A DNA stretch of 64,000 bases. Origin: an uncultured Oxalobacteraceae bacterium (GTDB taxonomy: Bacteria > Pseudomonadota > Gammaproteobacteria > Burkholderiales > Burkholderiaceae_D). Below, in pieces: positions 1-64,000 of this stretch. The notes under the pieces are model-generated. The model had not been told where the DNA came from, did not search any database, and worked only from the letters and a program-made list of their open reading frames with translations. The position numbers and the translations under genes were made by a program. Location: the NCBI GenBank assembly GCA_903893945.1, contig CAITOF010000042.1, positions 80,425 to 144,424 on the forward strand. The letters run 5' to 3'. Numbering within the stretch: the stretch's first letter is position 1; each line of letters begins with the position of its first letter.

Positions 1-1410
1 CGGTTTGCCGTCACGCACAATGATGGTCGGCGTCATCGAACTTAAGGGGCGTTTGCCTGGCGCAATGGCATTCGCTTTACCCTGTATCAGTCCGTACATG
101 TTGGGTTCACCCACTTTCGACGTGAAATCGTCCATTTCGTCGTTCAGCAACACGCCGGTATTGGCTGCCGTTACTTTGGCACCGAACCAGTCATTGAGCG
201 TGTAGGTGACAGACACCGCGTTACCGTCTTTATCGATGATGGAATAGTGGGTGGTATTGTGGCCCTCATGAGGTGGCGTACCGGTCTGAATCTGACTGGA
301 AACACCCGCTTTGGTCATGCTGATGCTGGCCCGGAGCTGCGCTGCATAGTCTTTGCTCAGCAGGTGGTCCACCGGGTTATGGACAAAATCGGGGTCACCC
401 AGATAGTTATTCCGGTCGACGTAGGCATGGCGCATCGCTTCGATCTCAACATGGGTTGCGCGTGCCGACCCGAAACCCCATTCACCAAGAGGATAACCTT
501 CCAGAACCGACAGAATCTGGCACAGGGTCACACCGCCCGAACTTGGGGGTGGTGCCGAGACGATCTGATAGCCGCGGTAACTGCACTCGATCGGCGTCAG
601 CTCACGTGCCTGATAGTGAATCAGGTCATCTGCCGTCAGGATCCCTTTGCCGTTTTTGAAGGCCAGGACCAGGTTCCTGGCCACAGCGCCCTTGTAAAAC
701 CCGTCCCTGCCCTGCTGACTGACAGCCTCCAGCGTGGTGGCCAGGTCATGCTGAATCAATTTTTCACCCGCTTTGAAAGGGCGGCCATGATTCAGAAAAA
801 TTCTGCCGGACGGCGCGTCGCTCAAAAAATAACTTGTGGTGGTTTCCAGCATGTCCACGTCACCCTGGTCCAGAACAAATCCGTTTCTGGCCAGGCTGAT
901 GGCCGGCGCAATCAGCGTTTGCCGGTTTAATTTGCCGTATTTTTCGCGCGCCAGCTCCAGACCGGCCACGGTGCCCGGTACCGCCGCAGACAGATAGCCA
1001 TCGGCGCTCAGGTTGGGAATGAGGTTGCCAGCTGTATCGAGATACATGTCTGCACTGGCCGCCAGCGGCGCCTTTTCCCGGAAATCAATGAATTTTTTGC
1101 GTCCATCGGCAAGGGCTATCGTCATGAAGCCACCGCCCCCGATATTGCCGGCGGCGGGATACACCACGGCCAGCGCATACCCGACCGCAACGGCGGCATC
1201 GACCGCGTTGCCCCCTTTTCTCAGCACCTGCACGCCGACCCGGGTTGCATACTGATGGGCTGTGACCACCATACCATGCTGCGCGGCGACCGGCGCGACG
1301 GACGCGGCCTGTGCCACAGCACCGGCGCAAACAACGGCCACGACACTGGCAAGGGAAAACCATCGTCCCCAAGACTGGGTGGCGTGGCGGCTTGATAAGA
1401 ATACTCGCAT
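1..1410 (-). CDS. ggt: Gamma-glutamyltransferase (runs off the left edge)
   Basis: Not in the ORF track; translated by hand from ATG at 1410. Signal peptide, then HGMVVTAHQYATRVGVQVLRKGGNAVDAAVAVGYALAVVYPAAGNIGGGGF, catalytic-Thr motif NTTHYSIIDKDGNAVSVTYTLNDWFG, and NAIAPGKRPLSSMTPT. Confidence 0.95.
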   Translation of the reverse strand, partial: MRVFLSSRHATQSWGRWFSLASVVAVVCAGAVAQAASVAPVAAQHGMVVTAHQYATRVGVQVLRKGGNAVDAAVAVGYALAVVYPAAGNIGGGGFMTIALADGRKKFIDFREKAPLAASADMYLDTAGNLIPNLSADGYLSAAVPGTVAGLELAREKYGKLNRQTLIAPAISLARNGFVLDQGDVDMLETTTSYFLSDAPSGRIFLNHGRPFKAGEKLIQHDLATTLEAVSQQGRDGFYKGAVARNLVLAFKNGKGILTADDLIHYQARELTPIECSYRGYQIVSAPPPSSGGVTLCQILSVLEGYPLGEWGFGSARATHVEIEAMRHAYVDRNNYLGDPDFVHNPVDHLLSKDYAAQLRASISMTKAGVSSQIQTGTPPHEGHNTTHYSIIDKDGNAVSVTYTLNDWFGAKVTAANTGVLLNDEMDDFTSKVGEPNMYGLIQGKANAIAPGKRPLSSMTPTIIVRDGKP

Positions 1411-1839
1411 GGCTGTTGGCTTTCAAAAAATCCGGGTTAACCTCGCTGGCGGGCGGCATTGGTGCATCTCCGCGTGACATGCGCAGATTATGCGCATTAA
1501 CAGGCTCGGCGGCAACTGCTCCCGCCCCGTTTATGCAGCGCCTGGCCGTTCGACCCGGTTCCGCTCTGCGTGCTCCGGTCGGTCTGGCAGCGCGTCCGTT
1601 CGATAAACACCGCGGCAAACGTCGCCAGATGGCCTCGCTTTGTCCTGCGCTGAGGAAAAGATATACGGCGTTCATCACGGCCAACCTGGCAAAAAAGGAT
1701 AAATTATTTTTAAAACTACTCTTTTTGTTATGAGTTCTTGTCTGGTAAATAAATTAATCTGATCTGGGTCCGTCATGGGCTTGCTAATGTGTGGCTTTCA
1801 GTTAACCATTACGGAAACAACTCTGAACTGGTAAGCGCG

Positions 1840-2544
1840 ATGATCACACTACGACTGTCCCGGGAACGCGGTTATGCCGACCACGGCTGGCTGAAGAGCT
1901 ATCACTCTTTTTCATTTGCAGGCTATTACGACCCCGCCTACATGGGCTGGGGAAATTTGCGGGTAATTAACGAAGACCGGATTGCAGCCGGAAGCGGCTT
2001 CGGCACACACAGTCATCGCGATATGGAAATTATCAGCTACGTCATTTCAGGGGCGCTGGCCCATAAAGACAGCATGGGCACCGGCACATCCATTCCGCCG
2101 GGCGATGTGCAGCGCATGAGCGCCGGTAGCGGCGTTTCGCACAGCGAGTTCAATCACTCCAGCGAACAAACAACCCATTTTTTCCAGATCTGGATCGAAC
2201 CCGACAGGCTCGGCCTGCCTCCCAGTTATGCGCAAAAAACCTTTACCGACCAGGACAAGCGCGGCAAACTGCGCCTGCTTGCGTCACCCGATGGCGCGGA
2301 CAATTCGATTTCCATACATGCAGACGCCTCGCTGTACGCAGGACTGTTTGATGGCGACGACCCATGGACCATGCCACTGGATCCAGAACGTAAAGCCTAC
2401 CTGCATCTGGTACGGGGCACCATCCAGGTTAATGGCCATGCATTGCAGGCGGGCGACGCAGCGCTGATAGCCAATGAATCGGCACTGACACTGTCTGACC
2501 CCAAACAGGCTGAAGTGCTTTTTTTTGATCTGGCGGCTACCTAG
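1840..2544 (+). CDS. Pirin-family (YhhW-like) cupin protein
   Basis: RGYADHGWLKSYHSFSFA, FGTHSHRDMEIISYV, VQRMSAGSGVSHSEFN, FFQIWIEP. Start placed at the second Met (1840). Confidence 0.93.
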   Translation: MITLRLSRERGYADHGWLKSYHSFSFAGYYDPAYMGWGNLRVINEDRIAAGSGFGTHSHRDMEIISYVISGALAHKDSMGTGTSIPPGDVQRMSAGSGVSHSEFNHSSEQTTHFFQIWIEPDRLGLPPSYAQKTFTDQDKRGKLRLLASPDGADNSISIHADASLYAGLFDGDDPWTMPLDPERKAYLHLVRGTIQVNGHALQAGDAALIANESALTLSDPKQAEVLFFDLAAT

Positions 2545-2564
2545 ACTGGTCGCCAGCCACCTGT

Positions 2565-3395
2565 TCATGCGCGTTGCCAGAGTACCGGAAACAGCGGATG
2601 TTCCATGACCGATCCGGCCGGTAACTGCTCACGCAATCCGGGAAATTCGGGCGACGTGGCCCAGTCGCGGGGCGCATGACGAATGTCGTCGCCCATGAAA
2701 CGGACCGAGAATACCCGACGTCGCCGGTCACCGTCGACACCGCCCGCCGCATGCAGTGTCAGCATGTGAAAACAGACCACGTCACCCGGCTCGACCTCCC
2801 AGCCCAGAATCGGAAACCGCTCGCGTGCTCCCTCGATATCGGGCAGATCGGCAAGCTGCCCCTCCGGGAACCATTTGGCCTGATTATCCATAAATGTGCG
2901 GGGCATCAGCCACGGGCCCTTATGCGATCCCGCCACAAATTCCAGAGTCGAATGACGCCGCACCGGATCGACCGCTATCCACATACTACAGCTCTGCGAA
3001 CCTTGTATGTTGTAATAGGGCTGGTCCTGATGCCATGGCGTGCGTTTGGTCGTGCCAGGCTCTTTGACCAGCATGTGGTCGTGGTACAGCCGCGCCGTAT
3101 TACTCTGCATCAGGCGTGCGGCCACCGCGCCGACCGGCGACTCCATAATAAAGCCGCGATAGTCCTCATTGGTCTGCCAATTGCAGAAATCTTCCAGAAA
3201 TGTACCCGGGGTGCCGGGCTCATTGGCCACTTTAGCGCGTTCACTTGGCCGGGCTATATTGGCGTCAATGCCGTTTCTGAGCCGATTGATTTCCCCTTCA
3301 TTGAGCAAGTTGCGCAGACAGATCGCGCCGTCGCGTTCAAATGCCCGGATCTGTTCAGGTGTAACGCCAGCCATGGCGCGTTGCATAGTATCCAT
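2565..3395 (-). CDS. Phytanoyl-CoA dioxygenase (PhyH)-family Fe(II)/2OG dioxygenase
   Basis: TPWHQDQPYY (HxD), distal His in FHMLTLHAAGG, RRVFSVRF. Confidence 0.88.
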   Translation of the reverse strand: MDTMQRAMAGVTPEQIRAFERDGAICLRNLLNEGEINRLRNGIDANIARPSERAKVANEPGTPGTFLEDFCNWQTNEDYRGFIMESPVGAVAARLMQSNTARLYHDHMLVKEPGTTKRTPWHQDQPYYNIQGSQSCSMWIAVDPVRRHSTLEFVAGSHKGPWLMPRTFMDNQAKWFPEGQLADLPDIEGARERFPILGWEVEPGDVVCFHMLTLHAAGGVDGDRRRRVFSVRFMGDDIRHAPRDWATSPEFPGLREQLPAGSVMEHPLFPVLWQRA

Positions 3396-3687
3396 TTTAA
3401 TTTTCCTGTCGGGTCTGGCCCAGGTTCAATGCCACAGGCCGGCCGGCTGATCGTCATGAAACCGATTCCGGACAGCCGCTGATTCATGGATCATCGCATT
3501 TTTTGGCAACTATGGATAACTTTATTGATCTCCAGCGCGTTTTTCATTAGTATCACTGCGGTGTTGAAATAAATTCATGTTTCTGCTGAATCTGCTTTTT
3601 TTCGGAAACTGACCGGATTTTGACGTCTGTTTTTCTTCTGCGCCCGGTACCGGATGCAGAGCCTACCCATTGCAATGGAGTCACACC

Positions 3688-4503
3688 ATGAAAAGAATCA
3701 AGCATGCGATGTTGTTGCTGTCCCTGTTATCCACCCTTGGTGCCGTACCGGCATGGGCCGACGATGCCCTGCAGGCCGTGATCAACGGGGCGCAACGTTC
3801 TGACGCCCACAAGGCGCGCGACGCAGCGCGTCATCCGCAGCAGACACTGGAATTTTTCGGCATCACTCCCACCATGACGGTCGTGGAACTGAATCCGGGC
3901 GGCGGCTGGTACACCGAAATCCTGGCGCCCTATCTGCGGGCCGGCGGACACCTGATTGAAGCGTTTCCCGACCCCAAATCGAAGGACGAAGAAAATCGCA
4001 ACGATGCCGCCGGCATACAGAAAAAAATGAAAGCCAGTCCGGAGCTTTACGACAAGGTAAAAACGGCAACCTTTGAACCACCTGAAAAGATAAAATTTGC
4101 CAGCGATAACAGCGTGGATCTGGTGCTGACTTTCCGCAACGTGCATAACTGGGTGGGCTTTGGCGACGAGAAAATGCAGGCGCTGTTCAGGAGTGTGTTC
4201 AAGAGCCTGAAAAAGGGCGGCGTATTCGGTGTCGTTGACCATCGCCTGCCGGCTGACAGGGTACAGGACAAAGACGCATCATCCGGTTATGTTCTGGAAG
4301 CCTATGTGATCAGGCTCGCTGAAGGCGCCGGATTCAGACTCGCGGCAAAGTCCGAGATCAATGCCAATCCAAAAGATAATGCCGATCACAAGAATGGCGT
4401 CTGGGCTCTGCCGCCCACGTTCGGCAACCGGGAGGAGGATCACGACTTGTATGCCAACATAGGCGAAAGTGACCGTATGACGCTGAAATTTGTGAAACCC
4501 TAG
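3688..4503 (+). CDS. Exported class I SAM-dependent methyltransferase-like protein (COG4798 type)
   Basis: Signal peptide (AVPAWA-D); RDAARHPQQTLEFFGI, VVELNPGGGWYT, VLTFRNVHNW, LKKGGVFGVVDH, DRMTLKFVKP. Confidence 0.8.
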   Translation: MKRIKHAMLLLSLLSTLGAVPAWADDALQAVINGAQRSDAHKARDAARHPQQTLEFFGITPTMTVVELNPGGGWYTEILAPYLRAGGHLIEAFPDPKSKDEENRNDAAGIQKKMKASPELYDKVKTATFEPPEKIKFASDNSVDLVLTFRNVHNWVGFGDEKMQALFRSVFKSLKKGGVFGVVDHRLPADRVQDKDASSGYVLEAYVIRLAEGAGFRLAAKSEINANPKDNADHKNGVWALPPTFGNREEDHDLYANIGESDRMTLKFVKP

Positions 4504-4588
4504 CTAGCGGTCCGCGCGGTTCGCACCGGGCGGAGCGGATCAGCCCGCCTGACATCCGTGCCGGTCCCGGGTTAGGCGTGACTGTACA

Positions 4589-6673
4589 TTACCAGATGTT
4601 AACCTGGTCCGGTTTCGGCCGGTACATCGGTTGCCCGGGCTTCACATTGAACGCTTCGTGAAAATCCGAAATCACCGACATGGGACCAATCACACGCCAT
4701 TTTGCCGGCGAATGCACATCCGACAGCAACGCTGTGCGCAAGGCGGCCTCGCGCGCCTGTGACCGGTTGCTTAGGGCAGCGCCCATAAAGAATCGCTGCA
4801 TGGGCGTTAAACCGCCCAGCAGGTTTCCCTGCTTGAACTGCTGCGTGGTCCTGAACGCACCGATCGCCAGCAGCAGGCCGCCATGGTCCGCTATGTTCTC
4901 GCCTTCCGTGGCCCTGCCATTGATGTGTAATCCACTGACCGGTTCGTAGGCGTTGAACTGCCTGATGATCAGGTCGGCACGCTCGGCGTATTGCCGGGCG
5001 TCGTCTTCATTCCACCAGTCGCTGAGATTGCCGGCGGCATCATACAGGCGGCCTGAATCGTCGAAACCATGGGTGATTTCGTGCCCTATCGTTGCACCTG
5101 AATAGCCGTAGGCAACAGCATCATCAATTGCCTCATCGTCCACACCCGGAATCATAAAAATGACAGCAGGCATGACGATTTCATTATTTGACGGACTGTA
5201 GTAGGCATTGAAGGTTTGCGGTGTCATCGACCATTCGGTACGATCGACCGGCCTGCCATAGTGGTCCAGCATATCCCTGAAACGCCAGCGATTGGCGTTC
5301 AGCATATTGGTCGCATAGGATACCCGCCCGACCGTCAGCCCGGTGTATTCCTGCCACCGGTCCGGATAGCCCACTTTCGCATTGATGGCCGCCAGTTTTT
5401 TTCTTGCCATGACCTTGGTGGGTTCACTCATCCAGTCAAGCTGATTGATGCGCTCGAGGTAGGCCGACCGGATGGATTCAACAAGTTTTACATAACGCTG
5501 TTTTACGGCGTCAGGAAAATTTTCCCTGACGTACAGTCGACCGGTCAACATGCCCATCGCAGCGTCCTGCACGTCCAGCACACGTTTCCAGCGGGGACGC
5601 TGTTGCTGCTGTCCGTTTAACACCTGCCCGGTAAAGCGGAATGATTCATTGTCAAAGGCACGACTGAGATAGGTCGAGTAATCATTCACGAGTCTGAGCA
5701 GCAGATAATTCCGTAACACCGATACCGGCGTGTTTTCCAGCTGATTCTGAAGGCTGCTGAAATACTCGGGCTGCCCCACGATGAGCGTATCCGCATGCAA
5801 TTGCCAGCGCGCCAGATAATCGTTCCAGTGTATCGACGGTGTATGGTGCATGGTAAATTCGGCGACGGCCAGCTTGTGATAATTCGCCAGCGGATCATTC
5901 AGGTCTTCAAGCTTGCGCGAGGCCTTGGCCAGCGCGGTTTCAAAGTCCATGACCTGAGCCGCCGAATGTCTGGCCACCCTGGCACTAACACCGCATAACT
6001 GCAGCAGCCGCGCGAGGTGACTGACATAGGCTGTGCGTATCGCTGCGATGTCGCGGTCCGGATTCACATAGAAATCACGATCCGGAAGGCCCAGTCCGCC
6101 CTGTGATACATGAATCGCCATGACATCACTGGCGGTTTCATCCTGGGCCACGCCAATATCAAAGAACGTCCTCACTTCAATTTCGCGCAACCGGAATGCC
6201 GTGTCAATGGCATCCTGAACCGTGCTGATTTTATGAATACGCCCGATTTCAGCGTCGAGTGGATGAATACCCTGAGCGTCGGCGGTTCGGGTGTCCATGG
6301 CGGCGGTCCAGAAGTCGCCTATTTTCTGCAGATCTGTGCCATCCGGTGAACCAGTGCTGGCCGCGGTCTGGTTGATTTTCAGAAGTTTCTGGTAAACCTG
6401 TTCCTGCACCTCGTTTTCTATGCCCCACGAGGGTTCCGAGGGCGGCACCGGATTTCGCTTTAACCAGCCACCATTCACGTACTGAAAAAAATCCACCGCC
6501 GGACTGACCGAGGTATCCGCCCCCGACCACAGAAAGTCGGGCTTGCCGCTGCTCTGAACGGTCCCGGTGTCGCTCGCAGCCGCCCGGTTCATCGTTGCCA
6601 TCGCCAGCACCAGCACCACGCTGAGCGCGACGCCGACTTTTCTGTGCATGCTCTGCATCATGGAGTTCGTCAT
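4589..6673 (-). CDS. M13-family (neprilysin/endothelin-converting enzyme-like) metallopeptidase, exported
   Basis: VNAYY-like FNAYYSP, zinc motif GHEITHGFD, GENIAD. Start uncertain (6673, or 6721 with an AGGA RBS). Confidence 0.92.
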   Translation of the reverse strand: MTNSMMQSMHRKVGVALSVVLVLAMATMNRAAASDTGTVQSSGKPDFLWSGADTSVSPAVDFFQYVNGGWLKRNPVPPSEPSWGIENEVQEQVYQKLLKINQTAASTGSPDGTDLQKIGDFWTAAMDTRTADAQGIHPLDAEIGRIHKISTVQDAIDTAFRLREIEVRTFFDIGVAQDETASDVMAIHVSQGGLGLPDRDFYVNPDRDIAAIRTAYVSHLARLLQLCGVSARVARHSAAQVMDFETALAKASRKLEDLNDPLANYHKLAVAEFTMHHTPSIHWNDYLARWQLHADTLIVGQPEYFSSLQNQLENTPVSVLRNYLLLRLVNDYSTYLSRAFDNESFRFTGQVLNGQQQQRPRWKRVLDVQDAAMGMLTGRLYVRENFPDAVKQRYVKLVESIRSAYLERINQLDWMSEPTKVMARKKLAAINAKVGYPDRWQEYTGLTVGRVSYATNMLNANRWRFRDMLDHYGRPVDRTEWSMTPQTFNAYYSPSNNEIVMPAVIFMIPGVDDEAIDDAVAYGYSGATIGHEITHGFDDSGRLYDAAGNLSDWWNEDDARQYAERADLIIRQFNAYEPVSGLHINGRATEGENIADHGGLLLAIGAFRTTQQFKQGNLLGGLTPMQRFFMGAALSNRSQAREAALRTALLSDVHSPAKWRVIGPMSVISDFHEAFNVKPGQPMYRPKPDQVNIW

Positions 6674-6689
6674 CGCAGGTATGCCGGGA

Positions 6690-8921
6690 TCATTGACCGG
6701 GATGGTAGGTGCGTTCGGCATGTTTCCTGACGTCGTCCTCGTAATACAGCACATCCTTGAATTCTGCCCGGCTGTATCGTTCCGCCTGATCGTTGAAATG
6801 CGCTGACGCCGGGTCACCGCTTTCACCGCCGGCCAGCATGCTCTTGGCATGTATTTTCGGGCCAAATTCGACCACGGCGACAAAGCTGTTGCCAACGTCA
6901 CCGTATATGCGCCGGGTTTTTCCCGGCGTCCTCGACTCAAACGACGCCAGCGAACCCCAGACAGAAGCAGTAAATGGCACCGGCAGACTGGGTTTTGAAT
7001 CATCGAAATCCTGCACGATGTCGCCGCTTACATGCTGGAACCGATTGATCTCACCCCAGGGTGTTTTCCAGCTGCCGAAATCCTGTTCCAGCCTGGCGGA
7101 CACGAGGGCCAGTGATGCCAGCTTTTCCTGACGGCTGGTATTTGCCATCATGAAGTCAAAGATCTCCCAACTGTCTTTGCTGACATTTTTTTCATTGGCC
7201 TGGTGGTCGATTTTCTTCATCATGTCCTGCCCCCAGCAAACTGCCAGCGCCGTCGCCACCGAATCGCCCGCAAAGCGCAAATCCCATGCACGCAGCAGAT
7301 CAATCTGCGGCTTTAACTGTGCCTTGAGCGGGTCTGCCCCGTCTGTTTCATCCCACGCTTTGACCAGCGCCGGTACCAGTACCTCGAACGCCGGCAGATA
7401 GCTGTCATACGCCGCGCTGATTAAACTGTCCAGTGTAAAGTTATGCTGGTTCTGCAGCACCCGCACAGCATGAAAGCCCCGCGCATTGGCCGGATTGGTC
7501 CACATATACGATGGATAATCTTCCTTTTTGGGACTGTAGTCACCCGCTGCAGTAAAAGGGGCGTTGTTGGTGTTCTGAATCCAGCCACTTTTCGGATTGA
7601 ACAGCGTAATCGTGTCTTTAACGTCGTGCAAGCCATGCCATTCGGTATCCGGGTTGCTGCCGTCGACCGGCTGGCTCCAGTCAAAGCGGGGGTCACGTTT
7701 CGGCACAAAATTGCCATTAAAAAAGGCGATATTGCCGTCCGCGTCGGCATACACGGTGTTATTGGATGAATTGGTACGCAACTCCATTACCCGATAAAAT
7801 TGCGCATAGTTTTTTGCGCGGGTCCGCGAATACGATTGCATCAGGGCCTTCATCGGTTCCTGCATCAGGCGCACGGCGACCCACTGGTTGCCGGCCTTGC
7901 GCACGATGGGTCCATGCTGACTGTAATAGACCGTGACCTTTTTTTCCGCCATCTGACCCGCGGTTTTGTAGCGCAGCACTTTTGTGACGGCCTTCAGGGG
8001 GCGCTGCTCCGTTCCAAACTTATACACGAAACCGGCGCCGTCCTTGGCACGAGTCACCGTTTCCAGATATTCGTCGATCACATTCGCGCCACCCGACGTA
8101 TGCATCCAGCCAACGCGGGAATTGAATCCCTGATAAATAAAGAACTGTCCCCATGTCACCGCGCCGTAGGCGTTCAGGCCCGTCTTGCTGATCATGTGAA
8201 CTTCGGGCCGAAAATAAAATGAGGTATGCGGATTAATCAGCAGCAGGGCGTGGCCGGATTCGGTGAGGGACGGTGCAATCGCAAAGCCATTCGAGCCACC
8301 GGGTTCCGGGTTGGCCTTGACAGGTTTCCGGTCGGACTGGTCAAGAGCCACCAGCGTGGCTGCGGCACCATAGAACTGTTCAAGCTGCTTCAGATCGATA
8401 TCTTCAATATCGCCGCCAATACTGCCTTCACTGAAAGTGAGTGCCATCCAGGGTTCAAAATGTGTCAACAGTTTCGGATGAACCTCGGGGTGTGTATACA
8501 GATAGAAATTCAGACCGTCCGCAAAACTGTCCATCAGTTTCCTGAGCCACAGGGGACTGGCCTTGTATCTGGCCTGCATGTCGGCCGGATCAATAAACAG
8601 TTTCATGCGCAGGTCACTGTACAGTGCAGACTCGCCTTCCACTTCGGCCATACGACCGACGGCATTGATGTAGTTACGTTCGATCCGGTTAAAGCTGTCT
8701 TCGGCCTGGGCATACAGCACACCGAAAACGGCATCCGCGTCGGTGTCACCGTAGACGTGCGGAATACCCCAATTGTCACGGATAATCTGCACGTGCTGCG
8801 CCTGTGCCTTCCAGCGTTTCAGTTCAGCCTGGTCAGGGCTGGCCAGCGCTGTGCCGGTAACGGCGGCCAGGCACAGGAGCGATACAAGTCGGGCAGACAA
8901 TCTTAAACTGGGTTTCAACAT
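6690..8921 (-). CDS. Penicillin/acyl-homoserine-lactone acylase family (Ntn hydrolase), exported
   Basis: IIRDNWGIPHVYG, YAQAED, beta-chain nucleophile motif GSNGFAIAP...LLLINPH; signal peptide. Confidence 0.9.
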   Translation of the reverse strand: MLKPSLRLSARLVSLLCLAAVTGTALASPDQAELKRWKAQAQHVQIIRDNWGIPHVYGDTDADAVFGVLYAQAEDSFNRIERNYINAVGRMAEVEGESALYSDLRMKLFIDPADMQARYKASPLWLRKLMDSFADGLNFYLYTHPEVHPKLLTHFEPWMALTFSEGSIGGDIEDIDLKQLEQFYGAAATLVALDQSDRKPVKANPEPGGSNGFAIAPSLTESGHALLLINPHTSFYFRPEVHMISKTGLNAYGAVTWGQFFIYQGFNSRVGWMHTSGGANVIDEYLETVTRAKDGAGFVYKFGTEQRPLKAVTKVLRYKTAGQMAEKKVTVYYSQHGPIVRKAGNQWVAVRLMQEPMKALMQSYSRTRAKNYAQFYRVMELRTNSSNNTVYADADGNIAFFNGNFVPKRDPRFDWSQPVDGSNPDTEWHGLHDVKDTITLFNPKSGWIQNTNNAPFTAAGDYSPKKEDYPSYMWTNPANARGFHAVRVLQNQHNFTLDSLISAAYDSYLPAFEVLVPALVKAWDETDGADPLKAQLKPQIDLLRAWDLRFAGDSVATALAVCWGQDMMKKIDHQANEKNVSKDSWEIFDFMMANTSRQEKLASLALVSARLEQDFGSWKTPWGEINRFQHVSGDIVQDFDDSKPSLPVPFTASVWGSLASFESRTPGKTRRIYGDVGNSFVAVVEFGPKIHAKSMLAGGESGDPASAHFNDQAERYSRAEFKDVLYYEDDVRKHAERTYHPGQ

Positions 8922-9274
8922 GGGCTTACTCCCTTCTGGTTAATCGAACAGCCAAATAATGCAGAATCAACCGTTGCTGTCGTGGTGCAGAATTTGCAGA
9001 CGATGCCGGGTTTTGCAGTCCTGTAGGCTAAGATGCCAACCTCGACCGTGTCAAGTTGAATTACTCAATCAGCCGGCGCGCTGTTGTTATCCGTTTTTCA
9101 GTGATAAACAAGTATTAATCTGCACTGGGTCGAAATCCGGCCTATTATGGATTATAGTAAGGGCAAATGACTTACATCAAATTGATTTATTGTTTTAGCA
9201 TTTTGGCAGAACAGCGTTCCTGTTGGCAGGCCCGGCGACATGGATGAATTCCACCCCTCAACCGTAAACCAGGC

Positions 9275-10102
9275 ATGCCAGACCTTCCTTCAGCGACCTT
9301 CCCGTTCCCTGCCCTGCTCCGTACCCGGGGTCTGAAGGGCTGCACGGCGCTGGCTGTCATGTTGATTCTGGCAGCCTGTTTCGCCACGGGGTCGCATGCC
9401 ACTGACATTTCGGTTTGCGTGGATCAGGATTCACCGCCGACGGCCTATTGGGCACGTGATGCACAGGGTAACAAGACCGATGTGCTGACCGGTTCCTCCA
9501 TCGAACTGTTTCGCACCGTATTTGCCCGTATGGGCCTTAATGTTACCTACCTGGCCAGCATGCCCTGGGTCCGATGCATGAAAACGGTTGAAGTCGGCAG
9601 CGTCAATTTCGCGATTGACGCCTATATAGATAAAGACCGGCAGCAACTGTTTGTTTTTTCTATTCCCTATCAAACGTTCACACCCCAGGTATTTTTTGAT
9701 GCAAACCGGCCGGTCAGTGTGACGTCAAAAGCCGATCTGAAAAAATACAAGGGCTGCGGCATGCTGGGCTGGAGCTACGAACATTACGGCCTGAACCCCG
9801 CTGATCTGGACCTTGGCGTCAATGAATATAAACAGTTGTTCGCGAAATTGAAGGCGGGCCGCTGTGACTATTTTGTTGAAGAACTGGAAGCCATTGCCGG
9901 CTTTAAACTCCTTGGGTTCAATTACCTCGACGACCCGGAAATAAAACACGGTGCCCTGACCGATGTCGAAGGCGCCAGGTTATTTCTGATCGCCGGGAAG
10001 CATTCCAGTTCGGCCCGACTGGTCCCGGAGATCGACAGGGTATTGCAGGGTATGCTTGCCTCCGGTGAAGTGGCAAGAATTATTGCAAAGTACCAGCCCT
10101 GA
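9275..10102 (+). CDS. Orphan periplasmic solute-binding protein (family 3 type)
   Basis: Signal-like segment, GSSIELFRTVFARMG, PWVRCMKTVEVG, KLKAGRCDYF. No permease or ATPase adjacent. Start uncertain. Confidence 0.75.
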   Translation: MPDLPSATFPFPALLRTRGLKGCTALAVMLILAACFATGSHATDISVCVDQDSPPTAYWARDAQGNKTDVLTGSSIELFRTVFARMGLNVTYLASMPWVRCMKTVEVGSVNFAIDAYIDKDRQQLFVFSIPYQTFTPQVFFDANRPVSVTSKADLKKYKGCGMLGWSYEHYGLNPADLDLGVNEYKQLFAKLKAGRCDYFVEELEAIAGFKLLGFNYLDDPEIKHGALTDVEGARLFLIAGKHSSSARLVPEIDRVLQGMLASGEVARIIAKYQP

Positions 10103-10344
10103 CAATAAACCGGAATCGCATGCCATGCTGAACTGATTTTGATCAACAGTTGTAATTTTAATCACTATCAGGCACGCTTTGCCACACAGTGCAGGTGGCC
10201 ATCCGCTTACCCGGGCACGACAGTCGCCTGCGCGCGTTGCCGATACAGGGTGTGTCGCCTGAAAATACTGCCGGCTGATGGTGCAAGGTAAATTAACGGA
10301 TATAATTTACCCACAACTTAACCCGAGACCCTCCAGACCCGACG

Positions 10345-11391
10345 ATGGCCCCAAAAAACAGGAAAGCAGATTCGGTCTCATCGGCTGAACAGCAGCGCAT
10401 GCAGATGGCCGACGTCGCCAGACTGGCCGGCGTGTCGACCTCCACGGTTTCCCGTGCCCTGAGCGGCAGTCCGCTGGTCAATGATGAAACGCGCCACCGG
10501 ATCAGTGAACTGGCGCGTTCCCTGGGTTATACCGTCAACATCAGTGCCCAGAATCTGCGCCTGAAACAGAACCGCACCGTCGCGGTGGTCGTACCGTACG
10601 ACGGGAAAACCCGTCAGCACCTGTCGGATCCTTTTTTCCTGAGCATGCTGGGCAGTATTGCCGATTCCCTGACCGACCGGGGTTTCGACATGTTGCTGTC
10701 GAGGGTCGATTCCGAGCAGCTTTATTCGGCGTCACAGGCCTTTGACACGGGACGCGCCATCGGCATCATTCTGATCGGTCAATGGCGCCACCATGATCAG
10801 CTCAACCAGATGGCCGCCCGCAAGGTGCCCATCGTCGTATGGGGTGCACAGTTACCGCAGCAACTCTATGTCACCATCGGCAGCGACAACGTAAGCGGCG
10901 GTTTTATGGCGACCGACCATCTGGTCAACATCGGTCGCAAGGACATTGCGTTTTTTGGCGACATCCAGCTCCCTGAAGTCGCCCAGCGCTATGAAGGGTA
11001 TTGCAGGGCGCTCAGCAAACACGGCATCCGGGTGAATCCGCAGCTGGTCGTGCCTGCCTCGTTTCTGGAAACCGGAGGTAGCCAGGCGGTCTCTGAACTG
11101 CAGCATCGCCAGGTCCGGTTTGACGCACTGTTCGCCTGCAGCGATCTGCTCGCCACCACCGCCATCAACTTTCTGCGTGAGCAGAAAATCAGTGTCCCGC
11201 AGGATGTTGCCGTGGTCGGATTTGATGACATTGAACTTGCCCGTTATTTTCACCCGCCACTGACCACGATACGCCAGCCCATACAGATTGCGGGCCAGGC
11301 CCTGGTAGAGGCTTTGCTGGCTGTCATCGAGGGCAAGCGCAGCACACCGGGACTGCTGACAGCAGAACTGATCGTGCGTTCTACCGCCTGA
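10345..11391 (+). CDS. LacI-family transcriptional regulator
   Basis: HTH MADVARLAGVSTSTVSRAL, YTVNISAQNL, VAVVGFDDI, PPLTTIRQP. Confidence 0.95.
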   Translation: MAPKNRKADSVSSAEQQRMQMADVARLAGVSTSTVSRALSGSPLVNDETRHRISELARSLGYTVNISAQNLRLKQNRTVAVVVPYDGKTRQHLSDPFFLSMLGSIADSLTDRGFDMLLSRVDSEQLYSASQAFDTGRAIGIILIGQWRHHDQLNQMAARKVPIVVWGAQLPQQLYVTIGSDNVSGGFMATDHLVNIGRKDIAFFGDIQLPEVAQRYEGYCRALSKHGIRVNPQLVVPASFLETGGSQAVSELQHRQVRFDALFACSDLLATTAINFLREQKISVPQDVAVVGFDDIELARYFHPPLTTIRQPIQIAGQALVEALLAVIEGKRSTPGLLTAELIVRSTA

Positions 11392-11395
11392 CCAT

Positions 11396-11430
11396 AAAAA
11401 ACGCCCGTGTCGGAGGAGTCAACACGGGCG
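11396..11430 (-). terminator. Intrinsic terminator downstream of the TonB-dependent receptor
   Basis: 9-bp stem CGCCCGTGT (11402-11410) / ACACGGGCG (11422-11430) followed by a T-run on the minus strand; lies between convergent genes. Confidence 0.7.
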
Positions 11431-11454
11431 CAAAGTTACGGAGAACAGGTAACG

Positions 11455-13827
11455 TTAAAAACTGTATTTCAGCCCAACCTTAACCGTTCTGCCGTTGATT
11501 GAACGGGCACCCTGGCCTGCATCATATTCGGTCCATCCAACTTTGTTGAACAGGTTATTGGCTGACAGCCAGCCCGATGTATGACTGGTAAACTGATAAT
11601 TTCCAAAGGCACTGACCGAATAGAAAGCGGGCAGAATGATGGTGTTCTGGTCGTCACCAAATGACTTGGAATTACCGACCACACTGCCGCCGAACGACCA
11701 GTTGTCCATACGGTAGGAGGGCGTAACCTGATAGGTGTACGGCCCCATCCTTCTCGGCTGGTCACCATTGACCGAACTGCCATCGGCCTGTGTTTCATTG
11801 CTCGACGAGATTGAGGCGTCAATGTAAGTGAAGCCACCACTGATATTGAAGCCACCCTGATGATAGGCCGCCTCCACTTCGACACCGTTCGAATTGTAAT
11901 CATTGGCGGTTTGCTGCCGGGTTGTCACGTCATAATTGCTTTCAGAGGTCTTGGCATTGAACAGGGTCACGAACGAACTGAAACCGCCAGAGCGCCATTT
12001 CACGCCACCTTCGATCTGTTTGACCGTGTTGAGCGGTATCGGTGCCGATCCGTCGAACGGACCCGGCAAGCGTTCAATCACGTTAAACGATGCGCCGTCA
12101 CTGTAATGCAGGAAAAATGCCAGGTTGGTTGTTGCGCGGAAGTCGGCCCCCAGCGAGTAGGACGTATGGGATACATTGTAATCGATCGGTTGCTGACAGG
12201 CGGTCGGATACAGGCCGGGCAGATAACTGGTCGAGGCAGCCGTACTGGACTGGCAGCCTGACGCGTTTTCGCGATCCTGACGAACGCCACCGTCAAGATT
12301 CCATCTGCCCATTTCATAGCCGAGACTGACGTAGGGAGAATCCATGGTGTAACGGGTCGCGCGGGTCTGGTTACCCCAGCCATCCGCATCGGGTAACAGG
12401 CCGGTTGAATCGGTGACCGCGCCATTTAAGCCGGTTCCGCTCACCGGCACCGGGTTGCTGGTATTGGTCATCAGAAAATGCGGCAGGCTCTGGGTCACGT
12501 CCACATTCTGCATGTTCAGGTCCCAGCCAAACAGCGCCATGAGCTTGCCGGAGTCGGGCAAGCTGAAATTCTTCGACAGTTTAAGCCCGTTGAATGTACT
12601 GTTCAAATTGTCAAAGCTGGCATCAAACGCGGCCAGTTCCTGGACCATTCCCGTGTAAGCACTGCCCGCATTGGGTCCGGCTGCATACACGCTGCCCGGT
12701 TTCGCCTGAAAAATATTCCCGGTCGGATAGCCACTCAGGAATCCGCCGCTCTTGGACGACTGACGCAAGGTGTCATCCAGCCGCCATCCATCGCCCATAT
12801 TGAACGAGCCGACCAGCCCGACATTATCTTCTTTGACAGTCAGTCCGTTATTGATATTGGTGGTACTGAGCTGGTTGTTGGCCGTGCGTGATGTGAGTGC
12901 CGGCCAATACGGTGAGTAATAACTGAAGGTCAACGGATCGATGCCGGGATAAGTGCCTATCGTGGCTGGATTGGATTTGGTTGGATTGGCCACACTCTGT
13001 GTGAAGGCAACTGGCAAATCAGTCGGGGTCTGATCATCCAGGTGCTTGAAGGTCAGACGGATAAAGCTGCCACCGCCCAGATCGTGGGTAATGTTGCCCT
13101 TGATTTCCCCACCGGATTCCATCGGTGAATTACTGTCCCTGATACCGTCACCCTCACGATAAAATCCGCCGATGAAAAAACGGGTGGTGTCGGAAATATG
13201 GCCGCCATAATCGAAATCAACCCGATTCTGGTTGAAGCCGACCCCTTTGCTGACCCCCATGCTGCCGCCTTCTTCGATACCGGTTTTGGTGATGAAATTG
13301 ATGATGCCGCCCGGTGAGTTCGAGCCCAGCACGGCGGAAGTGCCGCCGCGAACGGCTTCAACATGGTCCAGCGCGCCATCAACACGCATGTACATGTCAG
13401 GCGTCACAAATGCATTATCACCGTTCAGCAGCACCGGCACGCCGTCTTCCTGCATGCCGACATAACGCGATCCGCCAGCAGAAATCGGAATACCGCGCGC
13501 CGAAATATTCGCATTACCTTCACCGCCTGAGGCCTCCGAGTGGAACCCGGGAATGCTCCTGAACAGATCTGCCGCACTGGTCGGTGCCGACAGTTCGATC
13601 TGATCGGCATCAAGGGTACTTAACGAACTGCTGGACCGCATTTTTGAGATACCGACCGGGGTACCTGTCACGACGACCTGATCAAGATCAAGCCGGTTAA
13701 TCTGTTCCGTCGCTGGCGCCGCACCGGTGTCGGCTGCCACCTGTTGCGCATGGCCGACCTGCATGGTACCCAGAGCAAGTGTGACCGCAGCGGCCAGACA
13801 ATTCAATTTCATATTGTGTCGTTTCAT
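11455..13827 (-). CDS. TonB-dependent receptor, probably sugar uptake
   Basis: Signal peptide, TonB box DQVVVTG, plug motif VEAVRGGTSAVLGSNSPGGIINFITK, C-terminal GLKYSF; divergent from the GH13 operon. Confidence 0.92.
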   Translation of the reverse strand: MKRHNMKLNCLAAAVTLALGTMQVGHAQQVAADTGAAPATEQINRLDLDQVVVTGTPVGISKMRSSSSLSTLDADQIELSAPTSAADLFRSIPGFHSEASGGEGNANISARGIPISAGGSRYVGMQEDGVPVLLNGDNAFVTPDMYMRVDGALDHVEAVRGGTSAVLGSNSPGGIINFITKTGIEEGGSMGVSKGVGFNQNRVDFDYGGHISDTTRFFIGGFYREGDGIRDSNSPMESGGEIKGNITHDLGGGSFIRLTFKHLDDQTPTDLPVAFTQSVANPTKSNPATIGTYPGIDPLTFSYYSPYWPALTSRTANNQLSTTNINNGLTVKEDNVGLVGSFNMGDGWRLDDTLRQSSKSGGFLSGYPTGNIFQAKPGSVYAAGPNAGSAYTGMVQELAAFDASFDNLNSTFNGLKLSKNFSLPDSGKLMALFGWDLNMQNVDVTQSLPHFLMTNTSNPVPVSGTGLNGAVTDSTGLLPDADGWGNQTRATRYTMDSPYVSLGYEMGRWNLDGGVRQDRENASGCQSSTAASTSYLPGLYPTACQQPIDYNVSHTSYSLGADFRATTNLAFFLHYSDGASFNVIERLPGPFDGSAPIPLNTVKQIEGGVKWRSGGFSSFVTLFNAKTSESNYDVTTRQQTANDYNSNGVEVEAAYHQGGFNISGGFTYIDASISSSNETQADGSSVNGDQPRRMGPYTYQVTPSYRMDNWSFGGSVVGNSKSFGDDQNTIILPAFYSVSAFGNYQFTSHTSGWLSANNLFNKVGWTEYDAGQGARSINGRTVKVGLKYSF

Positions 13828-13979
13828 GGTTGTCTCTTTATCTGATTATAGTCATCTGGAAGGAATTCAACCCCGCCGGAATTCAACGTTGCGGATGAAA
13901 CCGCACCCTGTACAGCTCACCGTCGATCCGGAACCCGGTAGGTCAGATTCTCAGGTCAGCGGACGAATTATCACCCTCT

Positions 13980-13995
13980 TTGCAATCGATTGCAA
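13980..13995. promoter_or_regulatory. LacI-family operator 1
   Basis: Perfect 16-bp palindrome TTGCAATCGATTGCAA with central CG, matching the LacI-family TGNAANCGNTTNCA pattern. Confidence 0.75.
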
Positions 13996-14235
13996 TCGTG
14001 CGCCGCAACATACGCCCGGACGGGTAATTCCCCTCCATGCAAATCCGTTGCGGGCCGCACCGTGCACCTTGTCAGCACCGCATCCGGCGATCCGTTTTTC
14101 AGATGAAATCATTCATACCTGCCGCCTACCGGCGGCACACCCGGCACACCTTGACGTCACGCATGCGATGTCGGCATTTCGCAACAACCAACATCGGATT
14201 CAGTCCGTTATATTGCAGCGCAAAATCAAAATATT

Positions 14236-14249
14236 TGCAAACGTTTGCA
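14236..14249. promoter_or_regulatory. LacI-family operator 2
   Basis: Perfect 14-bp palindrome TGCAAACGTTTGCA about 90 bp upstream of the GH13 gene. Confidence 0.75.
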
Positions 14250-14340
14250 TAAACTTCAGGTTCCGGTAATAATGCAGTCGATCTGCATAACAGACACCGA
14301 ACAGTCTTCGTGCCACCAGGTCGACCACTATAGAACAACA

Positions 14341-16278
14341 ATGAACCAGCAATCCCTGCCCCAGTTACTCGACAACATACTGGCGTCTGTTCCAGCCGGG
14401 CGCCGGGAAGAACTGCGCGCACGCTTCGAACAGCACTCGCCACTTTGTCTGGATCGACTGCAACGGCTGTATGGCCTCAGCCCCGGGTACTTCACCTGGC
14501 TGCATGAATTCATGCGGAATCTGGTTGAGCTGGCGACCGCGCGTCCCGACGATTTATGCGAACTGGACCGGCGTCGCGAACAACAGCCTGACTGGTTTTT
14601 AACGCAGCGCCAGATCGGCTACTGTGCCTACGCGGACCGTCTGGGCGGCACACTGGCCGGCGTCCGCAAAACCATCCCGCACCTGCAACAGCTCGGAGTC
14701 ACCTATTTGCATCTGCTGCCGTTTCTGCGTGCACGTGACGGTGAAAACGATGGCGGATTTGCGGTGGCGGCCTTTGACCAGATTGAACCGGCGCTGGGCA
14801 CCATGGACAATCTGACCGAGCTGGCGTATTCGTTGCGACAGGCCGATATCAGTCTGTGCTCCGATTTCATTCTGAATCATGTGGCTGACTCACACCCGTG
14901 GGCCAGCGCTGCACGCGCAGGCGACACAGCCGCACAGGCCTGTTTTTATGTCTTCAATGACGCGCAGCAGGTGGCTGACCTGGAAGATAACCTGAATCAG
15001 GTATTTCCGGATGCGGCACCGGGAAATTTCACCTGGCAACCGGAATTGCAGGCCTGGGTCTGGACCACGTTTTATCCCTATCAGTGGGACCTGAATTACC
15101 AGAACCCGCGGGTATTTTCCTCCATGGTGACCGCCATGCTGAATCTGGCCAACCACGGCGTCGAGGTATTCAGGCTGGATTCCACGGCCTACATCTGGAA
15201 ACGCAGTGGTACCAGTTGCATGAACCAGCCCGAAGTGCATGTCATATTGCAGGCATTGCGCAGCATCGTGAGCATCGTCGCACCGGCCGTCCTGCTGAAA
15301 GCGGAAGCCATCGTGCCGACTGCCGAACTTCCCGCTTATCTGGGTGACAGCAGCCTGCCCGAATGCCATCTGGCCTACCACAGCACACTGATGGCGTCCA
15401 GCTGGGCGGCACTCACAGAGCAGAATGCTGACCTGGTCAGGAAAGTCATCGAAAACACGCCCATCAATAATAACTGCGTGTCCTGGCTGACCTATGTACG
15501 CTGTCACGACGACATAGGGTGGAATGTGCTGCTGCCCGAGGCCAGCCAGAATCACCGCAACGGCGCACGACGCCTTGCGGATGCGGCCGCCTGTCTGACC
15601 GGGCTGCACGGCGGGTTTGGTCGTGGCAGAAATTTCCAGACCGGCGGACAAGCCCGTCTGCACGGCACCAACGGCATGACGGCATCGCTGACCGGCATAA
15701 CGAGTGCGGACACAACCCTCCAGCTCGACAGGGCATTCAGGCGCATGCAGTTGCTCTACGGCCTGGCATTCAGCTTTGGCGGCATGCCCCTGATTTACAT
15801 GGGTGACGAATTCGCCCAGGACAATGACGAATCATTTGCGCAGGATCCGGCACACGCCAACGATAATCGCTGGCTGCAACGACCTGTCCTGGATGCGCAG
15901 TCGTTCAGTCAGCGCAACGACCTGCAGTCCGTGGCTGGCCAGGCATACCATGCCCTGTCCAGCATGGCTGGAATGCGACGCCAGTTACCCGAACTCGCCG
16001 CCGACGCACCGCGCAGATTATTATTGTGCGCTGATCCGGCACTGCTGGTACTGCTGAGAGGGTCGATCGATGTCGACCACCCGAATGGCGTAATCTATCT
16101 TGCCAATTTTTCTGAGCGTCAAATTCCGGTTGATCTGGCCGAACTCAGTGGTATCCTGTGCGGATTATGGCAGAACATGGCGGATAACAGTCACTATGCT
16201 GACAAATTCATGATGCCGGGTCTGTCACAATACTGGCTCAAACCCATGCAGATTACCGGCATGAAGGGAGGCGTCTGA
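14341..16278 (+). CDS. GH13 amylosucrase / sucrose hydrolase
   Basis: LGVTYLHLLP, DGGFAV, DFILNHVA, nucleophile FRLDSTAY, acid/base LLKAEAIV, YVRCHDDIGW, RWLQRP. Start set at ATG 14341. Confidence 0.9.
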   Translation: MNQQSLPQLLDNILASVPAGRREELRARFEQHSPLCLDRLQRLYGLSPGYFTWLHEFMRNLVELATARPDDLCELDRRREQQPDWFLTQRQIGYCAYADRLGGTLAGVRKTIPHLQQLGVTYLHLLPFLRARDGENDGGFAVAAFDQIEPALGTMDNLTELAYSLRQADISLCSDFILNHVADSHPWASAARAGDTAAQACFYVFNDAQQVADLEDNLNQVFPDAAPGNFTWQPELQAWVWTTFYPYQWDLNYQNPRVFSSMVTAMLNLANHGVEVFRLDSTAYIWKRSGTSCMNQPEVHVILQALRSIVSIVAPAVLLKAEAIVPTAELPAYLGDSSLPECHLAYHSTLMASSWAALTEQNADLVRKVIENTPINNNCVSWLTYVRCHDDIGWNVLLPEASQNHRNGARRLADAAACLTGLHGGFGRGRNFQTGGQARLHGTNGMTASLTGITSADTTLQLDRAFRRMQLLYGLAFSFGGMPLIYMGDEFAQDNDESFAQDPAHANDNRWLQRPVLDAQSFSQRNDLQSVAGQAYHALSSMAGMRRQLPELAADAPRRLLLCADPALLVLLRGSIDVDHPNGVIYLANFSERQIPVDLAELSGILCGLWQNMADNSHYADKFMMPGLSQYWLKPMQITGMKGGV

Positions 16279-17276
16279 TGTCAGGTCCTGTTGATAACCG
16301 CGAAGCGCTGGTCATCTATGGTGAGGCGTTGATCGACGCCTTTCCTGACCAGGAACAGATCGGCGGTGCGCCATTCAATGTCGCCCGTATCAGCGCCCTG
16401 TTTGGCCGTGACCCGTTATTGATTACCCGCCTCGGTCAGGACCCGCGTGCCGGACTGATCATGGCGGACATGCAGCGGTTTGGCATGGATCTCACCGGCG
16501 TGCAGATCGACCCCGGACATCCGACCGGTCTGGTACAGGTCGACATGCAGGGTAACAGTCATCGCTTTCTGCTGCTCCCTGACCAGGCTTACGACTACAT
16601 AGAGGCACAACCGGCGGCCCAGGCCATGGCGCACTATCAGACCCGGCACCCGGGTCCCGGCGTACTGTACTACGGTACGCTGATCCGGCGCGCACAGAAA
16701 TCCGGTGCGACGCTCACTGAACTGCTGCAACACAGTCGTGCCATCAAGTTTCTGGACCTGAATCTGCGTGATGATCCGCATCAAACGGCCACATTAAACC
16801 ATTCACTGCACGCTGCCGATATTCTCAAGGTTAATCATGACGAACTGAATGTGCTTGCCGACCGTTTCATGCCGGAATACCACCCGCTGAATTTCGATCT
16901 GACGCAGGACCAACGGGTCAGACGGCTGTTTGATGCCATCGGCCAGCTGATCGACCTGTTCACATTACAGGCAGTGATTGTCACGCTGGGCGCAAACGGC
17001 TATGTTTACCTGAATCATTCTGGTCAGCAGATCAACGGGTTTTCCGACCAACCCGACTGCATCCAGGTCGTCGATACGGTGGGGTGTGGTGACGCCTTCT
17101 CGGCCCTGTTTATCACCGGCCTGCTGAATCAATGGCCGGTGTATCTGACGTTGCGGCGCGCCCATCAATTCGCGGGTGCAACATGTACCATCCAGGGAGC
17201 CGTCAGCGCGGACTTGCAGTTTTATAAACCATGGCAACAACAATGGCAATCGTCACTGCCCTCCAGTGAAGGATGA
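16278..17276 (+). CDS. PfkB-family carbohydrate kinase (fructokinase-like)
   Basis: GGAPFNVA, ILKVNHDEL, VVDTVGCGDAF; overlaps the GH13 stop codon. Confidence 0.9.
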   Translation: MSGPVDNREALVIYGEALIDAFPDQEQIGGAPFNVARISALFGRDPLLITRLGQDPRAGLIMADMQRFGMDLTGVQIDPGHPTGLVQVDMQGNSHRFLLLPDQAYDYIEAQPAAQAMAHYQTRHPGPGVLYYGTLIRRAQKSGATLTELLQHSRAIKFLDLNLRDDPHQTATLNHSLHAADILKVNHDELNVLADRFMPEYHPLNFDLTQDQRVRRLFDAIGQLIDLFTLQAVIVTLGANGYVYLNHSGQQINGFSDQPDCIQVVDTVGCGDAFSALFITGLLNQWPVYLTLRRAHQFAGATCTIQGAVSADLQFYKPWQQQWQSSLPSSEG

Positions 17277-18610
17277 CAGACAACATGATTATGAAAAAAC
17301 CGACTCTGTCTTTCTGGCAAATCATCAACATGAATGTCGGCTTCTTCGGGATTCAGTTCAGCTTCGGCCTGCAACAGAGCAACATGAGCCCGATCTACAA
17401 ATACCTCGGGGCAAATGAGGCGAATCTGCCCTATCTCTGGCTGGCCGGTCCGATAACGGGTCTGCTTGTGCAACCGCTGATTGGCGCCCTCAGTGACAAA
17501 ACCGTCACCCGGTGGGGGCGGCGCACACCGTATTTTTTTGTCGGCGCGATATTGTGCAGTATCGGACTGCTCCTGATGCCTTTCAGTCCAACGCTCTGGA
17601 TGGCGGCATCGCTGCTCTGGATACTGGACGCGGCCAACAATGTCACGATGGAGCCGTATCGCGCGTTTATCAGTGACAAACTGAATCCCGACCAGCATTC
17701 CACCGGATTTCTGACTCAGAGCGCCTTTACCGGATTGGGACAGACTCTGGCGTATTTGACGCCGTCGTTACTGGTCGTGCTGGGCATGGACAAAGACGCG
17801 ACCAACAGCAGCCACATTCCACAGGTGGTTGTCGTGGCTTTCATGATCGGGGCCGTCTTTTCCATTTCATCGATTTTATGGAGCCTGAAAACCAGCCCGG
17901 AAATTTTACCTTCCGAGGCAGAGATCAGCGAGATGCATGCGGCGCCACGAGGCTGGCTGGCGAATCTGGATGAAATTGGCAGGGCATTCCTTGAAATGCC
18001 GGCAACCATGTGGCAACTCGCCCTGGTTAAGCTGTTTCAGTGGTATGCGATGTTCTGCTACTGGCAGTACATCATGCTGTCACTGGCACGAACCATTTTT
18101 CATACCGCCGACCAGACATCGGTGCCATTTCACGATGCCGGGCTGCTTAACGGCCGGATCGGTGCGTTTTATAACTTCGTGGCATTTTTTGCGGCCTTCG
18201 CCCTGATTCCGTTCACCCGGCGTCTCGGCCCCAAACTTGTTCACGCCACCTGTCTGGTTATTGCGGGTGCAGCCATGCTCACGATTCCGGAAATCCACAA
18301 CACCGCATTGCTGTACCTCCCGATGATCGGAATCGGCATGGCCTGGGCCAGCATCATGGGCAATCCCTACGTAATGCTGGCAGGCTGCATCCCGGCCCGA
18401 CGAACCGGCGTGTACATGGGAATATTCAACATGTTCATCGTCATTCCCATGATTATCCAGATCTTTACCCTGCCGCTGTATTACCAGAGTCTGCTGGATG
18501 GCAATCCTGAAAACGTCATCCGGCTGGCCGGGGTGTTACTGATCATTGCGGCCCTGGCCGTTTCCATCGTAACCATCCGTCCGCCTGCACCCAGTCCGGA
18601 AACGCAGTAA
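17273..18610 (+). CDS. MFS sugar transporter (MalT/SLC45-like)
   Basis: [40 protein letters not shown]; multiple hydrophobic helices. Confidence 0.9.
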
Positions 18611-18660
18611 CGCGCATCGTGGCCCACACGTACGACAGAAATAAAGCCCTGTAACAATCC

Positions 18661-20559
18661 TCAACGACCGGCTAACGGGTGGCCAATCGCCGCCAGCAAA
18701 TCGTCGCCCGTGTCACGCACCAGATTCGGATAAAGCTCGGTACCGGAATACGTCATGGGCACGTTCATGAATTCGTCATCTTTTTCGATCAGCAGTACCA
18801 GGGGGCCGCCGGCTTGCCGGGGACTGGCAAGCGCATCATGCAAGGCATCGCGCGACCAGCGGTGGCCATTGATGGCAATGATATGGCTGCCCGGTGCCAG
18901 TCTGGCCAGATCGCCCGGCGTTCCCGGTACGATATCGTTGACCGTGCCGGTATCCTGGTCGACCGTGAAGCCCAGTGAATACTGCAGGTTCAGTACCTTG
19001 TCTTCGACTTCGTGTGCGACGTGCATGATGGAAGGATTATCGTTCAGATCCAGTCGCCAGCCCGCTGCCTGTATGCCCCGCAGCGGTGCACCGCCACCCA
19101 GTTTCTGTAACCGGTCCTGCCAGAAGCTGCGCCAGTCGTAGGGCTGCACGGCATTCAGCGCAGCCACCACATCCTCGAAATGGTAGGGGCGTACCTGTGC
19201 CCCTGTATTTTCTACCCCGTGGAAACGGCGGCAGAAATCATCCAGGCTTTTCTGACCCTTTGACAGGCGGCGGATGGTGGTATCGGCTTCGAGCCAGATC
19301 AGCGCCGATTCCTGATAAAAATCTTCCTGCCGACGCAGCCGCGCACCCCAGGCCCGGTCCTGGGAATAGAGCAACTGGGCTGAATCAGTGGCATCCTGCA
19401 GGGACCGCCAGTCCCGTCCTTTGTGAACATCCATCTGAGCCGCCAGGCGGGCTATTTCGTCACGGAATTCTTCCTGGGTGAGCAGGCCGCTGCGGGCGGC
19501 CAGAACGGTGCCGAGGTATTCTGTAAGGCCTTCATATATCCACAACATGTCATCCTGCATCGGCGCCTGGTAATCCGGCGTGGCCAGCCCGGCAGGCCGG
19601 CGATATTTTCCGTTCCAGGAATGAACGTACTCATGCGCCAGCAAGGTGGCCTCGGAACGGCGGAGATTGTCATCGAGCAGGGTTCGCGCCGGTGACCGGT
19701 TATCGCTGGATTCATGATGTTCGATGCCATCCGGAGAAATAATGTCAGTCAGTATCCAGAGAAAATCGTAGCGCTGATAATGTCTGTGACCAAACAGTGC
19801 ATTCGCTTCAACCACCAGGTTACGGTAATGCTCAAGCGTCGCAGGCGACATTGCCAGCTGGGCTTCCCGGTCGGCCGCAATATGCAGCTGCACAGCCGGG
19901 TTGCTGGCCAGCTCCACATCGCGCCAGTGACGCCCTGCCAGCAGGGTTGAATCGACCAGCGTAGTCAGGCTGGTCGTCTCGAATTTTTGCGTATCATTGG
20001 TACGTTCAAGCCCCTTCAGCGCAGTCGCAAACTGCCAGCCGTGTGGCAGTATGACTGTCGCCTGGTAGCTGAGCCTGTCGGTTGGCATGCCAGCCGGATA
20101 CAGGACCACCTGGTTCCATTCAACCAGCGCCAGTGATTCGGTGGCAAACCGGGGTATTTCCAGTCCCTGCACGACTCCGTCCGGCGCCGGCGCCGTAAGC
20201 ACCTCAAGATCAGCCTCAATGGCGCTGACGCCCTTGGGAATAACCAAATGAAAAACATACGGATCCACCGTGTCACGCCGCCACGCCAGTGGCTTGCCAT
20301 TTGCCGTCAGTCGTGGCCCTGCCAGCGAGGTAATCGGCCCGACGGGTGCATGACGACCGGGTATCCATTTGGGATAAAGCAAATCCAGCGGACCTGCCGT
20401 AACCGGCAACTGCAAATGCGACTTCAGGATGCCGCGCGGGGCATCGGTCGCATCAACAGTCACTTGAGCGACGTCACCCGCCCAGGCATTGCCGACCAGT
20501 GCGATGACAGCCAGCGTGAACAGGCGATGTAATGATTTTTTCAGTACGGGATGGGTCAT
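18661..20559 (-). CDS. M61 glycyl-aminopeptidase-family metallopeptidase with C-terminal PDZ domain
   Basis: KWIPG, GIEHHESS, HEYVHSWNGKYRRP, LWIYEGLTEY, PDZ-like PGTPGDLARLAPGSHIIAING; signal peptide. Confidence 0.9.
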   Translation of the reverse strand: MTHPVLKKSLHRLFTLAVIALVGNAWAGDVAQVTVDATDAPRGILKSHLQLPVTAGPLDLLYPKWIPGRHAPVGPITSLAGPRLTANGKPLAWRRDTVDPYVFHLVIPKGVSAIEADLEVLTAPAPDGVVQGLEIPRFATESLALVEWNQVVLYPAGMPTDRLSYQATVILPHGWQFATALKGLERTNDTQKFETTSLTTLVDSTLLAGRHWRDVELASNPAVQLHIAADREAQLAMSPATLEHYRNLVVEANALFGHRHYQRYDFLWILTDIISPDGIEHHESSDNRSPARTLLDDNLRRSEATLLAHEYVHSWNGKYRRPAGLATPDYQAPMQDDMLWIYEGLTEYLGTVLAARSGLLTQEEFRDEIARLAAQMDVHKGRDWRSLQDATDSAQLLYSQDRAWGARLRRQEDFYQESALIWLEADTTIRRLSKGQKSLDDFCRRFHGVENTGAQVRPYHFEDVVAALNAVQPYDWRSFWQDRLQKLGGGAPLRGIQAAGWRLDLNDNPSIMHVAHEVEDKVLNLQYSLGFTVDQDTGTVNDIVPGTPGDLARLAPGSHIIAINGHRWSRDALHDALASPRQAGGPLVLLIEKDDEFMNVPMTYSGTELYPNLVRDTGDDLLAAIGHPLAGR

Positions 20560-20603
20560 GTTGACGCTTTCAATAGGTGACTGTTTCAGTATGGATGATA
20601 GCA

Positions 20604-23438
20604 CTACATTAAATAACGGAAAGCCAGTTGGACGAACCGGCCCACGGCGCCGGCCTGATCCAGTGACGAATCATAATTCTGGCCGCCATAGGTTGCGGTA
20701 TCAAGCGGCGCCAGGCGATTGGTCAGATTGGTGATCGTACCCGTCAACAGCAGATTTTTACTCCACTGATACTGCCCAACCATATTCAAGGTCGAAAAGC
20801 TGCCGACATAACAGTTGCGATTGGTCGCCAAAAGCTGTATGCAGCCAGAACCGATAGCCGGATCAACACCTTTCATCGGCCCGCGATAATTATAAGTCAG
20901 GCCCAGTGTCACCTGGTCCCGTTCCCACTCGAGGCTGGCGGTACCCCGGGTCGCCGGCGTTCCCGTAGCACCGCTGAGCGAGGTCGGTCCAACGGTACCG
21001 GCGAAATGGTAGGTATTGTCACCAAAGGTCTGGTTCGATTCAAGAATGTGGGTTGCCTGCAGTTGTGCCGTCAGTCTGCCGTATTGCGCCAGTAGAAATC
21101 GGTCCCTGACATCCAGATCTATACCCGAGTTGACTGAATCTGAGGCATTCACAAACGGTGTCAGATATTCGATGATCTGACCAGGATAGTCAGTGCCTGG
21201 CGTTGGCGCGGAACGCACGGCATTGGTCAGGGAATAGGGAGCAGCAACGATTTCGTCGGCGCGCAGAATATGGAAATAATCCATCGCCACACTGAAGCGC
21301 TTGAGGGGTTCAGCGATAACCCCGATCGTATAACTTTTTGAGCGTTCCGGTTTCAGATCCGGATTGCCGCGATTTAATACGGCCACCGAGCTACCCGGGC
21401 CGCCACAATCAGCAATGGAACCTGTATAGGGACAGCGGGTCGGGTCGACAGGCGCAGGAGCCACGCTGGACGCCGTACCGGAATTACCGCTTTCGGCAAT
21501 CCCCGGCGCACGAAATCCGGCTGCATACGTGCCGCGCACGGCAAACTCCGGAACCGGTGTCCATTTTGCGCCGAATTTCGGTGTAAACGAAAACCCGGTC
21601 AGATTGTAATGATCCACACGGCCCGCCGCATCGACTTCAAATGTCCTGGCCAGCGGTGCTGACAGTTCGGCAAAGGCGGCATACACAGTTTCTGAGCCAC
21701 TGGCATAAAAACTGCCGTCCATGATGTTGTCACCTTCAGGTCCGTTCGGCTGCCCGGGATTGTCATTCCTTGTTTCACGTGCTTCCACCCCTGTGGCGAC
21801 TGCCAGGTAGCCGCCATCCAGTTTCAGCAGGTCTTTCGACGCATTCGCAGACACAAAAGTCACGCTGCTGGTGGCGGTGTCACTGGTTTCCGGCGCCAGG
21901 CTGTCTAACAGCGCTGGTGAATTCAGGTAGGCATTCTGACCAACCCGCAAGGTATTATTGGCCAGCGCCATGTACAGCTGACTGGCGCGCACATAATTCT
22001 GGTAAGTGATATGCGTTGTATCCGCTATATAGCCGGCACTGGCCTGGACATCCCAGCCCGCCATATCGCCGTTCAGATCTTCCACGAGGCGAACCACATC
22101 GGTTCTGTAAATATTATGCTGGGGCGCAATATCCGTTAGCGCACCATAGAACGCAGCCGGCAGTCCTATGTAACGTGAGAAAGCGGGCCCATAAAAAGCA
22201 CGCGCCGCGCTGAAATAGGGACTGTTCGGATTAAAGGGGTTGTCCGGATTATTGGCCGGCAGGATCACCTGCGTCGTTGCCGGATCAAACTGGTTGACTG
22301 TACCCGCTTGCGATCCGGCCCAGGCGAACGGGATGAGCGTAATACCGGCGTTATACGCATTCGGCTGCCGGTATTGCTCGGCACCTGAATAAAAAAAATG
22401 GGCGCTGGTGGTGCTTTCCCATCCACCTGACAGAATCTGGGTTCCGTGGGCCGACAGGTTCAGCCCCTCGGTTCTGGGCTGGATTTTTTTGTAGAGATTG
22501 GTATCCCAGGCACAGCCACCGCCCGGTTCCAGATTCTGCGGCTGACAACCGGGCAACAGGTAGGGCGGCCCTGCCAGTACCCCGTTTGAAACCGGTATGA
22601 CCTGACCCGGTACTGTGTAGGTGGTACCACTGACCGGCAAACTGCCATTGACGATTCCACCGAGCAGGTTCGGCCCTCCCCATGGTGCCAGGTTCAGCGC
22701 CTTCAGATACGAACCCCGGTCTTCCTGTGCAATGGCATTCTGGCGGCGCGCTTCAATATTGAAATAGATATTGTGCAAGTCGGTATCCAGATCACCAAAA
22801 CCGTAGGTCAGTCCGAAGCGGCCTGTCGCTCCGTCTTGCCTGTAAGACTCGCCTGCCGTACCGGTTATTTCCGTGCCGACAAACTGTTTTTTCAGAATGA
22901 CGTTGACCACACCGGCGATCGCATCCGATCCGTAGATTGCCGACGCGCCGTCACGCAGCACTTCGACACGTTCAACGATGCCCAGCGGAAGCGCCGAGAT
23001 ATCGACAAAGGAACGCTGGCCATCATCGGCGAGCGGATACGGTGCCATACGGTGACCATCCACCAGCACCAGGGTCGCATCGACAGTCAACCCGCGCAGC
23101 GAGACGCCACTTGCACCACCGGCCATGGCACCACTGAAATTCTGTGACAATGTGCCGCTGTTGTCCGCCGATACCGAGCGGATCACATCCGCGAGGGTGT
23201 TGAAGCCGCCTTTGGCAATGTCAGCCGCTGAAATGGTCGTGACAGGTGAGGACGTTTCTTCGTCCGTCCTGTGCAGATAGGATCCGGTAATCACCACTGC
23301 CGTTACGGGTGCCTGATCCGGCGGGCCGTCCTGTCCCGTATCCGCCAGTACCACCAGCGGAACCACCAGCAAACCACCCGCCAGCAGAGGCGCGACCCAT
23401 GTTCGCAGCGGACTGACTTCGTTGATCACTGGCGACAT
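20604..23438 (-). CDS. Large TonB-dependent receptor
   Basis: TonB box VVITGS, plug VERVEVLRDGASAIYGSDAIAGVVNVILK, LKPERSK, C-terminal AFRYLM; three Cys pairs in predicted loops. Confidence 0.92.
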   Translation of the reverse strand: MSPVINEVSPLRTWVAPLLAGGLLVVPLVVLADTGQDGPPDQAPVTAVVITGSYLHRTDEETSSPVTTISAADIAKGGFNTLADVIRSVSADNSGTLSQNFSGAMAGGASGVSLRGLTVDATLVLVDGHRMAPYPLADDGQRSFVDISALPLGIVERVEVLRDGASAIYGSDAIAGVVNVILKKQFVGTEITGTAGESYRQDGATGRFGLTYGFGDLDTDLHNIYFNIEARRQNAIAQEDRGSYLKALNLAPWGGPNLLGGIVNGSLPVSGTTYTVPGQVIPVSNGVLAGPPYLLPGCQPQNLEPGGGCAWDTNLYKKIQPRTEGLNLSAHGTQILSGGWESTTSAHFFYSGAEQYRQPNAYNAGITLIPFAWAGSQAGTVNQFDPATTQVILPANNPDNPFNPNSPYFSAARAFYGPAFSRYIGLPAAFYGALTDIAPQHNIYRTDVVRLVEDLNGDMAGWDVQASAGYIADTTHITYQNYVRASQLYMALANNTLRVGQNAYLNSPALLDSLAPETSDTATSSVTFVSANASKDLLKLDGGYLAVATGVEARETRNDNPGQPNGPEGDNIMDGSFYASGSETVYAAFAELSAPLARTFEVDAAGRVDHYNLTGFSFTPKFGAKWTPVPEFAVRGTYAAGFRAPGIAESGNSGTASSVAPAPVDPTRCPYTGSIADCGGPGSSVAVLNRGNPDLKPERSKSYTIGVIAEPLKRFSVAMDYFHILRADEIVAAPYSLTNAVRSAPTPGTDYPGQIIEYLTPFVNASDSVNSGIDLDVRDRFLLAQYGRLTAQLQATHILESNQTFGDNTYHFAGTVGPTSLSGATGTPATRGTASLEWERDQVTLGLTYNYRGPMKGVDPAIGSGCIQLLATNRNCYVGSFSTLNMVGQYQWSKNLLLTGTITNLTNRLAPLDTATYGGQNYDSSLDQAGAVGRFVQLAFRYLM

Positions 23439-23495
23439 GAACATCCTTTATTCAGACTGCATCGACATGTGCCGAAACAGGCCCGACCCGCTGGC

Positions 23496-24338
23496 TCATT
23501 TATGCAACCGCATGGTGCCAGACTCTTTTGCCCAGTCAGACATGCCGTAACGAGCCATAATGTGTTTAAGTTCACCGCTTTTACGCAATCGACGCATGCC
23601 GGCATCGAAAATCTCCGACAATGTTTTTGCCCGACTGTCGTGGGGTGCAAAAGCAATATAAATCGGCTTGCCATCACCCAGATACATGGCCCGGTCCATT
23701 TTGTCACGATAGGCAGGTACCTGGGACTCGAAAACCAGAACCGCATCATCGTCCATGACCAGATCGATGCGGCCACGGATCAGTTTCTCCAGATTGATCC
23801 GGGTTGCATCATGGCTGAACAGGGTTTGGACATTGGAATTGGGTTGCCGCGAGCGCTCTACCAGGGTCTTCCCGACGTCATCCCAGGGCAGATCGGCATT
23901 GCTTATTCCGATCTGTACAGCGTCGAGTGAACGGGCGCCCGAATATTTCCACTGGAATCTTTTGAGCTTGAACAGGGAAAATCGCTCAATCCCGGCCTCC
24001 AGACGCGGGAAGATGAAATCGTTCGTGGCATCATCACGCACCGCCCCCAGAACACCGTCACTTTCCCGGCCCGCGCGGGTATCCTGTATGGCACGCTGCC
24101 AGGGCAGTATCTGATAGACAATCTTGTACCCCAGCGGTTCAAAGATGGCCCTGGCAATATCAACGGTGTAGCCCTCTATACCAAGACTGGGGTCGCACGT
24201 TATCGGGCATGAAATATTTCCGGACAGTTTGATCAATTCGCTGGCCTCAACGCTGGTGCCGAAAAACAGGCACAGCGACGCGGCCACGCCCATCGGTACT
24301 ATTGCTCGCATCCAGCCCTGGCAAACCATTAATGTCAT
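23496..24338 (-). CDS. Orphan periplasmic solute-binding protein (family 3 type)
   Basis: GYTVDIARAIFEPLGYKI, PWQRAI, LEKLIRGRIDLV, LRKSGELKHIMARYG. Confidence 0.78.
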   Translation of the reverse strand: MTLMVCQGWMRAIVPMGVAASLCLFFGTSVEASELIKLSGNISCPITCDPSLGIEGYTVDIARAIFEPLGYKIVYQILPWQRAIQDTRAGRESDGVLGAVRDDATNDFIFPRLEAGIERFSLFKLKRFQWKYSGARSLDAVQIGISNADLPWDDVGKTLVERSRQPNSNVQTLFSHDATRINLEKLIRGRIDLVMDDDAVLVFESQVPAYRDKMDRAMYLGDGKPIYIAFAPHDSRAKTLSEIFDAGMRRLRKSGELKHIMARYGMSDWAKESGTMRLHK

Positions 24339-24455
24339 TCTCCGCACTCCGTGTCGCCACAGAGATTGATTATAGGATTGGGTAAACCCGATTGCCAATC
24401 CTCAGTCCGTTTTTGCCACTTTGACATGCTGAAAACAACGGATCAGGTGCACTTT

Positions 24456-24532
24456 TGGTCGGAGTACAGGGATTCGAACCCTGGACCTCCTGCTCCCGAA
24501 GCAGGCGCGCTACCGGGCTGCGCTATACTCCG
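24456..24532 (-). tRNA. tRNA-Pro(CGG)
   Basis: Minus strand CGGAGTATAGCGCAGCCCGGTAGCGCGCCTGCTTCGGGAGCAGGAGGTCCAGGGTTCGAATCCCTGTACTCCGACCA: cloverleaf, GTTCGA T-loop, CCA end, anticodon CGG. Confidence 0.97.
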
Positions 24533-24694
24533 AACTATCATGGTCCATTTCAACTTCAACGCGAATTCTAACCAAAATCCGGCTTTAATCCAACCCCGCC
24601 ATTGCCGCCATACCATCCATGCACGATCCAGGCGCCATCCACGCATCACCCGGTCAATCGCCCTTGCGGCCGGGCAGAATCAGGCAATTCAGGG

Positions 24695-26491
24695 TCAGAA
24701 TCCGGGGGGGCGCTCCCCGGCGACATTAAAATGTCGTTCCAGTGCCAGTCCAACCCGGGCAATCGTGCCTTCATCAAATAGCCGCCCGATCAGGGTCACT
24801 CCGTAAGGCACACGTCGCGGCGGTGAGAAGGTCGGCAATGGATGCGCGAGATCGGGAGCCCAGTCGCTGCGTGCTTCCGACACCAGGACCGATCCGGTAC
24901 GCAAGGTCAGGGAGGGATGGCCGGTGTTGTTCGAAATGACCAGCATCTCGTCGCGCAATGACGGCACCAGCAACAGGTCGACTTCCGAATACAGGCGCGC
25001 CATTTCAAGTGCCACCTTGCGGCGCATGCGATCAGCCTGCACCAGATCGACAGCGGACAGAAAACGGGCACTGCGGAAAACATTCGGCCAGGCATCAGGA
25101 ACCTGTGCTTTAAGCTGATCGACCCGATGATCCAGCGTGATCGCTTCAAACGCGGCGGCGGCTTCTGCATACAGGATCACGTTCAGCACGTCGTACGACC
25201 AGTCAGGCAATGTTACCGGGGTTGCAATCAGCCCCAGTTCCTGCAGCGCGGCGAGTGCCGCACGGTCTACGTCAGTTGCGCCCTCATCGTTCATCCATTC
25301 TGGCAGATAGCCGACCTTCAGGCCGCGAACCGGCGCGCTGGCGTCAAAAGCGAGCTTCGCCGCCGTGCTGGCGATGTCACCGGCATCCGGTCCGGCGATA
25401 GCCTGCAGGACCAGCATCGCGTCTTCTACCGTACGGGTTATGGGCCCGAGCTTGTCGAGCGACCAGCACAGGGTCATTGCACCTGTGCGCGGCACGCGTC
25501 CAAATGTCGGGCGCAAACCGGTGACACCACAGCGCATGCTCGGGCTGACTATACTGCCACCAGTTTCGCTGCCCACCGAAAAACCGACCAGACCTGCTGC
25601 TGTGGCGCAGGCTGGCCCGGCGCTCGAGCCGGATGCGCCTTCTTCCGGCAACCACGGGTTCATGGTCTGGCCGCCGAACCAGATGTCGTTCAGGGCCAGC
25701 GCGCCCAGACTCAGTTTTCCGACCAGAACGGCACCGGCTTCGGTCAGGCGCTGCACGACCGCCGAGTCCCTGACCGGCACGCGCTCACGGAAACACTCGG
25801 CACCATAGGTGGTCGCGATCCCGGCCGTATCGAGCAGATCTTTAACGCCGTAAGGGATACCGTGCAGCGGACCACGATACCGGCCCGCAGCAATGTCCCT
25901 GTCGGCCTGGCGCGCCTGCTCGAGCGCATGCTGGTCGGTCACCGTAATCACGCAGCGCAACGCCGGGTTAAAGCGCCGAATCCGCCCAAGATAAATTTCA
26001 GTCAGGCGCACCGAACTCAGCTGGCGCGTCTCCAGCCAGTGCGACAGTCGGGTAACCGGTGCGTAAGCGATGTCGTCATCGCTGGCCGGCAACGGGACAA
26101 GTTCGGGCCGGCTGCGCACAAATCGATCATGCGCCGGCCCAACCCGGGTTCCGGGCAAAACCGGGTTCCACAGCGTGGCCGGCACATCGGTATCGGCCAG
26201 TGCCGTTTTGCGCGGACCGGTGCGGCGCTCCATCATGCCGGCCATCAGCGTGCGCCAGCTGCCGCTGGCCATCTCGCGTTCAGCGGCAGTGAGCTGCACC
26301 TGCGCCAGTTTCTCAGCTTCCGCAAACGTGGCGCCGGACACATCGGGGCCAACCGCCGGTCCATTCCCGAAGACCGGTGGCGCACCCGGAGACGCGCCCG
26401 CCGGCGGGTCCTGTTCCGCTGACCTGGCGACTCCGGCCACAGCCAACAATCCCAGTGGGGCCTGAATCAGAAACTGGCGACGCATAATCAT
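24695..26491 (-). CDS. Amidase-signature family enzyme with Tat signal
   Basis: RRQFL twin-arginine motif; GPLHGIPYGVKDL, GASGSSAG, GSETGGSIVSP (Ser-cisSer-Lys triad). Confidence 0.9.
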   Translation of the reverse strand: MIMRRQFLIQAPLGLLAVAGVARSAEQDPPAGASPGAPPVFGNGPAVGPDVSGATFAEAEKLAQVQLTAAEREMASGSWRTLMAGMMERRTGPRKTALADTDVPATLWNPVLPGTRVGPAHDRFVRSRPELVPLPASDDDIAYAPVTRLSHWLETRQLSSVRLTEIYLGRIRRFNPALRCVITVTDQHALEQARQADRDIAAGRYRGPLHGIPYGVKDLLDTAGIATTYGAECFRERVPVRDSAVVQRLTEAGAVLVGKLSLGALALNDIWFGGQTMNPWLPEEGASGSSAGPACATAAGLVGFSVGSETGGSIVSPSMRCGVTGLRPTFGRVPRTGAMTLCWSLDKLGPITRTVEDAMLVLQAIAGPDAGDIASTAAKLAFDASAPVRGLKVGYLPEWMNDEGATDVDRAALAALQELGLIATPVTLPDWSYDVLNVILYAEAAAAFEAITLDHRVDQLKAQVPDAWPNVFRSARFLSAVDLVQADRMRRKVALEMARLYSEVDLLLVPSLRDEMLVISNNTGHPSLTLRTGSVLVSEARSDWAPDLAHPLPTFSPPRRVPYGVTLIGRLFDEGTIARVGLALERHFNVAGERPPGF

Positions 26492-26571
26492 GGTTGCTTA
26501 CCTCAAGGTGGGTTGACATCAAATAACAAACAATCGGCCGTGATCAAACAGCGAACACGAACCGCCTTCGT

Positions 26572-27834
26572 TCAATCGGCCGAAACACTGGCACTGAATT
26601 CAAACGCCTGCATCTGCAGCCTTCTGACGTCGTCGATGTTCAGTTCAAATTTCTGCAAACTCGCCGCCGGCATGACCTGCTCACTTTCCATCAGCTCCAG
26701 ATCGATGACCATCTGCAGCAGGTCGCCGTAAACACCGTCACGACTGATCAGCGCCGCCTTGATTTCATCGGACACCGAAATCTGTGCCAGCAGGTGAACC
26801 ATGGGTGTGTCAAAAAGGACATTTAGCAGGGACATAATTCCAACGGTAAACGCCGTGTCGGCAACCAGCAGATTATGCGGAAATATTTTCTGGGCCAGTA
26901 GCTCCATCAGTTTGCCGCGCGTTGTCGCCAGATTCAGCAGGGGTGACATCATGCTGTCTGCCTTGTCCGAACCAGCGTACATTAAAATCTGCAGCCATCG
27001 CTGCAACTGCCGCCGACCCAGCACTTCGATGGCCTGTTTCAGCGTGGCTATCCGCACCGCCGTCATGAAGGCGGCCGTATTGACCAGGCGTATCAGATTC
27101 AGGCTCAGGCTGGCATCTTTTTTGATCGCAGCCTCGATGTCGGCCGTGGTGCCATCGGCCACCAGCAGATTCAGCACATTCACGACGGATAGGTGGGTCG
27201 TGTTCAATTTTTTGCCGGTCAAAATCTTGGGTCGGGCAAAAAAATAACCCTGAAACAGGTCAAATCCCAGACCAAGGCAATAAGCGAAGTCATCCAGCGT
27301 TTCCACTTTTTCAACCAGCATTTTTTTCCTGTAGCTTTTCAGTGCATGAAACAGCGTCGCCAGCTGTTCCCGGTCTATGGCCATCATGTCAATCTTGATC
27401 ATGTCAACATAGGGCAGCAATTTGCGCAGATCGTCGGTATCGGCAACCACATCATCGATCACAAACCGGTACCCTTCCGATTGCAGCTGCCTGACCCGTG
27501 CAATCAGGCTGTCAGTGATTTCAACCGTTTCCAGAATTTCCAGATAAATCCGGTCGTGCGGCAGGAACTGGATAAAATCGCTCATGAGCACTTCAGCGTC
27601 CACATTCACGAGTCCGGGTAACGCGCCCAGCACATTCACCAGACCCAGCTTGGACGCGTGCGCAATCACTGTCGCGGTTGCGCCGATATCATTGGTGACA
27701 TTGGCTGAACCGGAAGACGCTCGTCTGAACAGCAGTTCATAAGCGCTCATTTTCTGTTGACGATCCAGTATTGGCTGTCGTGCAATAAAAAAATCCAGTG
27801 CTTCAGCGTGGCTACGCGGATTTTTTTCGCTCAT
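26572..27834 (-). CDS. EAL + HDOD domain protein (YuxH/CdgJ-like c-di-GMP signalling)
   Basis: ARQPI...YELLFR, IDD, IKID, VEKVE, FQGYFF, then helical HDOD region IKKDASLSLNLIRLVN...LGRRQL. Confidence 0.85.
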   Translation of the reverse strand: MSEKNPRSHAEALDFFIARQPILDRQQKMSAYELLFRRASSGSANVTNDIGATATVIAHASKLGLVNVLGALPGLVNVDAEVLMSDFIQFLPHDRIYLEILETVEITDSLIARVRQLQSEGYRFVIDDVVADTDDLRKLLPYVDMIKIDMMAIDREQLATLFHALKSYRKKMLVEKVETLDDFAYCLGLGFDLFQGYFFARPKILTGKKLNTTHLSVVNVLNLLVADGTTADIEAAIKKDASLSLNLIRLVNTAAFMTAVRIATLKQAIEVLGRRQLQRWLQILMYAGSDKADSMMSPLLNLATTRGKLMELLAQKIFPHNLLVADTAFTVGIMSLLNVLFDTPMVHLLAQISVSDEIKAALISRDGVYGDLLQMVIDLELMESEQVMPAASLQKFELNIDDVRRLQMQAFEFSASVSAD

Positions 27835-27875
27835 AGATTGGCATCCTTTTGCAATGAAAATCAACCATCGACATT

Positions 27876-30053
27876 TTACTGAACAGATCGCGGCAGGTTC
27901 AATATCCACATGGTGCCGGCACCGACAACCGTATTTACTTCGATTTTTCCACCCAGTATCTTTGTGACGACATTGTAGACGATATGCATGCCGAGCCCGT
28001 TTCGACCCTTGCCCAGATCCGTTGTGACAAACGGATCGAAGACCCGATCCGCAATATCCTCACGCATACCGCATCCATTGTCTGACACGGTAATCCTGAC
28101 GATATCATTGCCGTCGGCCTTTGCAGTGCAGATGATTATGCCACTCCGGCTGCTGACGAACGCGTGGGTAATGGCATTATTCACCAGACTCATCATAACC
28201 TGAGCCAGTGAATCGGGGAAACTGGTCATGGTGATGTCGTCCGGAATGTCGATCTCGAGCTTCAGATTGTTTTCGGTTAAAACCGGTTCAATTGAATTCT
28301 TGATGTCGGCCCCCAGTGCCGCCAGCTGAAATTCATGACGGTCTTCGGTGACACGATCAACCGAAATCTGCTTAAAGCTCCGTATCAGGTCCGCCGCCTT
28401 GGTCATGTTTTTTTCCATCAGTAACGTACCCTCAAGCGTATATGCGATAAACTCGTTAAGCTCTTTGCGGGATAAGCGCCGCTCTGCCTGCTCCGAGAAC
28501 GCCTTTGTGTTCGCGTACAGGGTTGTTGCCGCCAGCAGTGAGGTGCCGATAGGCGTGTTCATTTCATGGGCTATGCCCGCCACCAGAAAACCCAGCGAGG
28601 CCAGCTTTTCGTTCTGCACCACCTGTTTCTGCGCGTTTCGCAATTGGGTCATGGCCTGTTCAAGATTGCGATTCATGGTTTGCAGCTCCACGGTCCGGCT
28701 CAGCACTTTGCCCTCGAGTTCACTGGCATATTGCAGCGTCTCCTGCAGGTATTTGTCACGATCACGGGCGGTATTGGCAACCCGCTCAAACCAGTGCCGC
28801 CAAACCGGGGGTACCCTGGGAATCGCCCGCGCGGTATCCAGTGCCATCTCATCAACGAACTCCGCCAGCCGCAGCGCAGGCTGGGTATAGGCACGACTCT
28901 GCATCAGGGCCAGCGCCACCAGTGCCACCAGAAAGCTGGCGACAAGAATCAGGTAGGGCCGAAGTCCTGTCAACAACAGATGGTCAATGTCTGATGTCGG
29001 CAGGTGCAGAACCAGGCGCCATTTTGTGTCACGCAGCGGGAAAATCATCCATTCGGGGTCGGTGCTGGCCATGCCTGCATTCTCGCGCAGCAGATTGTGC
29101 AACGGAACGTCGGGCATAATGTCAGACAGGGTCAGTTTGCCGGTTGCGCTGTTCAACGCTCCGGCACTGTCGGCCAGTATATCGCCCTGGCTGTCAATAA
29201 TCACGGCACGCCCCAGCGTCAGGGGATAGGCACTCAGCGTGGTCTGGAACAGGTGCAGGGTCACGTCGGCACCCACGACGCCGACCAGCTGGTCATGCAG
29301 GTATACCGGATCCAGCAATGTGATCATCATTCCCTTGCCCGACACATCCAGATACGGAGCTGTCCATATCTGGCGTCGGTCGGGATTATTTTTTTTGCCA
29401 GCAAGTTCCAGCGGGTAGGTGCCATCCGCGGCAAATATCTCCTTGAAGGCGGCGCTCATGGACGTGGTGCCGGTCGATGCCAGCAGATCGGCCCTTGATT
29501 GTGCCGGATAGATCAGCTCCCAGGCCTGATTAGCATCATAGTAATAGCTCCATGCGATGTATTGATGGCGCGCATGCTCGGACGCGACCGCCGGCATCAT
29601 CGACACCGCCGCTGCCAGATCACGCCGGAACAACTCGGTGGATTCGGACACGGAAGGATTGATATTTAACGATCCTACGATGGATTTCAGGTTATCGGGC
29701 AGATTTTCCCATGGCGCATCGGCCGGTGCATTCAGCGATTGTCGGTTCAGAAATTGCAGGGAACTGACCGTCGCCATCGACGGTTGCTCAAGATGAATTG
29801 ACATCGAGTGGCTCATCACCGACACATGGGACTGGACAACGTCCAGATTCTGGTTGAGCGCGATGTGCAGCTGTTCACCCCGGGTGGCGAGTTCGCTCAT
29901 TGTTTTCGCGCGGAACTGACTCGTGGTCACGAGTGCAAAAATCCCCACAATCGCCAGCAGAAGCAGCAGTCCGGACATAAAACTGTAAAAGTAATGCCGG
30001 CGCATGGTTCGTGCAAGATTGAGTGTCTGATCAACGGCGGTTGCCAAATCCAT
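27876..30053 (-). CDS. Membrane sensor histidine kinase with Cache-like periplasmic domain
   Basis: Two TM segments, WTAPYLD...VGADV, H-box AGIAHEMNTPIG, LVNNAITHAF, DNGCGM, FDPFVTT, GLGM. Confidence 0.9.
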   Translation of the reverse strand: MDLATAVDQTLNLARTMRRHYFYSFMSGLLLLLAIVGIFALVTTSQFRAKTMSELATRGEQLHIALNQNLDVVQSHVSVMSHSMSIHLEQPSMATVSSLQFLNRQSLNAPADAPWENLPDNLKSIVGSLNINPSVSESTELFRRDLAAAVSMMPAVASEHARHQYIAWSYYYDANQAWELIYPAQSRADLLASTGTTSMSAAFKEIFAADGTYPLELAGKKNNPDRRQIWTAPYLDVSGKGMMITLLDPVYLHDQLVGVVGADVTLHLFQTTLSAYPLTLGRAVIIDSQGDILADSAGALNSATGKLTLSDIMPDVPLHNLLRENAGMASTDPEWMIFPLRDTKWRLVLHLPTSDIDHLLLTGLRPYLILVASFLVALVALALMQSRAYTQPALRLAEFVDEMALDTARAIPRVPPVWRHWFERVANTARDRDKYLQETLQYASELEGKVLSRTVELQTMNRNLEQAMTQLRNAQKQVVQNEKLASLGFLVAGIAHEMNTPIGTSLLAATTLYANTKAFSEQAERRLSRKELNEFIAYTLEGTLLMEKNMTKAADLIRSFKQISVDRVTEDRHEFQLAALGADIKNSIEPVLTENNLKLEIDIPDDITMTSFPDSLAQVMMSLVNNAITHAFVSSRSGIIICTAKADGNDIVRITVSDNGCGMREDIADRVFDPFVTTDLGKGRNGLGMHIVYNVVTKILGGKIEVNTVVGAGTMWILNLPRSVQ

Positions 30054-30316
30054 TTCCTCCAGATGCCATGATGGCCAATACAGGTTTTCGTGCCAGTCAC
30101 CAGTTTAGCCGCTTTTTGGGGAGGTGCACTGATGGCGGAAATAAAAAAATCGGCCGGACAAAAGCACCGATTTTTCCCTGCAGGGCGACGATGGTGGCGA
30201 CCTGCGCGGATACGATGCCCGTTATGCTGATCCGCCCGGACGCACCTCGGTCCGGGCGGCGACTTACACGTCTGAAATCTGAATTCGTCGACCCGTTATC
30301 CGAATCAGGTTAATCC

Positions 30317-30895
30317 TCAGTCGTCCAGACCCTTACCGGCAAGAATCTTCGGCAGACATTTCTCGACCCGTGCTGCCCTGGTTCTGGCTTGTTTGGCCGC
30401 CGAAAAGTACAGCAGATAGGCCCTCTGTCGTCCCGGCGTCAGGGCCAGGAACGCCGCATGCAGGTCAGGATGTGTATCCAGCCGGGTTTTGAATTCTTCG
30501 GCAAGCGTGAATTCAGCGGACGACTTGTAGGCCACTTTCAAACCTGACCTTTCGACGTCTATGGCCTCCGAAATATAGGCCTTCAGCAGTTTTTCCAGCG
30601 CAGTGACCTCGCTGGCGCGGGTGAACCGGATCTGTCGCGCCGCCTGCACATTCGCGGTCTGCTGTATCAGAATGCCGTTTGCATCGTTTAATAAGGCACC
30701 TTTGTGAAACAGCAGTGCGCAATAGTGTTTAAACCCGTGTATCAATACCACGTTGGCGTGGTTGTAGGTATAACACGGCACACCCCATTTCAGTTCCTCC
30801 ACCAGTTCATGCCTGAGCAGAATTTTCCTTAACTTTTTATAGACCGGCTGCCATGGGCTGTCCTGGTCAAAAAAGAAATCAACCGCGGGGTTCAC
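30317..30895 (-). CDS. DUF1801 / YdeI-OmpD-associated family protein
   Basis: EELKWGVPCY, HGFKHYCALLFHKGALL, ALTPGRQRAYLLYFSAAKQARTR. Confidence 0.85.
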   Translation of the reverse strand: MNPAVDFFFDQDSPWQPVYKKLRKILLRHELVEELKWGVPCYTYNHANVVLIHGFKHYCALLFHKGALLNDANGILIQQTANVQAARQIRFTRASEVTALEKLLKAYISEAIDVERSGLKVAYKSSAEFTLAEEFKTRLDTHPDLHAAFLALTPGRQRAYLLYFSAAKQARTRAARVEKCLPKILAGKGLDD

Positions 30896-30910
30896 CTGGC
30901 CCTGCCCGTG

Positions 30911-31678
30911 TCAGTCAAGTGGTTTCCTGAAACGCAGCACAAACTGGTCAGTCCTGCCGCGAATCGACGGATCAAAAACGTTGTTGTTGTGCGGATCAGC
31001 GGGATTACCCAGTACGGTTGATTCACCATCCAGAACAAATCCGGCGCCGGTCACCTCACTGATCACCACCGTTCTTTCGATCCTGTGCAATTTGGCCATC
31101 GCCGCGTCGTCCTGTCCTGCGGCCGCCGCATGATCCAGTACGATATACAGGCCACCGGGTTTCAGTGTGTCAAAAACAGCCTTGTTCAGCTGTGCCGTCG
31201 CTTTCGCGCCACCCGCAATGTGAACGTCGTGGTAATTCTGCGACGTCCACACCAGGTCGGCTTTCACCGGCACATTTAACGAGGTGTCGCTGGAAACCGT
31301 GTCATGGACATTGGCATGGCCTGGCTCCAGTGAAACCGACGGTGGGCGCGGGCGGTCCCTGAATTTGTCGAGCAGAAATTGGGGCACGACCGAATACACG
31401 GCACCCTGTGCGCCGACCGCATTGCTGAACAGGCGCGTGAAATAGCCCCTGCCCGGTATATAGTCAACGACGGTCTGTCCTGCCCTGATCTGCGCAAAAG
31501 CCAACAGTTCTGCAGGCTTGCGGTCAGCGTCACGCGCAATGTCCTCGGCCGGCCGGCCGGTCACCAGCGTGCTGTCTGCCTCGTTCGCGCACGCGGTACT
31601 CATGATAAACGACGCGGCCAGCACGGCAGCGAGGCTGGCGCATAAACTCTGTATCAAATTATTTGTACGTGGTTTCAT
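30911..31678 (-). CDS. Second exported COG4798-type methyltransferase-like protein
   Basis: Signal peptide; RDADRKPAELLAFAQIRAGQTVVDYIPGRGYFTR, WTSQNYHD, LKPGGLYIVLDH, TDQFVLRFRKP; GGAGA RBS before 31678. Confidence 0.8.
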   Translation of the reverse strand: MKPRTNNLIQSLCASLAAVLAASFIMSTACANEADSTLVTGRPAEDIARDADRKPAELLAFAQIRAGQTVVDYIPGRGYFTRLFSNAVGAQGAVYSVVPQFLLDKFRDRPRPPSVSLEPGHANVHDTVSSDTSLNVPVKADLVWTSQNYHDVHIAGGAKATAQLNKAVFDTLKPGGLYIVLDHAAAAGQDDAAMAKLHRIERTVVISEVTGAGFVLDGESTVLGNPADPHNNNVFDPSIRGRTDQFVLRFRKPLD

Positions 31679-31730
31679 GTCAGGAGTTCTCCAGATCAGG
31701 GTTGTTTCATTCGGCTTCACTGCGCCATGA

Positions 31731-32468
31731 CTAGTTCAGCGTGATAGTCGTTCCGGTCAGCAGGTTCACCATGGTAATCGATACGGGCGTCAGTACGCCG
31801 GCAGCCGACAGTTGGTCGACCTCTGTCACGGTGGCCACCAGCGTGCCGGTGGCGTCATAGGACTGCGTTGTGACGGTCAGCGTGACATCGGACGAATCGG
31901 CACCCGCAGATACCGCATACTGGACCGATTCCGACCCGAGGGATGCCGTTTCCGTGCTGTCGGTGTACAACTGCACGGCCCCCAGTGAACCCGTATTGCC
32001 GACAGCGACGCTGGCCGGTATCACCGGTGGCGCCGTATAGACACCATACACACCGGCTTCCGAGAACCCCAGGGGCACCAGCGTCGTCGAGTCGATAAAG
32101 TCAGTCGAGGTAATCAGGGTGGGCGTCGGTGAACAGTTGGTCCAGTTGATCGTTATGGTTATCGCCCCTGACAGCGCGCTCACACCTTGTGTGGTGAGGG
32201 TATTGAACGTGGTCAGCGACGTCAAGGGCGACTGTACAAATGTCCCGCTGCCGCTGCAACTGCTTGCACCGGATGCGGTTGCATTAAACGACAGGGTGAG
32301 ACCGTTCTGGTCATTGTTGAGCACAGCCTGCCGGTAGTTAAAGGTGCTTGCCGTGGAAGACGATGTGCCGGTCGTGGCAGTGCCGGTGCTGCTGCCGCCA
32401 CTTCCTCCGCCACACGCGCCAAGTACTGCCGCGAGAACGGCAGACACCACCCGATTTAACGTTTTCAT
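31731..32468 (-). CDS. Ser/Thr/Gly-rich lipoprotein of unknown function
   Basis: Lipobox LGA-C followed by GGGSGGSSTGTATTGTSSS linker and a beta-rich body. Confidence 0.7.
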   Translation of the reverse strand: MKTLNRVVSAVLAAVLGACGGGSGGSSTGTATTGTSSSTASTFNYRQAVLNNDQNGLTLSFNATASGASSCSGSGTFVQSPLTSLTTFNTLTTQGVSALSGAITITINWTNCSPTPTLITSTDFIDSTTLVPLGFSEAGVYGVYTAPPVIPASVAVGNTGSLGAVQLYTDSTETASLGSESVQYAVSAGADSSDVTLTVTTQSYDATGTLVATVTEVDQLSAAGVLTPVSITMVNLLTGTTITLN

Positions 32469-32726
32469 AAGATCCTCTTGATGACAGGGAGCCAGATTAA
32501 TTCAGCAGATGCTAATGTAGTCTGAATCGCTCTATTGATCAATGCCCGGAATTCCGCGCACCGGACCGGTTGCCCTGACTGGTCACCGCCGCCGGCGCCC
32601 TGTATCCATTCTTGCCACAGGCTTGTAAAGTTGGCATGAACTGCATACAATCTGTCCAATTCTAACCATTCACCCGATTCGACCCCCTACAAACGCAGGG
32701 GCTATCTCCAGCAGGGAGCTGTTCCA

Positions 32727-33467
32727 GTGTCAATCAGACATGTATTTACCATTTTTTTCGCCCTGGTTTTCTTTGCACCATGCCATGCACAGGAAAACAC
32801 ACTGGTGATTGGTTTTAATAACAAGCCACCACTGTTTTACTGGGAAAATCACGAACCGAAAGGCGTCATAGTCAGCTACGCAAAACAGATACTGGAACGC
32901 TCCGGCGTTGCCTACCAGTTTGAAGAAATACCTTTTCTACGGACCATCGCCTACCTGAAACAGGCCAAGCCGAATTTCGCTGCGCTGGGATACAATAAAA
33001 CACCTGAGCGCGACGAATTTTCCATTTTTTCAAAACCGATTTACCGCGACTCCACGGCGATGCTGGTGGTGCGCGCCGGTGACGCAAACCGCTTCAGGAC
33101 CTACCACAGTTTTGATGCACTCATCGACAGCGGTGAATTCACGTTTGGCGGCAAGGAAGGAAACGCCTATCCCATCGATGAGCAATTGAAACGCCTGGGA
33201 AAAAATGATCGGCGGTTTCAGGTTGAACCCCCCATGCTCGCCCAGTTACTGCTCGCCGACCGGTTTGATTTCATGATTCTGTTCCCCGAGGAGCTCGAAC
33301 CCGCCCTGCAGGAATCAAGGATAAGCCGCGCCTCGATCGAGGTACTCCATTTTACCGACATGCCGCCCGGCCGCTTGCGCTATTTTCTGTTCAGCAAAGC
33401 CACCGATCCGAAAATCATCAACAGGATCAACAAATCCATCCTGGATACGATTCCGGGCGCGCACTGA
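32727..33467 (+). CDS. Orphan periplasmic solute-binding protein (family 3 type)
   Basis: Signal peptide (APCHA-Q), PPLFY, IPFLRTIAYLK, YNKTPERDEF, LLADRFDF. Confidence 0.75.
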   Translation: MSIRHVFTIFFALVFFAPCHAQENTLVIGFNNKPPLFYWENHEPKGVIVSYAKQILERSGVAYQFEEIPFLRTIAYLKQAKPNFAALGYNKTPERDEFSIFSKPIYRDSTAMLVVRAGDANRFRTYHSFDALIDSGEFTFGGKEGNAYPIDEQLKRLGKNDRRFQVEPPMLAQLLLADRFDFMILFPEELEPALQESRISRASIEVLHFTDMPPGRLRYFLFSKATDPKIINRINKSILDTIPGAH

Positions 33468-33505
33468 ACCTGTGCCAGCGCAAGACAGAGTCACCCTTCC
33501 CGCTG

Positions 33506-34297
33506 TCAGGTTCCGGTAAGCCGACGCAGCACCAGCGCTGCGGCCTGAAGCCCGAACGATGCCGTGACCACCATGGCCGAGCCGAATCCGGCGCAGTTCA
33601 ACCCGCTGATACCGTCCGCTTCGCTGGCATCAGGTAGCGTGCCATCGACGCTGCAACCCGGCTCCGGAAATCGCAGCGGTTCCATCGAAAATACCGCATC
33701 AATGCCGAATTTATTTTTAACGCCGCGCGGAAATCCATAATTCTGCCGCAGCCGTTTTCTGACCAACGAAAGCAACGGCTCCTGTTCGGTGCGACACAAG
33801 TCACGGATCAGAATCTTGCCGGGATCAATCTGTCCTCCTGCACCCCCTATGGTCACCACCGGAATGGACTCGGCACGACAGAATGCCAGCAGGGCGGTTT
33901 TTGCCCTGACACTGTCAATCGCATCCACCACATAATCAAATCCGGGCAGCTTGATCAGTTCCGTCAGATTATCCGGTGTAATGAAATCTTCCACCTGAAT
34001 GACTTCACAGCGCGGATTTATTTGCGCAATCCGCCCGGCAAGCGCAGCGACTTTTGCCTGCCCCATTGAATCCGTCAGCGCCTGGATCTGGCGATTGATA
34101 TTGGATTCAGCCACATTATCCAGATCAATCAGCGTCAGTTTGCCGACAGCACTGCGCGCCAGTGCCTCAACCACCCAGGAGCCAACACCACCGACGCCCA
34201 CCACACAGACGTGTGCAGCCTGCAATCTGGCCAGCCCCTGACTGCCGTACAGTCGGGCAATACCACCAAATCGACGCTCAAAATCCAGTTGTTCCAT
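33506..34297 (-). CDS. tcdA: tRNA threonylcarbamoyladenosine dehydratase (ThiF family)
   Basis: RRFGGIARLYG, VVGVGGVGSWVVEALARSAVG, SNINRQI, GFGSAMVVTASFG. Confidence 0.9.
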   Translation of the reverse strand: MEQLDFERRFGGIARLYGSQGLARLQAAHVCVVGVGGVGSWVVEALARSAVGKLTLIDLDNVAESNINRQIQALTDSMGQAKVAALAGRIAQINPRCEVIQVEDFITPDNLTELIKLPGFDYVVDAIDSVRAKTALLAFCRAESIPVVTIGGAGGQIDPGKILIRDLCRTEQEPLLSLVRKRLRQNYGFPRGVKNKFGIDAVFSMEPLRFPEPGCSVDGTLPDASEADGISGLNCAGFGSAMVVTASFGLQAAALVLRRLTGT

Positions 34298-34444
34298 ATG
34301 CAATACTTTAGAATAGAGGTAATCCAGGGCAAATTAACAGAAAAAAATCAACGATATGCGCAACTATTGAGAAACAGCAAAATAGCTTTTACGGTATGCG
34401 CTATTTTAATCGTAAAATGTTGATAGCCTATAAAAGGAAGCAAA

Positions 34445-35080
34445 ATGAGCCTCGCCCACATCCGCACCGAATACCAACGCGCCAGTCTGTCAGAAAACGA
34501 CGTCAACGACGACCCTATTTTGCAGTTTACCCGCTGGTTTGACGAGGCCGTCAATGCCCGGTCACACGAAGTCAATGCCATGAGTCTGGCGACCGCGAAC
34601 CTGCAAGGCAGGCCATCGTCACGTATCGTGCTGCTCAAAGACATGGATCAGCGCGGTTTCACCTGGTTCACACACTATTCCAGCCGCAAGGGCGACGAAC
34701 TGGCCAGCAATCCATTTGGTGCGTTATTATTTTTCTGGTCGGAACTGGAGCGTCAGGTACGCATCGAAGGTCGGGTTGAAAAAATCAGTGACGCTGAAAA
34801 TGATACCTACTTCCAGAGCAGACCACTGGGCAGTCGGCATGGCGCCCTGGCCTCATCACAAAGCCAGCCGATTGCCAGCCGTGATTTGCTGGAAGCGCGT
34901 TACAACGACGTTGTCGCCGAGCACGGTGACAACGTGCTTCGACCTGCGCATTGGGGTGGGTATCGCCTGGTTCCCGACTACTTTGAGTTCTGGCAGGGCA
35001 GGCCGTCGCGCCTGCATGACCGGATTGCCTTTACCCGCGACGCCGGCGGACTGTGGGTAAAAAATCGCCTGCAGCCGTAA
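34445..35080 (+). CDS. pdxH: Pyridoxamine 5'-phosphate oxidase
   Basis: [38 protein letters not shown]. Confidence 0.97.
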
Positions 35081-35225
35081 CGTGTTTTTTTGGCAAGCCC
35101 ATGAGCGCCACTGACGAACTTCGTGACGATAAATGCCACCAATAATGATCTGCCTGCAATTTATAAGCATATCGGTGTGTTAAACCCGCTAAAATACCCC
35201 TACTTCAACATCCGAAAGTGTACTG

Positions 35226-35804
35226 ATGATAGGTCGTATTGCCGGTGTATTACTGGAAAAAAATCCCCCGCAGATTTTGGTGGATTGTAACGGCGTCGGG
35301 TATGAGATCGACGTGCCCATGAGCACGTTTTACAACCTGCCGGCACTCGGCGAAAAAGTGGTGCTGCATACCCACTTAACGGTTCGCGAAGATGCTCATA
35401 TCCTGTTCGGCTTCAGCCAGCTGGACGAACGCGCCACCTTCAGGCAGTTGATTAAAATCAGCGGGATTGGCGCCCGCACAGCCCTGTCGATACTGTCCGG
35501 CATGTCGGTCGCCGATCTTGCACAGGCCATTACGCTGCAAGAGGCCGGACGACTGATCAAAGTACCCGGTATCGGCAAAAAAACCGCCGAACGGTTGCTG
35601 CTGGAACTGAAAGGCAAGCTGGGCGCGGACCTGTCCCCCGTCACGGGCAGCACAGCCACACCGGATGCGTCCAGCGATATCCTGAACGCCCTGATTGCAC
35701 TGGGCTATTCCGATAAGGAATCCCTGATGGCGCTGAAATTGCTTCCCAAAGATTGCGGTGTGTCGGACGGCATCAAATTGGCCCTCAAATCGCTCTCCAA
35801 GTAA
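35226..35804 (+). CDS. ruvA: Holliday junction branch migration protein RuvA
   Basis: [43 protein letters not shown]. Confidence 0.98.
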
Positions 35805-35821
35805 ATAACCACTGAAAAATC

Positions 35822-36892
35822 ATGAGCATACAGACCGATCAGTTTTCCAATCCGAATCCCCGTATCATCACGGCCGATCCGGTGTCAAAACAGGAAGAAG
35901 TGATTGAACGCGCACTTCGTCCAAAGCAGCTCGACGAATACGTGGGTCAGGAAAAAATTCGCGCTCAGCTGGAAATATTCATTGCCGCCGCCCGTAATCG
36001 CAACGAGGCCCTGGATCACACCCTGCTGTTTGGCCCGCCAGGATTGGGAAAGACGACCCTCGCACATATCATTGCACGGGAGATGGGTGTGAATCTGCGC
36101 CAGACCTCGGGGCCTGTGCTGGAACGCCCGGGCGATCTCGCCGCCATCCTCACCAACCTCGAGGCCAATGATGTCCTGTTTATCGATGAAATTCACCGAT
36201 TGTCACCGGTTGTTGAAGAAATTCTATATCCGGCGCTGGAAGATTATCAGATTGACATCATGATAGGCGAAGGGCCGGCCGCCCGGTCGGTCAAGCTGGA
36301 TCTGCAGCCCTTTACCTTGGTCGGTGCCACCACGCGCGCCGGCATGCTGACCAATCCGCTGCGTGACCGGTTCGGCATTGTTGCTCGTCTGGAATTTTAT
36401 ACCGCCGATGAACTGACCAAAATAGTCACACGCTCTGCGTCGCTGCTCAATGCGCCCATCGATGCGCACGGCGCCCATGAAATCGCCAAACGTGCGCGCG
36501 GCACACCCCGGATTGCCAATCGGTTGTTGCGACGGGTGCGTGATTATGCCGAAGTCAAGCACGATGGCAATATCGGACAAACGGTTGCCGATGCTGCTCT
36601 GAAAATGCTGGATGTCGACAAACTCGGCTTTGATTTGATGGACCGAAAACTGCTGGAAGCCGTGCTGTACAAATTTGGCGGTGGCCCGGTGGGTGTCGAT
36701 AATCTGGCCGCAGCCATCGGTGAGGAGCGCGACACGATCGAAGATGTGCTGGAGCCGTTCCTGATCCAGCAGGGTTTTCTGCAGCGCACACCACGAGGCC
36801 GGATCGCCACGCCGAGCGCCTACCACCATTTCGGACTGGCGCCACCCTCCTCCGGGCTGATGAATGATTTATGGTCCAATCCTGCCGGCTGA
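35822..36892 (+). CDS. ruvB: Holliday junction DNA helicase RuvB
   Basis: [55 protein letters not shown]. Confidence 0.98.
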
Positions 36893-36966
36893 GACCGTAT
36901 CGCCGCCCAGCGGCTGTCACTGTTTTTTCACTGGCCGCCTGCTAACCGCTGCAACCTCCTGCGCGG

Positions 36967-36984
36967 TATAACCAAATGGTTATA
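36967..36984. promoter_or_regulatory. Palindromic operator candidate upstream of cysK
   Basis: TATAACCA-AA-TGGTTATA, about 130 bp before the cysK start; position fits a CysB/Cbl-type site. Confidence 0.5.
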
Positions 36985-37112
36985 AGAACATAGATTAAAA
37001 TTCGTTGGTAAACCTGGCACAGGCAGGTATGCTGGCGGGTAAGCAGTGCCGGATCCACACGCTACAGGAACTTGTTCAGCGATCCCGTTCCATTCACTTC
37101 CAGGGAGCTACC

Positions 37113-38090
<978 letters not shown>

Positions 38091-38172
38091 CCTGTACCGT
38101 ACACTGTATTAACCAATTCCGCGCACAAAAACCGCAGGCGAACTACAATATGGCATTCTTCACTTCAGGAGT

Positions 38173-38640
38173 ATGCACATGCCTGCCCCAAATGACGCTC
38201 TTGCTGCCCATCTGGCTTTGACAAAAGCCATCGTTGATCAGGCGCCGGACGCGATAATCTTTGTCGATCCCGATGGAATCATCCGCATCTGGAACGATGG
38301 CGCGGAACGAATTTTTGGTCATGATGCAGCCGATGTCGTCGGTGGAACGCTGGACGTGATCATCCCGGAACGGCTGGTGCGCGCCCATAACGACGGCTTC
38401 GGTCATGCGATGACGACCGGTCAGATGAAGTATGTTAACAAAGTCCTGACAACCCGATCCATGCACAAGGACGGCAGCAAGCTTTACGTCGACCTGAGTT
38501 TTGGCATGGTGCACGATCCGGACGGTCACATACTCGGTGCACTGGCCATCGCCCGTGATACCACCGAACGCTATACCCACGATGCAGCACAACGTGCGCG
38601 CATCGCCGAACTTGAAAAAGCGGCCCAGAATCCGGGTTGA
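38173..38640 (+). CDS. Stand-alone PAS-domain protein
   Basis: DAIIFVDPDGIIRIWNDGAERIFG, HKDG, GALAIARD; no output domain. Confidence 0.85.
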   Translation: MHMPAPNDALAAHLALTKAIVDQAPDAIIFVDPDGIIRIWNDGAERIFGHDAADVVGGTLDVIIPERLVRAHNDGFGHAMTTGQMKYVNKVLTTRSMHKDGSKLYVDLSFGMVHDPDGHILGALAIARDTTERYTHDAAQRARIAELEKAAQNPG

Positions 38641-38659
38641 CAGGGTGACCGTGCAACGC

Positions 38660-39622
38660 CTATCCGGACAGTGTCCTGACTTTCGACCGGTTTGACACGG
38701 GCGGCTTCGCGCCCACAACCTGCTCAATCAGCCCAGGCCCATCACGCAGCAGAAATTTCTTGAAGGCCTCAGCGACCGGCGGCAGCCGTTTGCTGTTGCG
38801 ATGGACTACATACCAGTTCAGCATCAACGGAAAATTCACCACATCGAGAACGACCAGACTCTTTGCCTTTAATTCCAGTCCGATGGTATGCGCTGACAGA
38901 AAGCTGACCCCCATGCCGGCAATGACTGCCTGTTTGATCGTTTCGGTACTTTTAATTTCCATCGCGATTTTTAGCTGGGCAAAATGGTTGCCCAACCCTT
39001 CCTCCATGGAATGCCAGGTGTCCGAGCCTTTTTCCCGCACAACAAACTGCTCGCACATCAGAACATCCATCGGAATACGGCGCACTTTGGCCAGAGGGTG
39101 ATCCGGGGCAGCAACGATCACATAGGGATGCGGTGCAAAGGCCAGATTGACCGTATCCAGATCAACCGGTGGTCGAACCATAATCGCCAGGTCAGTCAGG
39201 TTCTTTGCGAGCTGGTTCAATAACTCTTCCCGGTTATGCACGGTGAAATTGAGCGACACCCCGGAATGGCCACGCGCAAACTCCACCAGCAGGCGCGGAA
39301 AAAAATAATCGCCGGCGCTGATTACCGCCACATTCAGCTTGCCGCCCGAGATCCCCTTGAAAAGGGACATCGCCTGTTCGGCCGACTGGAACTGCTGGAT
39401 AATCACCCGGCTGTAACTCAACAGCTCCACCCCGGCAGGTGTCAGGTAGATCTTTTTTCCCAACTGCTCGAATAACGCCAACCCGACCCGGTCTTCCAGC
39501 TTCCTGACCTGAGTCGACACGGCCGGCTGGGTCAGATGCAATTCCTCGGATGCACGTGAAAAACTGGCCAGTCGCGCGACGGCTTCAAAAACCTTTAACT
39601 GTCGCAGCGTGGCATTTTTCAT
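38660..39622 (-). CDS. LysR-family regulator, CbbR/CmpR-like
   Basis: TLRQLKVFEAVAR..SFSRASEELHLTQPAVSTQVRKLE, VVREKGSDT, ETIKQAVIAGMGVSFLS, WYVVHRNSKRLPPVAEAF. Confidence 0.9.
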   Translation of the reverse strand: MKNATLRQLKVFEAVARLASFSRASEELHLTQPAVSTQVRKLEDRVGLALFEQLGKKIYLTPAGVELLSYSRVIIQQFQSAEQAMSLFKGISGGKLNVAVISAGDYFFPRLLVEFARGHSGVSLNFTVHNREELLNQLAKNLTDLAIMVRPPVDLDTVNLAFAPHPYVIVAAPDHPLAKVRRIPMDVLMCEQFVVREKGSDTWHSMEEGLGNHFAQLKIAMEIKSTETIKQAVIAGMGVSFLSAHTIGLELKAKSLVVLDVVNFPLMLNWYVVHRNSKRLPPVAEAFKKFLLRDGPGLIEQVVGAKPPVSNRSKVRTLSG

Positions 39623-39630
39623 CAGGTCGG

Positions 39631-40575
39631 TCAGGCACCCATCAGTGACCGGATGTGGGCCGCGGTACCACTTGCCAGACCCTCCATGCTGTAGCCGCCT
39701 TCAAGAACCGAAACCATGCGTCCATTGCAGCAGGCGTCTGCAACCTTGACCAGCTCGTCGGTTATCCAGTGAAAATCATCATCATCAAAATTCAGTCCGG
39801 CCAGCGGATCCAGACGGTGCGCATCAAAGCCGGCTGATATGATGATGAGGCCGGGATTGAAACTGCGCAGCGCGGGCAGCATTTCCGTTTCGACCCGGGA
39901 CCGGAACAAGGCCGAATCGCAGCCGCGCGGCAATGGCAGATTGACGATGTTGTCACTCACCCCGGTCTCTGACTGGGCACCGGTACCCGGATAAAACGGT
40001 GCCTGATGACTGGACGCATAAAACAGTTCTGGCCGGTTGTAAAATGCACTCTGCGTGCCATTGCCATGGTGAACATCAAAATCGACCACCGCCACCCGTT
40101 GCAGCTGATAGCGCTCGCTCGCATACGCCGCGGCAATGGCAGCCTGGTTAAAAATGCAGAAACCCATGGCCCTGCCGGGTTCGGCATGATGGCCGCACGG
40201 CCTTGTCGCACAAAACACTTTACTGATGCCGCTGTCCTGGCCATTCCCCATCACCACATCAACACCGGCACAGGCCGCGCCGACACAGCGCATCACGGCT
40301 TCCCAGGACCCGGGCGACATCACCGTGTCGCCGCCATCGAGTGGCACATAGCCCTGTTTGGGTGCGAGCTGCGCGATGTCATCGTAAAAGTCCGGGTCAT
40401 GGATCAGCTCGACCTGCTCGCGCGTACCAATAGGCGCTTCACGCCACTGCAGGTCGGCAAACTCCGGCGTTCTCAGCGCATTCCATACCGCCAGTAACCG
40501 TTCAGGTGACTCGGGATGGTTGGGCCCGGGCCGGTGCTCCAGGCAGGCTGCGTGTGTATAAACCAGAACCGTCAT
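39631..40575 (-). CDS. Histone deacetylase family Zn-dependent amidohydrolase
   Basis: HPESPERL, DGGDT, RPCGHHAE, GFCIFN, DFDVHHGNGTQ, ISAGFDAH, LEGGY. Confidence 0.93.
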   Translation of the reverse strand: MTVLVYTHAACLEHRPGPNHPESPERLLAVWNALRTPEFADLQWREAPIGTREQVELIHDPDFYDDIAQLAPKQGYVPLDGGDTVMSPGSWEAVMRCVGAACAGVDVVMGNGQDSGISKVFCATRPCGHHAEPGRAMGFCIFNQAAIAAAYASERYQLQRVAVVDFDVHHGNGTQSAFYNRPELFYASSHQAPFYPGTGAQSETGVSDNIVNLPLPRGCDSALFRSRVETEMLPALRSFNPGLIIISAGFDAHRLDPLAGLNFDDDDFHWITDELVKVADACCNGRMVSVLEGGYSMEGLASGTAAHIRSLMGA

Positions 40576-40656
40576 AGTGTCTTCCCCGTGTCCCGTGTTA
40601 TCAGGTTCAGTACGTTGTCTGTGGTGCGTCACCGCATCCGGTGCGCGCGCCAGACC

Positions 40657-41904
40657 CTAAATGATGCCGTCTGCGCGCAGCTCGTCAATCTCTTCCCTGC
40701 TGTAGCCAAGCTGCATCATCACCTCGTCGGTGTGCTCACCCAGCAGCGGAGAGCGCGTCACTTCGGTTTTACTGTCAGACATTTTGATCGGGTTGCCGAC
40801 CGTCAGATATTTGCCGCGCACCGGGTGGTCGATTTCAACGATCGTGCCGGTTTCACGCAGCGACGGCTCCTCGGCAATTTCCTTCATCGACAGAATCGGG
40901 CCGCACGGAATATCATACTGGTTCAGAATCTCCATCACCTCAAATTTGTCCTTGGTCTTGGTCCATTGTTCGATGCGCGCGAAAATCGGCTTGAGGTGCA
41001 GCAGACGCGCTCCGGGCGTTGCGTAAGCAGCGTCGTCGATCCAGCTCTCTTCGCCAATCACCTTGCAGACCGCCGGCCAGACCGCGGCCTGTGTGATGAA
41101 ATAAATATAGGCGTTCGGGTCGGTTTCCCAGCCTTTGCATTTTAAAATCGAACCGGGCTGACCACCACCGGATGCATTGCCGGCACGCGGTACAGCATTG
41201 CCAAAATGTTCGTCCGGATACTGGGGATATTCCTTCATCACGCCGGTGCGCTCCAGACGTTGCTGGTCACGCAGCTTGACCCGGCACAGATTGAGGACAC
41301 TGTCCTGCATGGCGGCCAGGACCTTCTGTCCACGTCCGGTGCTGTTGCGCTGGTAAAGTGCGGCAACGATGCCGAGCGCCAGATGCAAGCCGGTACCACT
41401 GTCGCCAATCTGCGCGCCGGTGACCATGGGCGGACCATCAGGGAAGCCGGTCGTAGACGCAGATCCGCCCGCACATTGCGCGACATTTTCATACACCTTG
41501 CATAGCTCATACGGGCCCGGACCAAAACCTTTCACCGAGGCGACAATCATGCGTGGATTGAGTTCCTGTATCCGTTCCCAGGTGAAACCCATCCGGTCCA
41601 GCGCGCCAGGGGCAAAGTTTTCCACCATGACGTCACACGTCTTGATCAGCTTTTCCAGTACCGCCTTGCCTTTCGGCTTCTTGGTGTCCAGCGTGACAGA
41701 ACGCTTGTTATGATTAAGCATCGTGAAATACAGGCTGTCTGCATGCGGAATGTCACGCAATTGCGCCCGCGTGGCATCGCCATCCCCTGATTTTTCAACC
41801 TTAATCACATCCGCCCCGAACCACGCAAGCAACTGAGTACAGGTCGGCCCTGACTGGACATGCGTAAAATCCAGAATGCGAACGCCATCTAATGCCTTGC
41901 TCAT
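40657..41904 (-). CDS. frc: Formyl-CoA transferase (copy 1, class III CoA-transferase)
   Basis: [26 protein letters not shown], catalytic Asp in [15 protein letters not shown] loop. Confidence 0.92.
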
Positions 41905-42067
41905 GCACTTCTCCTGAGAATGAATTCACTGTGTTGTATCTGTATTGCCGTACAGTTTATATCATGATGGCGCGCAGTGACACGCCTTGACCGTTCCAGC
42001 CTGAACGACCGATAGCGCCAGCCGCACGCCGTTTGCTTACATCATAGGGTGGGCCACGACCGCTGCG

Positions 42068-42093
42068 CATTGACCATGGATAATTTTCATTGC
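42068..42093. promoter_or_regulatory. Oxalate-cluster shared motif, site 1 (upstream of frc copy 1)
   Basis: CATTGACCATGGATAATTTTCATTGC; 23/26 identical to 48358-48383. Confidence 0.65.
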
Positions 42094-42212
42094 CGCGTCA
42101 CCAATTTGTTGCCCCGCACCAAACCGCTATCAACCACACCGGATAGCAGAGCAAACAGTCATCCTTGGCCACCGCGCTGGCAGGCACAGGTTCTGTTGTT
42201 TTTTGTAAAAAA

Positions 42213-42226
42213 TTAACCTAGGTTAA
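42213..42226. promoter_or_regulatory. Oxalate-cluster shared motif, site 2 (upstream of porin)
   Basis: Perfect palindrome TTAACCTAGGTTAA. Confidence 0.6.
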
Positions 42227-42312
42227 CGCAGTTTGACCACTGATCTGAGCATGATGCACCGTGGTCACTAGATTCACCATGATTAAAATTAAAACCAAGC
42301 CAGGAGACACAA

Positions 42313-44052
42313 ATGAAGTTTACGTATAAACCTATAGTTGCTGCATTCGCAAGTATTTTCGCCGTCGGTGCTTTTTACTCAAGTGCGGCGTTGGCCGATA
42401 ACACGACAGATGACATCAACGCTCTCAAAGCGCAGATGAAAGCCCTCATGCAGAAAATTGACGACCTGTCAAAAAAACAGGAAGCCGCGGCACAGGCACC
42501 GGCCAATACCACCTCGGGGCCATTGGTTGAAAGAATGAGTGTACCGGATGGTTACAAGCCGGGCACAGTCAATATGCACACCGGACAGGCGAATCCGAAG
42601 GTGGTTGACAGCGGTAACTTTTTACACCGCGAACGCGACGACAGCCTGACCTTCAGTACCGGACAAAGCGGCGGCGGGGTTACCTTCTACGGTAACTTCA
42701 ACGTCTCCATCGATGATGCGGTCAACGGTATTGCCGGCGCACATAACGATGGTCAGCTCACCAACGGCGGGCTCGGCACCGGACCGTTTGGCAATACCGG
42801 TTGGATACCGGCCATTGCAACCAACAACACATATATAGGCTTGCGCGGCTTTCAACCGGTTGGCGGTTGGGATAATGCCCAGTTCCTGTGGCAATTGCAG
42901 ACCAATATCGCTTTGTCAGCATTGGCAGGTAGCGGAGAAACCAATTCAACCGTGTCCAACAGTGTCAACGGTGCGCTGACCACAGGTACCACCTATGTCG
43001 GATTCGGAAATGCTGGCTGGGGTTCGGTAAAAATCGGCAAAACCTATGCACCGTATGAGCTATCGACCCAGATTTTCAATCCGTTCCGCGGTATGCTGGG
43101 CAGCATGGGAACTGTTATGGGTAATACCGGCGGCGATAACCGGATCGAATTTGGCACACTGCTCGAGCATGCTTTATGGTATGAGTCGCCGAATTACGCC
43201 GGCTTGAGTTATTCGTTCCTGTTTGCACCTGGCCAGAACCTCGCCAACGATTCCAGTAGTTTGCCAAGGGGCGGTTCGAATTGCGCGGGCGGTGACACAC
43301 CGGGTAATGCCGGCAATGTCAATCTTGAAGGTCAGGTTGGCTGTAACGATGGTGGGTACAGCAACGCATTCAGTGCCAGTGTTGTTTATGACAATAAAAA
43401 AGACTGGTACGCAACGGCAGCCTACGAGACACATAGCAAGGTCAACCGTAGCAGCGATCTGGCGGGTGAAACAGCCTTACCAGCCGGTTATACCCATGCA
43501 CAACTGGACGCCCAGGATGTGGCTACCGAATGGGCTGGCAAAGTTGGCCTGATGTATAAAATCAGTTCGACTGGCACCAGCATCGGTGGTGTTTATGAAT
43601 GGTTGAGAAGAGATGTTCCGGACGATCTGCAGTATCAGAATGAGCGTTCTCGTACAGGGCACTGGTTACTTATCCAGCAGGATATAGCAGGCGGCAACCA
43701 GATCAATTTCGGTTGGGCGCATGCCGACAAGGCTAATGGCGATCCTGGTCAGCACAATGATTCAAGTATCGCAGGCTCACCTGGGCAACAACCTGACAAC
43801 TCGGCCAATATGTACAGTATCGCGTTCACGCACCAGGTTGACAGAAACCTTTCCTTCTATGCCAACTATGCCATTACAGAAAATGGCGCCGCAGCTCACT
43901 ATGATTTAGGTGCAGGTGGCCATGGTTATTATGTCGATTGCCATGATGCCGGCGGCCCGATTTCTGCCAGCGGTTTTATTGCATCCGGCCCCAACTGCTG
44001 GACAGGCACCAAGATTCAAGGTGTTACTGGAGGCATGCAATACCGTTTCTGA
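42313..44052 (+). CDS. Outer-membrane porin with N-terminal coiled coil
   Basis: Signal peptide, coiled coil DDINALKAQMKALMQKIDDLSKKQ, Gram-negative porin motifs (VTFYGNF, YIGLRG, WYESP, GWAHA, YANYA), C-terminal GMQYRF. Confidence 0.8.
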   Translation: MKFTYKPIVAAFASIFAVGAFYSSAALADNTTDDINALKAQMKALMQKIDDLSKKQEAAAQAPANTTSGPLVERMSVPDGYKPGTVNMHTGQANPKVVDSGNFLHRERDDSLTFSTGQSGGGVTFYGNFNVSIDDAVNGIAGAHNDGQLTNGGLGTGPFGNTGWIPAIATNNTYIGLRGFQPVGGWDNAQFLWQLQTNIALSALAGSGETNSTVSNSVNGALTTGTTYVGFGNAGWGSVKIGKTYAPYELSTQIFNPFRGMLGSMGTVMGNTGGDNRIEFGTLLEHALWYESPNYAGLSYSFLFAPGQNLANDSSSLPRGGSNCAGGDTPGNAGNVNLEGQVGCNDGGYSNAFSASVVYDNKKDWYATAAYETHSKVNRSSDLAGETALPAGYTHAQLDAQDVATEWAGKVGLMYKISSTGTSIGGVYEWLRRDVPDDLQYQNERSRTGHWLLIQQDIAGGNQINFGWAHADKANGDPGQHNDSSIAGSPGQQPDNSANMYSIAFTHQVDRNLSFYANYAITENGAAAHYDLGAGGHGYYVDCHDAGGPISASGFIASGPNCWTGTKIQGVTGGMQYRF

Positions 44053-44124
44053 CAGGACCAGCTGAAAGTGGAAAGTGCGCCGATCTGAAATTTGCACTGA
44101 ATCGGAACTGGCGCTCTCAGCCGC

Positions 44125-44158
44125 AAAAAAACCCGTCCTGACCAGGACGGGTTTTTTT
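44125..44158. terminator. Bidirectional intrinsic terminator
   Basis: A-run, CCCGTCCTG / CAGGACGGG stem, T-run; between convergent porin and binding-protein genes. Confidence 0.88.
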
Positions 44159-44240
44159 ATGGGCGGCAGCGGAAATACCAGGGAGGGTAGCCGTTTATGC
44201 CGCTGTCATCACGGGCCTCCGGCATTAATGTACGATCCGG

Positions 44241-45053
44241 TTACAGACCGAGACGGTTGGTCGCTTCATTCATCACGGCCGTATTCCACGGCACAAAACC
44301 GGTGATGTGCAGGCCGGCCAGCGCGGTTTTGCCTTCCTCCGAGTCGGACAGTTGCAGCAGCAATTTCTGTATTCTGGCGGTATCGTCCGAACTGAATCTG
44401 CGCGACACCAGAAACTGCTTGATCGGCACCGGTTTGGTCTCGGCAATAATGCGCCCCCCCTTGGCAACCCAGCTTTTCGCCACCGCAGCAGAGCCCGTCA
44501 CACCCGCATCCACATACCCGTAATCCAGCATGAACGGAACCGCATCCTGATAACGCGTTGGTGTAAATTGTTTGGCGGGATCGGCGACGCCGATTTCGCG
44601 CAAACTGGCCGAAAACATGCGCGTCACAATGGACTCCATGGAGGGCACACCAATTTTTTTACCGCGCAGATCGGCCAGTGAATTCAGCGGTGAATCGGCT
44701 TTGACCATCACGCGCGCACGATACTCGGTGTAGTCCCTGGCGGTTGCCAATCCCAGATATTTTCCGGATTTCGTTGCTGCCAGCCCTATGTGCGCCGGGT
44801 GGACAAACACCAGATCGATGCTCTCACTTGCCAATTCGCGATCGAAATCCGCATAGTGATTAATAACCTGCAACCTGATACTTCGTTTGAGTTCTTTGGA
44901 TAACAGGCTGATCAGCGGCTTAAAACGTTCACTGGCCAGACCGTCGTCCTGGTAGGTGACACCCTCATTGACAGCCAGCAGCAGATCTTGCGCCCACAGC
45001 GGGTATGACAAGAACAGCAGGATCGCAACACAGATTGTTTTTCGATAAAACAT
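44241..45053 (-). CDS. Phosphate/phosphonate-binding-like periplasmic protein (orphan)
   Basis: Signal peptide, FKPLISLLSKELK, IDLVFVHPAH, SPLNSLADLRGKKIG, VDAGVT. Confidence 0.75.
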   Translation of the reverse strand: MFYRKTICVAILLFLSYPLWAQDLLLAVNEGVTYQDDGLASERFKPLISLLSKELKRSIRLQVINHYADFDRELASESIDLVFVHPAHIGLAATKSGKYLGLATARDYTEYRARVMVKADSPLNSLADLRGKKIGVPSMESIVTRMFSASLREIGVADPAKQFTPTRYQDAVPFMLDYGYVDAGVTGSAAVAKSWVAKGGRIIAETKPVPIKQFLVSRRFSSDDTARIQKLLLQLSDSEEGKTALAGLHITGFVPWNTAVMNEATNRLGL

Positions 45054-45113
45054 GCCGGACCATTCTCAAATTAAAATGCGCAGGTTAAAGATAAACAGGC
45101 TGGGCAACATCAC

Positions 45114-45139
45114 CAAAACGGCACCCGATCGGGTGCCGT
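45114..45139 (-). terminator. Intrinsic terminator after frc copy 2
   Basis: ACGGCACCCG-AT-CGGGTGCCGT inverted repeat followed by TTTT on the minus strand. Confidence 0.75.
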
Positions 45140-45173
45140 CCAAAAACCACCGCGAGGGTCTGATACGCCGTGC

Positions 45174-46445
45174 CTAAACCGCTCCCGCCGTATGCAGCGC
45201 AGCGATCTGTTGCGCGCTGTACCCGAGGCTGGCCAGTACTTCGTCGGTATTTTCACCCAGCAATGGCGAACCGGTGATTTCAACCGTCATATCCGAAAAC
45301 TTGATCGGACTGCCGACCGTGAGATACTTGCCACGTGCTTTGTGATCCACTTCTGCAATGGTGCCGCTGGCCCGCAATGACGGATCATTGGCAAGTTCCT
45401 TCATGGTCAGAACCGGCGCGCAGGGAATGTCATATTTACGCAGCACATCCACCGCTTCAAACTTGGTTTTGTCTTTCAGCCAGTCTTCAATGATTTCAAA
45501 AATCTTGAAAATCTTGTCCTGACGTGCCGGTGCCGTGTTGTAGGCAGGATCATCGATCCATTCTTCCCTGCCCAGTGCCTTGCAGATCGGTGCCCAGGCA
45601 TGACCCTGAATCGTGAAATAGATATAGGCATTGGGATCAGTCTCCCAGCCTTTACACTTCAGCACCCAGCCTGGCTGACCGCCACCACCGGCATTACCGC
45701 CACGTGGCACGACATCAGAAAACTTGCCGTATTTGCCGTCTTCGCGTATCGGATATTGCGGATATTCTTCGAGGTAACCCAGGCGATCCAGACGCTGCTG
45801 GTCGCGCAGCTTGACGCGGCACAGATTGAGCACGCTGTCCTGCATGGATACCGCCACTTTTTGCCCTTTACCGGTTTTGTCGCGTCCAATCAGGGCGGTA
45901 AGAATACCGATTGCCAGATGCATGCCGGTGTTTGAGTCACCCAGCGCAGCCGCACTGATGGTCGGTGGACCGTCCCAGAAACCGGTGGTGGACGCCGCAC
46001 CGCCAGCGCATTGCGCCACGTTTTCATAGACTTTCAGATCTTCATAATGATGGCCGTCGCTGAAACCCTTTACCGACGCAACGATCATCTTGGGATTGAG
46101 TTCGTTAATCCGTTCCCAGGTAAATCCCATGCGGTCAAGCGCACCGGGACCAAAGTTTTCAACCATCACATCCGATTCGCGGATCAGTTTTTCCAGCACT
46201 TCTTTGCCTTCAGGCTTCTTGGTATCGAGTGTCAATGACCGTTTGTTGCTGTTCAACATGGTGAAATACAGCGCGTCAACATTGGGAATATCACGCAACT
46301 GACTGCGGGTCACATCGCCAGCTCCCGGACGTTCCACTTTAATGACGTCGGCGCCAAACCAGGCCAGTAACTGCGTACAGGCAGGTCCGGCCTGTACGTG
46401 CGTGAAGTCAATAATCTTAATTCCTGTCAGTGGTTTATTACTCAT
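45174..46445 (-). CDS. frc: Formyl-CoA transferase (copy 2)
   Basis: [29 protein letters not shown], catalytic Asp in [21 protein letters not shown] tetraglycine loop; directly downstream of oxc. Confidence 0.95.
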
Positions 46446-46532
46446 GATCCCTTATCTCCAATTCAATTGTTAAACTCAGTTTTTGAAACACCATTGTCTG
46501 CTCTGTCTTCGAAAATTACCATACATTCCGGA

Positions 46533-48242
46533 TTACTTTTTCGCTGCTGCACTTTGCGGGTTCAGGTTGGTCAGACGTCCGCTTTCGGTGCCGGCTGTCT
46601 CGTCGATGACGGCATTGATCAGTGCCGGCTTGCCGGCAGCAATCGCCTCGGTCAGCGCCTTGGTCAATTCTGCCGGTGTGGTCACGTTATAACCTATGCC
46701 ACCAAACGCTTCGATCATTTTGTCGTAACGCGCTCCTTTGACAAATACGGTCGGAGCCACATCTTTGCCACCGGTTGGATTGACATCCGTACCGCGGTAG
46801 ACACCATTATTGTTGAATATGATGGTCGTCACGGGCAGATGATAGCGACAGATCGTTTCGAGTTCCATGCCACTGAATCCGAACGCACTGTCGCCCTCGA
46901 TGGCCACCACCGGCAGGCCACTGGTCACCGCCGCACCAATCGCATAGCCCATACCGATACCCATGATACCCCATGTGCCGGAATCAAACCGCTTGCGCGG
47001 CTGGTACTGATCGATGATGCTGCGCGCGTAATCGAGCGTATTGGCGCCTTCGTTGACCAGATTGATGTCCGGATGGGCTTTGAGTACATCACGAATTGCA
47101 CGCAAGGCGCTGTGAAAATTCATCGGCGACGGATTCTGATCCAGCGTCACGGCCATCTTCGCCAGATTTTTATCCTTGCGCTCCCTGATCGCATCAGTCC
47201 ACTCGGCGCCAGGCTTGGCAAAACCCGTTTTGATGCCGGCCAGCAGCGCCGACACGCACGAGCCGATATCACCGATTACCGGTGCAGCAATGGCCACGTT
47301 ACTGTCAATCTCAGTCGGGGAGATGTCAACCTGGATGAACTGTTTCGGTCCACCCCAGGTTTTACCTTTACCATGGGAAAGCAGCCAGTTCAGCCGTGCA
47401 CCAATCAGCACCACCACATCCGCTTCGGCCAGCACAAACGAGCGTGCAGCCGATGCCGATTGCGGATGCGTATCCGGCAACAGACCTTTGGCCATTGACA
47501 TCGGCAGGTAGGGGATGCCGGACTGCTCGACAAACGCGCGAATATCGGCGTCGGCCTGGGCATACGCAGCCCCCTTACCAAGCAGTATCAGCGGGCGCTT
47601 GGCGCTTTTCAACAGGTCGAGCGCGCGCTGCACGGAATCAGGCGCAGGAATCTGGCGTGGCACCGGGTCCACCACGCGCACCAGTGATTTTTTGCCGTGC
47701 GCCGCGTCCAGTGTCTGACCGAGCAATTGTGCCGGCAGGTCCAGGTACACACCGCCGGGACGTCCGGAGACGGCGGCGCGAATGGCGCGCGCAATGCCGA
47801 TACCGATATCTTCGGCCTTGTTGACACGATAAGACGCCTTGGCATAGGGCTTGGCGGCGTTCAACTGATCCATTTCTTCGTAATCGCCCTGCTGCAGATC
47901 GACGATTTCGCGTTCACTGGATCCGCTGATCAGTATCATCGGAAAGCAGTTGGTTGTCGCGTTCGCGAGCGCCGTCAGGCCATTCAGAAAACCGGGGGCT
48001 GATACAGTCAGGCAAATCCCCGGCTTTTGTGTCATGTAGCCTGAAATGGCCGCCGCGTTACCGGCGTGCTGTTCATGACGGAAGCCGATAAATCGCATAC
48101 CTTCGGCCTGGGCCAACCGTGCCAGATCAGTAATCGGAATACCGACGAGCCCAAAGATTGTGTGTATATCGTTATGCTTTAACGCATCTATCACAAGATG
48201 AAATCCATCTGTAAGAGGTTGTGCCTGTGTCTCGTTTGTCAT
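46533..48242 (-). CDS. oxc: Oxalyl-CoA decarboxylase (ThDP-dependent)
   Basis: [23 protein letters not shown], ThDP motif [19 protein letters not shown]...[14 protein letters not shown]. Confidence 0.97.
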
Positions 48243-48357
48243 ATGAAGCTTCTCTTTGTTTTGGTTTCGATAAGGTTATGGCAACCCAGCCGCTAAAATG
48301 TCTCTGATGGGTCTATGTAGAGCCCTTCACATGTTAAAGACGCCGCTCCACATTAGT

Positions 48358-48383
48358 CATTGACCGTGGTTAATTTTTATTGC
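48358..48383. promoter_or_regulatory. Oxalate-cluster shared motif, site 3 (between oxc and the Crp/Fnr gene)
   Basis: CATTGACCGTGGTTAATTTTTATTGC; overlaps a plausible plus-strand promoter TTGACC-N17-CATGAT. Confidence 0.65.
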
Positions 48384-48433
48384 ATGATGGTAAAAACATT
48401 CACCATCCCATTTCCCTCTGGATTTCCCTTGTC

Positions 48434-49042
48434 ATGTCGTCTGTCGATCAACACCCGGAACGCAACGTAATTCGTGTCCAGCTCAAACAAAATGTCATAT
48501 TAGGTGGAATCAGTGATCAGGATATGGCTGAGCTTGAATCCGGTCTTACGCTGGTCGACTGTCATAAGGGCGACTACCTGCTGCACCAGGGGGTCCATGA
48601 AATGGAACAGTATTTCATCCTTGATGGCATACTGAAACGGGTGGTAACGAACCAGCAGGGCCATATGATGATATTGCGCTTTACCCATAGCCGCGATATC
48701 GAGACCAGTTACGCCGCCTGGCGACTGAAAACCCCGACACCGTACGGCATTCTGTGCGTCACCAACGCCCGGGTCGCCAAGATGCCAATGGCGCAGTGGG
48801 TCGCCTTTATTGAAAAACATGCATCACTCAAGGAATCGTTCGAATATGAGGTCATGCGGCTCATGAGCGAAATCATGGCCCATACCATTACCCTGAACCT
48901 GCTCGATGCGCCAGGCCGGGTACTGCGGTTCAGACGGAAACATACGGATCTCTTCAAGCTTATCCCGCAAAAGGAACTTGCTTCCTACCTGAATATCACG
49001 CCTGAAACATTGTCCAGATTGAAACGCCAGGGAAAGATCTAG
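48434..49042 (+). CDS. Crp/Fnr-family transcriptional regulator
   Basis: cNMP-binding-like LLHQG...YFILDGILK, HTH QKELASYLNITPETLSRLK; no Fnr N-terminal Cys cluster. Confidence 0.9.
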   Translation: MSSVDQHPERNVIRVQLKQNVILGGISDQDMAELESGLTLVDCHKGDYLLHQGVHEMEQYFILDGILKRVVTNQQGHMMILRFTHSRDIETSYAAWRLKTPTPYGILCVTNARVAKMPMAQWVAFIEKHASLKESFEYEVMRLMSEIMAHTITLNLLDAPGRVLRFRRKHTDLFKLIPQKELASYLNITPETLSRLKRQGKI

Positions 49043-49188
49043 CAGGCAGCGATCCGGAAACGGGCGCAACCCACCGTCTGCATCCTGCGCTGCCCTGCCG
49101 CGTGGACTCCCATTTGGCAAATCAGGTGATGTACTGATTATGCCCAAAGATATTCATGTTTTATATATCTGATATGTTTTATTTTGAA

Positions 49189-49217
49189 TTGACGCTCAAC
49201 AGGTCGACATTTATACT
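49189..49217 (+). promoter_or_regulatory. Sigma70 promoter of the 59-aa gene
   Basis: TTGACG (49189-49194), 17 bp, TATACT (49212-49217). Confidence 0.75.
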
Positions 49218-49258
49218 GCAATGCAATATGAATTTCTTACTAACCTGGAGTTTTTATC

Positions 49259-49438
49259 ATGTCAACTACATTAAAAGCCAATTCAGCTGATTTTCTGGGC
49301 AATCAATCCGCCGCACCGACTGTGGCCGTTACGCTGGCGACTGTTTTAGCCACACTGTTTGCTGTCAAGGCACGCGAGTCAATCGACCAGGCTACTTCGG
49401 GCGACAAATCAGACGCCGCCTGGATCTGGGGTCTGTAA
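49259..49438 (+). CDS. Small protein of unknown function (59 aa, below ORF-track cutoff)
   Basis: MSTTLKANSADFLGNQSAAPTVAVTLATVLATLFAVKARESIDQATSGDKSDAAWIWGL; GGAG RBS and near-consensus promoter upstream, hairpin downstream. Confidence 0.75.
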   Translation: MSTTLKANSADFLGNQSAAPTVAVTLATVLATLFAVKARESIDQATSGDKSDAAWIWGL

Positions 49439-49449
49439 TTCAGCCGTTT

Positions 49450-49487
49450 TAAAAACGCCATTGATCATCCTTGAATGGTCAATGGCG
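49450..49487. terminator. Terminator hairpin between the convergent small gene and panE-like gene
   Basis: GCCATTGATCAT-CCTTGA-ATGGTCAATGGC, with a T-run on the minus strand. Confidence 0.6.
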
Positions 49488-49529
49488 CATTGTTCACCTG
49501 CAGCATTTTCAACGTGTGGCGGGCTTGGA

Positions 49530-50540
49530 TCAGGCCATTTTCCGCATTTTCACGTGCCCTTCCTCTTCCATCATTGACTTCCCGAGCAACTTGACCAGCG
49601 CATAAACCGTGCTGATATGCGGTGTTGGCGTATGTGTCAAATGTCCCAATTCGACCACCGAGCCGACCAGCGCCTCAATCTCAACCGACCGCCCTGCTTC
49701 AACATCCTGCAGCATGGAGGTTTTGTGCTTACCCACTTTTTCAGCACCTTCAATGCGCTTTTCCAGCGGCACCCGAAACTCGATACCGAAGTGGGTCGCA
49801 ATGGCCTGGGCTTCGCGCATCATGTTTTTGGCCAGCTCCCGCGTCAGCGGATATTGACAAATATCGACCAGGGTCGAATGGGCCAGCGCACTGATCGGAT
49901 TAAACGTCAGGTTTCCCCATAATTTAAGCCAGATTTCGGAACGGATATTGTCCAGCACCGGCGCCTTGAATCCGGCCTGGGTAAAGCATTCGGAGACCCG
50001 GGTCACTCTGGCGCTGACAGAACCGTCCAGCTCACCGACCGGAAACCGGTTACCTTCGATGTGACGGACAACCCCCGGGGAAACCAGCTCCGAGGCCGGA
50101 TAGACCACGCAACCGATAACACGTTCAGGCGGAATTTTTTCCAGTATCGCCCCGGTCGGATCAACGCTGTGCACCCGATTCCCCTCAAACTTACCACCAT
50201 GCTTATGAAAATACCAATACGGGATTCCATTCTGCATGGTGACCACAACGGTCTCCGGGCCGAACAATTTCGGCACATCCTCGGCGACGGCCAGAACCTG
50301 ATTTGCCTTCAGGGCCAGAATCACCATATCCTGCGGACCCGCTTCCGCATAATCGTTGGTCGCGACCACTCCACGTGCGACCTGTTGCGTACCATCCTCC
50401 AGGATCAGCGTCATTCCATTTTTTCTAATCGCGTCAAGGTTCGCGCCCCTGACCATGAACGTCACCTGCTCCCCAGCCAGAGCCAATTTCACTCCCAGGT
50501 AACCTCCTATTGCACCCGCGCCAACAATTGCAATTTTCAT
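49530..50540 (-). CDS. panE: 2-dehydropantoate 2-reductase family protein (candidate oxalyl-CoA reductase)
   Basis: KIAIVGAGAIGG, LALKA, MQNGIP, WLKLWGNLTFNPISAL, KTSMLQDVEAGRSVE. Confidence 0.85.
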   Translation of the reverse strand: MKIAIVGAGAIGGYLGVKLALAGEQVTFMVRGANLDAIRKNGMTLILEDGTQQVARGVVATNDYAEAGPQDMVILALKANQVLAVAEDVPKLFGPETVVVTMQNGIPYWYFHKHGGKFEGNRVHSVDPTGAILEKIPPERVIGCVVYPASELVSPGVVRHIEGNRFPVGELDGSVSARVTRVSECFTQAGFKAPVLDNIRSEIWLKLWGNLTFNPISALAHSTLVDICQYPLTRELAKNMMREAQAIATHFGIEFRVPLEKRIEGAEKVGKHKTSMLQDVEAGRSVEIEALVGSVVELGHLTHTPTPHISTVYALVKLLGKSMMEEEGHVKMRKMA

Positions 50541-50562
50541 ATCCACACCCTTCAATACATAG

Positions 50563-51330
50563 CTAATCAAACCGGTTGCTGAGTTTGCCAATACCTGTAA
50601 TTTCGACGTCGACCGTGCTGCCCGGCTTCATCGAACCAACACCCACTGACGTACCACACAAAATGATATCGCCGGGGTTCAAACTCATATCCTGTGAAAC
50701 CAGGCTGACCAGGTGGGCAACCGAAAACAGCATGTCGCTGACTGGATATTCCTGTCTTACTGTGCCATTGAGCGTCGTTTTCACAACCAGTGTCGCAGGG
50801 TCAAGCCCGGTGGCGATTACCGGCCCGAACGGACAGAACGTATCAAATCCCTTGGCGCGCACCCATTGGGCAAACGACGGGTCACGATTCAGAATTTCAG
50901 CTGCCGTCACGTCGTTGGCGCAGGTATAACCGAACACATAGTCCATCGCCTTGTCGACAGGCACGGCTTTGCACGGCTTGCCGATGACTATGCCCAGCTC
51001 ACCCTCAAACACCACCTTGCCGGCGGCGAGCGGTTGCCGAATCACCTCGTCCGGGTTCAGATAGGAATTCGGCGCTTTAATCAGATACAGGGGTTCGGCA
51101 GGCACCGACAGATTCAGTTTCTTGCCCATCGCAGCAAAATTATTCCACATCGCCAGAATTTTACTCGGGGTGGTTGGCATCAGCAGCTTTACGTTGTGCA
51201 GATCAAACACCTGGTTCGAGAGCGTCGGATTGGTGAACATGTCGCCTTCATAGCCTTGAATGGTGTCACCTTCAAGCAGTCCAAAATGGACGGCATCTGC
51301 ATGTAAGAAGCGTACCCAGTGTTGTCCCAT
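50563..51330 (-). CDS. Fumarylacetoacetate hydrolase (FAH)-family protein
   Basis: PSKILAMWNN, FEGELGIVIGK, GYTCANDVTA, KGFDTFCPFGP, PGDIILCGT. Confidence 0.9.
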   Translation of the reverse strand: MGQHWVRFLHADAVHFGLLEGDTIQGYEGDMFTNPTLSNQVFDLHNVKLLMPTTPSKILAMWNNFAAMGKKLNLSVPAEPLYLIKAPNSYLNPDEVIRQPLAAGKVVFEGELGIVIGKPCKAVPVDKAMDYVFGYTCANDVTAAEILNRDPSFAQWVRAKGFDTFCPFGPVIATGLDPATLVVKTTLNGTVRQEYPVSDMLFSVAHLVSLVSQDMSLNPGDIILCGTSVGVGSMKPGSTVDVEITGIGKLSNRFD

Positions 51331-51573
51331 CTGATGACCTTTTCCCCAAATAAATAACGCTAGATTACGACAGCAGCATGCCGGCAAATGCAACAGCAGG
51401 CAAATGCGCGCGTCGATGCCGGCGCACTGTCAGACAACGGTGAAAGGAATTATCGCATCATGCCAATATCATGCGGTAGCGGCTCGCACCTGGAACTCAA
51501 AAACGAAGTTCCAGGTACGTCCTCTGGCATATTCAGCGTACTAACAAAGACGTTATGGTCTTTTCAGGATAAC

Positions 51574-52932
51574 TCAGCCAGCCCTGTGGGTATGCAGCTT
51601 GAGTTCGTCGATGGTCTTGGATTTTTGATCCGCGGCACTGCTGTCGGTACGACTTGTATTGACACTATCGATCAATTTCTTGCGCATCGGAGCCAGCACG
51701 AATTTGGCGGCGAACGCAGCTGCAATGGTGATTGCAGCGGACGCCATAAATACCCGATCCCAGTTACCCCCTGCAGACAGCACCGACGCCAGCGGCACGA
51801 GCAATGATGCAGTTCCTTTTGCCGTGTACAGTGTGCCCGCATTGGCGGCAGCGTATTTAACCCCGAACGTATCGGCACAGATGGCTGGGAAAATTGAAAA
51901 AATCTCACCCCAGAAAAGGAATATCAGCGCGGCGAATGTCATGAATGCCACCGGATCGTGACCAAACTGCATCAGACCCAGCATAGACAGTCCTTCACCG
52001 AGAAACACGACAAACATCGTATTCTCACGCCCAATCCGGTCAGAGATGAAACCGCACAGCGGCCGTGTGAAACCGTTGCACAGATTATCGATCGACAGCG
52101 TCATGGTCAGCAGTGGCAATGTGAGTCCGAACAGGGCAATCGGCATTTTTGCCAGCCCATAATCTTTGGCAATAGGACCGATCTGCGCTGTCGCCATCAA
52201 ACCGCCCGCGGCGACGGCAACAAACAGGATGTAGACCAACCAGAACAATGGGGTTTTGATCATTTTTCCTGTTGTATAGTCGACTTTGGTGGTCACCAGT
52301 CTCGGCGCAGGTCGTACGCCCTCCAGCGGTCTGGGTCGCACCATGAACATCGCCAGAATGAAGATGCATATGCCCTGCCCGATACCAAAAAACAGAAAGG
52401 CATGCTCATAGCCCGAACTCTGTATCATGTTTGCAATCGGAATCACGGTGACTGCCGCACCCGCCCCGAATCCTGCGGCAGTCAGTCCCGCCGCCAGACC
52501 GCGTTTGTCCGGAAACCATTTCAGGGCATTGCCCACACAGGTGCCGTACACACAACCGGCACCGATACCGGCCACCACCGCAGCAAGATAAAGCTCAGGC
52601 AGGGTCGTAGCAAATGAATCGATGATCCAGCCGGTGGCGGCAAACAGGGCACCGACAGCCACGACCGGGCGCGGGCCAAATTTATCCACCAGCCAGCCTT
52701 CAACCGGCACCAGCCAGGTCTCGACAAGAATAAAAATTGAAAATGACAGTTGTATAGCGGACAGACCCCAATGGTTTTTCGCTTCCATGGGACTTACGAA
52801 CAGGGTCCAGGCGTATTGAAGATTGGCTACCAATCCCATACAAATAATGCCGAATACAAGCTGAAGCCATCGATTTACTGGCTTTTCAGGACTACCAGGG
52901 CGAGCCCCGGTAACTTGGGTTTCTTGACTCAT
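51574..52932 (-). CDS. oxlT: Oxalate/formate antiporter (MFS, OFA family)
   Basis: NRWLQLVFGIICM...ANLQYAWTLF, ALKWFPDKRGLAAG, RPLCGFISDRIGRE, LYTAKG. Confidence 0.92.
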   Translation of the reverse strand: MSQETQVTGARPGSPEKPVNRWLQLVFGIICMGLVANLQYAWTLFVSPMEAKNHWGLSAIQLSFSIFILVETWLVPVEGWLVDKFGPRPVVAVGALFAATGWIIDSFATTLPELYLAAVVAGIGAGCVYGTCVGNALKWFPDKRGLAAGLTAAGFGAGAAVTVIPIANMIQSSGYEHAFLFFGIGQGICIFILAMFMVRPRPLEGVRPAPRLVTTKVDYTTGKMIKTPLFWLVYILFVAVAAGGLMATAQIGPIAKDYGLAKMPIALFGLTLPLLTMTLSIDNLCNGFTRPLCGFISDRIGRENTMFVVFLGEGLSMLGLMQFGHDPVAFMTFAALIFLFWGEIFSIFPAICADTFGVKYAAANAGTLYTAKGTASLLVPLASVLSAGGNWDRVFMASAAITIAAAFAAKFVLAPMRKKLIDSVNTSRTDSSAADQKSKTIDELKLHTHRAG

Positions 52933-53180
52933 GAAATTTATCTCCGGAATATTTTTATATGAACTTCATTACACACTTTTTGTGTGGTCTGCAGCGTACG
53001 GATCCTGATTCAATAATGCAATCAAGATACGACACAAGATCCGCTTCACCTGTACGATACAGTTCGTTCTGACCTTTGCTGTCACCGTTGTCTGGACGAT
53101 CGATAACAGCAACTGGCACAGCCCGACGTGTCCGGGAAATTGAATCTCAGTAAGAGAGTGACAGAACCGAACCGGATCGT

Positions 53181-53206
53181 CCTTGACTTCGGTTAAGATT
53201 TATTAT
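53181..53206. promoter_or_regulatory. Oxalate-cluster shared motif, site 4 (upstream of oxlT)
   Basis: CCTTGACTTCGGTTAAGATTTATTAT; 18/26 identical to site 3, same orientation relative to the minus-strand operon. Confidence 0.5.
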
Positions 53207-53261
53207 CTGTCCCGGATTACTCTTTACTCCGGGCAACAGGTCAATGTACGATCGTCGATCC

Positions 53262-53597
53262 TCAGAAGCCAACTTCGTGCCGCTGGATTTCAGCCCAGTC
53301 TATCGGTGCAGCGGCACGTGCGCCACGTGCAACAATTAACTCATAACAGCGGTTTTTTGCCGTGTGGATCATATCGGTCAAAAAATGAACATCATAGGCT
53401 TTGAGCAGGTGCGCCTGTTGGGTTTCCAGATAAGTCTGGATACTCGATTTCGCCCCGTCGTGGCTCTGAAGGTGCTGGTAAATCTCCTCATTCCAGTGCC
53501 ACTTCAGTCCCAGTTCACAAAAGGCCGCATTGTAGGCGTCCAAATGTATATCAATCGGGTTTTCTGCTGAAAGATCTTTGCTGGCTGCACTGCACAT
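53262..53597 (-). CDS. Small protein resembling the cap region of the HAD phosphatase CbbY, without the catalytic core
   Basis: HLDAYNAAFCELGLKWHWNEEIYQHL...IHTAKNRCYEL; GGGGAG RBS before the ATG; no DxD motif. Confidence 0.7.
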   Translation of the reverse strand: MCSAASKDLSAENPIDIHLDAYNAAFCELGLKWHWNEEIYQHLQSHDGAKSSIQTYLETQQAHLLKAYDVHFLTDMIHTAKNRCYELIVARGARAAAPIDWAEIQRHEVGF

Positions 53598-53897
53598 AAT
53601 GGCTCCCCTTCGCTGGTTAGTCTAGGCTTTCAGACACGTTTCGCTTCAATGCGAAACCTTGGGAAGCATCGTATTCTCAATGAATGATAAGTAATAGTTA
53701 AAGTTTTTAATAAAAATCATAACGTTTTGCTTATGATCTTCTTGAAATTTGAAGCGCGGCAGTACTGCCATACGCAGCCCGCGTCCTGTGCCGGCGCGGT
53801 AATTGTGCGAGTGCAGCAAATATTCTATCAAAACCTGCTGATAATACTGTATAAATTGAGTTATATTAATTGTGCGACTGCACAAAAGGAGGTCGGC

Positions 53898-54068
53898 ATG
53901 CCGTTATTACCTGAGTCACCCCAGGAACCATGGAACCATTATTTTCCACTTATCCCGTGCCATAAACCGTCTGCCCATCCCTTTGAAATCGAAGACTGTA
54001 TGGAATGGCAAATTCCTCGCGTCCCATTAAAGGACCTCCCGGTAGGCCTGATTTCGGATGAGATATGA
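53898..54068 (+). CDS. Putative 56-aa Pro-rich small protein
   Basis: AGGAGG at 53887-53892 before ATG 53898; MPLLPESPQEPWNHYFPLIPCHKPSAHPFEIEDCMEWQIPRVPLKDLPVGLISDEI. Confidence 0.45.
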   Translation: MPLLPESPQEPWNHYFPLIPCHKPSAHPFEIEDCMEWQIPRVPLKDLPVGLISDEI

Positions 54069-54171
54069 GTTTTTCCATACACTAGTTCAGAAAACGCCAA
54101 CCGGCTGGCGGATAAAACCTTGAACTGCCTGGATGAAGTTCATGCAGTTCAATGAACAACTGATAGTCAAT

Positions 54172-54310
54172 TCATGCGTTGACAGCCAATTTACGTAACA
54201 CTTTCGGGTATTCAGATGCCACGCGTAAGGGGGTGAGCGCCGCGCCAGACGGTTTCCGCCTGCCCTGCTCCCAATCTTGAAGCGTTCGCACTGTCGACAA
54301 TACGCCGACT
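54172..54310 (-). pseudogene. C-terminal remnant of an XRE-HTH (HigA/MqsA/YiaG-like) antitoxin
   Basis: Hand translation VGVLSTVRTLQDWEQGRRKPSGAALTPLRVASEYPKVLRKLAVNA*; an in-frame stop lies shortly upstream and there is no ATG. Confidence 0.7.
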
Positions 54311-54646
54311 ATCAAATGCTTCCTTTGCCAGACCAGGCATCCCTAATGATCGAATCAAAAAATGTTTATCTATCGCAGGACAAACATGTTTTTATAAGTA
54401 ATGTCTAAACGGTTCAGGAAGGATTGAAAACAGCCGGCAAGTTACGCGCGCCATGGCATTTGATAAACGTCTGCTGCATAACATGAAGTCTTGTTGAAAA
54501 GTATCCATTCTGATTTTACGTGAACGGCGCCAATGTACCTGTTAAAAGCCAGTTGGATTCCATTTGCATACGCTCGATGTTTGCCGTGACGATTCAATAC
54601 GACGTTGTACATAACTGTCATTCAACATCACATTTAGCAGAGGCAA

Positions 54647-56059
54647 TCATTGAGAGACAAGTACGTAGTTGGCTTCCACCCCACCGCTAACCTCTTTTAC
54701 AATGCTGCTAACCTTTGGCAAATAGTACAAGTCATATATACGTGAATGCCCTGTTGTGTGCTGACCCTCATTTAGGCCTGCTTGTCTCGAAGTCCAGTAA
54801 CCCTGCTCTTGTTCCACACAAAAAATCCTAAATGCAGGTTCCTTGGTGTCGGCGAAATCAATTTCCACTATGTCATCCACAACACAATAAATTTTTCTTG
54901 TACTACGGTCTTCTCTATTATTATTATGAGAATCACTATCAAAATTATACGATGTATTTTCTTCCCATATTCTGTGCAAGGAATAGTTGACCGCAACGGA
55001 ATTGCCAACTTTAATTGGGAATAATTCATTTGGATTGCCAGAAATTACATTAATCTCTATATTATCCGTCCCAATTGTATTTCCAATTAGGTGACCATTT
55101 ACTCCACTATTAGTTTTCGTCGTAGTTTTAGTTTCAATTGTACCTGGCCATGGAAGAATGCCATATTTCCCTTTGTAGGTTTTAGTTATATCCATTTTCG
55201 TGTGATTGTCGAACGGTCCATTTTCATATGTATATCTGCAAGTTTTCACTGCGGAGGAGAGTGTATTACGGTTGATAGTACAGACTTCCTTCTCCTTATT
55301 TTCAAGTGCCAAATGTAACGGCGGCGCAGAAAGTGCAATCGCCGGAATAGCAGCAGAAGGACGTTTGAGCGCAAGATTGCGGCGTAGTTGCATCAACCTA
55401 TCAACAGCTTGATCATAGTAGACAGAAAATGGAAATTTCTGGATAAATTGCTGTGTATCCGAGGGATCTTCAGACTGTCTAATAAGCTCCCATCGTGCTG
55501 CTTCAGGATCATCGTTGATTGATATTTTACCGTCGCGCTCTGCATCACTCAGTGTTTTGATTGCAGTGGTCAGTTTTTGTGCTTCATCCATCGTCTTATT
55601 GGCGAATGTCACAACTAGTGGGCATGTTGCATTTTTTTGATTAAATTCAAAGACTACTGCGCCATGTGCTGGGTCATTGATTCTCGGCCCAAATATATTT
55701 GTGTCAAGATTATTCATGTAATAAAAGTGTTCGCTAAAATCCTTGAAATGTACTCCTTTGGTTTTGTCAATTGATGCACAAATAGGATATGCTTTACTTG
55801 GTTCTCTCTGATCCGCGAATGGTATGATCGCCCAATCCACCGTGCCACCAAAACTACCTTGTTGCAAAGCGGCAGCATTCAGATATTGTTGGGCTTCTTC
55901 AATAGACATGACTAAGTTGGAAGGTGGAATTTCTTTTCTAGCAGCATGAATGTCACTAAGCCCGGTATTTCGATCCCAATCGACACTTGTTGTTCCACAA
56001 CCAGAAAGTAAAACCAACACGCAAATTGCGATAGTAAATCCATTTTTTCCTTTTTTCAT
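54647..56059 (-). CDS. Lipoprotein of unknown function
   Basis: Lipobox LSG-C after MKKGKNGFTIAICVLVL; ATG overlaps the caspase-gene TGA (ATGA); AT-rich. Confidence 0.8.
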   Translation of the reverse strand: MKKGKNGFTIAICVLVLLSGCGTTSVDWDRNTGLSDIHAARKEIPPSNLVMSIEEAQQYLNAAALQQGSFGGTVDWAIIPFADQREPSKAYPICASIDKTKGVHFKDFSEHFYYMNNLDTNIFGPRINDPAHGAVVFEFNQKNATCPLVVTFANKTMDEAQKLTTAIKTLSDAERDGKISINDDPEAARWELIRQSEDPSDTQQFIQKFPFSVYYDQAVDRLMQLRRNLALKRPSAAIPAIALSAPPLHLALENKEKEVCTINRNTLSSAVKTCRYTYENGPFDNHTKMDITKTYKGKYGILPWPGTIETKTTTKTNSGVNGHLIGNTIGTDNIEINVISGNPNELFPIKVGNSVAVNYSLHRIWEENTSYNFDSDSHNNNREDRSTRKIYCVVDDIVEIDFADTKEPAFRIFCVEQEQGYWTSRQAGLNEGQHTTGHSRIYDLYYLPKVSSIVKEVSGGVEANYVLVSQ

Positions 56060-57516
56060 TGGACACCTCCACTTGCCATAACAATATCACCAGTTTTAGG
56101 AAATCCCTCATCCAAGGCGTTTGCCCAAACCCTTTTCCCTGCTTTTACTATTACCCTGTATCTCAATGTCCTTCCATCCTTTTCTATATAAATAACGTCC
56201 TGGAGAAGGACCATGTGATCGGGTTCTGCTTCAAAAATAATCTGCTTGCCGTTAGAAATTATTTCAACAACTTTGCCCACAATAATTGACTGGTGTTCAA
56301 GCCCTTGAGCGAAGGTATTCGCCGTAGGTTTAACAGAAGCATCCAACTTAAATTTCTCGATTCGTGATTGTGCTAAAGCAGCAAAGCGCCCTGTTGGAAA
56401 ACGATTAAGAAAATCATTATAAGCTTCCAAAGATTGTGTTTTTTCCGCTAAGTCCCAAGCATTTTTTTCGGCTAACGCATCGTTCTGAGGCTTGTCGCTG
56501 GTAACTATGCCCAGCTTGCTTTTGGCCAGCTCGGCGTATTTTCCAGTTGGATATTGTTGCAAGTAGAGTTTATATCCTTCCGTTTTGCCCATATTATTGA
56601 TCGCTGTCCAGAAATTTCGTTCTTCATCATTAATTATTGTTGACGACGGTCCAGTGTTAGGGTCTACATTAGCAAGAGTAACGAAGGACGGACCCACACT
56701 AGCAATTTGTGGCGGCATTCCTGCTTGACCACCAGTAAAATAAAAATCACCATCAATGGGGGAACTTGCCAGCCACGGTTGCTGTGTACCACTAGTTGCT
56801 TTTTTTACCTTTACACCAACCTGATTAAATACATTGCGCACCTCCATGCCAGGTGTGTTGAGCGTTTCCGCCAATGCTAATGTATAAGGGCTGTCTGCCC
56901 CAGCACCATCCTGTGCCACATTGCCAGGTTGAGTTGCGTACGAAATTAAAGTGCCTTCTGGAGCCTGCATTTGTGCTAAGCCTCCACTAGTTGCTCGTAA
57001 TCCACGACCACCGAACGGATTATTACGACATGCATCGAGTACGACCAGATTCAATTTTGTTCCAGCGGCTTCCATTTGTTTTAACACAAGTTGCACATCC
57101 ACCATCTGAAAATCCAGATCTGTTTCATTTACCGGATTCGCATCCACCGGAACCAACCAGTTAGCACCACGCACTTGCAAACCATGACCAGCGTAATAAA
57201 AGAAGGCAACATCCGCACCAGCCAATTGTTTACCAAACGCATTTACAGCACGATCAAATCCGGGTTTGTTTAGGTCCAGTTGCGCACCTCCACCCACCAA
57301 TTCAAAACCCAAGTCTTTTAAAGTTTTGGCGATGAGGCGGGCATCATTTTTAGGATTTTCTAACGCGTGTATATTTTGATATTTGCTCATACCAACAACT
57401 AATGCAACACGCTTGCCGACTGTTTGGACAACATTAACAGCACGATCGGCTGGTTTGGCTGCGGGAGAATTAAGCAGTGCCAGTATGAATAGCGAACAGG
57501 TAAGATAGTTGAACAT
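56056..57516 (-). CDS. Exported caspase-family (peptidase C14) protein with helical repeats
   Basis: Signal-like N-terminus; KRVALVVGMSKY, LENPKNDA, His in FFYYAGHG, Cys in VVLDACRNNPF, ISYATQPG, SPYTLAL, QQPW; two W..Y..YL..YP.G..A.LA repeats. Confidence 0.9.
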   Translation of the reverse strand: MFNYLTCSLFILALLNSPAAKPADRAVNVVQTVGKRVALVVGMSKYQNIHALENPKNDARLIAKTLKDLGFELVGGGAQLDLNKPGFDRAVNAFGKQLAGADVAFFYYAGHGLQVRGANWLVPVDANPVNETDLDFQMVDVQLVLKQMEAAGTKLNLVVLDACRNNPFGGRGLRATSGGLAQMQAPEGTLISYATQPGNVAQDGAGADSPYTLALAETLNTPGMEVRNVFNQVGVKVKKATSGTQQPWLASSPIDGDFYFTGGQAGMPPQIASVGPSFVTLANVDPNTGPSSTIINDEERNFWTAINNMGKTEGYKLYLQQYPTGKYAELAKSKLGIVTSDKPQNDALAEKNAWDLAEKTQSLEAYNDFLNRFPTGRFAALAQSRIEKFKLDASVKPTANTFAQGLEHQSIIVGKVVEIISNGKQIIFEAEPDHMVLLQDVIYIEKDGRTLRYRVIVKAGKRVWANALDEGFPKTGDIVMASGGVQ

Positions 57517-57785
57517 GACTTGCTTCCAATTTATAAATCGGGATTTACGCTCAACTGTCAGGAACTTGCGGGGAGTACGCCGTCGCGTGAGCACGATTCC
57601 CTGCTCCTAACCATAGCATTACCGACACAGACGATCTGAAAACAATAATTTAAAAATTGAAAAATAGCAACTTCATTACTACTGTACGTGATCGACAAAT
57701 CACTAATTGCAAGCATACCGTTTCCACATTGCCTGAAATTTCCTGCACAACCGCTACACGTTGAAAGAATGTATTCAGCGAAAAC

Positions 57786-57819
57786 AAAAAAGGCTACAAG
57801 CATAAACTTGTAACCTTTT
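57786..57819 (-). terminator. Terminator downstream of tRNA-His
   Basis: Minus strand AAAAGGTTACAAG-TTTATG-CTTGTAGCCTTTTTT. Confidence 0.7.
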
Positions 57820-57838
57820 GATTATTCTACCGAATTCG

Positions 57839-57915
57839 TGGGGTGATCGATGGGGTTCGAACCCACGACAACAGGAATCACAATCCTGGACTCTACCAAC
57901 TGAGCTACGACCACC
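57839..57915 (-). tRNA. tRNA-His(GTG)
   Basis: Minus strand GGTGGTCGTAGCTCAGTTGGTAGAGTCCAGGATTGTGATTCCTGTTGTCGTGGGTTCGAACCCCATCGATCACCCCA; G-1, anticodon GTG, CCA. Confidence 0.97.
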
Positions 57916-57949
57916 ATTGATCTACTTCTGCCTGTGCTAAGGCAGGCCG

Positions 57950-58825
57950 CTATTTTAATGAGCTTAGGGGTAAATTGCAACCTAATTCTTGGATGGCATA
58001 CTGTTCCGGGTCCAGTTTCAGCAGTTGCGACAATGCAAATTCGAGTTTGGCCGGTTCACCTGTAGTCACGCATTCGAGCCGGGCATGGGGGACGGACTCG
58101 GGCGTATCCGGGTTTAGCAGCCCCCGCTCACTCAACAATCGCTTCAGTTGCCTGGCAATCGCCGATCCGGTGTCGATAATGTGCAATGTCGCTTTTCTTT
58201 CTGATAAGGCAATGCGGCGCAGGCTGTGCTCAACAAAAGGATAGTGGGTACAACCCAGCACCAGTATGTCTGCGCTGGATGCCAACACAGGCTGAAGATA
58301 TGTTTTTAACAAGCGGATGGTGGCGCTGGTGCCAAGCTCACCGCGTTCGATCTGATCGACCAGACCAGGGCAGGCCTGGTTGATCAAGGTTACCTTGGTG
58401 GTCTGCTGAATCTGGTCACAGAGCAACTGGTATTTGGCGCTGGCCAACGTCGAACTGGTCGCAAACACAGCCACGCAACCCGTTTTTGTCAGGCTGACGG
58501 CAGGTTTCAAGCCGGGCTCCACGCCGACAATAATCAGATCGGGATACTGCGAGCGCAATAATGCAATCGCCGCAGCGGTCGCGGTATTGCAGGCCACCAC
58601 AATCGCCTTGACACCATGTGTAAGCAGTGTCTCAGCAGCATACAGGGCACGCTGCATGATTTCCTGCTCCGGCTTGTCACCGTATGGAGCAAAGCCAGAA
58701 TCGGCAAAATAGCATAGCGACTCGTTCGGAAGTTGCGCCGCGATATGGCGCAGTACCGACAGCCCACCGATACCGGAATCAAAAATTCCCAATGGGGCAC
58801 GGGCCGGAAGAGGCGATAAATTCAT
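57950..58825 (-). CDS. murI: Glutamate racemase
   Basis: GIFDSGIGGLSV, PYGDK, VVACNTAT, VLGCTHYP. Confidence 0.96.
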   Translation of the reverse strand: MNLSPLPARAPLGIFDSGIGGLSVLRHIAAQLPNESLCYFADSGFAPYGDKPEQEIMQRALYAAETLLTHGVKAIVVACNTATAAAIALLRSQYPDLIIVGVEPGLKPAVSLTKTGCVAVFATSSTLASAKYQLLCDQIQQTTKVTLINQACPGLVDQIERGELGTSATIRLLKTYLQPVLASSADILVLGCTHYPFVEHSLRRIALSERKATLHIIDTGSAIARQLKRLLSERGLLNPDTPESVPHARLECVTTGEPAKLEFALSQLLKLDPEQYAIQELGCNLPLSSLK

Positions 58826-58872
58826 GAACTCAATTCAGCGTCTGCACGATGACGATGCGCCGGCAGACCGGT

Positions 58873-60393
58873 TTAATTTTTAACAGGGATGATGCCAATT
58901 CTGGCCTGCCATTCTTTCGGACCGGTCGTGTGCACCGACACACCTTTGGAATCGACAGCCACGGTCACCGGCATATCGACAACGTCGAACTCATAAATGG
59001 CCTCCATACCCAGATCTTCAAACCCGACGACTCTGGCTGATTTAATCGCTTTTGAAACCAGATAGGCCGCGCCACCCACCGCCATCAAATAGGCCGATTC
59101 ATGTTTTTTTATCGATTCTATCGCCACAGGGCCCCGTTCAGCTTTCCCTATCATGGAAATCAATCCGGTTTTTTCCAGCATCATGTCGGTGAACGCATCC
59201 ATGCGCGTTGCCGTGGTCGGGCCGGCGGGTCCAACCACTTCATCGCGCACCGGATCAACCGGGCCGACATAATAAATAACCCGATTGGTGAAATCGACCG
59301 GCAATTTTTCGCCTTTGGAGAGCATGTCCCTGATACGTTTGTGAGCCGCGTCACGGCCGGTCAGCATTTTGCCGTTCAAAAGCAGCGTCTGTCCTGGCGT
59401 CCAGGCGGCAACCTCGGCTTTGGTAAGCGTGTTCAAATCGACGCGTCTGGATTTTTCGGTATCGGCCTTCCAATTGACATTGGGCCAGCTTGACAAGGCA
59501 GGCGGTTCCAGATAAACCGGTCCCGAGCCGTCCATCACAAAATGCGCGTGACGGGTTGCAGCGCAATTAGGGATCATCGCAACCGGTTTTGAGGCGGCGT
59601 GGGTCGGATACATGTTGATTTTGACGTCAAGCACGGTAGTCAGCCCGCCCAAGCCCTGGGCGCCGATGCCCAATGCATTGATCTGGTCACATAAATTAAT
59701 CCGTAACTCTTCCGTCTTGTTCTGCGGTCCGCGCAGTTTTAACTCGTGCATGTTAATGTCTTCCATTAACGATTCTTTGGCCATTAACATGGCTTTTTCG
59801 GCAGTACCGCCAATACCTATACCCAGCATACCCGGCGGACACCAGCCGGCGCCCATGGTCGGCACCGTTTTCATCACCCAGTCAACGATCGAATCGGACG
59901 GATTGAGCATGACAAACTTGGACTTGTTTTCCGAGCCCCCGCCTTTGGCCGCCACCTGAATATCGAGCTTATTGCCAGGCACCAGCTCCATGTGTACCAC
60001 CGCCGGGGTGTTGTCTTTGGTGTTTTTCCGGTCAAACAGGGGATCAGCGACAATTGAGGCGCGCAATTTATTATCCGGGTCGTTATACCCGGTCCGGACC
60101 CCTTCATTGACGGCGTCGACGATCGACCCGGTGAAGCCCTCGAAACGAACTTCCATACCGATTTTCAGGAAAACGTTGACGATGCCGGTATCCTGGCAAA
60201 TCGGACGCCGGCCCTCGGCGCACATGCGCGAATTGGTCAGTATCTGTGCAATGGCATCCTTGGCGGCCGGGCTCTGTTCTATCTCATAGGCGCGCGCCAG
60301 ATGCTGAATATAGTCTGCCGGATGATAATAGCTGATGTACTGCAGGGCCGCGGCGATGGACTCAATAAAATCGGTTTGTGTAATCGTTGTCAT
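58873..60393 (-). CDS. fumA: Class I (Fe-S) fumarate hydratase
   Basis: ALQYISYYHP, RPICQDTG, AKGGGSENKS, GAGWCPPG, GRDAAH, AGPTTATRM, VGGAAYLV. Confidence 0.92.
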   Translation of the reverse strand: MTTITQTDFIESIAAALQYISYYHPADYIQHLARAYEIEQSPAAKDAIAQILTNSRMCAEGRRPICQDTGIVNVFLKIGMEVRFEGFTGSIVDAVNEGVRTGYNDPDNKLRASIVADPLFDRKNTKDNTPAVVHMELVPGNKLDIQVAAKGGGSENKSKFVMLNPSDSIVDWVMKTVPTMGAGWCPPGMLGIGIGGTAEKAMLMAKESLMEDINMHELKLRGPQNKTEELRINLCDQINALGIGAQGLGGLTTVLDVKINMYPTHAASKPVAMIPNCAATRHAHFVMDGSGPVYLEPPALSSWPNVNWKADTEKSRRVDLNTLTKAEVAAWTPGQTLLLNGKMLTGRDAAHKRIRDMLSKGEKLPVDFTNRVIYYVGPVDPVRDEVVGPAGPTTATRMDAFTDMMLEKTGLISMIGKAERGPVAIESIKKHESAYLMAVGGAAYLVSKAIKSARVVGFEDLGMEAIYEFDVVDMPVTVAVDSKGVSVHTTGPKEWQARIGIIPVKN

Positions 60394-60469
60394 GGGAAAG
60401 ACCTGTGTACGTTGGAGAGTGGAAGCATAAATCAGGCAGCAATGAAACGGGGTGAGGTAACCACGAGTA

Positions 60470-60646
60470 TCACTGGTTGTCGTCGAGCGTGTCGTCCGGT
60501 TCGGGCGAGGTGCTGGTGATGACATAACTTTCCTCGGCCCACGCACCCAGGTCGATTTTCTTGCATCGATCCGAACAGAACGGACGGTAGGGATTTTTTT
60601 TATCCCATTCGACTTTCGTGTGGCACTGAGGGCATTCGACGATCAT
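60470..60646 (-). CDS. yacG: DNA gyrase inhibitor YacG (58 aa, not in ORF track)
   Basis: Hand translation [43 protein letters not shown]...; CxxC...CxxxC zinc motif; canonical position after zapD. Confidence 0.93.
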
Positions 60647-60663
60647 TGTTCGTTAAAAATCAG

Positions 60664-61419
60664 TTAAAAATTGCACAGCGTCAGTTCAAAAGGAACTTCG
60701 CTTTCGAAAACGCGCGGTTTCATCGTGCCATCCTGTGACATGAAACGAACCCACAGCATATATTTGTTGGCCGAAATTTCAGGTATCGCGCCCAGCGTTT
60801 CATCGATTCCCAGCCGTATCATCTGATAAACTTTGCCCTGCAGCATTTGCTGGTAACTGCCTGCCTGGGCCAGCATTTTGCTGGTATTGCCGGATTCACG
60901 CAATAAACGCAGTGCCATGGCTATTGCTTCAAATAAGGGTGCCAGCGGCGCAAACCAGCTCGAAATGTCAGCTTTGCGTTTTTCGGCACTGGTGTTCTGC
61001 CAGGCAAAATAGGAAGGCAGATCGAATTCGCAGGCACCGCCCGGTATGATAGTGCGGCCACGTATGCTCATTAACCATTCGTTTTCGCGGATATTTTGCC
61101 CGGACTTGCCCTGCGACGCCATCAGGGAGGCACTGATTCGATTGATATCTTCAATAATGGCATTGAGCATATCGGTGGCCACGTTGGGATTGGATCGAAA
61201 ACTCTGCAAAGTTTGTTTTTGCCGTTCCAGTTCCTGAAGCAGGTCTGACTTTAAATCCGCCCGGCCAGCCACTTCGAGCATTTCAAAAATAAGGGATAAG
61301 GCCACATGATGCTGAAACGGGTGTTCTTGTTGCAGAAAAAATGAAAATTTTTCGTACAGGTCTTCCAGTCGCAATAACGTGCGAATACGCTCGTTGAAAG
61401 GGTATTCGTAAACAATCAA
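60664..61419 (-). CDS. zapD: Cell division protein ZapD
   Basis: YEYPFNERIRTLLRLE, RADLKSDLLQELERQ, IPGGACEFDLP, PEISANK. Confidence 0.96.
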   Translation of the reverse strand: MIVYEYPFNERIRTLLRLEDLYEKFSFFLQQEHPFQHHVALSLIFEMLEVAGRADLKSDLLQELERQKQTLQSFRSNPNVATDMLNAIIEDINRISASLMASQGKSGQNIRENEWLMSIRGRTIIPGGACEFDLPSYFAWQNTSAEKRKADISSWFAPLAPLFEAIAMALRLLRESGNTSKMLAQAGSYQQMLQGKVYQMIRLGIDETLGAIPEISANKYMLWVRFMSQDGTMKPRVFESEVPFELTLCNF

Positions 61420-61608
61420 AATAATGTCCCTGTTAAAGTTATCCGGATAAACTCTGCGAAGCGATCTGTGAAGCCCGCGTGCTGCGGAATGGTCTGAACT
61501 GAAAAAAACAAACCCGGTCAGTGAGCATAATAAGCAAAGTTGGAACAGGAAGATATAAAAACTTCGTTCCGATTTAATTTATGTGATTTTGAACCAAGCT
61601 GAGAAAAA

Positions 61609-62268
61609 TTACAAATAGTCTGTTTGAATTGCAGACGATAATTGCAGGTAGATTTTATGCAGGCGCTCAATTTCAGGATGAAGGCTGTCGAAATCGGCAC
61701 TGTTTTGGATGACATCGGTCGCAAAAGCCAGCCGCTGCTCCCTTGAAGGCTGCTGCCGGATGATGGACTGGATCAATTCTTTTGACAGGCCGTCGCGCTT
61801 CATCACGCGCTGAATCTGGTTATCTTCGTCACAATCAACCACCAGAATCCGGGAAAATTTCCAGTCATCACCGCCGCTCAGAAGTGGAACGACGCAAATC
61901 AGGTATGGCCCCGCCAAACGGGAGGCGAGATTCACGACTTCTTCCCGTATCATGGGATGGAGTATCGATTCGAGCGAGTGCTTTTTCTGGCGATCCGAAA
62001 AAACGCATTCCCGCATTCTGGTGCGATCCATGGCGCCCTGGTCTGTTATGAATTCGTCACCGAAACAGGACCTGATGGCTGCAATGGCACCGCCACCCGG
62101 GGCCGTCAGTTGATGGGCGATGGCATCGGTATCGATAATCCCGGCACCCAGTTCAGCAAATACCCTGGCCACCCGGGTTTTGCCACTACCAATACCGCCG
62201 GTCAGTCCGACCACAAACCTGTCAGGGTAAAGGTGATGGAGCTTTGATTTATTTACAACTTTTATCAC
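61609..62268 (-). CDS. coaE: Dephospho-CoA kinase
   Basis: VGLTGGIGSGKT, IDTDAIAH, LESILHP, QIQRVMKRD. Confidence 0.95.
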   Translation of the reverse strand: MIKVVNKSKLHHLYPDRFVVGLTGGIGSGKTRVARVFAELGAGIIDTDAIAHQLTAPGGGAIAAIRSCFGDEFITDQGAMDRTRMRECVFSDRQKKHSLESILHPMIREEVVNLASRLAGPYLICVVPLLSGGDDWKFSRILVVDCDEDNQIQRVMKRDGLSKELIQSIIRQQPSREQRLAFATDVIQNSADFDSLHPEIERLHKIYLQLSSAIQTDYL

Positions 62269-63137
62269 AGCATAATGCCCAGATATTTATGGGTAATCAG
62301 TTGCCCGTAGGGGAGCATAAACAGGCCGGCCACGGCCAGGTAGGGGCCAAACGGCATGGGCACATGGCGCTCACGCTTGGTGATGACTATGACGCTGATG
62401 CCGATCACCGCTCCGGCAAGCGACGAGAAAAAAATCAGTGCCGGCAAAACCGTCCAGCCACACCAGGCACCCAGAGCGGCCAGCAGCTTGAAATCGCCGT
62501 AGCCCATGCCTTCTTTACCCGTCAGCAATTTGAATACCCAGTAGACAAGCCACAGCGTCAAGTAACCGATCACGGCGCCGGCCACGGCAGAAGTGAGGCT
62601 GCAGAAAATACCCTGGGTGTTGACGATCAATCCACACCATAGCAGTGGCAATGTCAGGTCATCCGGCAGCAGTTGGGTATCAAAATCAATCAACGCCAGT
62701 GCAATCAGGAAATACGCAAAGACCACGCTGGCCAGTCCCGCGGCACCGGTTCCGAAGTGCCAGATCAGTCCAAAAGTAATCAATGCCGTCAAAAGTTCCA
62801 CGACCGGATAACGGATTGAAATGGGTGCTTTGCATTCCGAGCAGCGTCCGCGCAGCAGTGCTACATAGCTGAATACCGGAATGTTTTCGATGGCGGTGAT
62901 CTGATGGCCGCAGTGCGGGCAGGCCGACCGTGGCACCATCAGATTGAATACATCTTTGTGGGTCAATTCGTTTCCGCTCTGTTCTGCCACGTAATTGTCA
63001 AAATCACGCTGCATCATTTTGGGAATACGATAGATGACCACATTCAGAAAACTGCCGAATAACAGTCCGAACATGCCAGCGATCAGACTCACTGGCATGT
63101 TGCCTGGCAGCGCTAAATACAGATCATCAATAATCAT
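62265..63137 (-). CDS. pilD: Type IV prepilin peptidase
   Basis: GSFLNVVIYRIP, RSACPHCGH, ENIP, GRCSECKAPIS, IDFDTQLLPD, GMGYGDFKL, PFGPYLA. Confidence 0.96.
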   Translation of the reverse strand: MIIDDLYLALPGNMPVSLIAGMFGLLFGSFLNVVIYRIPKMMQRDFDNYVAEQSGNELTHKDVFNLMVPRSACPHCGHQITAIENIPVFSYVALLRGRCSECKAPISIRYPVVELLTALITFGLIWHFGTGAAGLASVVFAYFLIALALIDFDTQLLPDDLTLPLLWCGLIVNTQGIFCSLTSAVAGAVIGYLTLWLVYWVFKLLTGKEGMGYGDFKLLAALGAWCGWTVLPALIFFSSLAGAVIGISVIVITKRERHVPMPFGPYLAVAGLFMLPYGQLITHKYLGIML

Positions 63138-64000
63138 CCGCCAACCACTGAACCAAGTTTGAAGATCGGCAGATACATGGCAATCACCAGCGCACCGATA
63201 ACAATACCCAGGAACACCATGATAAGCGGATCCATCAAACTGGACAGATTGGCAACTGCTTCGTCAACTTCCTCTTCATAAAAGTCAGCCACTTTGCCGA
63301 GCATGGCATCCAGCGACCCTGATTCTTCACCGATCGACACCATCTGCGTCACCATGTTGGGGAACACGTTGGCATTTTGCATGGCCATGGTCAAACTGGT
63401 GCCGGAACTGACCTCCGTCTGGATTCTGACCGTGGCATCCAGATAGACCGCATTACCGGCTGCACCACCGACCGAATCCAGCGATTCAACCAGCGGCACA
63501 CCGGCGGCGAACATGGTCGCCAGTGTCCGGGTCCAGCGCGCAACGGTCGCTTTTTTGACGATCTCACCGAAAATTGGCGCTTTCAACAGCAACTTGTCCA
63601 TGACCCGTTGCACGTCCAGCGATCGCTTCCACGCCTGCAACAGGAAATAAATGCCCGCGGCCGGCACGCCGAACACGATGTACCAGTATTTCACGCAAAA
63701 ATCGGAAATCCCCATCACCACCAGGGTCGGTGCCGGCAAATCGGCGCCGAAGCTTTTGAATACCTCTTTGAACGCCGGAACCACCCAGATCATAATCACG
63801 GCAGTCACCACAAACGCAACGCCGATAATCGACATCGGATAAAACAGGGCGCCCCGGATTTTTGCCTTGATTGCCACCGTTTTTTCTTTGTAGATAGCCA
63901 GACGTGTCAACAGGTCTTCCAGGATACCGGCCTGTTCGCCCGCACCCACCAGATTACAGAATAACGGATCAAAATACAGCGGAAATTTCCGGAAAGCCTG
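63134..64000 (-). CDS. pilC: Type IV pilus assembly platform protein PilC (GspF family; runs off the right edge)
   Basis: GEQAGILEDLL, KIRGALFYP, RTLATMFAAGVPL, GEESGSLDAML, AMYLPIFKLG; upstream of pilD-coaE. Confidence 0.93.
   Translation of the reverse strand, partial: QAFRKFPLYFDPLFCNLVGAGEQAGILEDLLTRLAIYKEKTVAIKAKIRGALFYPMSIIGVAFVVTAVIMIWVVPAFKEVFKSFGADLPAPTLVVMGISDFCVKYWYIVFGVPAAGIYFLLQAWKRSLDVQRVMDKLLLKAPIFGEIVKKATVARWTRTLATMFAAGVPLVESLDSVGGAAGNAVYLDATVRIQTEVSSGTSLTMAMQNANVFPNMVTQMVSIGEESGSLDAMLGKVADFYEEEVDEAVANLSSLMDPLIMVFLGIVIGALVIAMYLPIFKLGSVVGG

Follow-up and report, generated by a model that had tools for sequence, protein, structure and literature searches.

A conserved 14-bp box as the predicted operator of a Crp/Fnr-family regulator encoded among oxalate genes of an Oxalobacteraceae bacterium

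Introduction

According to a 2024 review (PMC13409138), little work has been done on how oxc and frc are regulated, except for pH effects in gut bacteria. A 64,000-nt stretch of contig CAITOF010000042.1 from an uncultured Oxalobacteraceae bacterium (assembly GCA_903893945.1, positions 80,425 to 144,424; hereafter the window) raises the question of how such genes may be switched on together, as it carries four short boxes of the form TTRAC-N4-GWTAA upstream of operons for oxalate uptake and catabolism, in a cluster that also encodes a CbbR-like LysR protein and a Crp/Fnr-family protein. A preliminary description of the sequence had proposed that the shared motif defines a candidate oxalate regulon, with one of these two proteins as its dedicated regulator and an operator that can be defined, and had likened the boxes both to CbbR-type sites (TNA-N7-TNA) and to the Fnr box. 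The comparative sequence analysis presented here supports such a regulon, and the boxes are very probably binding sites of the Crp/Fnr-type regulator encoded among the oxalate genes and not of the LysR protein.

Boxes and promoters of the oxalate cluster

All four boxes were found at the positions first proposed (42070, 42213, 48360 and 53183), and the assignment of the adjoining genes as frc1-hdac-lysR, porin, oxc-frc2-(binding protein) and oxlT-fah-panE was right (Table 1). The order oxc, frc2, binding protein gene is the same in L112, a relative with 91% identity. The motif occurs at four places in the window (five matches, one of them palindromic), compared to 0.36 ± 0.67 expected from 100 shuffles, none of which gave five matches. 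Genome-wide (3.65 Mb), the loose pattern has 17 positions, four of them inside the 11-kb oxalate cluster, and the palindromic form TTRAC-N4-GTYAA has six, three inside the cluster. The motif is thus well above background frequency, a check that the preliminary description had named.

Table 1. Boxes, predicted promoter elements and genes of the oxalate cluster, in window coordinates; scores and genome-wide ranks are from the matrix built on relatives' boxes
Feature	Position	Strand	Details
Putative target operon: frc1 (formyl-CoA transferase), HDAC-family deacylase, CbbR-like LysR	38660..41904	-	
CbbR-like LysR gene	38660..39622		
Predicted -10, frc1-hdac-lysR promoter	42041..42046	-	TATGAT; 30.5 bp from box 1 centre
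Box 1	42070..42083	-	forward TTGACCATGGATAA; towards frc1 TTATCCATGGTCAA; centre 42076.5, 172.5 bp from frc1 start codon; 11.5 bits; rank 138, 25th non-coding
Flank ("tail") of box 1	42084..42093	-	TTTTCATTGC; towards gene GCAATGAAAA, just upstream of box
Box 2	42213..42226	+	TTAACCTAGGTTAA; centre 42219.5, 93.5 bp upstream of porin start codon; 12.8 bits; rank 62
Predicted -10, porin promoter	42250..42255	+	CATGAT; 30.5 bp from box 2 centre
Putative target gene: 579-aa outer-membrane porin (Porin_4)	42313..44052	+	
Putative target operon: oxc (oxalyl-CoA decarboxylase), frc2, phosphonate-binding-type periplasmic binding protein	44241..48242	-	
Inferred oxc-frc2 transcription start	near 48324		
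Predicted -10, oxc-frc2 promoter	48331..48336	-	TAACAT; 30.5 bp from box 3 centre; no -35
Box 3 (predicted primary operator)	48360..48373	.	TTGACCGTGGTTAA; between oxc and regulator gene; centre 48366.5; 18.5 bits; top position of whole genome
Predicted -35, regulator's own promoter	48360..48365		TTGACC, left half of box 3; spacer 17 bp
Box 3 counterpart of box 1 flank	48374..48383		
Predicted -10, regulator's own promoter	48383..48388	+	CATGAT; from independent sigma-70 scan
Crp/Fnr-family regulator gene (proposed box binder)	48434..49042	+	202 aa, cysteine-poor
Putative target operon: oxlT (oxalate/formate antiporter), FAH-family hydrolase, PanE-like reductase	49530..52932	-	
Predicted weak -10, oxlT-fah-panE promoter	53155..53160	-	CACTCT; 29.5 bp from box 4 centre
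Box 4	53183..53196	-	forward TTGACTTCGGTTAA; towards oxlT TTAACCGAAGTCAA; centre 53189.5, 257.5 bp from oxlT start codon; 15.9 bits; rank 10

Read in gene direction, the boxes have the form TTAWCC-N2-RGTYAA, that is, they are degenerate forms of the palindrome TTGACC-N2-GGTCAA, which in its perfect form is absent from this genome's sites. Boxes 1 and 3, compared over 26 positions that take in the TTTT.ATTGC tail, agree at 23 of them, as had been noted before. The corresponding flank gc(g/a)atGAAAA also precedes the box at the oxc and frc1 promoters of relatives, and its TTTTC is kept in 64–72 of 78 loci.

Conservation of the box and its genomic partners

In 79 of 80 related Burkholderiales loci (from Collimonas, Herminiimonas, Oxalicibacterium, Polaromonas, Ramlibacter, Massilia, Undibacterium, Gallionella, Azoarcus and others), TTGACC-N2-GGTCAA with at most one mismatch directly precedes the regulator gene; these counts are not independent events, since the loci are phylogenetically related. 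Conservation in orthologous promoters, the other check named at the outset, is thereby confirmed. Almost without exception, oxc is on one side of the box and the divergently oriented Crp/Fnr-family gene on the other; in one genome (G025) the box is found 283 bp before oxc, with the regulator on a separate contig. Information content is 1.8–2.0 bits per position within the box against 0.1–0.5 in the flanks. Positions 6 and 9 lay outside the search pattern for relatives' boxes and were nevertheless C in 77 of 78 and G in 75 of 78 sites, respectively, and both bases hold in the window's boxes too.

The genes preceded by a box in relatives are oxc, frc, oxlT, a TctC-like binding protein gene (25 loci), sucC (eight) and a formate dehydrogenase subunit gene (four). 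Perfect boxes precede frc1, porin homologues have an upstream box in three of the four relatives with a porin, and the interval between orf111 and oxlT contains orthologous boxes that read aatcTTAACCnnGGTCAAgga. Across 41 related genomes, oxc is present in nine, all of which encode the regulator, and in none of the 29 without it. The perfect palindrome occurs 32 times in regulator-positive genomes compared to zero for a reversed control, and 18 times compared to 14 in the other genomes.

These distributions bear on the choice between the two local regulators. The LysR gene lies in the cluster, has orthologues of 73–75% identity near oxalate genes in several Oxalobacteraceae, and could in principle act on the boxes as TNA-N7-TNA (T-N11-A) operators, a pattern that all four window boxes formally fit. 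That part of the earlier CbbR comparison stands, but the pattern is not conserved: all 78 primary sites of relatives have CAA as their third block, and the fit is thus a coincidence of degenerate half-sites. Furthermore, LysR orthologues of at least 60% identity were found in only five of the 41 relatives; at E ≤ 1e-60 there is none in G025, G030 and G038, which carry both oxc and the box, and G031 and G036 have only paralogues of 43–52% identity elsewhere. A 6-2-6 palindrome at a fixed -41.5 is also an architecture of the Crp/Fnr type, not of the LysR type. On this phyletic pattern and the loss of TNA-N7-TNA in relatives, LysR was rejected as the binder; that it binds the boxes is barely credible. 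The Crp/Fnr gene, by comparison, accompanies oxc in nine of nine genomes and divergently adjoins the best box almost everywhere, and of the two likenesses first proposed, the Fnr box is the meaningful one.

A weight matrix built solely from relatives' boxes and applied to the 3.65 million positions of the genome ranked the window's boxes 1st, 10th, 62nd and 138th. They account for four of the 25 non-coding matches scoring at least 11.5 bits, and the chance of at least four of 25 falling within these 928 bp is P = 2.7e-7. The strong matches C90:942, C106:43871, C99:17944, C5:47635 and C54:31068 were discarded, all being inside long ORFs, as were several other non-coding matches that are canonical TTGAT..ATCAA FNR boxes. 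The scan established no regulon members outside the oxalate cluster of this genome.

Since boxes 1 and 2 have two departures from the consensus each and the two lowest of these ranks, they could be weak or non-functional, and only boxes 3 and 4 might then be operators, the other two being decayed relics of promoter duplication or chance matches. More than 100 other genome positions, mostly coding, score as high, and the identity between boxes 1 and 3 shows common descent, which is no proof of function. We nevertheless consider this unlikely: C6 and G9 are intact in both boxes, each still has its upstream A-tract as well as a -10 hexamer placed exactly at +30.5, strong boxes are found at the orthologous frc1 and porin promoters of relatives, and the clustering of non-coding matches described above includes them.

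Promoter geometry

All four operon promoters lack a -35 and have a -10-like hexamer that begins 29.5–30.5 bp from the centre of the box; a sigma-70 scan found a -35/-10 pair at the regulator's own promoter and none at the other four. The oxc promoters of relatives have TATGAT at an offset of 29.5 or 30.5 in 34 of 42 cases and at no other offset, and the hexamer and spacing at the window frc1 promoter are those of relatives' frc1 and oxc promoters. The CACTCT upstream of oxlT is a poor -10, with an implied leader of ~216 nt; in relatives, this offset is occupied by CACAAT. Rfam families were found neither in this long leader nor elsewhere in 38000–54500.

With the -10 at this distance, the box would be centred at about -41.5/-42.5, the position of a class II activator, and this spacing fits at the promoters of relatives as well as at the four in the window, with starts taken from the -10 hexamers. 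The combination of a -10, no -35 and a box at this position points to a class II activator that would recruit RNA polymerase. At the regulator's own promoter, box 3 instead supplies the -35, which suggests autorepression; GCATGAT is kept at the corresponding -10 position in relatives.

The overlap of the box with that -35, and the fact that some members of the Crp/Fnr family repress, could also indicate that the local regulator binds all boxes purely as a repressor released by oxalate. Such a repressor would have no need of a fixed 41.5-bp register, and the catabolic promoters have a -10, no -35 and a box at the class II site in every operon and lineage examined, making pure repression improbable.

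The Crp/Fnr-family regulator

The cluster had been said to encode a Crp/Fnr protein with an ETLSR recognition helix, and such a protein was found (PETLSRL). Orthologues with 58–78% identity adjoin oxc in relatives, and ETLSR is invariant among those aligned. Pfam matches were marginal: PF00027 scored 27.5 bits, which equals its cut-off, and PF13545 matched in part, with 20.1 bits against a cut-off of 27. An AlphaFold2 model (pLDDT 88) showed strands between residues 39 and 118 forming an N-terminal beta-roll of the cNMP-binding type, a central dimerisation helix (130–153) and HTH helices (179–185 and 190–198). The best Foldseek matches were GlxR, CRP and FNR, all full-length (TM 0.66–0.80, E about 1e-12 to 1e-10).

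The regulator stops seven residues past PETLSRL, with no beta-hairpin wing after the recognition helix and no strand after helix 190–198 in the model. The same wing-less C-terminus was found in 24 of 24 aligned orthologues and in PDB 3dn7, a cyclic-nucleotide-binding regulatory protein from Cytophaga hutchinsonii that is the closest solved sequence relative (E = 2.6e-13, residues 26–199). This equally short protein also ends just past its recognition helix, has PEYLSE compared to PETLSR in the family of the window regulator, and is a structural genomics entry without known function or target. The short wing-less clade has at least 7970 homologues, which carry generic names only.

Comparison with known systems

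Among characterized regulators, CRP/CAP from Escherichia coli and GlxR/MtbCRP from actinobacteria were the best structural matches and also profile matches, sharing the dimeric beta-roll plus HTH architecture and class II activation. However, the cAMP-binding residues of CRP are absent (E72, R82 and S83 align to S92, T102 and P103), as are its RE--R helix and its TGTGA-N6-TCACA box.

FNR (E. coli and Aliivibrio fischeri) is similar in fold (TM 0.74–0.80 to A. fischeri FNR) with only 16–19% sequence identity, and shares with the window protein the E--SR helix, a 5-4-5 palindrome built around TTGA and a placement, in the window an inferred one, over a -10 that has no -35. At class II promoters, FNR binds TTGAT-N4-ATCAA centred at -41.5. 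In contrast to FNR, a global oxygen sensor with an N-terminal cysteine cluster and a C-terminal wing after the HTH, the window protein would be a local pathway regulator beside its targets, and the four FNR-type Fe-S cysteine ligands, three N-terminal and one central, are lacking: residues 1–41 contain no cysteine, and C42 and C108, the only two present, are not invariant columns among aligned orthologues.

The genome encodes at least two other Crp/Fnr proteins of the E--SR type (ETVSR), which could also touch the boxes. Were these global FNR/Dnr/Anr-like proteins (contigs C68 and C46) the main binders, the boxes would tie the oxalate genes to the oxygen or NO status of the cell instead of to oxalate. 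The 5-4-5 geometry, the TTGA core, the class II position and the presence of 15 canonical TTGAT-N4-ATCAA boxes beside the two ETVSR regulators are all compatible with such a role. The oxalate box, while sharing TTGA....TCAA, differs systematically in having CC at positions 5–6 (C5 in 75 of 78 sites, C6 as above), where the FNR box has T and any base. In addition, the perfect palindrome exceeds its control only in genomes with the local regulator, and throughout the order the box goes with oxc and with the gene for the local regulator, so a global FNR as the main binder appears very improbable.

A conceptual parallel is CprK, the Crp/Fnr protein with which Desulfitobacterium detects a small organic substrate and turns on a local catabolic cluster via dehaloboxes (TTAAT-N4-ATTAA). 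Neither regulator has a cysteine cluster, and each system has a single catabolic gene cluster with several 14-bp 5-4-5 palindromes inside it, at class II positions that are predicted ones in the window; the two differ in effector chemistry, box sequence and taxon.

Proposed regulation and its significance

Taken together, we consider it likely that the four boxes are operators of the local Crp/Fnr regulator, acting as a class II activator at the operons and as a repressor of itself. A dimer of the 202-aa protein would recognise the 14-bp TTGACC-N2-GGTCAA via its FNR-type E--SR helix, about 41.5–42.5 bp upstream of the predicted starts of frc1-hdac-lysR, the porin gene, oxc-frc2 and oxlT-fah-panE, and could thus turn on oxalate uptake and catabolism together. 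In the lineage of this genome, the half-site farther from each promoter would have drifted to TTAACC or TTATCC. Since lysR closes an operon that a box is predicted to control, its product would be a downstream member of the regulon and not its master. Oxalate itself, or a metabolite made from it such as oxalyl-CoA, formyl-CoA or formate, is the probable signal.

The mechanism, class II activation by a Crp/Fnr dimer, is ordinary and textbook, whereas the regulator and regulon look undescribed and apparently constitute a conserved switch for oxalate use. The literature searched contained no named oxalate regulator of the Crp/Fnr type, and the sole match to TTGAC-N4-GTCAA was a paper on a Pseudomonas katA promoter. 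With a conserved regulator, a 14-bp operator of defined sequence and a regulon that can be predicted, oxc/frc regulation would become open to direct tests. The anonymous porin, the TctC-type and phosphonate-binding-type binding proteins and the HDAC-like deacylase, FAH and PanE enzymes would also receive oxalate-related assignments, and the system could offer an oxalate-responsive promoter/regulator pair for biosensors.

A broader reading, put forward tentatively and with somewhat less than even confidence, is that the wing-less clade is a dedicated oxalate sensor, its beta-roll binding oxalate, oxalyl-CoA, formyl-CoA or formate directly, and the master activator of oxalotrophy in Burkholderiales, accompanied by operator drift. 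Its reach would extend from uptake (specific porin, OxlT, TctC) through Frc/Oxc catabolism to formate oxidation and the downstream LysR. In the window lineage, the operator would in addition have drifted at all promoters to the asymmetric TTAACC-N2-GGTCAA, a change shared by the 91%-identity relative and not by one of 80% identity. Next to the recognition helix, the same lineage shows LS/MS replaced by IT before PETLSR, and in TLHLLDAPGRVHRF one H replaced by N and one by L; together with the asymmetric operator these substitutions could reflect regulator-operator co-evolution.

Relatives commonly have a further box between the regulator gene and panE, ahead of tctC, which is absent from the window. 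Only a TTGACG at 49189 is left of it, and this forms the -35 of a promoter-like site for a 59-aa ORF, the conservation of which is based on called 59-aa genes.

Motif sites and gene organization of the oxalate cluster

The preliminary description had placed TTRAC-N4-GWTAA at four promoters of a candidate oxalate regulon, and a pattern search of the 64-kb window returned those four positions (boxes 1–4, see table) and no others. With one site being palindromic, this amounts to five matches compared to 0.36 expected, a count reached in 0 of 100 shuffles. The gene map given earlier was likewise borne out, with oxc, both frc genes and oxlT passing the NCBIfam equivalog cut-offs, and with a LysR protein that is CbbR-like yet falls under the cut-off of that model. 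Compared over 26 positions that take in the TTTT.ATTGC tail, boxes 1 and 3 were indeed alike at 23, and are paralogous promoter copies. The tail corresponds to a conserved upstream flank, gc(g/a)atGAAAA, found at oxc and frc promoters, which also serves as spacer in the regulator's own promoter. The final gene of the oxc-frc2 operon, also at L112 and L113 (loci with regulator homologues), encodes an SsuA/phosphonate-binding-type periplasmic protein without an adjoining ABC permease or ATPase gene; it retains 79% identity in the closest relative and may bind oxalate or formate.

Features of the oxalate cluster, with boxes read towards the gene named and distances taken from the box centre to the beginning of the −10-like hexamer
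Feature	Position	Strand	Sequence or product	−10-like hexamer	Distance (bp)
frc1-hdac-lysR	38660–41904	−
porin	42313–44052	+	579 aa
oxc-frc2 and binding protein gene	44241–48242	−
SsuA/phosphonate-binding-type protein gene	44241–45053	−
Crp/Fnr-family regulator gene	48434–49042	+	C-terminal end ...NITPETLSRLKRQGKI
59-aa ORF with its promoter-like site	49189–49441
oxlT-fah-panE	49530–52932	−
Box 1 (frc1)	42070		TTATCCATGGTCAA	TATGAT	30.5
Box 2 (porin)	42213		TTAACCTAGGTTAA	CATGAT	30.5
Box 3 (oxc)	48360		TTAACCACGGTCAA	TAACAT	30.5
Box 4 (oxlT)	53183		TTAACCGAAGTCAA	CACTCT	29.5
Regulator's own promoter (sigma-70 scan)	48360–48388		TTGACC-17-CATGAT, −35 being the left half of box 3

Conservation of the box in related genomes

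Orthologues of the Crp/Fnr protein were found in 12 of 41 related genomes (58–75% identity), mostly encoded divergently from oxc, and their intergenic regions contained the perfect palindrome TTGACC-N2-GGTCAA. A wider scan using one genome per species gave at least 520 relatives, of which the best 80 loci were analysed (Collimonas, Herminiimonas, Oxalicibacterium, Polaromonas, Ramlibacter, Massilia, Duganella, Undibacterium, Gallionella, Azoarcus, and others); nearly always, the box lay between the divergent oxc and regulator genes. Conservation in orthologous promoters, named beforehand as a test of the motif, held: TTGAC-N4-GTCAA with at most one mismatch was found directly upstream of the regulator gene in 79 of these best 80 loci, and the single exception is a locus that starts just 63 bp ahead of that gene. 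Positions 6 and 9 of the box, both outside the search pattern, were C in 77/78 and G in 75/78 of the relatives' primary sites, and the window's boxes keep the same bases. The information content in the relatives was 1.8–2.0 bits within the box compared to mostly 0.1–0.5 bits in the flanks, a contrast that we read as a phylogenetic footprint. In the relatives, boxes were also found ahead of frc1 and oxlT, ahead of the gene for a TctC-like binding protein at 25 loci, ahead of sucC at 8 loci, and at 4 loci ahead of a gene whose product is a NuoF-like subunit of formate dehydrogenase. A porin homologue was present in four relatives, three of which have a box upstream of it.

The local Crp/Fnr protein as predicted binder

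The earlier claim that one of the two local regulators owns the operator was supported, and the comparison with relatives both redefined the motif and singled out the Crp/Fnr protein. oxc (TIGR03254, above cut-off) was found in 9 of the 41 genomes, each encoding a Crp/Fnr orthologue, and in none of the 29 genomes lacking one; in the three genomes with the regulator only, the locus is fragmentary or completeness is below 90%. The perfect palindrome outnumbered its reversed control by 32 to 0 in regulator-positive genomes, compared to 18 to 14 in the rest. One oxc-positive genome, G025, has a box 283 bp ahead of oxc and the regulator gene on a different contig. Only five of the 41 relatives have a LysR orthologue of at least 60% identity, and three of the oxc-positive ones (G025, G030, G038) lack it. 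The CbbR-type TNA-N7-TNA reading proposed for the window's sites was not kept in the relatives either, as its last block is CAA in 78/78 sites, and LysR was thus rejected as the binder. The co-occurrence with oxc, the palindrome excess, the patchy distribution of LysR and the loss of TNA-N7-TNA therefore clearly favor the Crp/Fnr protein, and the boxes are very probably its operators. In the window, lysR ends an operon under box control and would then be a target.

The genome-wide scan, also named beforehand, covered the 3.65-Mb draft genome (52.6% G+C; window C42:80425-144424) and placed 4 of the 17 positions of the loose pattern TTRAC-N4-GWTAA, and three of the six of the palindromic form TTRAC-N4-GTYAA, within the oxalate cluster. 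A weight matrix made solely from sites of other genomes ranked box 3 first, box 4 10th, box 2 62nd and box 1 138th among 3.65 million positions. Matches of at least 11.5 bits numbered 142, with 25 of them outside ORFs of at least 150 aa, and the cluster boxes account for four of these 25 (P = 2.7e-7 for at least 4 of 25 in the three cluster intergenic regions, 41905–42312, 48243–48433 and 52933–53261, 928 bp in all). The remaining strong matches are intragenic or canonical TTGAT-N4-ATCAA boxes, and the regulon therefore appears limited to the cluster in this genome. The genome also holds a canonical FNR-type set of 15 TTGAT-N4-ATCAA boxes and two paralogous Crp/Fnr proteins with a LETVSR helix (C68:73869-74093 and C46:3616-3837), in which no obvious N-terminal Cys-X2-Cys-X5-Cys motif was found; these may cross-talk with the oxalate boxes.

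Lineage-specific drift of the box

The oxc and frc boxes of the relatives are symmetric, with TTGACC in 50/53 distal and 46/53 proximal halves, and a distal TTAACC is found in 7/14 oxlT and 8/8 sucC boxes. All of the window's boxes are degenerate in the distal half. The identical TTGACCGTGGTTAA, plus TTGACGGCGGTTAA ahead of oxlT, was found on a metagenomic contig encoding a 91%-identical regulator, and a perfect TTGACCGCGGTCAA on one whose regulator is 80% identical. NITPETLSR, TLNLL and RVLRF are common to the two GTTAA genomes, the others having N(L/M)SPETLSR, TLHLL and RVHRF, a pattern that may reflect co-evolution of regulator and box in this single lineage.

Promoter geometry and proposed mechanism

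All four window boxes have an A-rich stretch upstream and a −10-like hexamer downstream at a nearly constant distance (see table). The same geometry is found in the relatives, where oxc promoters have TATGAT at +29.5/+30.5 in 34/42 cases and at no other offset, and where this offset recurs for CACAAT at oxlT and sucC promoters and for CACTAT at tctC promoters. Using the usual 7 bp from hexamer to start, the box centre would be at −41.5/−42.5, with predicted starts near 42034(−), 42262(+), 48324(−) and 53148(−) in the window. A sigma-70 scan gave no −35/−10 pair at these four promoters. Such a position without a −35 element points to class II Crp/Fnr-dependent activation, and the regulator would thus activate the catabolic operons from −41.5. 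Its own promoter, in which GCATGAT is kept in the relatives, uses the left half of box 3 as −35; occupancy should therefore cause autorepression, so that, going by promoter geometry, the regulator bound at box 3 would repress its own gene.

The 59-aa ORF just downstream of the regulator gene has its own promoter-like TTGACG-17-TATACT, and L112–L115 (regulators 91% and 80% identical) have a called gene of the same length, exactly 59 aa, in this position. More distant relatives have a box and a tctC-like gene there, so TTGACG at 49189 may be the remnant of a former box.

The regulator and comparison with known systems

In the AlphaFold2 model of the regulator (pLDDT 88), a beta-roll is followed by a long helix (130–153) and a helix-turn-helix (179–198), after which the protein ends without a wing. 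The best Foldseek matches were GlxR, mycobacterial CRP, E. coli CRP and A. fischeri FNR (TM 0.66–0.80, 16–19% identity), and the nearest solved sequence relative is 3dn7, which is equally short and of unannotated function. The FNR cysteine cluster is absent from the sequence and the CRP cAMP contacts E72, R82 and S83 align to S92, T102 and P103; thus, the effector would be neither oxygen via an Fe-S cluster nor cAMP, and an oxalate-pathway metabolite is a natural guess. Met and His are unusually frequent among the columns invariant across 24 orthologues (H7, part of an N-terminal HPE motif, M57, M79, M141, M144, M148, H150), which could reflect core packing alone or hint at a cofactor, metal or haem, like those of CooA and DNR.

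In its proposed mode of action the regulator resembles FNR acting on class II promoters, yet with the cysteines missing and a different box it cannot be counted as FNR. No NCBIfam model fits it, and the names of its approximately 8000 homologues (at least 7970) are generic or misleading, e.g. 'CRP-like cAMP-binding protein' or 'dissimilatory nitrate respiration regulator'. It would represent a new, locally acting subfamily within a well-known family. No description of such a regulator was found in the literature searched; the mechanism is ordinary, and the regulator and its regulon are apparently undescribed. A 2024 review considered the regulation of oxc and frc understudied (PMC13409138), a recognised gap that the regulator and its regulon would fill.

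Variation of the cluster

Both oxc and the regulator are absent from all seven other genomes of the window's genus (G001–G007), which makes the oxalate cluster accessory within the genus, through either horizontal acquisition or patchy retention. In Undibacterium arcticum KCTC 42986 (G023, C1:2124752-2153234; L002, L013, L014–L016), the oxc-regulator module occurs twice, in inverted orientation and approximately 28 kb apart, with a pair of perfect boxes spaced 140 bp from one another in both copies; oxc is broken into two frames in one of them and lacks the first ~60 residues in the other. At L112:1-5659 (regulator 91% identical), genes encoding a glyoxylate carboligase-like TPP enzyme and proteins similar to hydroxypyruvate isomerase, tartronate semialdehyde reductase and glycerate kinase adjoin the binding protein-frc-oxc operon in place of the window's porin and frc1-hdac-lysR, and the cluster flank is therefore variable. 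In the oxc-frc operon of L114 and L115 (regulator 80% identical), frc is followed by a gene for a small PAS-domain protein (142 aa), and these contigs have another box, TTGATCGCGGTCAA, inside or near a GntR/FAD-oxidoreductase cluster; the L114 oxc was called as two pieces.

Follow-up and report, generated by a model that had tools for sequence, protein, structure and literature searches.

A conserved small-protein gene with its own promoter module in the oxalate locus of Oxalobacteraceae

The DNA analyzed here, a stretch of 64,000 nucleotides from an uncultured Oxalobacteraceae bacterium (hereafter the window), carries an oxalate-catabolism locus. On the minus strand lie frc (40657–41904), a periplasmic binding protein gene (44241–45053), a second frc (45174–46445), and oxc (46533–48242), and a porin gene (42313–44052) is found on the plus strand. 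They are followed by a Crp/Fnr-family regulator gene (48437–49042, plus strand), whose product has a cNMP-binding domain and an HTH, and then by three genes of the minus strand: a PanE/ApbA-family reductase gene (49530–50540), an FAH-family protein gene (50563–51393), and the oxalate:formate antiporter gene oxlT (51574–52932; TIGR04259, 620 bits). An HDAC-family gene and a LysR gene are located farther upstream in the cluster. By its likeness to the PanE2 of Methylorubrum described in the literature, the PanE/ApbA-family protein is a candidate oxalyl-CoA reductase. A 111-aa ORF adjoining oxlT (window 53262–53597, minus strand; noted together with 38660–39622, minus strand) recurs with 44–53% identity beside a LysR gene in Collimonas and Massilia-group loci and is thus a further constant, unnamed member of the oxalate locus. 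The G+C content of the locus (window ~38600–53600) is 0.50–0.57, near that of its flanks, and it falls to 0.42–0.44 at 54001–58000, against ~0.55 elsewhere.

Between the regulator and the reductase genes, positions 49259–49438 of the plus strand form an ORF of 59 aa (protein MSTTLKANSADFLGNQSAAPTVAVTLATVLATLFAVKARESIDQATSGDKSDAAWIWGL), convergent with the panE-like gene. A ribosome-binding site, GGAG (49247–49250), lies 8 nt 5′ of its ATG. Upstream is a sigma-70-type promoter (49189–49217) composed of TTGACG (49189–49194), a 17-nt spacer, and TATACT (49212–49217), with 10 of 12 consensus matches. Judging from the promoter position, a transcript would start near 49224 and have a 5′ leader of about 35 nt. 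A 12-nt element, ATATCTGATATG (49165–49176, plus strand), which contains the palindrome ATATC-T-GATAT (49165–49175), would then lie at about −59 to −48. Finally, a 13-bp hairpin (49456–49487; −19.7 kcal/mol, z = −4.15) is present between the small gene and the panE-like gene. The ORF, ribosome-binding site, promoter, palindrome, and hairpin had all been pointed out in an earlier, sequence-only reading of this DNA, and each was found where that reading had put it.

Taken in one sequence, the ORF, the promoter, and the palindrome are each no more than expected by chance: dozens of ORFs of this size occur within the window, promoter-like sites in the region number 3 against 2.5 expected, and the palindrome, with one mismatch allowed, has 2 matches against 1.2 expected. 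It is the comparison with other genomes, described below, that raises these features above chance. The hairpin had been taken as following the ORF, and so it does; its U-run (GCGUUUUUAAAAC), however, is on the minus strand. It therefore chiefly terminates transcription of the panE-like gene arriving from the other side and, at most, may act in both directions. Hairpins are also present 3′ of the small gene at other loci, some of them with the U-run on the strand of the small gene itself (L024, L028).

A six-frame search of relatives revealed copies of the gene in other genera, each beside a panE-like gene. A pattern scan covering ~186,000 species genomes uncovered 16 loci; they belong to Collimonas, Herminiimonas, Duganella, Undibacterium, Massilia, Herbaspirillum, and other Oxalobacteraceae. 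A profile search of a large protein collection returned 317 stand-alone proteins of ~54–59 aa at E ≤ 0.1; among the matches listed, lengths were 45–89 aa, no Pfam domain was present, and the name, wherever one was given, was “hypothetical protein”. An exhaustive HMMER search of 1.84 billion cluster representatives yielded 74 clusters at 50% identity, made up of short stand-alone proteins of 34–89 aa, apart from a single spurious match of 979 aa.

Across the 17 loci examined, every ORF has an ATG start, is preceded at 6–9 nt by AGGAG or GGAG, and ends at an identical residue. Pairwise differences over the last 28 codons are concentrated at the third codon position (1061/813/2005 for positions 1/2/3), and the median dN/dS is 0.23, with dS saturated (above 1). 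The invariant serine is encoded by TCA, TCG, TCT, TCC, and AGC, and the other reading frames are interrupted by stops in many loci. An antisense ORF at 49303–49461 was also considered and rejected: the only antisense frame in which the variable codon position would coincide is interrupted by stops in 6 of 17 loci, and the mostly open antisense frame would have codon position 1 as the most variable. Judged by these patterns, 49259–49438 is shown to be a genuine protein-coding gene of an undescribed small-protein family. The homologues retrieved by these searches, their position next to oxc, frc, or panE and also next to oxlT, and the coding-type excess of synonymous change thus speak for the coding gene that the sequence-only reading had proposed.

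No match to the window protein or to 18 family members was found in Pfam, NCBIfam, or PHROGs. A profile search of PDB sequences gave no relative, the one match (E = 3.1) being meaningless, and Rfam gave nothing above the gathering score, its one hit, SNORD47, being spurious (E = 0.033; 24.9 bits where the threshold is 50). Homologues have nevertheless been deposited, including NKI69450.1/WP_167595161.1 of Collimonas pratensis, SAMN04515617_1392 and _1399 of Collimonas sp. OK242, and entries from Duganella aceris, Pseudoduganella aquatica, and Massilia. They share 35–75% identity, equal length, the C-terminal motif, and the neighborhood with the window protein, and they are named only “hypothetical protein”; none has been the subject of a study or assigned to a named family. 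The gene had earlier been called unannotated, which holds only under the 60-aa cut-off then applied, since orthologues are called in public records, always under that name. In the literature searched, no regulator or small protein of Oxalobacteraceae oxalate loci is described. What is new here is therefore the family, its link to the oxalate locus, and its promoter module, all undescribed in that literature, whereas the ORFs themselves were already known as hypothetical-protein deposits.

The small gene is present in 23 of 201 genomes of Oxalobacteraceae, a family living in soil and water, representing 10 of 64 genera, and in none of ~290 genomes from other families of the order. Nearly all copies lie within oxalate clusters. 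An orthologue of the Crp-like regulator is encoded by 59 of the 201 genomes, including 22 of the 23 holders of the small gene compared with 37 of the 178 others, and it is the most constant neighbor of the small gene, which lies no more than 2 kb downstream of it on the same strand in ~17 of the 23 genomes. In the commonest layout, frc and oxc point leftward, the regulator and the small gene rightward, and panE, FAH, and oxlT leftward. In genomes with the regulator and without the small gene, the slot itself is absent. The small gene is thus shown to be an optional part of the oxalate-catabolism locus formed by frc, oxc, the Crp-like regulator, the panE-like reductase, the FAH-family protein, and OxlT. 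Conservation, coding pattern, and gene order agree in this respect with the view, taken from the window earlier, of a real small-protein gene with its own promoter inside the oxalate cluster. Within the genus of the window, the small gene was found in 0 of 6 genomes in family-level searches and in 0 of 7 in another search; the same six genomes also have neither the Crp-like regulator nor the HDAC orthologue, which indicates that the oxalate locus is accessory in this genus.

Other layouts are found as well. In Collimonas, oxlT (rightward) and the small gene (leftward) are adjacent and convergent, and the regulator is two exported-protein genes away from the small gene in C. pratensis as well as in one Collimonas MAG; in C. 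pratensis, these inserted genes (L039:9922–11359, minus strand) encode 221 and 274 aa with signal-peptide-like starts. In two Herbaspirillum-like loci (L031 and L034), the small gene is divergent from the formate dehydrogenase genes fdsG/fdsB and is itself followed by a zinc-type dehydrogenase gene, and in another locus (L032) it stands beside oxlT alone, again convergent; these three loci have no Crp-like gene nearby. One copy (L033) is located outside any oxalate context. Two copies each are carried by Collimonas sp. OK242 and a Herminiimonas MAG (L022/L025 and L023/L029), and one Massilia-group genome has a tandem pair (L043:9657–9821 and 10020–10187).

Irregularities were also seen. In Undibacterium arcticum KCTC 42986 (L027, 1005–9601), the regulator is separated from the small gene by an inserted IS3-type transposase pair, and the alignments of oxc, the panE-like gene, and oxlT are each split over two frames, reflecting either a decaying locus or indel errors of a polished long-read assembly. 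The gene at the oxc position of Collimonas (L038–L041, e.g., L038:10193–11809) shares only ~26% identity with the window Oxc, despite its published annotation as oxalyl-CoA decarboxylase, and may encode a different thiamine-diphosphate enzyme.

Comparison of the upstream regions revealed a rigid module that 15 of 17 loci share. A sequence of the form ATATC-N1-2-RTATS ends 34–36 nt (mostly 35) before a −10 box, TATACT or TATAAT; a −35-like ATTGGA or ATTAGA (TTGACG in the window) starts ~10 nt past the element at fixed spacing, and the ATG follows 35–45 nt past the −10 box in orthologous loci. The window conforms to this arrangement, with 35 nt between its element (49165–49176) and its −10 box (49212–49217). 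Since the remaining intergenic DNA is unalignable, the module is a true phylogenetic footprint, and it takes in both the promoter and the palindrome noted earlier. In a scan of the whole genome to which the window belongs, the element-plus-promoter layout was found only at the small gene, plus one chance match. Both members of the tandem pair are preceded by the ATATC element, and the module is likewise doubled along with the gene in Collimonas sp. OK242. The gene and its promoter are thus shown to move and duplicate jointly as one module. The 12-nt element itself is a candidate operator or activator site.

A different motif, TTRAC-N4-GWTAA, is present in the promoter regions of frc/porin (42070–42083 and 42213–42226), oxc/regulator (48360–48373), and oxlT (53183–53196), in the forms TTGAC-CATG-GATAA, TTAAC-CTAG-GTTAA, TTGAC-CGTG-GTTAA, and TTGAC-TTCG-GTTAA; two of these sites have a longer block, ATTGACC.TGG.TAATTTT.ATTGC, in common. 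These sites look like FNR/Dnr-type sequences and would accordingly be putative operators of the Crp-like regulator. TTRAC-N4-GWTAA does not occur at the promoter of the small gene, nor does the palindrome occur at the other promoters of the oxalate locus. Because the motifs differ, the small gene cannot be assigned to that regulon by motif, and the ATATC element is probably read by a factor other than that of the TTGAC-N4-GTTAA sites.

The same promoter layout is also found in front of a different gene. Noviherbaspirillum encodes 68-aa proteins (e.g., KTQ42_22105) beside the same Crp-like regulator, with a Met-Thr-Thr-Ser-like start, and their promoter has ATATCAGATAAC, followed after 10 nt by ATTGGA, with the −10 box starting 35 nt past the element. 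In one such locus, the gene lies at L051:1310–1513 (minus strand), its promoter at ~1560–1612 (minus strand), and the protein reads MTTSALNFTETLP...ISPRQLAKVRAMANSI; its relatives form 28 clusters, all “hypothetical”. Unlike the acidic GDKSD family, this protein is basic, and its gene is convergent with the regulator. Homology between the two families was rejected, with a profile–profile probability of 0.2% and no detectable homology beyond the first few residues.

Conservation of the small protein is greatest at its C-terminus. With positions numbered backward from the last residue, 111 sequences share an invariant R(−21), G(−12), K(−10), S(−9), and G(−2); a second set, F, E, L, D, A, T, D, D, and A, is nearly so. 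The family consensus for this region is L-F-x-V-x-L-R-E-x-L-D-A-x-T-x-G-D-K-S-D-A-A-[YFW]-x-[YW]-G-[LM], in which the first aromatic position of the tail is Leu or Met in some members. The window protein ends in RESIDQATSGDKSDAAWIWGL and has the family tail, R-E-x-[LI]-D-x-x-T-x-G-D-K-S-D-A-A-W-x-W-G-L, at its very end. The N-terminal ~20 residues are variable and Ser/Thr-rich, an amphipathic or hydrophobic helix spans about residues 20–47, and the median pI of the family is 4.8. AlphaFold2 predicted a long helix at ~26–47 and a short C-terminal helix at 50–56, with low confidence (pLDDT 58 with 18 sequences and 62 with 111 sequences).

A membrane association of the protein had been suggested from the window copy, which turns out to have the most hydrophobic helix of the family, with a Kyte–Doolittle 19-residue maximum of 1.97. 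As a family trait, membrane association is not supported: the median maximum is 1.34, a value of at least 1.6 is reached by just 13 of 111 members, and 75 of 111 have one or more charged residues within the hydrophobic stretch. Such low values and charged helices across the family speak against a membrane-spanning segment as a common trait; an amphipathic docking helix fits better. A signal peptide (AVKA|RE in the window copy) was rejected because the Ala-x-Ala site is not conserved and varies across the family. An attenuator leader peptide, which calls for a controlled structural gene downstream in the same direction, was also discarded, as the ORF faces a convergent gene (panE-like, or oxlT in Collimonas) and the hairpin comes after it.

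Published expression data may bear on a Collimonas orthologue. One complete Collimonas genome encodes a small protein identical to C. pratensis NKI69450.1, the gene of which adjoins oxlT (NKI69451.1). In a multi-omics study of C. pratensis PMB3(1), frc (NKI69445.1), oxc (NKI69446.1), and oxlT (NKI69451.1) were up-regulated (PMC12542777). The normalized counts in the BCP, BP, and BBP conditions were 614, 736, and ~260 for oxc (COLLI_v1_200055) and 639, 656, and ~165 for oxlT (COLLI_v1_200060) (PMC12542777, Table S1). In the matching layout, oxc and oxlT are separated by exactly four genes, of which the small gene is the one that adjoins oxlT; from gene order and numbering, COLLI_v1_200059 is therefore very probably NKI69450.1, an identity that derives from the numbering of genes and not from a sequence in the paper. 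COLLI_v1_200059 has read counts 10–25 times those of oxc from a gene a tenth as long, with the highest value in depleted medium without mineral, and its counts shift the same way as those of oxc and oxlT. If COLLI_v1_200059 is indeed the small gene, the orthologue is transcribed far above the enzymes and moves with them.

The best explanation for these features as a whole, offered tentatively and held at somewhat short of an even chance, is that a coding gene under a rigid promoter module produces a helical partner protein, which may tune the oxalate locus, most likely through its Crp-like regulator. The product would be acidic (pI ~4.8), mostly helical, and located in the cytoplasm or at the membrane surface. 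It may bind another protein, with the hydrophobic helix face and the invariant G-D-K-S-D-A-A-aromatic-x-aromatic-G-[LM] loop and tail as contact sites. The partner would be the Crp-like regulator encoded just upstream, a guess made from gene order alone; the regulator is ranked first because it is the most constant pairing, and OxlT second. Through this contact, the small protein would tune the expression of the oxalate genes, much as PipX modulates NtcA, and its own level would be set by a factor binding the ATATC element.

PipX is a small co-activator of the CRP-family regulator NtcA in cyanobacteria, has ~89 aa, and contains a Tudor-like domain. The likeness lies in a small stand-alone protein proposed, here from gene order, to work with a CRP/FNR-family regulator. 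The present protein, however, has ~55 aa, is predicted to be all-helical, and has no Pfam or NCBIfam match among the 18 members searched, so homology to PipX is not indicated. Several observations also stand against the regulator as partner. The 37 genomes that have the regulator and lack the small gene imply that the regulator can do without it; in Collimonas, the small gene abuts oxlT and lies two genes from the regulator; and the three loci without a nearby Crp-like gene (L031, L034, and L032) and the one without oxalate context (L033) offer no such pairing.

The second-ranked partner leads to a different reading, in which a small membrane protein binds and modulates the antiporter OxlT, in the manner of AcrZ, MgtS, or SgrT. 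AcrZ–AcrB, MgtS–MgtA, KdpF, and SgrT–PtsG involve proteins of fewer than 60 aa with one helix, encoded in or near a transporter locus, and the present gene resembles them in standing beside oxlT in some genomes. Indeed, the gene adjoins oxlT convergently in Collimonas and in L032, the C. pratensis counts move in the direction of oxlT, and the 19-residue stretch of the window copy, with its Kyte–Doolittle mean of 1.97, could span a membrane. Those small proteins, however, are mostly true single-pass membrane proteins, whereas the family helix is not consistently hydrophobic (median 1.34, with 13 of 111 passing 1.6 and two thirds having Asp, Glu, Lys, or Arg in the stretch); the best conservation is in the polar, acidic, aromatic tail rather than in the helix; and no homology links the families. 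Moreover, the neighbors in the commonest layout are the regulator and the panE-like gene, not oxlT. An action on OxlT is thus considered unlikely.

The expression data raise another possibility, namely an abundant acidic protein with a protective or buffering role, for instance as a binder of divalent cations or as a shield when oxalate, formate, or acid causes stress. A stress-type promoter would drive its gene, and it would bind no one specific regulator. Read counts far above those of the enzymes, with their maximum in depleted medium without mineral, are more in line with an abundant structural or protective protein than with a partner working in step with a regulator. The pI of ~4.8 and the invariant acidic loop GDKSD are in keeping with this role, and so are the location of one copy beside DnaJ-like and ECF-sigma genes and the C that directly precedes TATACT in many copies, a feature that resembles RpoS-type −10 boxes. 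Yet the gene is tightly confined to oxalate loci, the protein has no known metal-binding motif and no family match, and the conserved hydrophobic face and aromatic tail have the look of a docking surface, all of which makes such a role rather improbable.

A third group of potential partners consists of the enzymes themselves, the small protein being a subunit or assembly factor of the panE-like reductase, Oxc, Frc, or formate dehydrogenase. The gene is convergent with the panE-like gene at most loci and adjoins fdsG and fdsB in L031 and L034. All these enzymes, however, are widespread without the small gene, which in no layout is co-directional with, or translationally coupled to, an enzyme gene and which retains its own promoter; such a role is decidedly improbable. 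The invariant Lys of GDKSD, placed in the predicted loop between the two helices, could also take up an acyl group from reactive oxalyl-CoA or formyl-CoA, with the HDAC-family deacylase of the locus removing it again; the protein would then be an acyl-lysine sensor or sink. An HDAC-family gene is indeed present in the cluster and adjoins the small gene in Collimonas sp. OK242, but its orthologue occurs in only 17 of the 23 holders and also in 33 genomes without the small gene, and most Collimonas genomes with the small gene have no such HDAC at the threshold used. This unspecific co-occurrence weakens the sensor reading, which is very improbable.

The protein might instead be the precursor to a modified or exported peptide, such as one whose C-terminal core is cross-linked, which would agree with the short size and the conserved C-terminal Lys and aromatic residues; this reading can hardly be credited, as no radical-SAM, cyclase, protease, or exporter gene is adjacent in the five layouts, where the neighbors are metabolic, transport, or regulatory genes, and as a signal-peptide-like cleavage site is not conserved within the family and the first aromatic residue is replaced by Leu or Met in some members. 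A chance ORF or an RNA functional in untranslated form has a negligible probability: ORFs of such size are common by chance in the window, but the third-position bias and dN/dS of 0.23, the conserved start, stop, and ribosome site, the survival of the amino-acid motif through synonymous changes and TCN/AGC Ser switches, the stop-broken other frames, and the want of an Rfam family all argue against it.

Returning to the preferred reading of a helical partner protein, a more far-reaching form of it can be outlined, although it is doubtful in its entirety. The small gene and its promoter may constitute a portable oxalotrophy module, in which an abundant ~55-aa protein docks by its GDKSD-aromatic tail on the Crp-like regulator (or OxlT) and sets the level of catabolism, while another factor reads ATATC-NN-RTATS. 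If this were true, the unrelated protein that Noviherbaspirillum carries on the same promoter would mean that the slot is a general one for small-protein control of the locus.

The practical stakes are modest, given the narrow taxonomy and a role that is possibly accessory. A recent review states that little work has been done on how bacterial oxalate genes are regulated (PMC13409138). The family described here is an example of a small protein that gene callers find and that has nonetheless gone unstudied. Conserved and apparently highly expressed, it is tied to the oxalate loci of Collimonas, Massilia, Duganella, Herminiimonas, and their relatives, and it offers two handles on the control of oxalate use in soil bacteria, the protein itself and the 12-nt element upstream of its gene.

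Follow-up and report, generated by a model that had tools for sequence, protein, structure and literature searches.

A predicted exported protease of peptidase family C14 and a predicted lipoprotein are encoded by two overlapping genes in a 64,000-nucleotide stretch of DNA (the window) from an uncultured Oxalobacteraceae bacterium. The pairing is found again at other loci, and the type of lipoprotein present follows a small domain at the C-terminal end of the protease. At a probability of about 45%, these patterns reflect an enzyme and its cognate partner: by binding this C-terminal domain, the lipoprotein would hold the protease at the outer membrane and regulate how it reaches its substrates.

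Both genes are on the minus strand. The C14 gene spans 56056-57516 when read from ATG, and is adjoined by the lipoprotein gene at 54647-56059.

56056..57594, minus strand: exported Peptidase_C14 (paracaspase-like) gene P0001, predicted from its open reading frame, its translation and its match to PF00656, drawn from the GTG start
54647..56059, minus strand: partner lipoprotein gene P0002 (470 aa), with ATGA overlap and GGAGG ribosome-binding site

At the junction (ggaggtgtccaATGAaaa), the TGA of the C14 gene overlaps the ATG of the lipoprotein gene by 4 nt to form ATGA, exactly as the initial annotation had described. A GGAGG located 6 nt 5' of this ATG provides an internal ribosome-binding site. 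Judged from these two elements, translation of the lipoprotein is coupled to that of the protease. The protease itself is 486 aa long from ATG 57516 and 512 aa long from an in-frame GTG at 57594. This GTG has AGGAG 9 nt upstream and would add an Arg/Lys-rich n-region to the protease, and a 512-aa gene call exists; on this basis, translation may begin 78 nt upstream of 57516. The domain organization of the protease is as follows.

57454..57516, minus strand: signal-peptide-like N-terminus, MFNYLTCSLFILALLNSPAA/KPA (the slash marks the cleavage site), read from the sequence
56740..57414, minus strand: caspase catalytic domain, residues 35-259, with His111 and Cys163, from PF00656 and the MALT1 alignment
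56512..56625, minus strand: helical repeat 1, residues 298-335, i-E 1.5e-18 with a repeat HMM built on the C14 paralogues of this genome
56359..56472, minus strand: helical repeat 2, residues 349-386, i-E 1.4e-17 with the same paralogue-built HMM
56071..56295, minus strand: unnamed beta-rich C-terminal domain of ~75 aa, residues 408-482, from a domain HMM

The Peptidase_C14 profile (PF00656) gives a full-length match to P0001 (positions 1-233) with an E value of 3.5e-37 and 128.8 bits against a curated cut-off of 21.4. The His-Cys dyad recognized earlier is intact, with His111 in YAGHG and Cys163 in DACR. This score and the dyad place P0001, by sequence, in family C14. Among solved structures, MALT1 is closest in sequence to the catalytic domain (for example, PDB 3V4O and 3UO8; best E 1.9e-10), and all ten PDB matches are to it. 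Both dyad residues align with its catalytic motifs, YYAGHG and LDxCR. Unlike MALT1, P0001 is bacterial, is predicted to be exported rather than cytosolic, and has other partners. Pfam models detect only PF00656 and a weak YfiO match in P0001, with no death, Ig, PDZ or S41 domains. A 13-residue hydrophobic core and a PAA/K site at the N-terminus bear out the signal-like character noted initially, although the ATG form has no positively charged n-region. The same kind of N-terminus directly precedes the caspase domain in all repeat-bearing paralogues and homologues. The ~75-aa C-terminal domain has no Pfam family and no PDB relative. A profile search of this domain against the PDB returned nothing but artefacts from repetitive 'Pizza' designer propellers, in which no stretch was significant.

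P0001 belongs to a very large family of exported paracaspase-like proteases (more than 7,800 homologues were scored), and to our knowledge no member has a known function, substrate or role. Its best matches are exported 'caspase family proteins' from Bradyrhizobium, Rhodopseudomonas, Afipia and other bacteria. They have the same catalytic domain (52-79% identity), the signal-peptide-like N-terminus and the helical unit after the caspase domain, followed by variable C-terminal modules (PDZ, FGE-sulfatase, Sel1, YARHG, SPOR or peptidoglycan-binding). P0001 differs from them in its rare unnamed end domain and in its coupling to a lipoprotein gene. Exported bacterial caspase homologues were catalogued over a decade ago (Asplund-Samuelsson et al. 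2012, PMC3501461; Coggill and Bateman 2012, PMC3355149), including a secreted caspase-YARHG protein (PMC3355149). In homologues, the P0001-type caspase domain is joined to modules of the envelope or cell wall, namely PDZ, Prc-type S41, peptidoglycan-binding, SPOR and YARHG domains (PMC3355149; PMC3501461). The two catalogues name neither the ~75-aa domain nor a lipoprotein partner, and the literature searches turned up no account of either.

The lipoprotein can be divided into five parts.

55997..56059, minus strand: lipoprotein signal peptide with lipobox LLSG/C, Cys21 and Gly at +2, read from the sequence
55514..55996, minus strand: N-terminal alpha/beta domain, residues 22-182, from alignments and AlphaFold2 secondary structure
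55394..55504, minus strand: single divergent helical repeat, residues 186-222, from HMM, phmmer and AlphaFold2
55295..55393, minus strand: basic, then Ala/Pro-rich linker, beginning LRRNLALKRPSAAIPAIALSAPP, from sequence and alignment
54650..55294, minus strand: C-terminal beta-rich domain, residues 256-470, from AlphaFold2 and a 7-sequence alignment

The N-terminus of P0002 (MKKGKNGFTIAICVLVLLSG/C) consists of a basic region, a hydrophobic core and a lipobox that fits the pattern [LVI][ASTVI][GAS]C, and Cys21 is invariant across all seven members of the family alignment. These features mark P0002 as a predicted bacterial lipoprotein and a putative substrate of Lgt and LspA, and the lipobox assigned to the second gene by the initial annotation proves canonical. 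The N-terminal domain has conserved Cys94 and Cys146 and a terminal helix with the pattern A..L..A.E..G, and the C-terminal domain has conserved Cys392 and Cys414. Such cysteine pairs, conserved in both domains, are consistent with an oxidising compartment. An envelope location is supported for both proteins by their predicted export signals, in agreement with the envelope module envisaged initially.

A single-sequence AlphaFold2 model of the lipoprotein was unusable (pLDDT 33.7). The model made with the 7-sequence alignment has an overall pLDDT of 62 and a pTM of 0.55. AlphaFold2 predicts three helices for the repeat (185-194, 199-208 and 215-231; block-mean pLDDT ~80-93) and seven or eight long antiparallel strands for the C-terminal domain (block-mean pLDDT ~56-90 over residues 291-450). 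The Ala/Pro linker that had been noted after the repeat is present (KRPSAAIPAIALSAPPLHLAL); residues R226, A230 and P246 of the linker region are conserved, and pLDDT is below 50 across residues 246-285. The lipoprotein has no Pfam family, and a profile search against PDB sequences gave nothing. Foldseek searches of the PDB and BFVD with the model returned nothing below E 0.01. The top Foldseek rows, which were pore-forming toxins and YmcC, had TM scores below 0.3 and were discarded.

The helical motif shared by the two proteins is a three-helix unit of ~35 residues, of the BamD/YfiO TPR type, with the signature W-x5-S-x-D-x6-F-[LI]-x2-[FY]-P-x-[GS]-x6-A-x2-R-L. The lipoprotein copy is the most divergent one; W190, S196, D198, P199, D201 and F205 are invariant within the lipoprotein family. 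An HMM built from 88 C14-only copies scores P0002 at 12.7 bits (E 0.12 over the 26,036 ORFs of the genome), where it ranks ninth, behind six C14/lipoprotein true positives and one other ORF. The same HMM detects homologues of P0002 at E values of 3e-9 to 1.5e-3. A phmmer search of 1.84 billion proteins with P0002 yielded 23 matches restricted to residues ~170-250 (E down to 4e-9); 22 have the C14-type repeat and nine are caspase proteins. Taking the HMM, the homologues and the reciprocal phmmer search together, we accept that P0002 carries a C14-type repeat. The earlier alignment of two repeats in the protease with one copy in the lipoprotein thus describes a real motif.

Comparison with models for BamD/YfiO and YbgF TPRs (PF13525, TIGR03302 and PF13174) defines the extent of this likeness. 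Repeat arrays from relatives match PF13525 with E values down to 3.7e-18. P0001 and P0002 give sub-threshold matches on the same profile region, which in P0001 cover its repeats. Their scores with PF13525 are 16 and 12.5 bits against a cut-off of 25, and with TIGR03302 they are 21.5 and 17.9 bits against a cut-off of 81.4, such that neither protein is a BamD orthologue. The likeness to BamD helices is limited to the repeat unit, which has a signature of its own.

The pair resides in an islet of low GC content within a 3.65-Mb draft genome of 125 contigs.

52950..57838, no strand: low-GC islet carrying the pair, GC 0.35-0.47 against ~0.55 in the flanks, left boundary approximate
57839..57914, minus strand: tRNA-His (GTG) at the islet edge
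57788-57819: terminator-like hairpin after tRNA-His

Apart from the pair, the islet holds only ORFs without family assignment. Acquisition of the two genes by horizontal transfer, which had been proposed initially, is supported by the low GC content, the adjacency to tRNA-His, the absence of both genes from the seven same-genus genomes searched and the different cargo found at the tRNA-His flank in relatives. Att-like direct repeats of the tRNA-His end were sought to delimit the islet, and none were found.

The lipoprotein family is very rare. About seven members were found, and 1.84e9 proteins include three full-length relatives of P0002. A homologue search with the single sequence returned no relatives, and the family alignment retrieved only two proteins, a low yield that is probably due to swamping by repeat-bearing candidates. 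Among 300 genomes from the order of a Rhodospirillaceae MAG, full-length members occur only in that MAG, and the remaining matches are confined to the repeat.

In three of five informative loci elsewhere (L010, L011 and L013), a lipoprotein homologue is located directly downstream of a gene with the P0001-type C-terminal domain. At L013, a C14 gene whose 5' end is cut off carries the repeat and this domain, and the lipoprotein homologue begins after a gap of 25 nt. The gaps at L010 and L011 are 29 and 0 nt. The lipoprotein homologue at L009/L012 is solitary, and no C14 gene occurs within 6 kb of it. The initial annotation had named as a point against it that the lipoprotein might never occur beside C14 homologues elsewhere. 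It does so at L010, L011 and L013, and this recurring adjacency supports the functional link between the genes that was suggested at the outset.

An HMM for the C-terminal domain matches only P0001, the C14 protein of contig C4 in the same genome, P0006 (at L017) and, at L010, L011 and L013, the gene that precedes the lipoprotein homologue. The domain is rare among the 400 Pseudomonadota genomes searched. C14 genes that have it adjoin lipoprotein genes in six of six cases (the window, C4, L010, L011, L013 and L017), in a small sample of about five independent lineages represented mostly by short contigs. Four close C14 homologues that lack the domain were examined in their genomic context; no lipoprotein gene adjoins any of them, and three of these four carry the repeat. 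The contig C4 genes form a second analogous pair, in which each partner has the repeat. On either side of P0006 lie small lipoproteins, four in all, which are paralogous to one another and have no repeat. For a 696-aa membrane protein located between two C14 genes on contig C6, Pfam has no family.

The relationships among three of these proteases are incongruent. In the caspase half, P0001 shares 72% identity with P0006 and 44% with L013, whereas in the C-terminal domain it scores 100 with L013 and 38 with P0006. A lipoprotein of the P0002 type is present in L013 and absent with P0006. By these sequence comparisons, the C-terminal domain tracks the type of lipoprotein rather than caspase phylogeny. 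The partner lipoproteins of C14 genes sharing this domain are of three types. Homology between their N-terminal domains was considered and dropped: hhalign gave probabilities of 71% and 94% with signal peptides included, and of 13%, 9% and 1% for the mature sequences.

In the reading that we favour, the islet carries a horizontally acquired two-gene cassette for envelope proteolysis. The protease would be exported by the Sec pathway as a paracaspase-like catalytic domain with two BamD-type repeats and a small beta-rich C-terminal domain. Translation of the second gene would be coupled, through the ATGA overlap and its own GGAGG, and the +2 Gly rule would send its product to the outer membrane. 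There the lipoprotein would act as the cognate partner: its contact with the protease's C-terminal domain would tether the enzyme and govern access to substrates. Docking is assigned to the C-terminal domain because the pairing tracks that domain and not the repeat. The shared repeat would instead serve extracytoplasmic binding in general, recruiting both proteins to one envelope component, and the specific dock would lie elsewhere. That the two proteins bind each other, the surface they use, the direction in which control runs and the nature of the substrates are all elements that we infer. The C-terminal domain and the lipoprotein might also travel together only through inheritance of the cassette as a unit. 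Two observations run against the tether. Three partner types whose mature N-terminal domains show no detectable homology are unexpected for adaptors on a common domain and look more like fast-evolving inhibitor or immunity genes, and the lipoprotein homologue at L009/L012 has no C14 partner nearby.

Precedents for such an arrangement are NlpI-Prc of E. coli (PMC8996183) and LbcA-CtpA of P. aeruginosa (PMC8764530, PMC11021448), in which a TPR lipoprotein controls a periplasmic protease within a physical complex. The likeness consists of an outer-membrane lipoprotein with TPR-type helices and a soluble periplasmic protease, and it is a functional analogy for tethering and activation; for the present pair, gene coupling and co-occurrence are shown and binding is proposed. 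Prc and CtpA are S41 serine proteases, whereas P0001 is a predicted C14 cysteine protease that has neither a PDZ nor an S41 domain, although some of its homologues are fused to Prc-type S41 and PDZ domains. P0002 has a single TPR-like unit and two unassigned domains, and no sequence relationship with these systems was detected.

An unlikely alternative, though the strongest of those considered, is that the lipoprotein is an inhibitor. It would silence a periplasmic protease that could damage its own cell, releasing it only on a signal such as phage entry or damage to the envelope, or would shield the producer from its own secreted protease. The gene order, with the enzyme first and a tightly coupled small partner second, is consistent with an immunity-like pair, as is the location in an islet. 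The partner lipoproteins are fast-evolving and of several unrelated sequence types, the four paralogues around P0006 resemble arrays of immunity genes, and a lipoprotein without a protease recalls orphan immunity genes. However, the islet has no delivery system, toxin-trafficking domain or defence gene. A three-domain lipoprotein of 470 aa is also large for a simple inhibitor, and the Pfam, PDB profile and Foldseek searches found no likeness to known protease inhibitors.

It is less probable still that the lipoprotein is the substrate of its partner. In such a pair it would be a tethered pro-protein, and its beta-rich C-terminal domain would be freed or activated by a cut in the basic Ala/Pro linker. 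Basic residues (R226, then K/R) are indeed conserved ahead of the disordered linker that separates two folded parts. MALT1, the nearest solved relative of the catalytic domain, cleaves after Arg. Translational coupling would fix the stoichiometry of the two proteins. However, C14 genes are also paired with the small lipoproteins at L017 and with the lipoprotein of C4, which lack a counterpart of that domain, and no fold match points to an effector role for the freed domain.

Mutual docking through the helical repeat that both proteins carry, as the initial annotation suggested, now appears improbable. The repeat is present in both members of the window and C4 pairs, and TPR-type units commonly mediate protein contacts. 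However, the repeat is generic in this C14 clade: in most close homologues it comes after the caspase domain, the 119 that were scanned contain 88 copies, and unpaired homologues commonly carry it, including three of the four described above. Arrays of it also occur in other exported caspases, in Ser/Thr kinases and as stand-alone arrays. The partner lipoproteins at L017 have no repeat, the copy in P0002 is the most divergent, and it is the C-terminal domain that the pairing tracks.

A more elaborate scheme, which we regard as very improbable, is an extracytoplasmic gasdermin-like switch. The lipoprotein would be a tethered pro-effector, with the C-terminal domain of the protease serving as the dock. 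Once the protease is triggered, its cleavage of the conserved basic linker would free the long-stranded beta domain onto the outer membrane or cell wall, leading to self-destruction of the envelope or to defence. No link was found between the pair and gasdermin- or Craspase-type immunity, which had been named initially as background. Anti-phage caspases (those of gasdermin operons, type III-E Craspase and EACC1-associated systems) share the C14 protease fold with P0001, but they are located in the cytoplasm and are encoded beside gasdermin, Cas or NTPase genes; P0001 has no such neighbour. PADLOC finds only a generic caspase match to P0001 (E 3e-9) and no match to the lipoprotein, and the EACC1-associated caspase model NF047832 scores 52.9 bits, below its cut-off of 140. 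No gasdermin, Cas7-11 or other defence gene adjoins the pair in the islet. Finally, that the two genes are chance neighbours in the islet with no shared function is scarcely credible given the 4-nt overlap with its internal ribosome-binding site, the same arrangement in at least three other loci from different lineages and the second analogous pair in the same genome, even though one lipoprotein homologue is found alone and the family is too small for firm statistics.

If the lipoprotein does control the protease, then the principle represented by NlpI-Prc and LbcA-CtpA would extend to a different protease clan. Assignment of a cognate partner to a specific docking domain would make binding, localisation and cleavage testable. 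Two unannotated modules, the helical repeat of exported caspases, kinase ectodomains and lipoproteins and the ~75-aa C-terminal domain, could become family models. Because the same pairing travels in several unrelated bacteria, the cassette offers an experimental handle on exported C14 proteases.

The protease gene (P0001) and the gene for its partner lipoprotein (P0002) occupy the minus strand downstream of a tRNA gene.

Features of the gene pair (window coordinates, then protein residues)
57516 (ATG) or 57594 (GTG) to 56056, minus strand: ORF, Peptidase_C14 protease P0001
56059 to 54647, minus strand: ORF, 470-aa lipoprotein P0002
57839-57914: tRNA-His, directly upstream of the pair
After tRNA-His and before the pair: 14-bp terminator-like hairpin
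P0001 residues 298-335: helical repeat 1, after the caspase domain
P0001 residues 349-386: helical repeat 2, after the caspase domain
P0001 residues 408-482: beta-rich C-terminal domain, ~75 aa

The junction reads ggaggtgtccaATGAaaa, confirming the overlap of the P0001 stop with the P0002 start described in the initial annotation, and GGAGG stands 6 nt 5' of the P0002 start codon. From these two features the arrangement is predicted to be one of classic translational coupling. Given the tRNA-His and hairpin upstream, the pair would need its own promoter. The ~1 kb downstream of the P0002 gene (53600-54646) contains no convincing ORF and no Rfam match. Within it are 21-nt direct repeats, TAATTGTGCGAGTGCAGCAAA at 53800 and a second copy (86%) at 53867, and positions 54095-54110 hold a terminator-like hairpin.

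P0001 matches Pfam Peptidase_C14 across the entire model (E 3.5e-37), and the catalytic dyad attributed to it is present as His111 (YAGHG) and Cys163 (DACR). MALT1 paracaspases are its only solved relatives by sequence search (best E 1.9e-10), and the YYAGHG and LDxCR motifs align between them. The catalytic domain is thus predicted to be paracaspase-like, not metacaspase-like. The signal-like N-terminus noted earlier can be read as a hydrophobic core, LTCSLFILALLNS, with PAA|K as the cleavage-type site immediately ahead of the domain's first strand. Translation from the ATG gives a protein that lacks a basic n-region. Starting instead at the in-frame GTG (57594), which has AGGAG 9 nt before it, would supply one by adding 26 Arg/Lys-rich residues, and public gene calls of both lengths exist (486 and 512 aa). 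The prediction that P0001 is exported rests on this reading and on the same layout in all paralogues and homologues inspected.

P0002 begins with the expected lipobox, which is canonical (MKKGKNGFTIAICVLVLLSG|C) and has Gly at +2. Under the Lol rule of E. coli, Gly at +2 directs lipoproteins to the outer membrane, where P0002 is probably anchored. The protein is assigned to no Pfam or NCBIfam family. An AlphaFold2 model from a 7-sequence alignment (pLDDT 62, pTM 0.55) predicts that the protein has four parts: an N-terminal alpha/beta domain; a set of three helices (185-231, block-mean pLDDT ~80-93) that corresponds to the repeat; a disordered linker, basic and then Ala/Pro-rich, in keeping with the Ala/Pro linker proposed initially; and a C-domain built from seven or eight long strands in antiparallel order. 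Searches with this model in Foldseek against PDB and BFVD gave no significant match. Two cysteines are conserved as a pair in each folded domain (C94 with C146, C392 with C414), which would fit an oxidising compartment.

The P0002 family is very rare. A word-indexed search of 5.8 billion proteins returned no relatives; an exhaustive phmmer search of 1.84 billion representatives yielded 26 matches with E < 1e-3, three of them true relatives (P0122, P0123 and P0128). Further members occur in two freshwater Rhodospirillaceae MAGs from the genome collection, one of which has three paralogues (at loci L013, L014 and L015). None was found in 40 relatives of the window genome, and a scan of 300 genomes from the order of the Rhodospirillaceae MAG found full-length members in that MAG alone.

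The remaining 23 phmmer matches cover only residues ~170-250 of P0002. All but one (22) contain the C14-type repeat, commonly as an array with 5-16 copies; caspase proteins account for nine and Ser/Thr kinases for four. A first repeat HMM, built from six copies in C14 paralogues of the window genome and scanned over 26,036 ORFs, matched those paralogues and one further lipoprotein (contig C4, E 7e-11), with no other match of note. The P0002 copy is weak against the C14-only HMM (12.7 bits, E 0.12 genome-wide, rank ninth), which detects the repeat in P0002 homologues (E 3e-9 to 1.5e-3). The phmmer matches and this detection in homologues are two independent lines by which the proposed sharing of the repeat, two copies in the protease and one in the lipoprotein, is judged real. 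Matches of repeat arrays to Pfam YfiO/BamD (E down to 3.7e-18) indicate a TPR-like unit of the BamD type, with the signature W-x5-S-x-D-x6-F-[LI]-x2-[FY]-P-x-[GS]-x6-A-x2-R-L, and no dedicated Pfam family exists for it. The iterated HMM, which is the C14-only model used above, collected 88 copies among 119 close P0001 homologues scanned, nearly always directly C-terminal to the caspase domain.

There are seven C14 loci in the window genome. Besides P0001 and a paralogue on contig C4, they are as follows.

Other C14 genes of the window genome
Contig C38, 3437-5233, plus strand
Contig C38, 5265-7031, minus strand
Contig C43, 3-1481, minus strand
Contig C6, 150495-152369, minus strand
Contig C6, 155320-156834, plus strand

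Three of these have the repeat, and behind it comes a PDZ-containing tail, Sel1 repeats or an FGE-sulfatase-like domain. Both C6 genes are without it; one has DUF4384, and the two lie on either side of a gene whose 696-aa product is a membrane protein without a Pfam match.

Lipoprotein genes recur beside C14 genes elsewhere.

Lipoprotein loci outside the window
C4:3323-5456, window genome: 239-aa lipoprotein, 172 nt upstream of the C14 paralogue
L010: 5'-cut gene ending in the P0001-type C-terminal domain, 29 nt, lipoprotein
L011: 5'-cut gene with repeat and P0001-type C-terminal domain, 0 nt, lipoprotein; then an exported C14 gene
L013: 5'-cut C14 gene with repeat (E 3e-16) and P0001-type C-terminal domain, 25 nt, lipoprotein
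L009/L012: lipoprotein alone
L014: lipoprotein, preceded by a divergent gene for a response regulator and by the end of an ORF with an FGE-sulfatase domain
L017, forest-soil contig, 43-3290: protease homologue P0006 flanked by four paralogous ~142 aa lipoproteins, one upstream and three downstream

With L015 left out as too short for context, the neighbourhood survey finds the P0002-type lipoprotein with C14-type genes in three of five informative loci (L010, L011 and L013), each time with the same C14 subtype. At L013 the genes after the lipoprotein gene include one for a subtilisin and a further C14 gene; positions 2497-4958 of this Rhodospirillaceae MAG contig, with genes for an exported subtilisin-like (S8) enzyme and an exported protein of 214 aa and with the beginning of the C14 gene, read as a cluster of exported proteases.

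The C-terminal domain of P0001 has no family in Pfam or NCBIfam. Its HMM detects only P0001, the C4 paralogue, the genes upstream of the lipoproteins at L010, L011 and L013, and P0006, which is the sole carrier among the 119 P0001 homologues scanned; 400 other Pseudomonadota genomes gave one weak match. All six C14 genes with the domain adjoin lipoprotein genes. No lipoprotein gene adjoins four close homologues without it (P0016, P0019, P0011 and P0012), whose neighbours are unrelated genes. The C4 lipoprotein has the same GCGTT lipobox as P0002 and a clear C-terminal repeat (E 1.6e-13), and its exported C14 neighbour combines a single repeat with a C-terminal domain of the P0001 type. The L017 lipoproteins share a conserved LMPE..AAK helix and two cysteines; neither the repeat nor a Pfam family was found in them.

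P0006 is the closest full-architecture homologue of P0001. Over its caspase half, P0001 shares 72% identity with P0006 and 44% with the L013 protein; its C-terminal domain scores 100 against L013 and 38 against P0006, and a P0002-type lipoprotein is present at L013, not with P0006. The domain thus tracks lipoprotein type, not the caspase tree. Together with the co-occurrence, this is evidence, from few cases, that the C-terminal domain and the lipoprotein may form a functional unit; co-inheritance of the cassette is the alternative source of their association.

The pair lies in an islet (~52.95-57.84 kb) with a GC content of 0.35-0.47 versus ~0.55 on both sides. Neither gene was found in seven same-genus genomes. 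All seven keep the tRNA-His, next to murI in at least six, and the DNA beyond it is unrelated to the window islet. Low GC, absence from these genomes and the unrelated DNA there uphold the suggestion of horizontal acquisition. The best P0001 homologues come from metagenomes and Alphaproteobacteria such as Bradyrhizobium and Rhodopseudomonas. The tRNA-His appears to be an island hotspot within the genus. In one same-genus genome its flank (G002:C39:7040-15040) holds a low-GC stretch that encodes an IS6-type transposase and, in part, an Rhs toxin. What is present of this very long Rhs/YD-repeat protein is its C-terminal end, and the next two genes are small and are candidates for immunity genes. 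The C4 pair lies in a second low-GC islet (0.43-0.47), beside tRNA-Ser(GGA) (C4:2527-2617).

P0001 and P0002 are most likely made together and both exported. In the preferred model, to which we give a tentative probability of about 0.45, P0002 would bind the P0001 C-terminal domain, holding or controlling the enzyme at the envelope. The repeat would be a general extracytoplasmic binding unit. LbcA-CtpA and NlpI-Prc offer an analogy for a lipoprotein that holds or controls an envelope protease (PMC8764530, PMC11021448, PMC8996183). Domains fused to P0001-type caspases in homologues (PDZ, Prc-type S41, SPOR, peptidoglycan-binding PG_binding_1 and YARHG) suggest envelope or cell-wall targets for the clade (see also PMC3355149). 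P0008 and similar homologues join the caspase domain to PDZ and Prc-type Peptidase_S41; other fusions involve cyclophilin, TctC-like binding proteins and DUF4189.

The main rival, less probable than this, is that P0002 is an inhibitor or immunity-like lipoprotein. In its favour are the fast divergence of partner lipoproteins into three unalignable types, the four-paralogue array at L017 and the orphan copy at L009/L012. The conserved basic linker could instead mark P0002 as a substrate or pro-protein of P0001, which is less probable still. Docking through the shared repeat, as first envisaged, is also improbable, since pairing tracks the C-terminal domain and the L017 partners have no repeat.

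Two papers of 2012 catalogued exported caspase homologues whose C-terminal domains vary (PMC3501461, PMC3355149). No description of a lipoprotein partner, the repeat as a unit or the C-terminal domain was found in the literature searched. The pair does not belong to the gasdermin, Craspase or EACC1 types of system. The cassette is real, conserved and rare, and its chief value is as an experimental way into a large uncharacterised protease clade.
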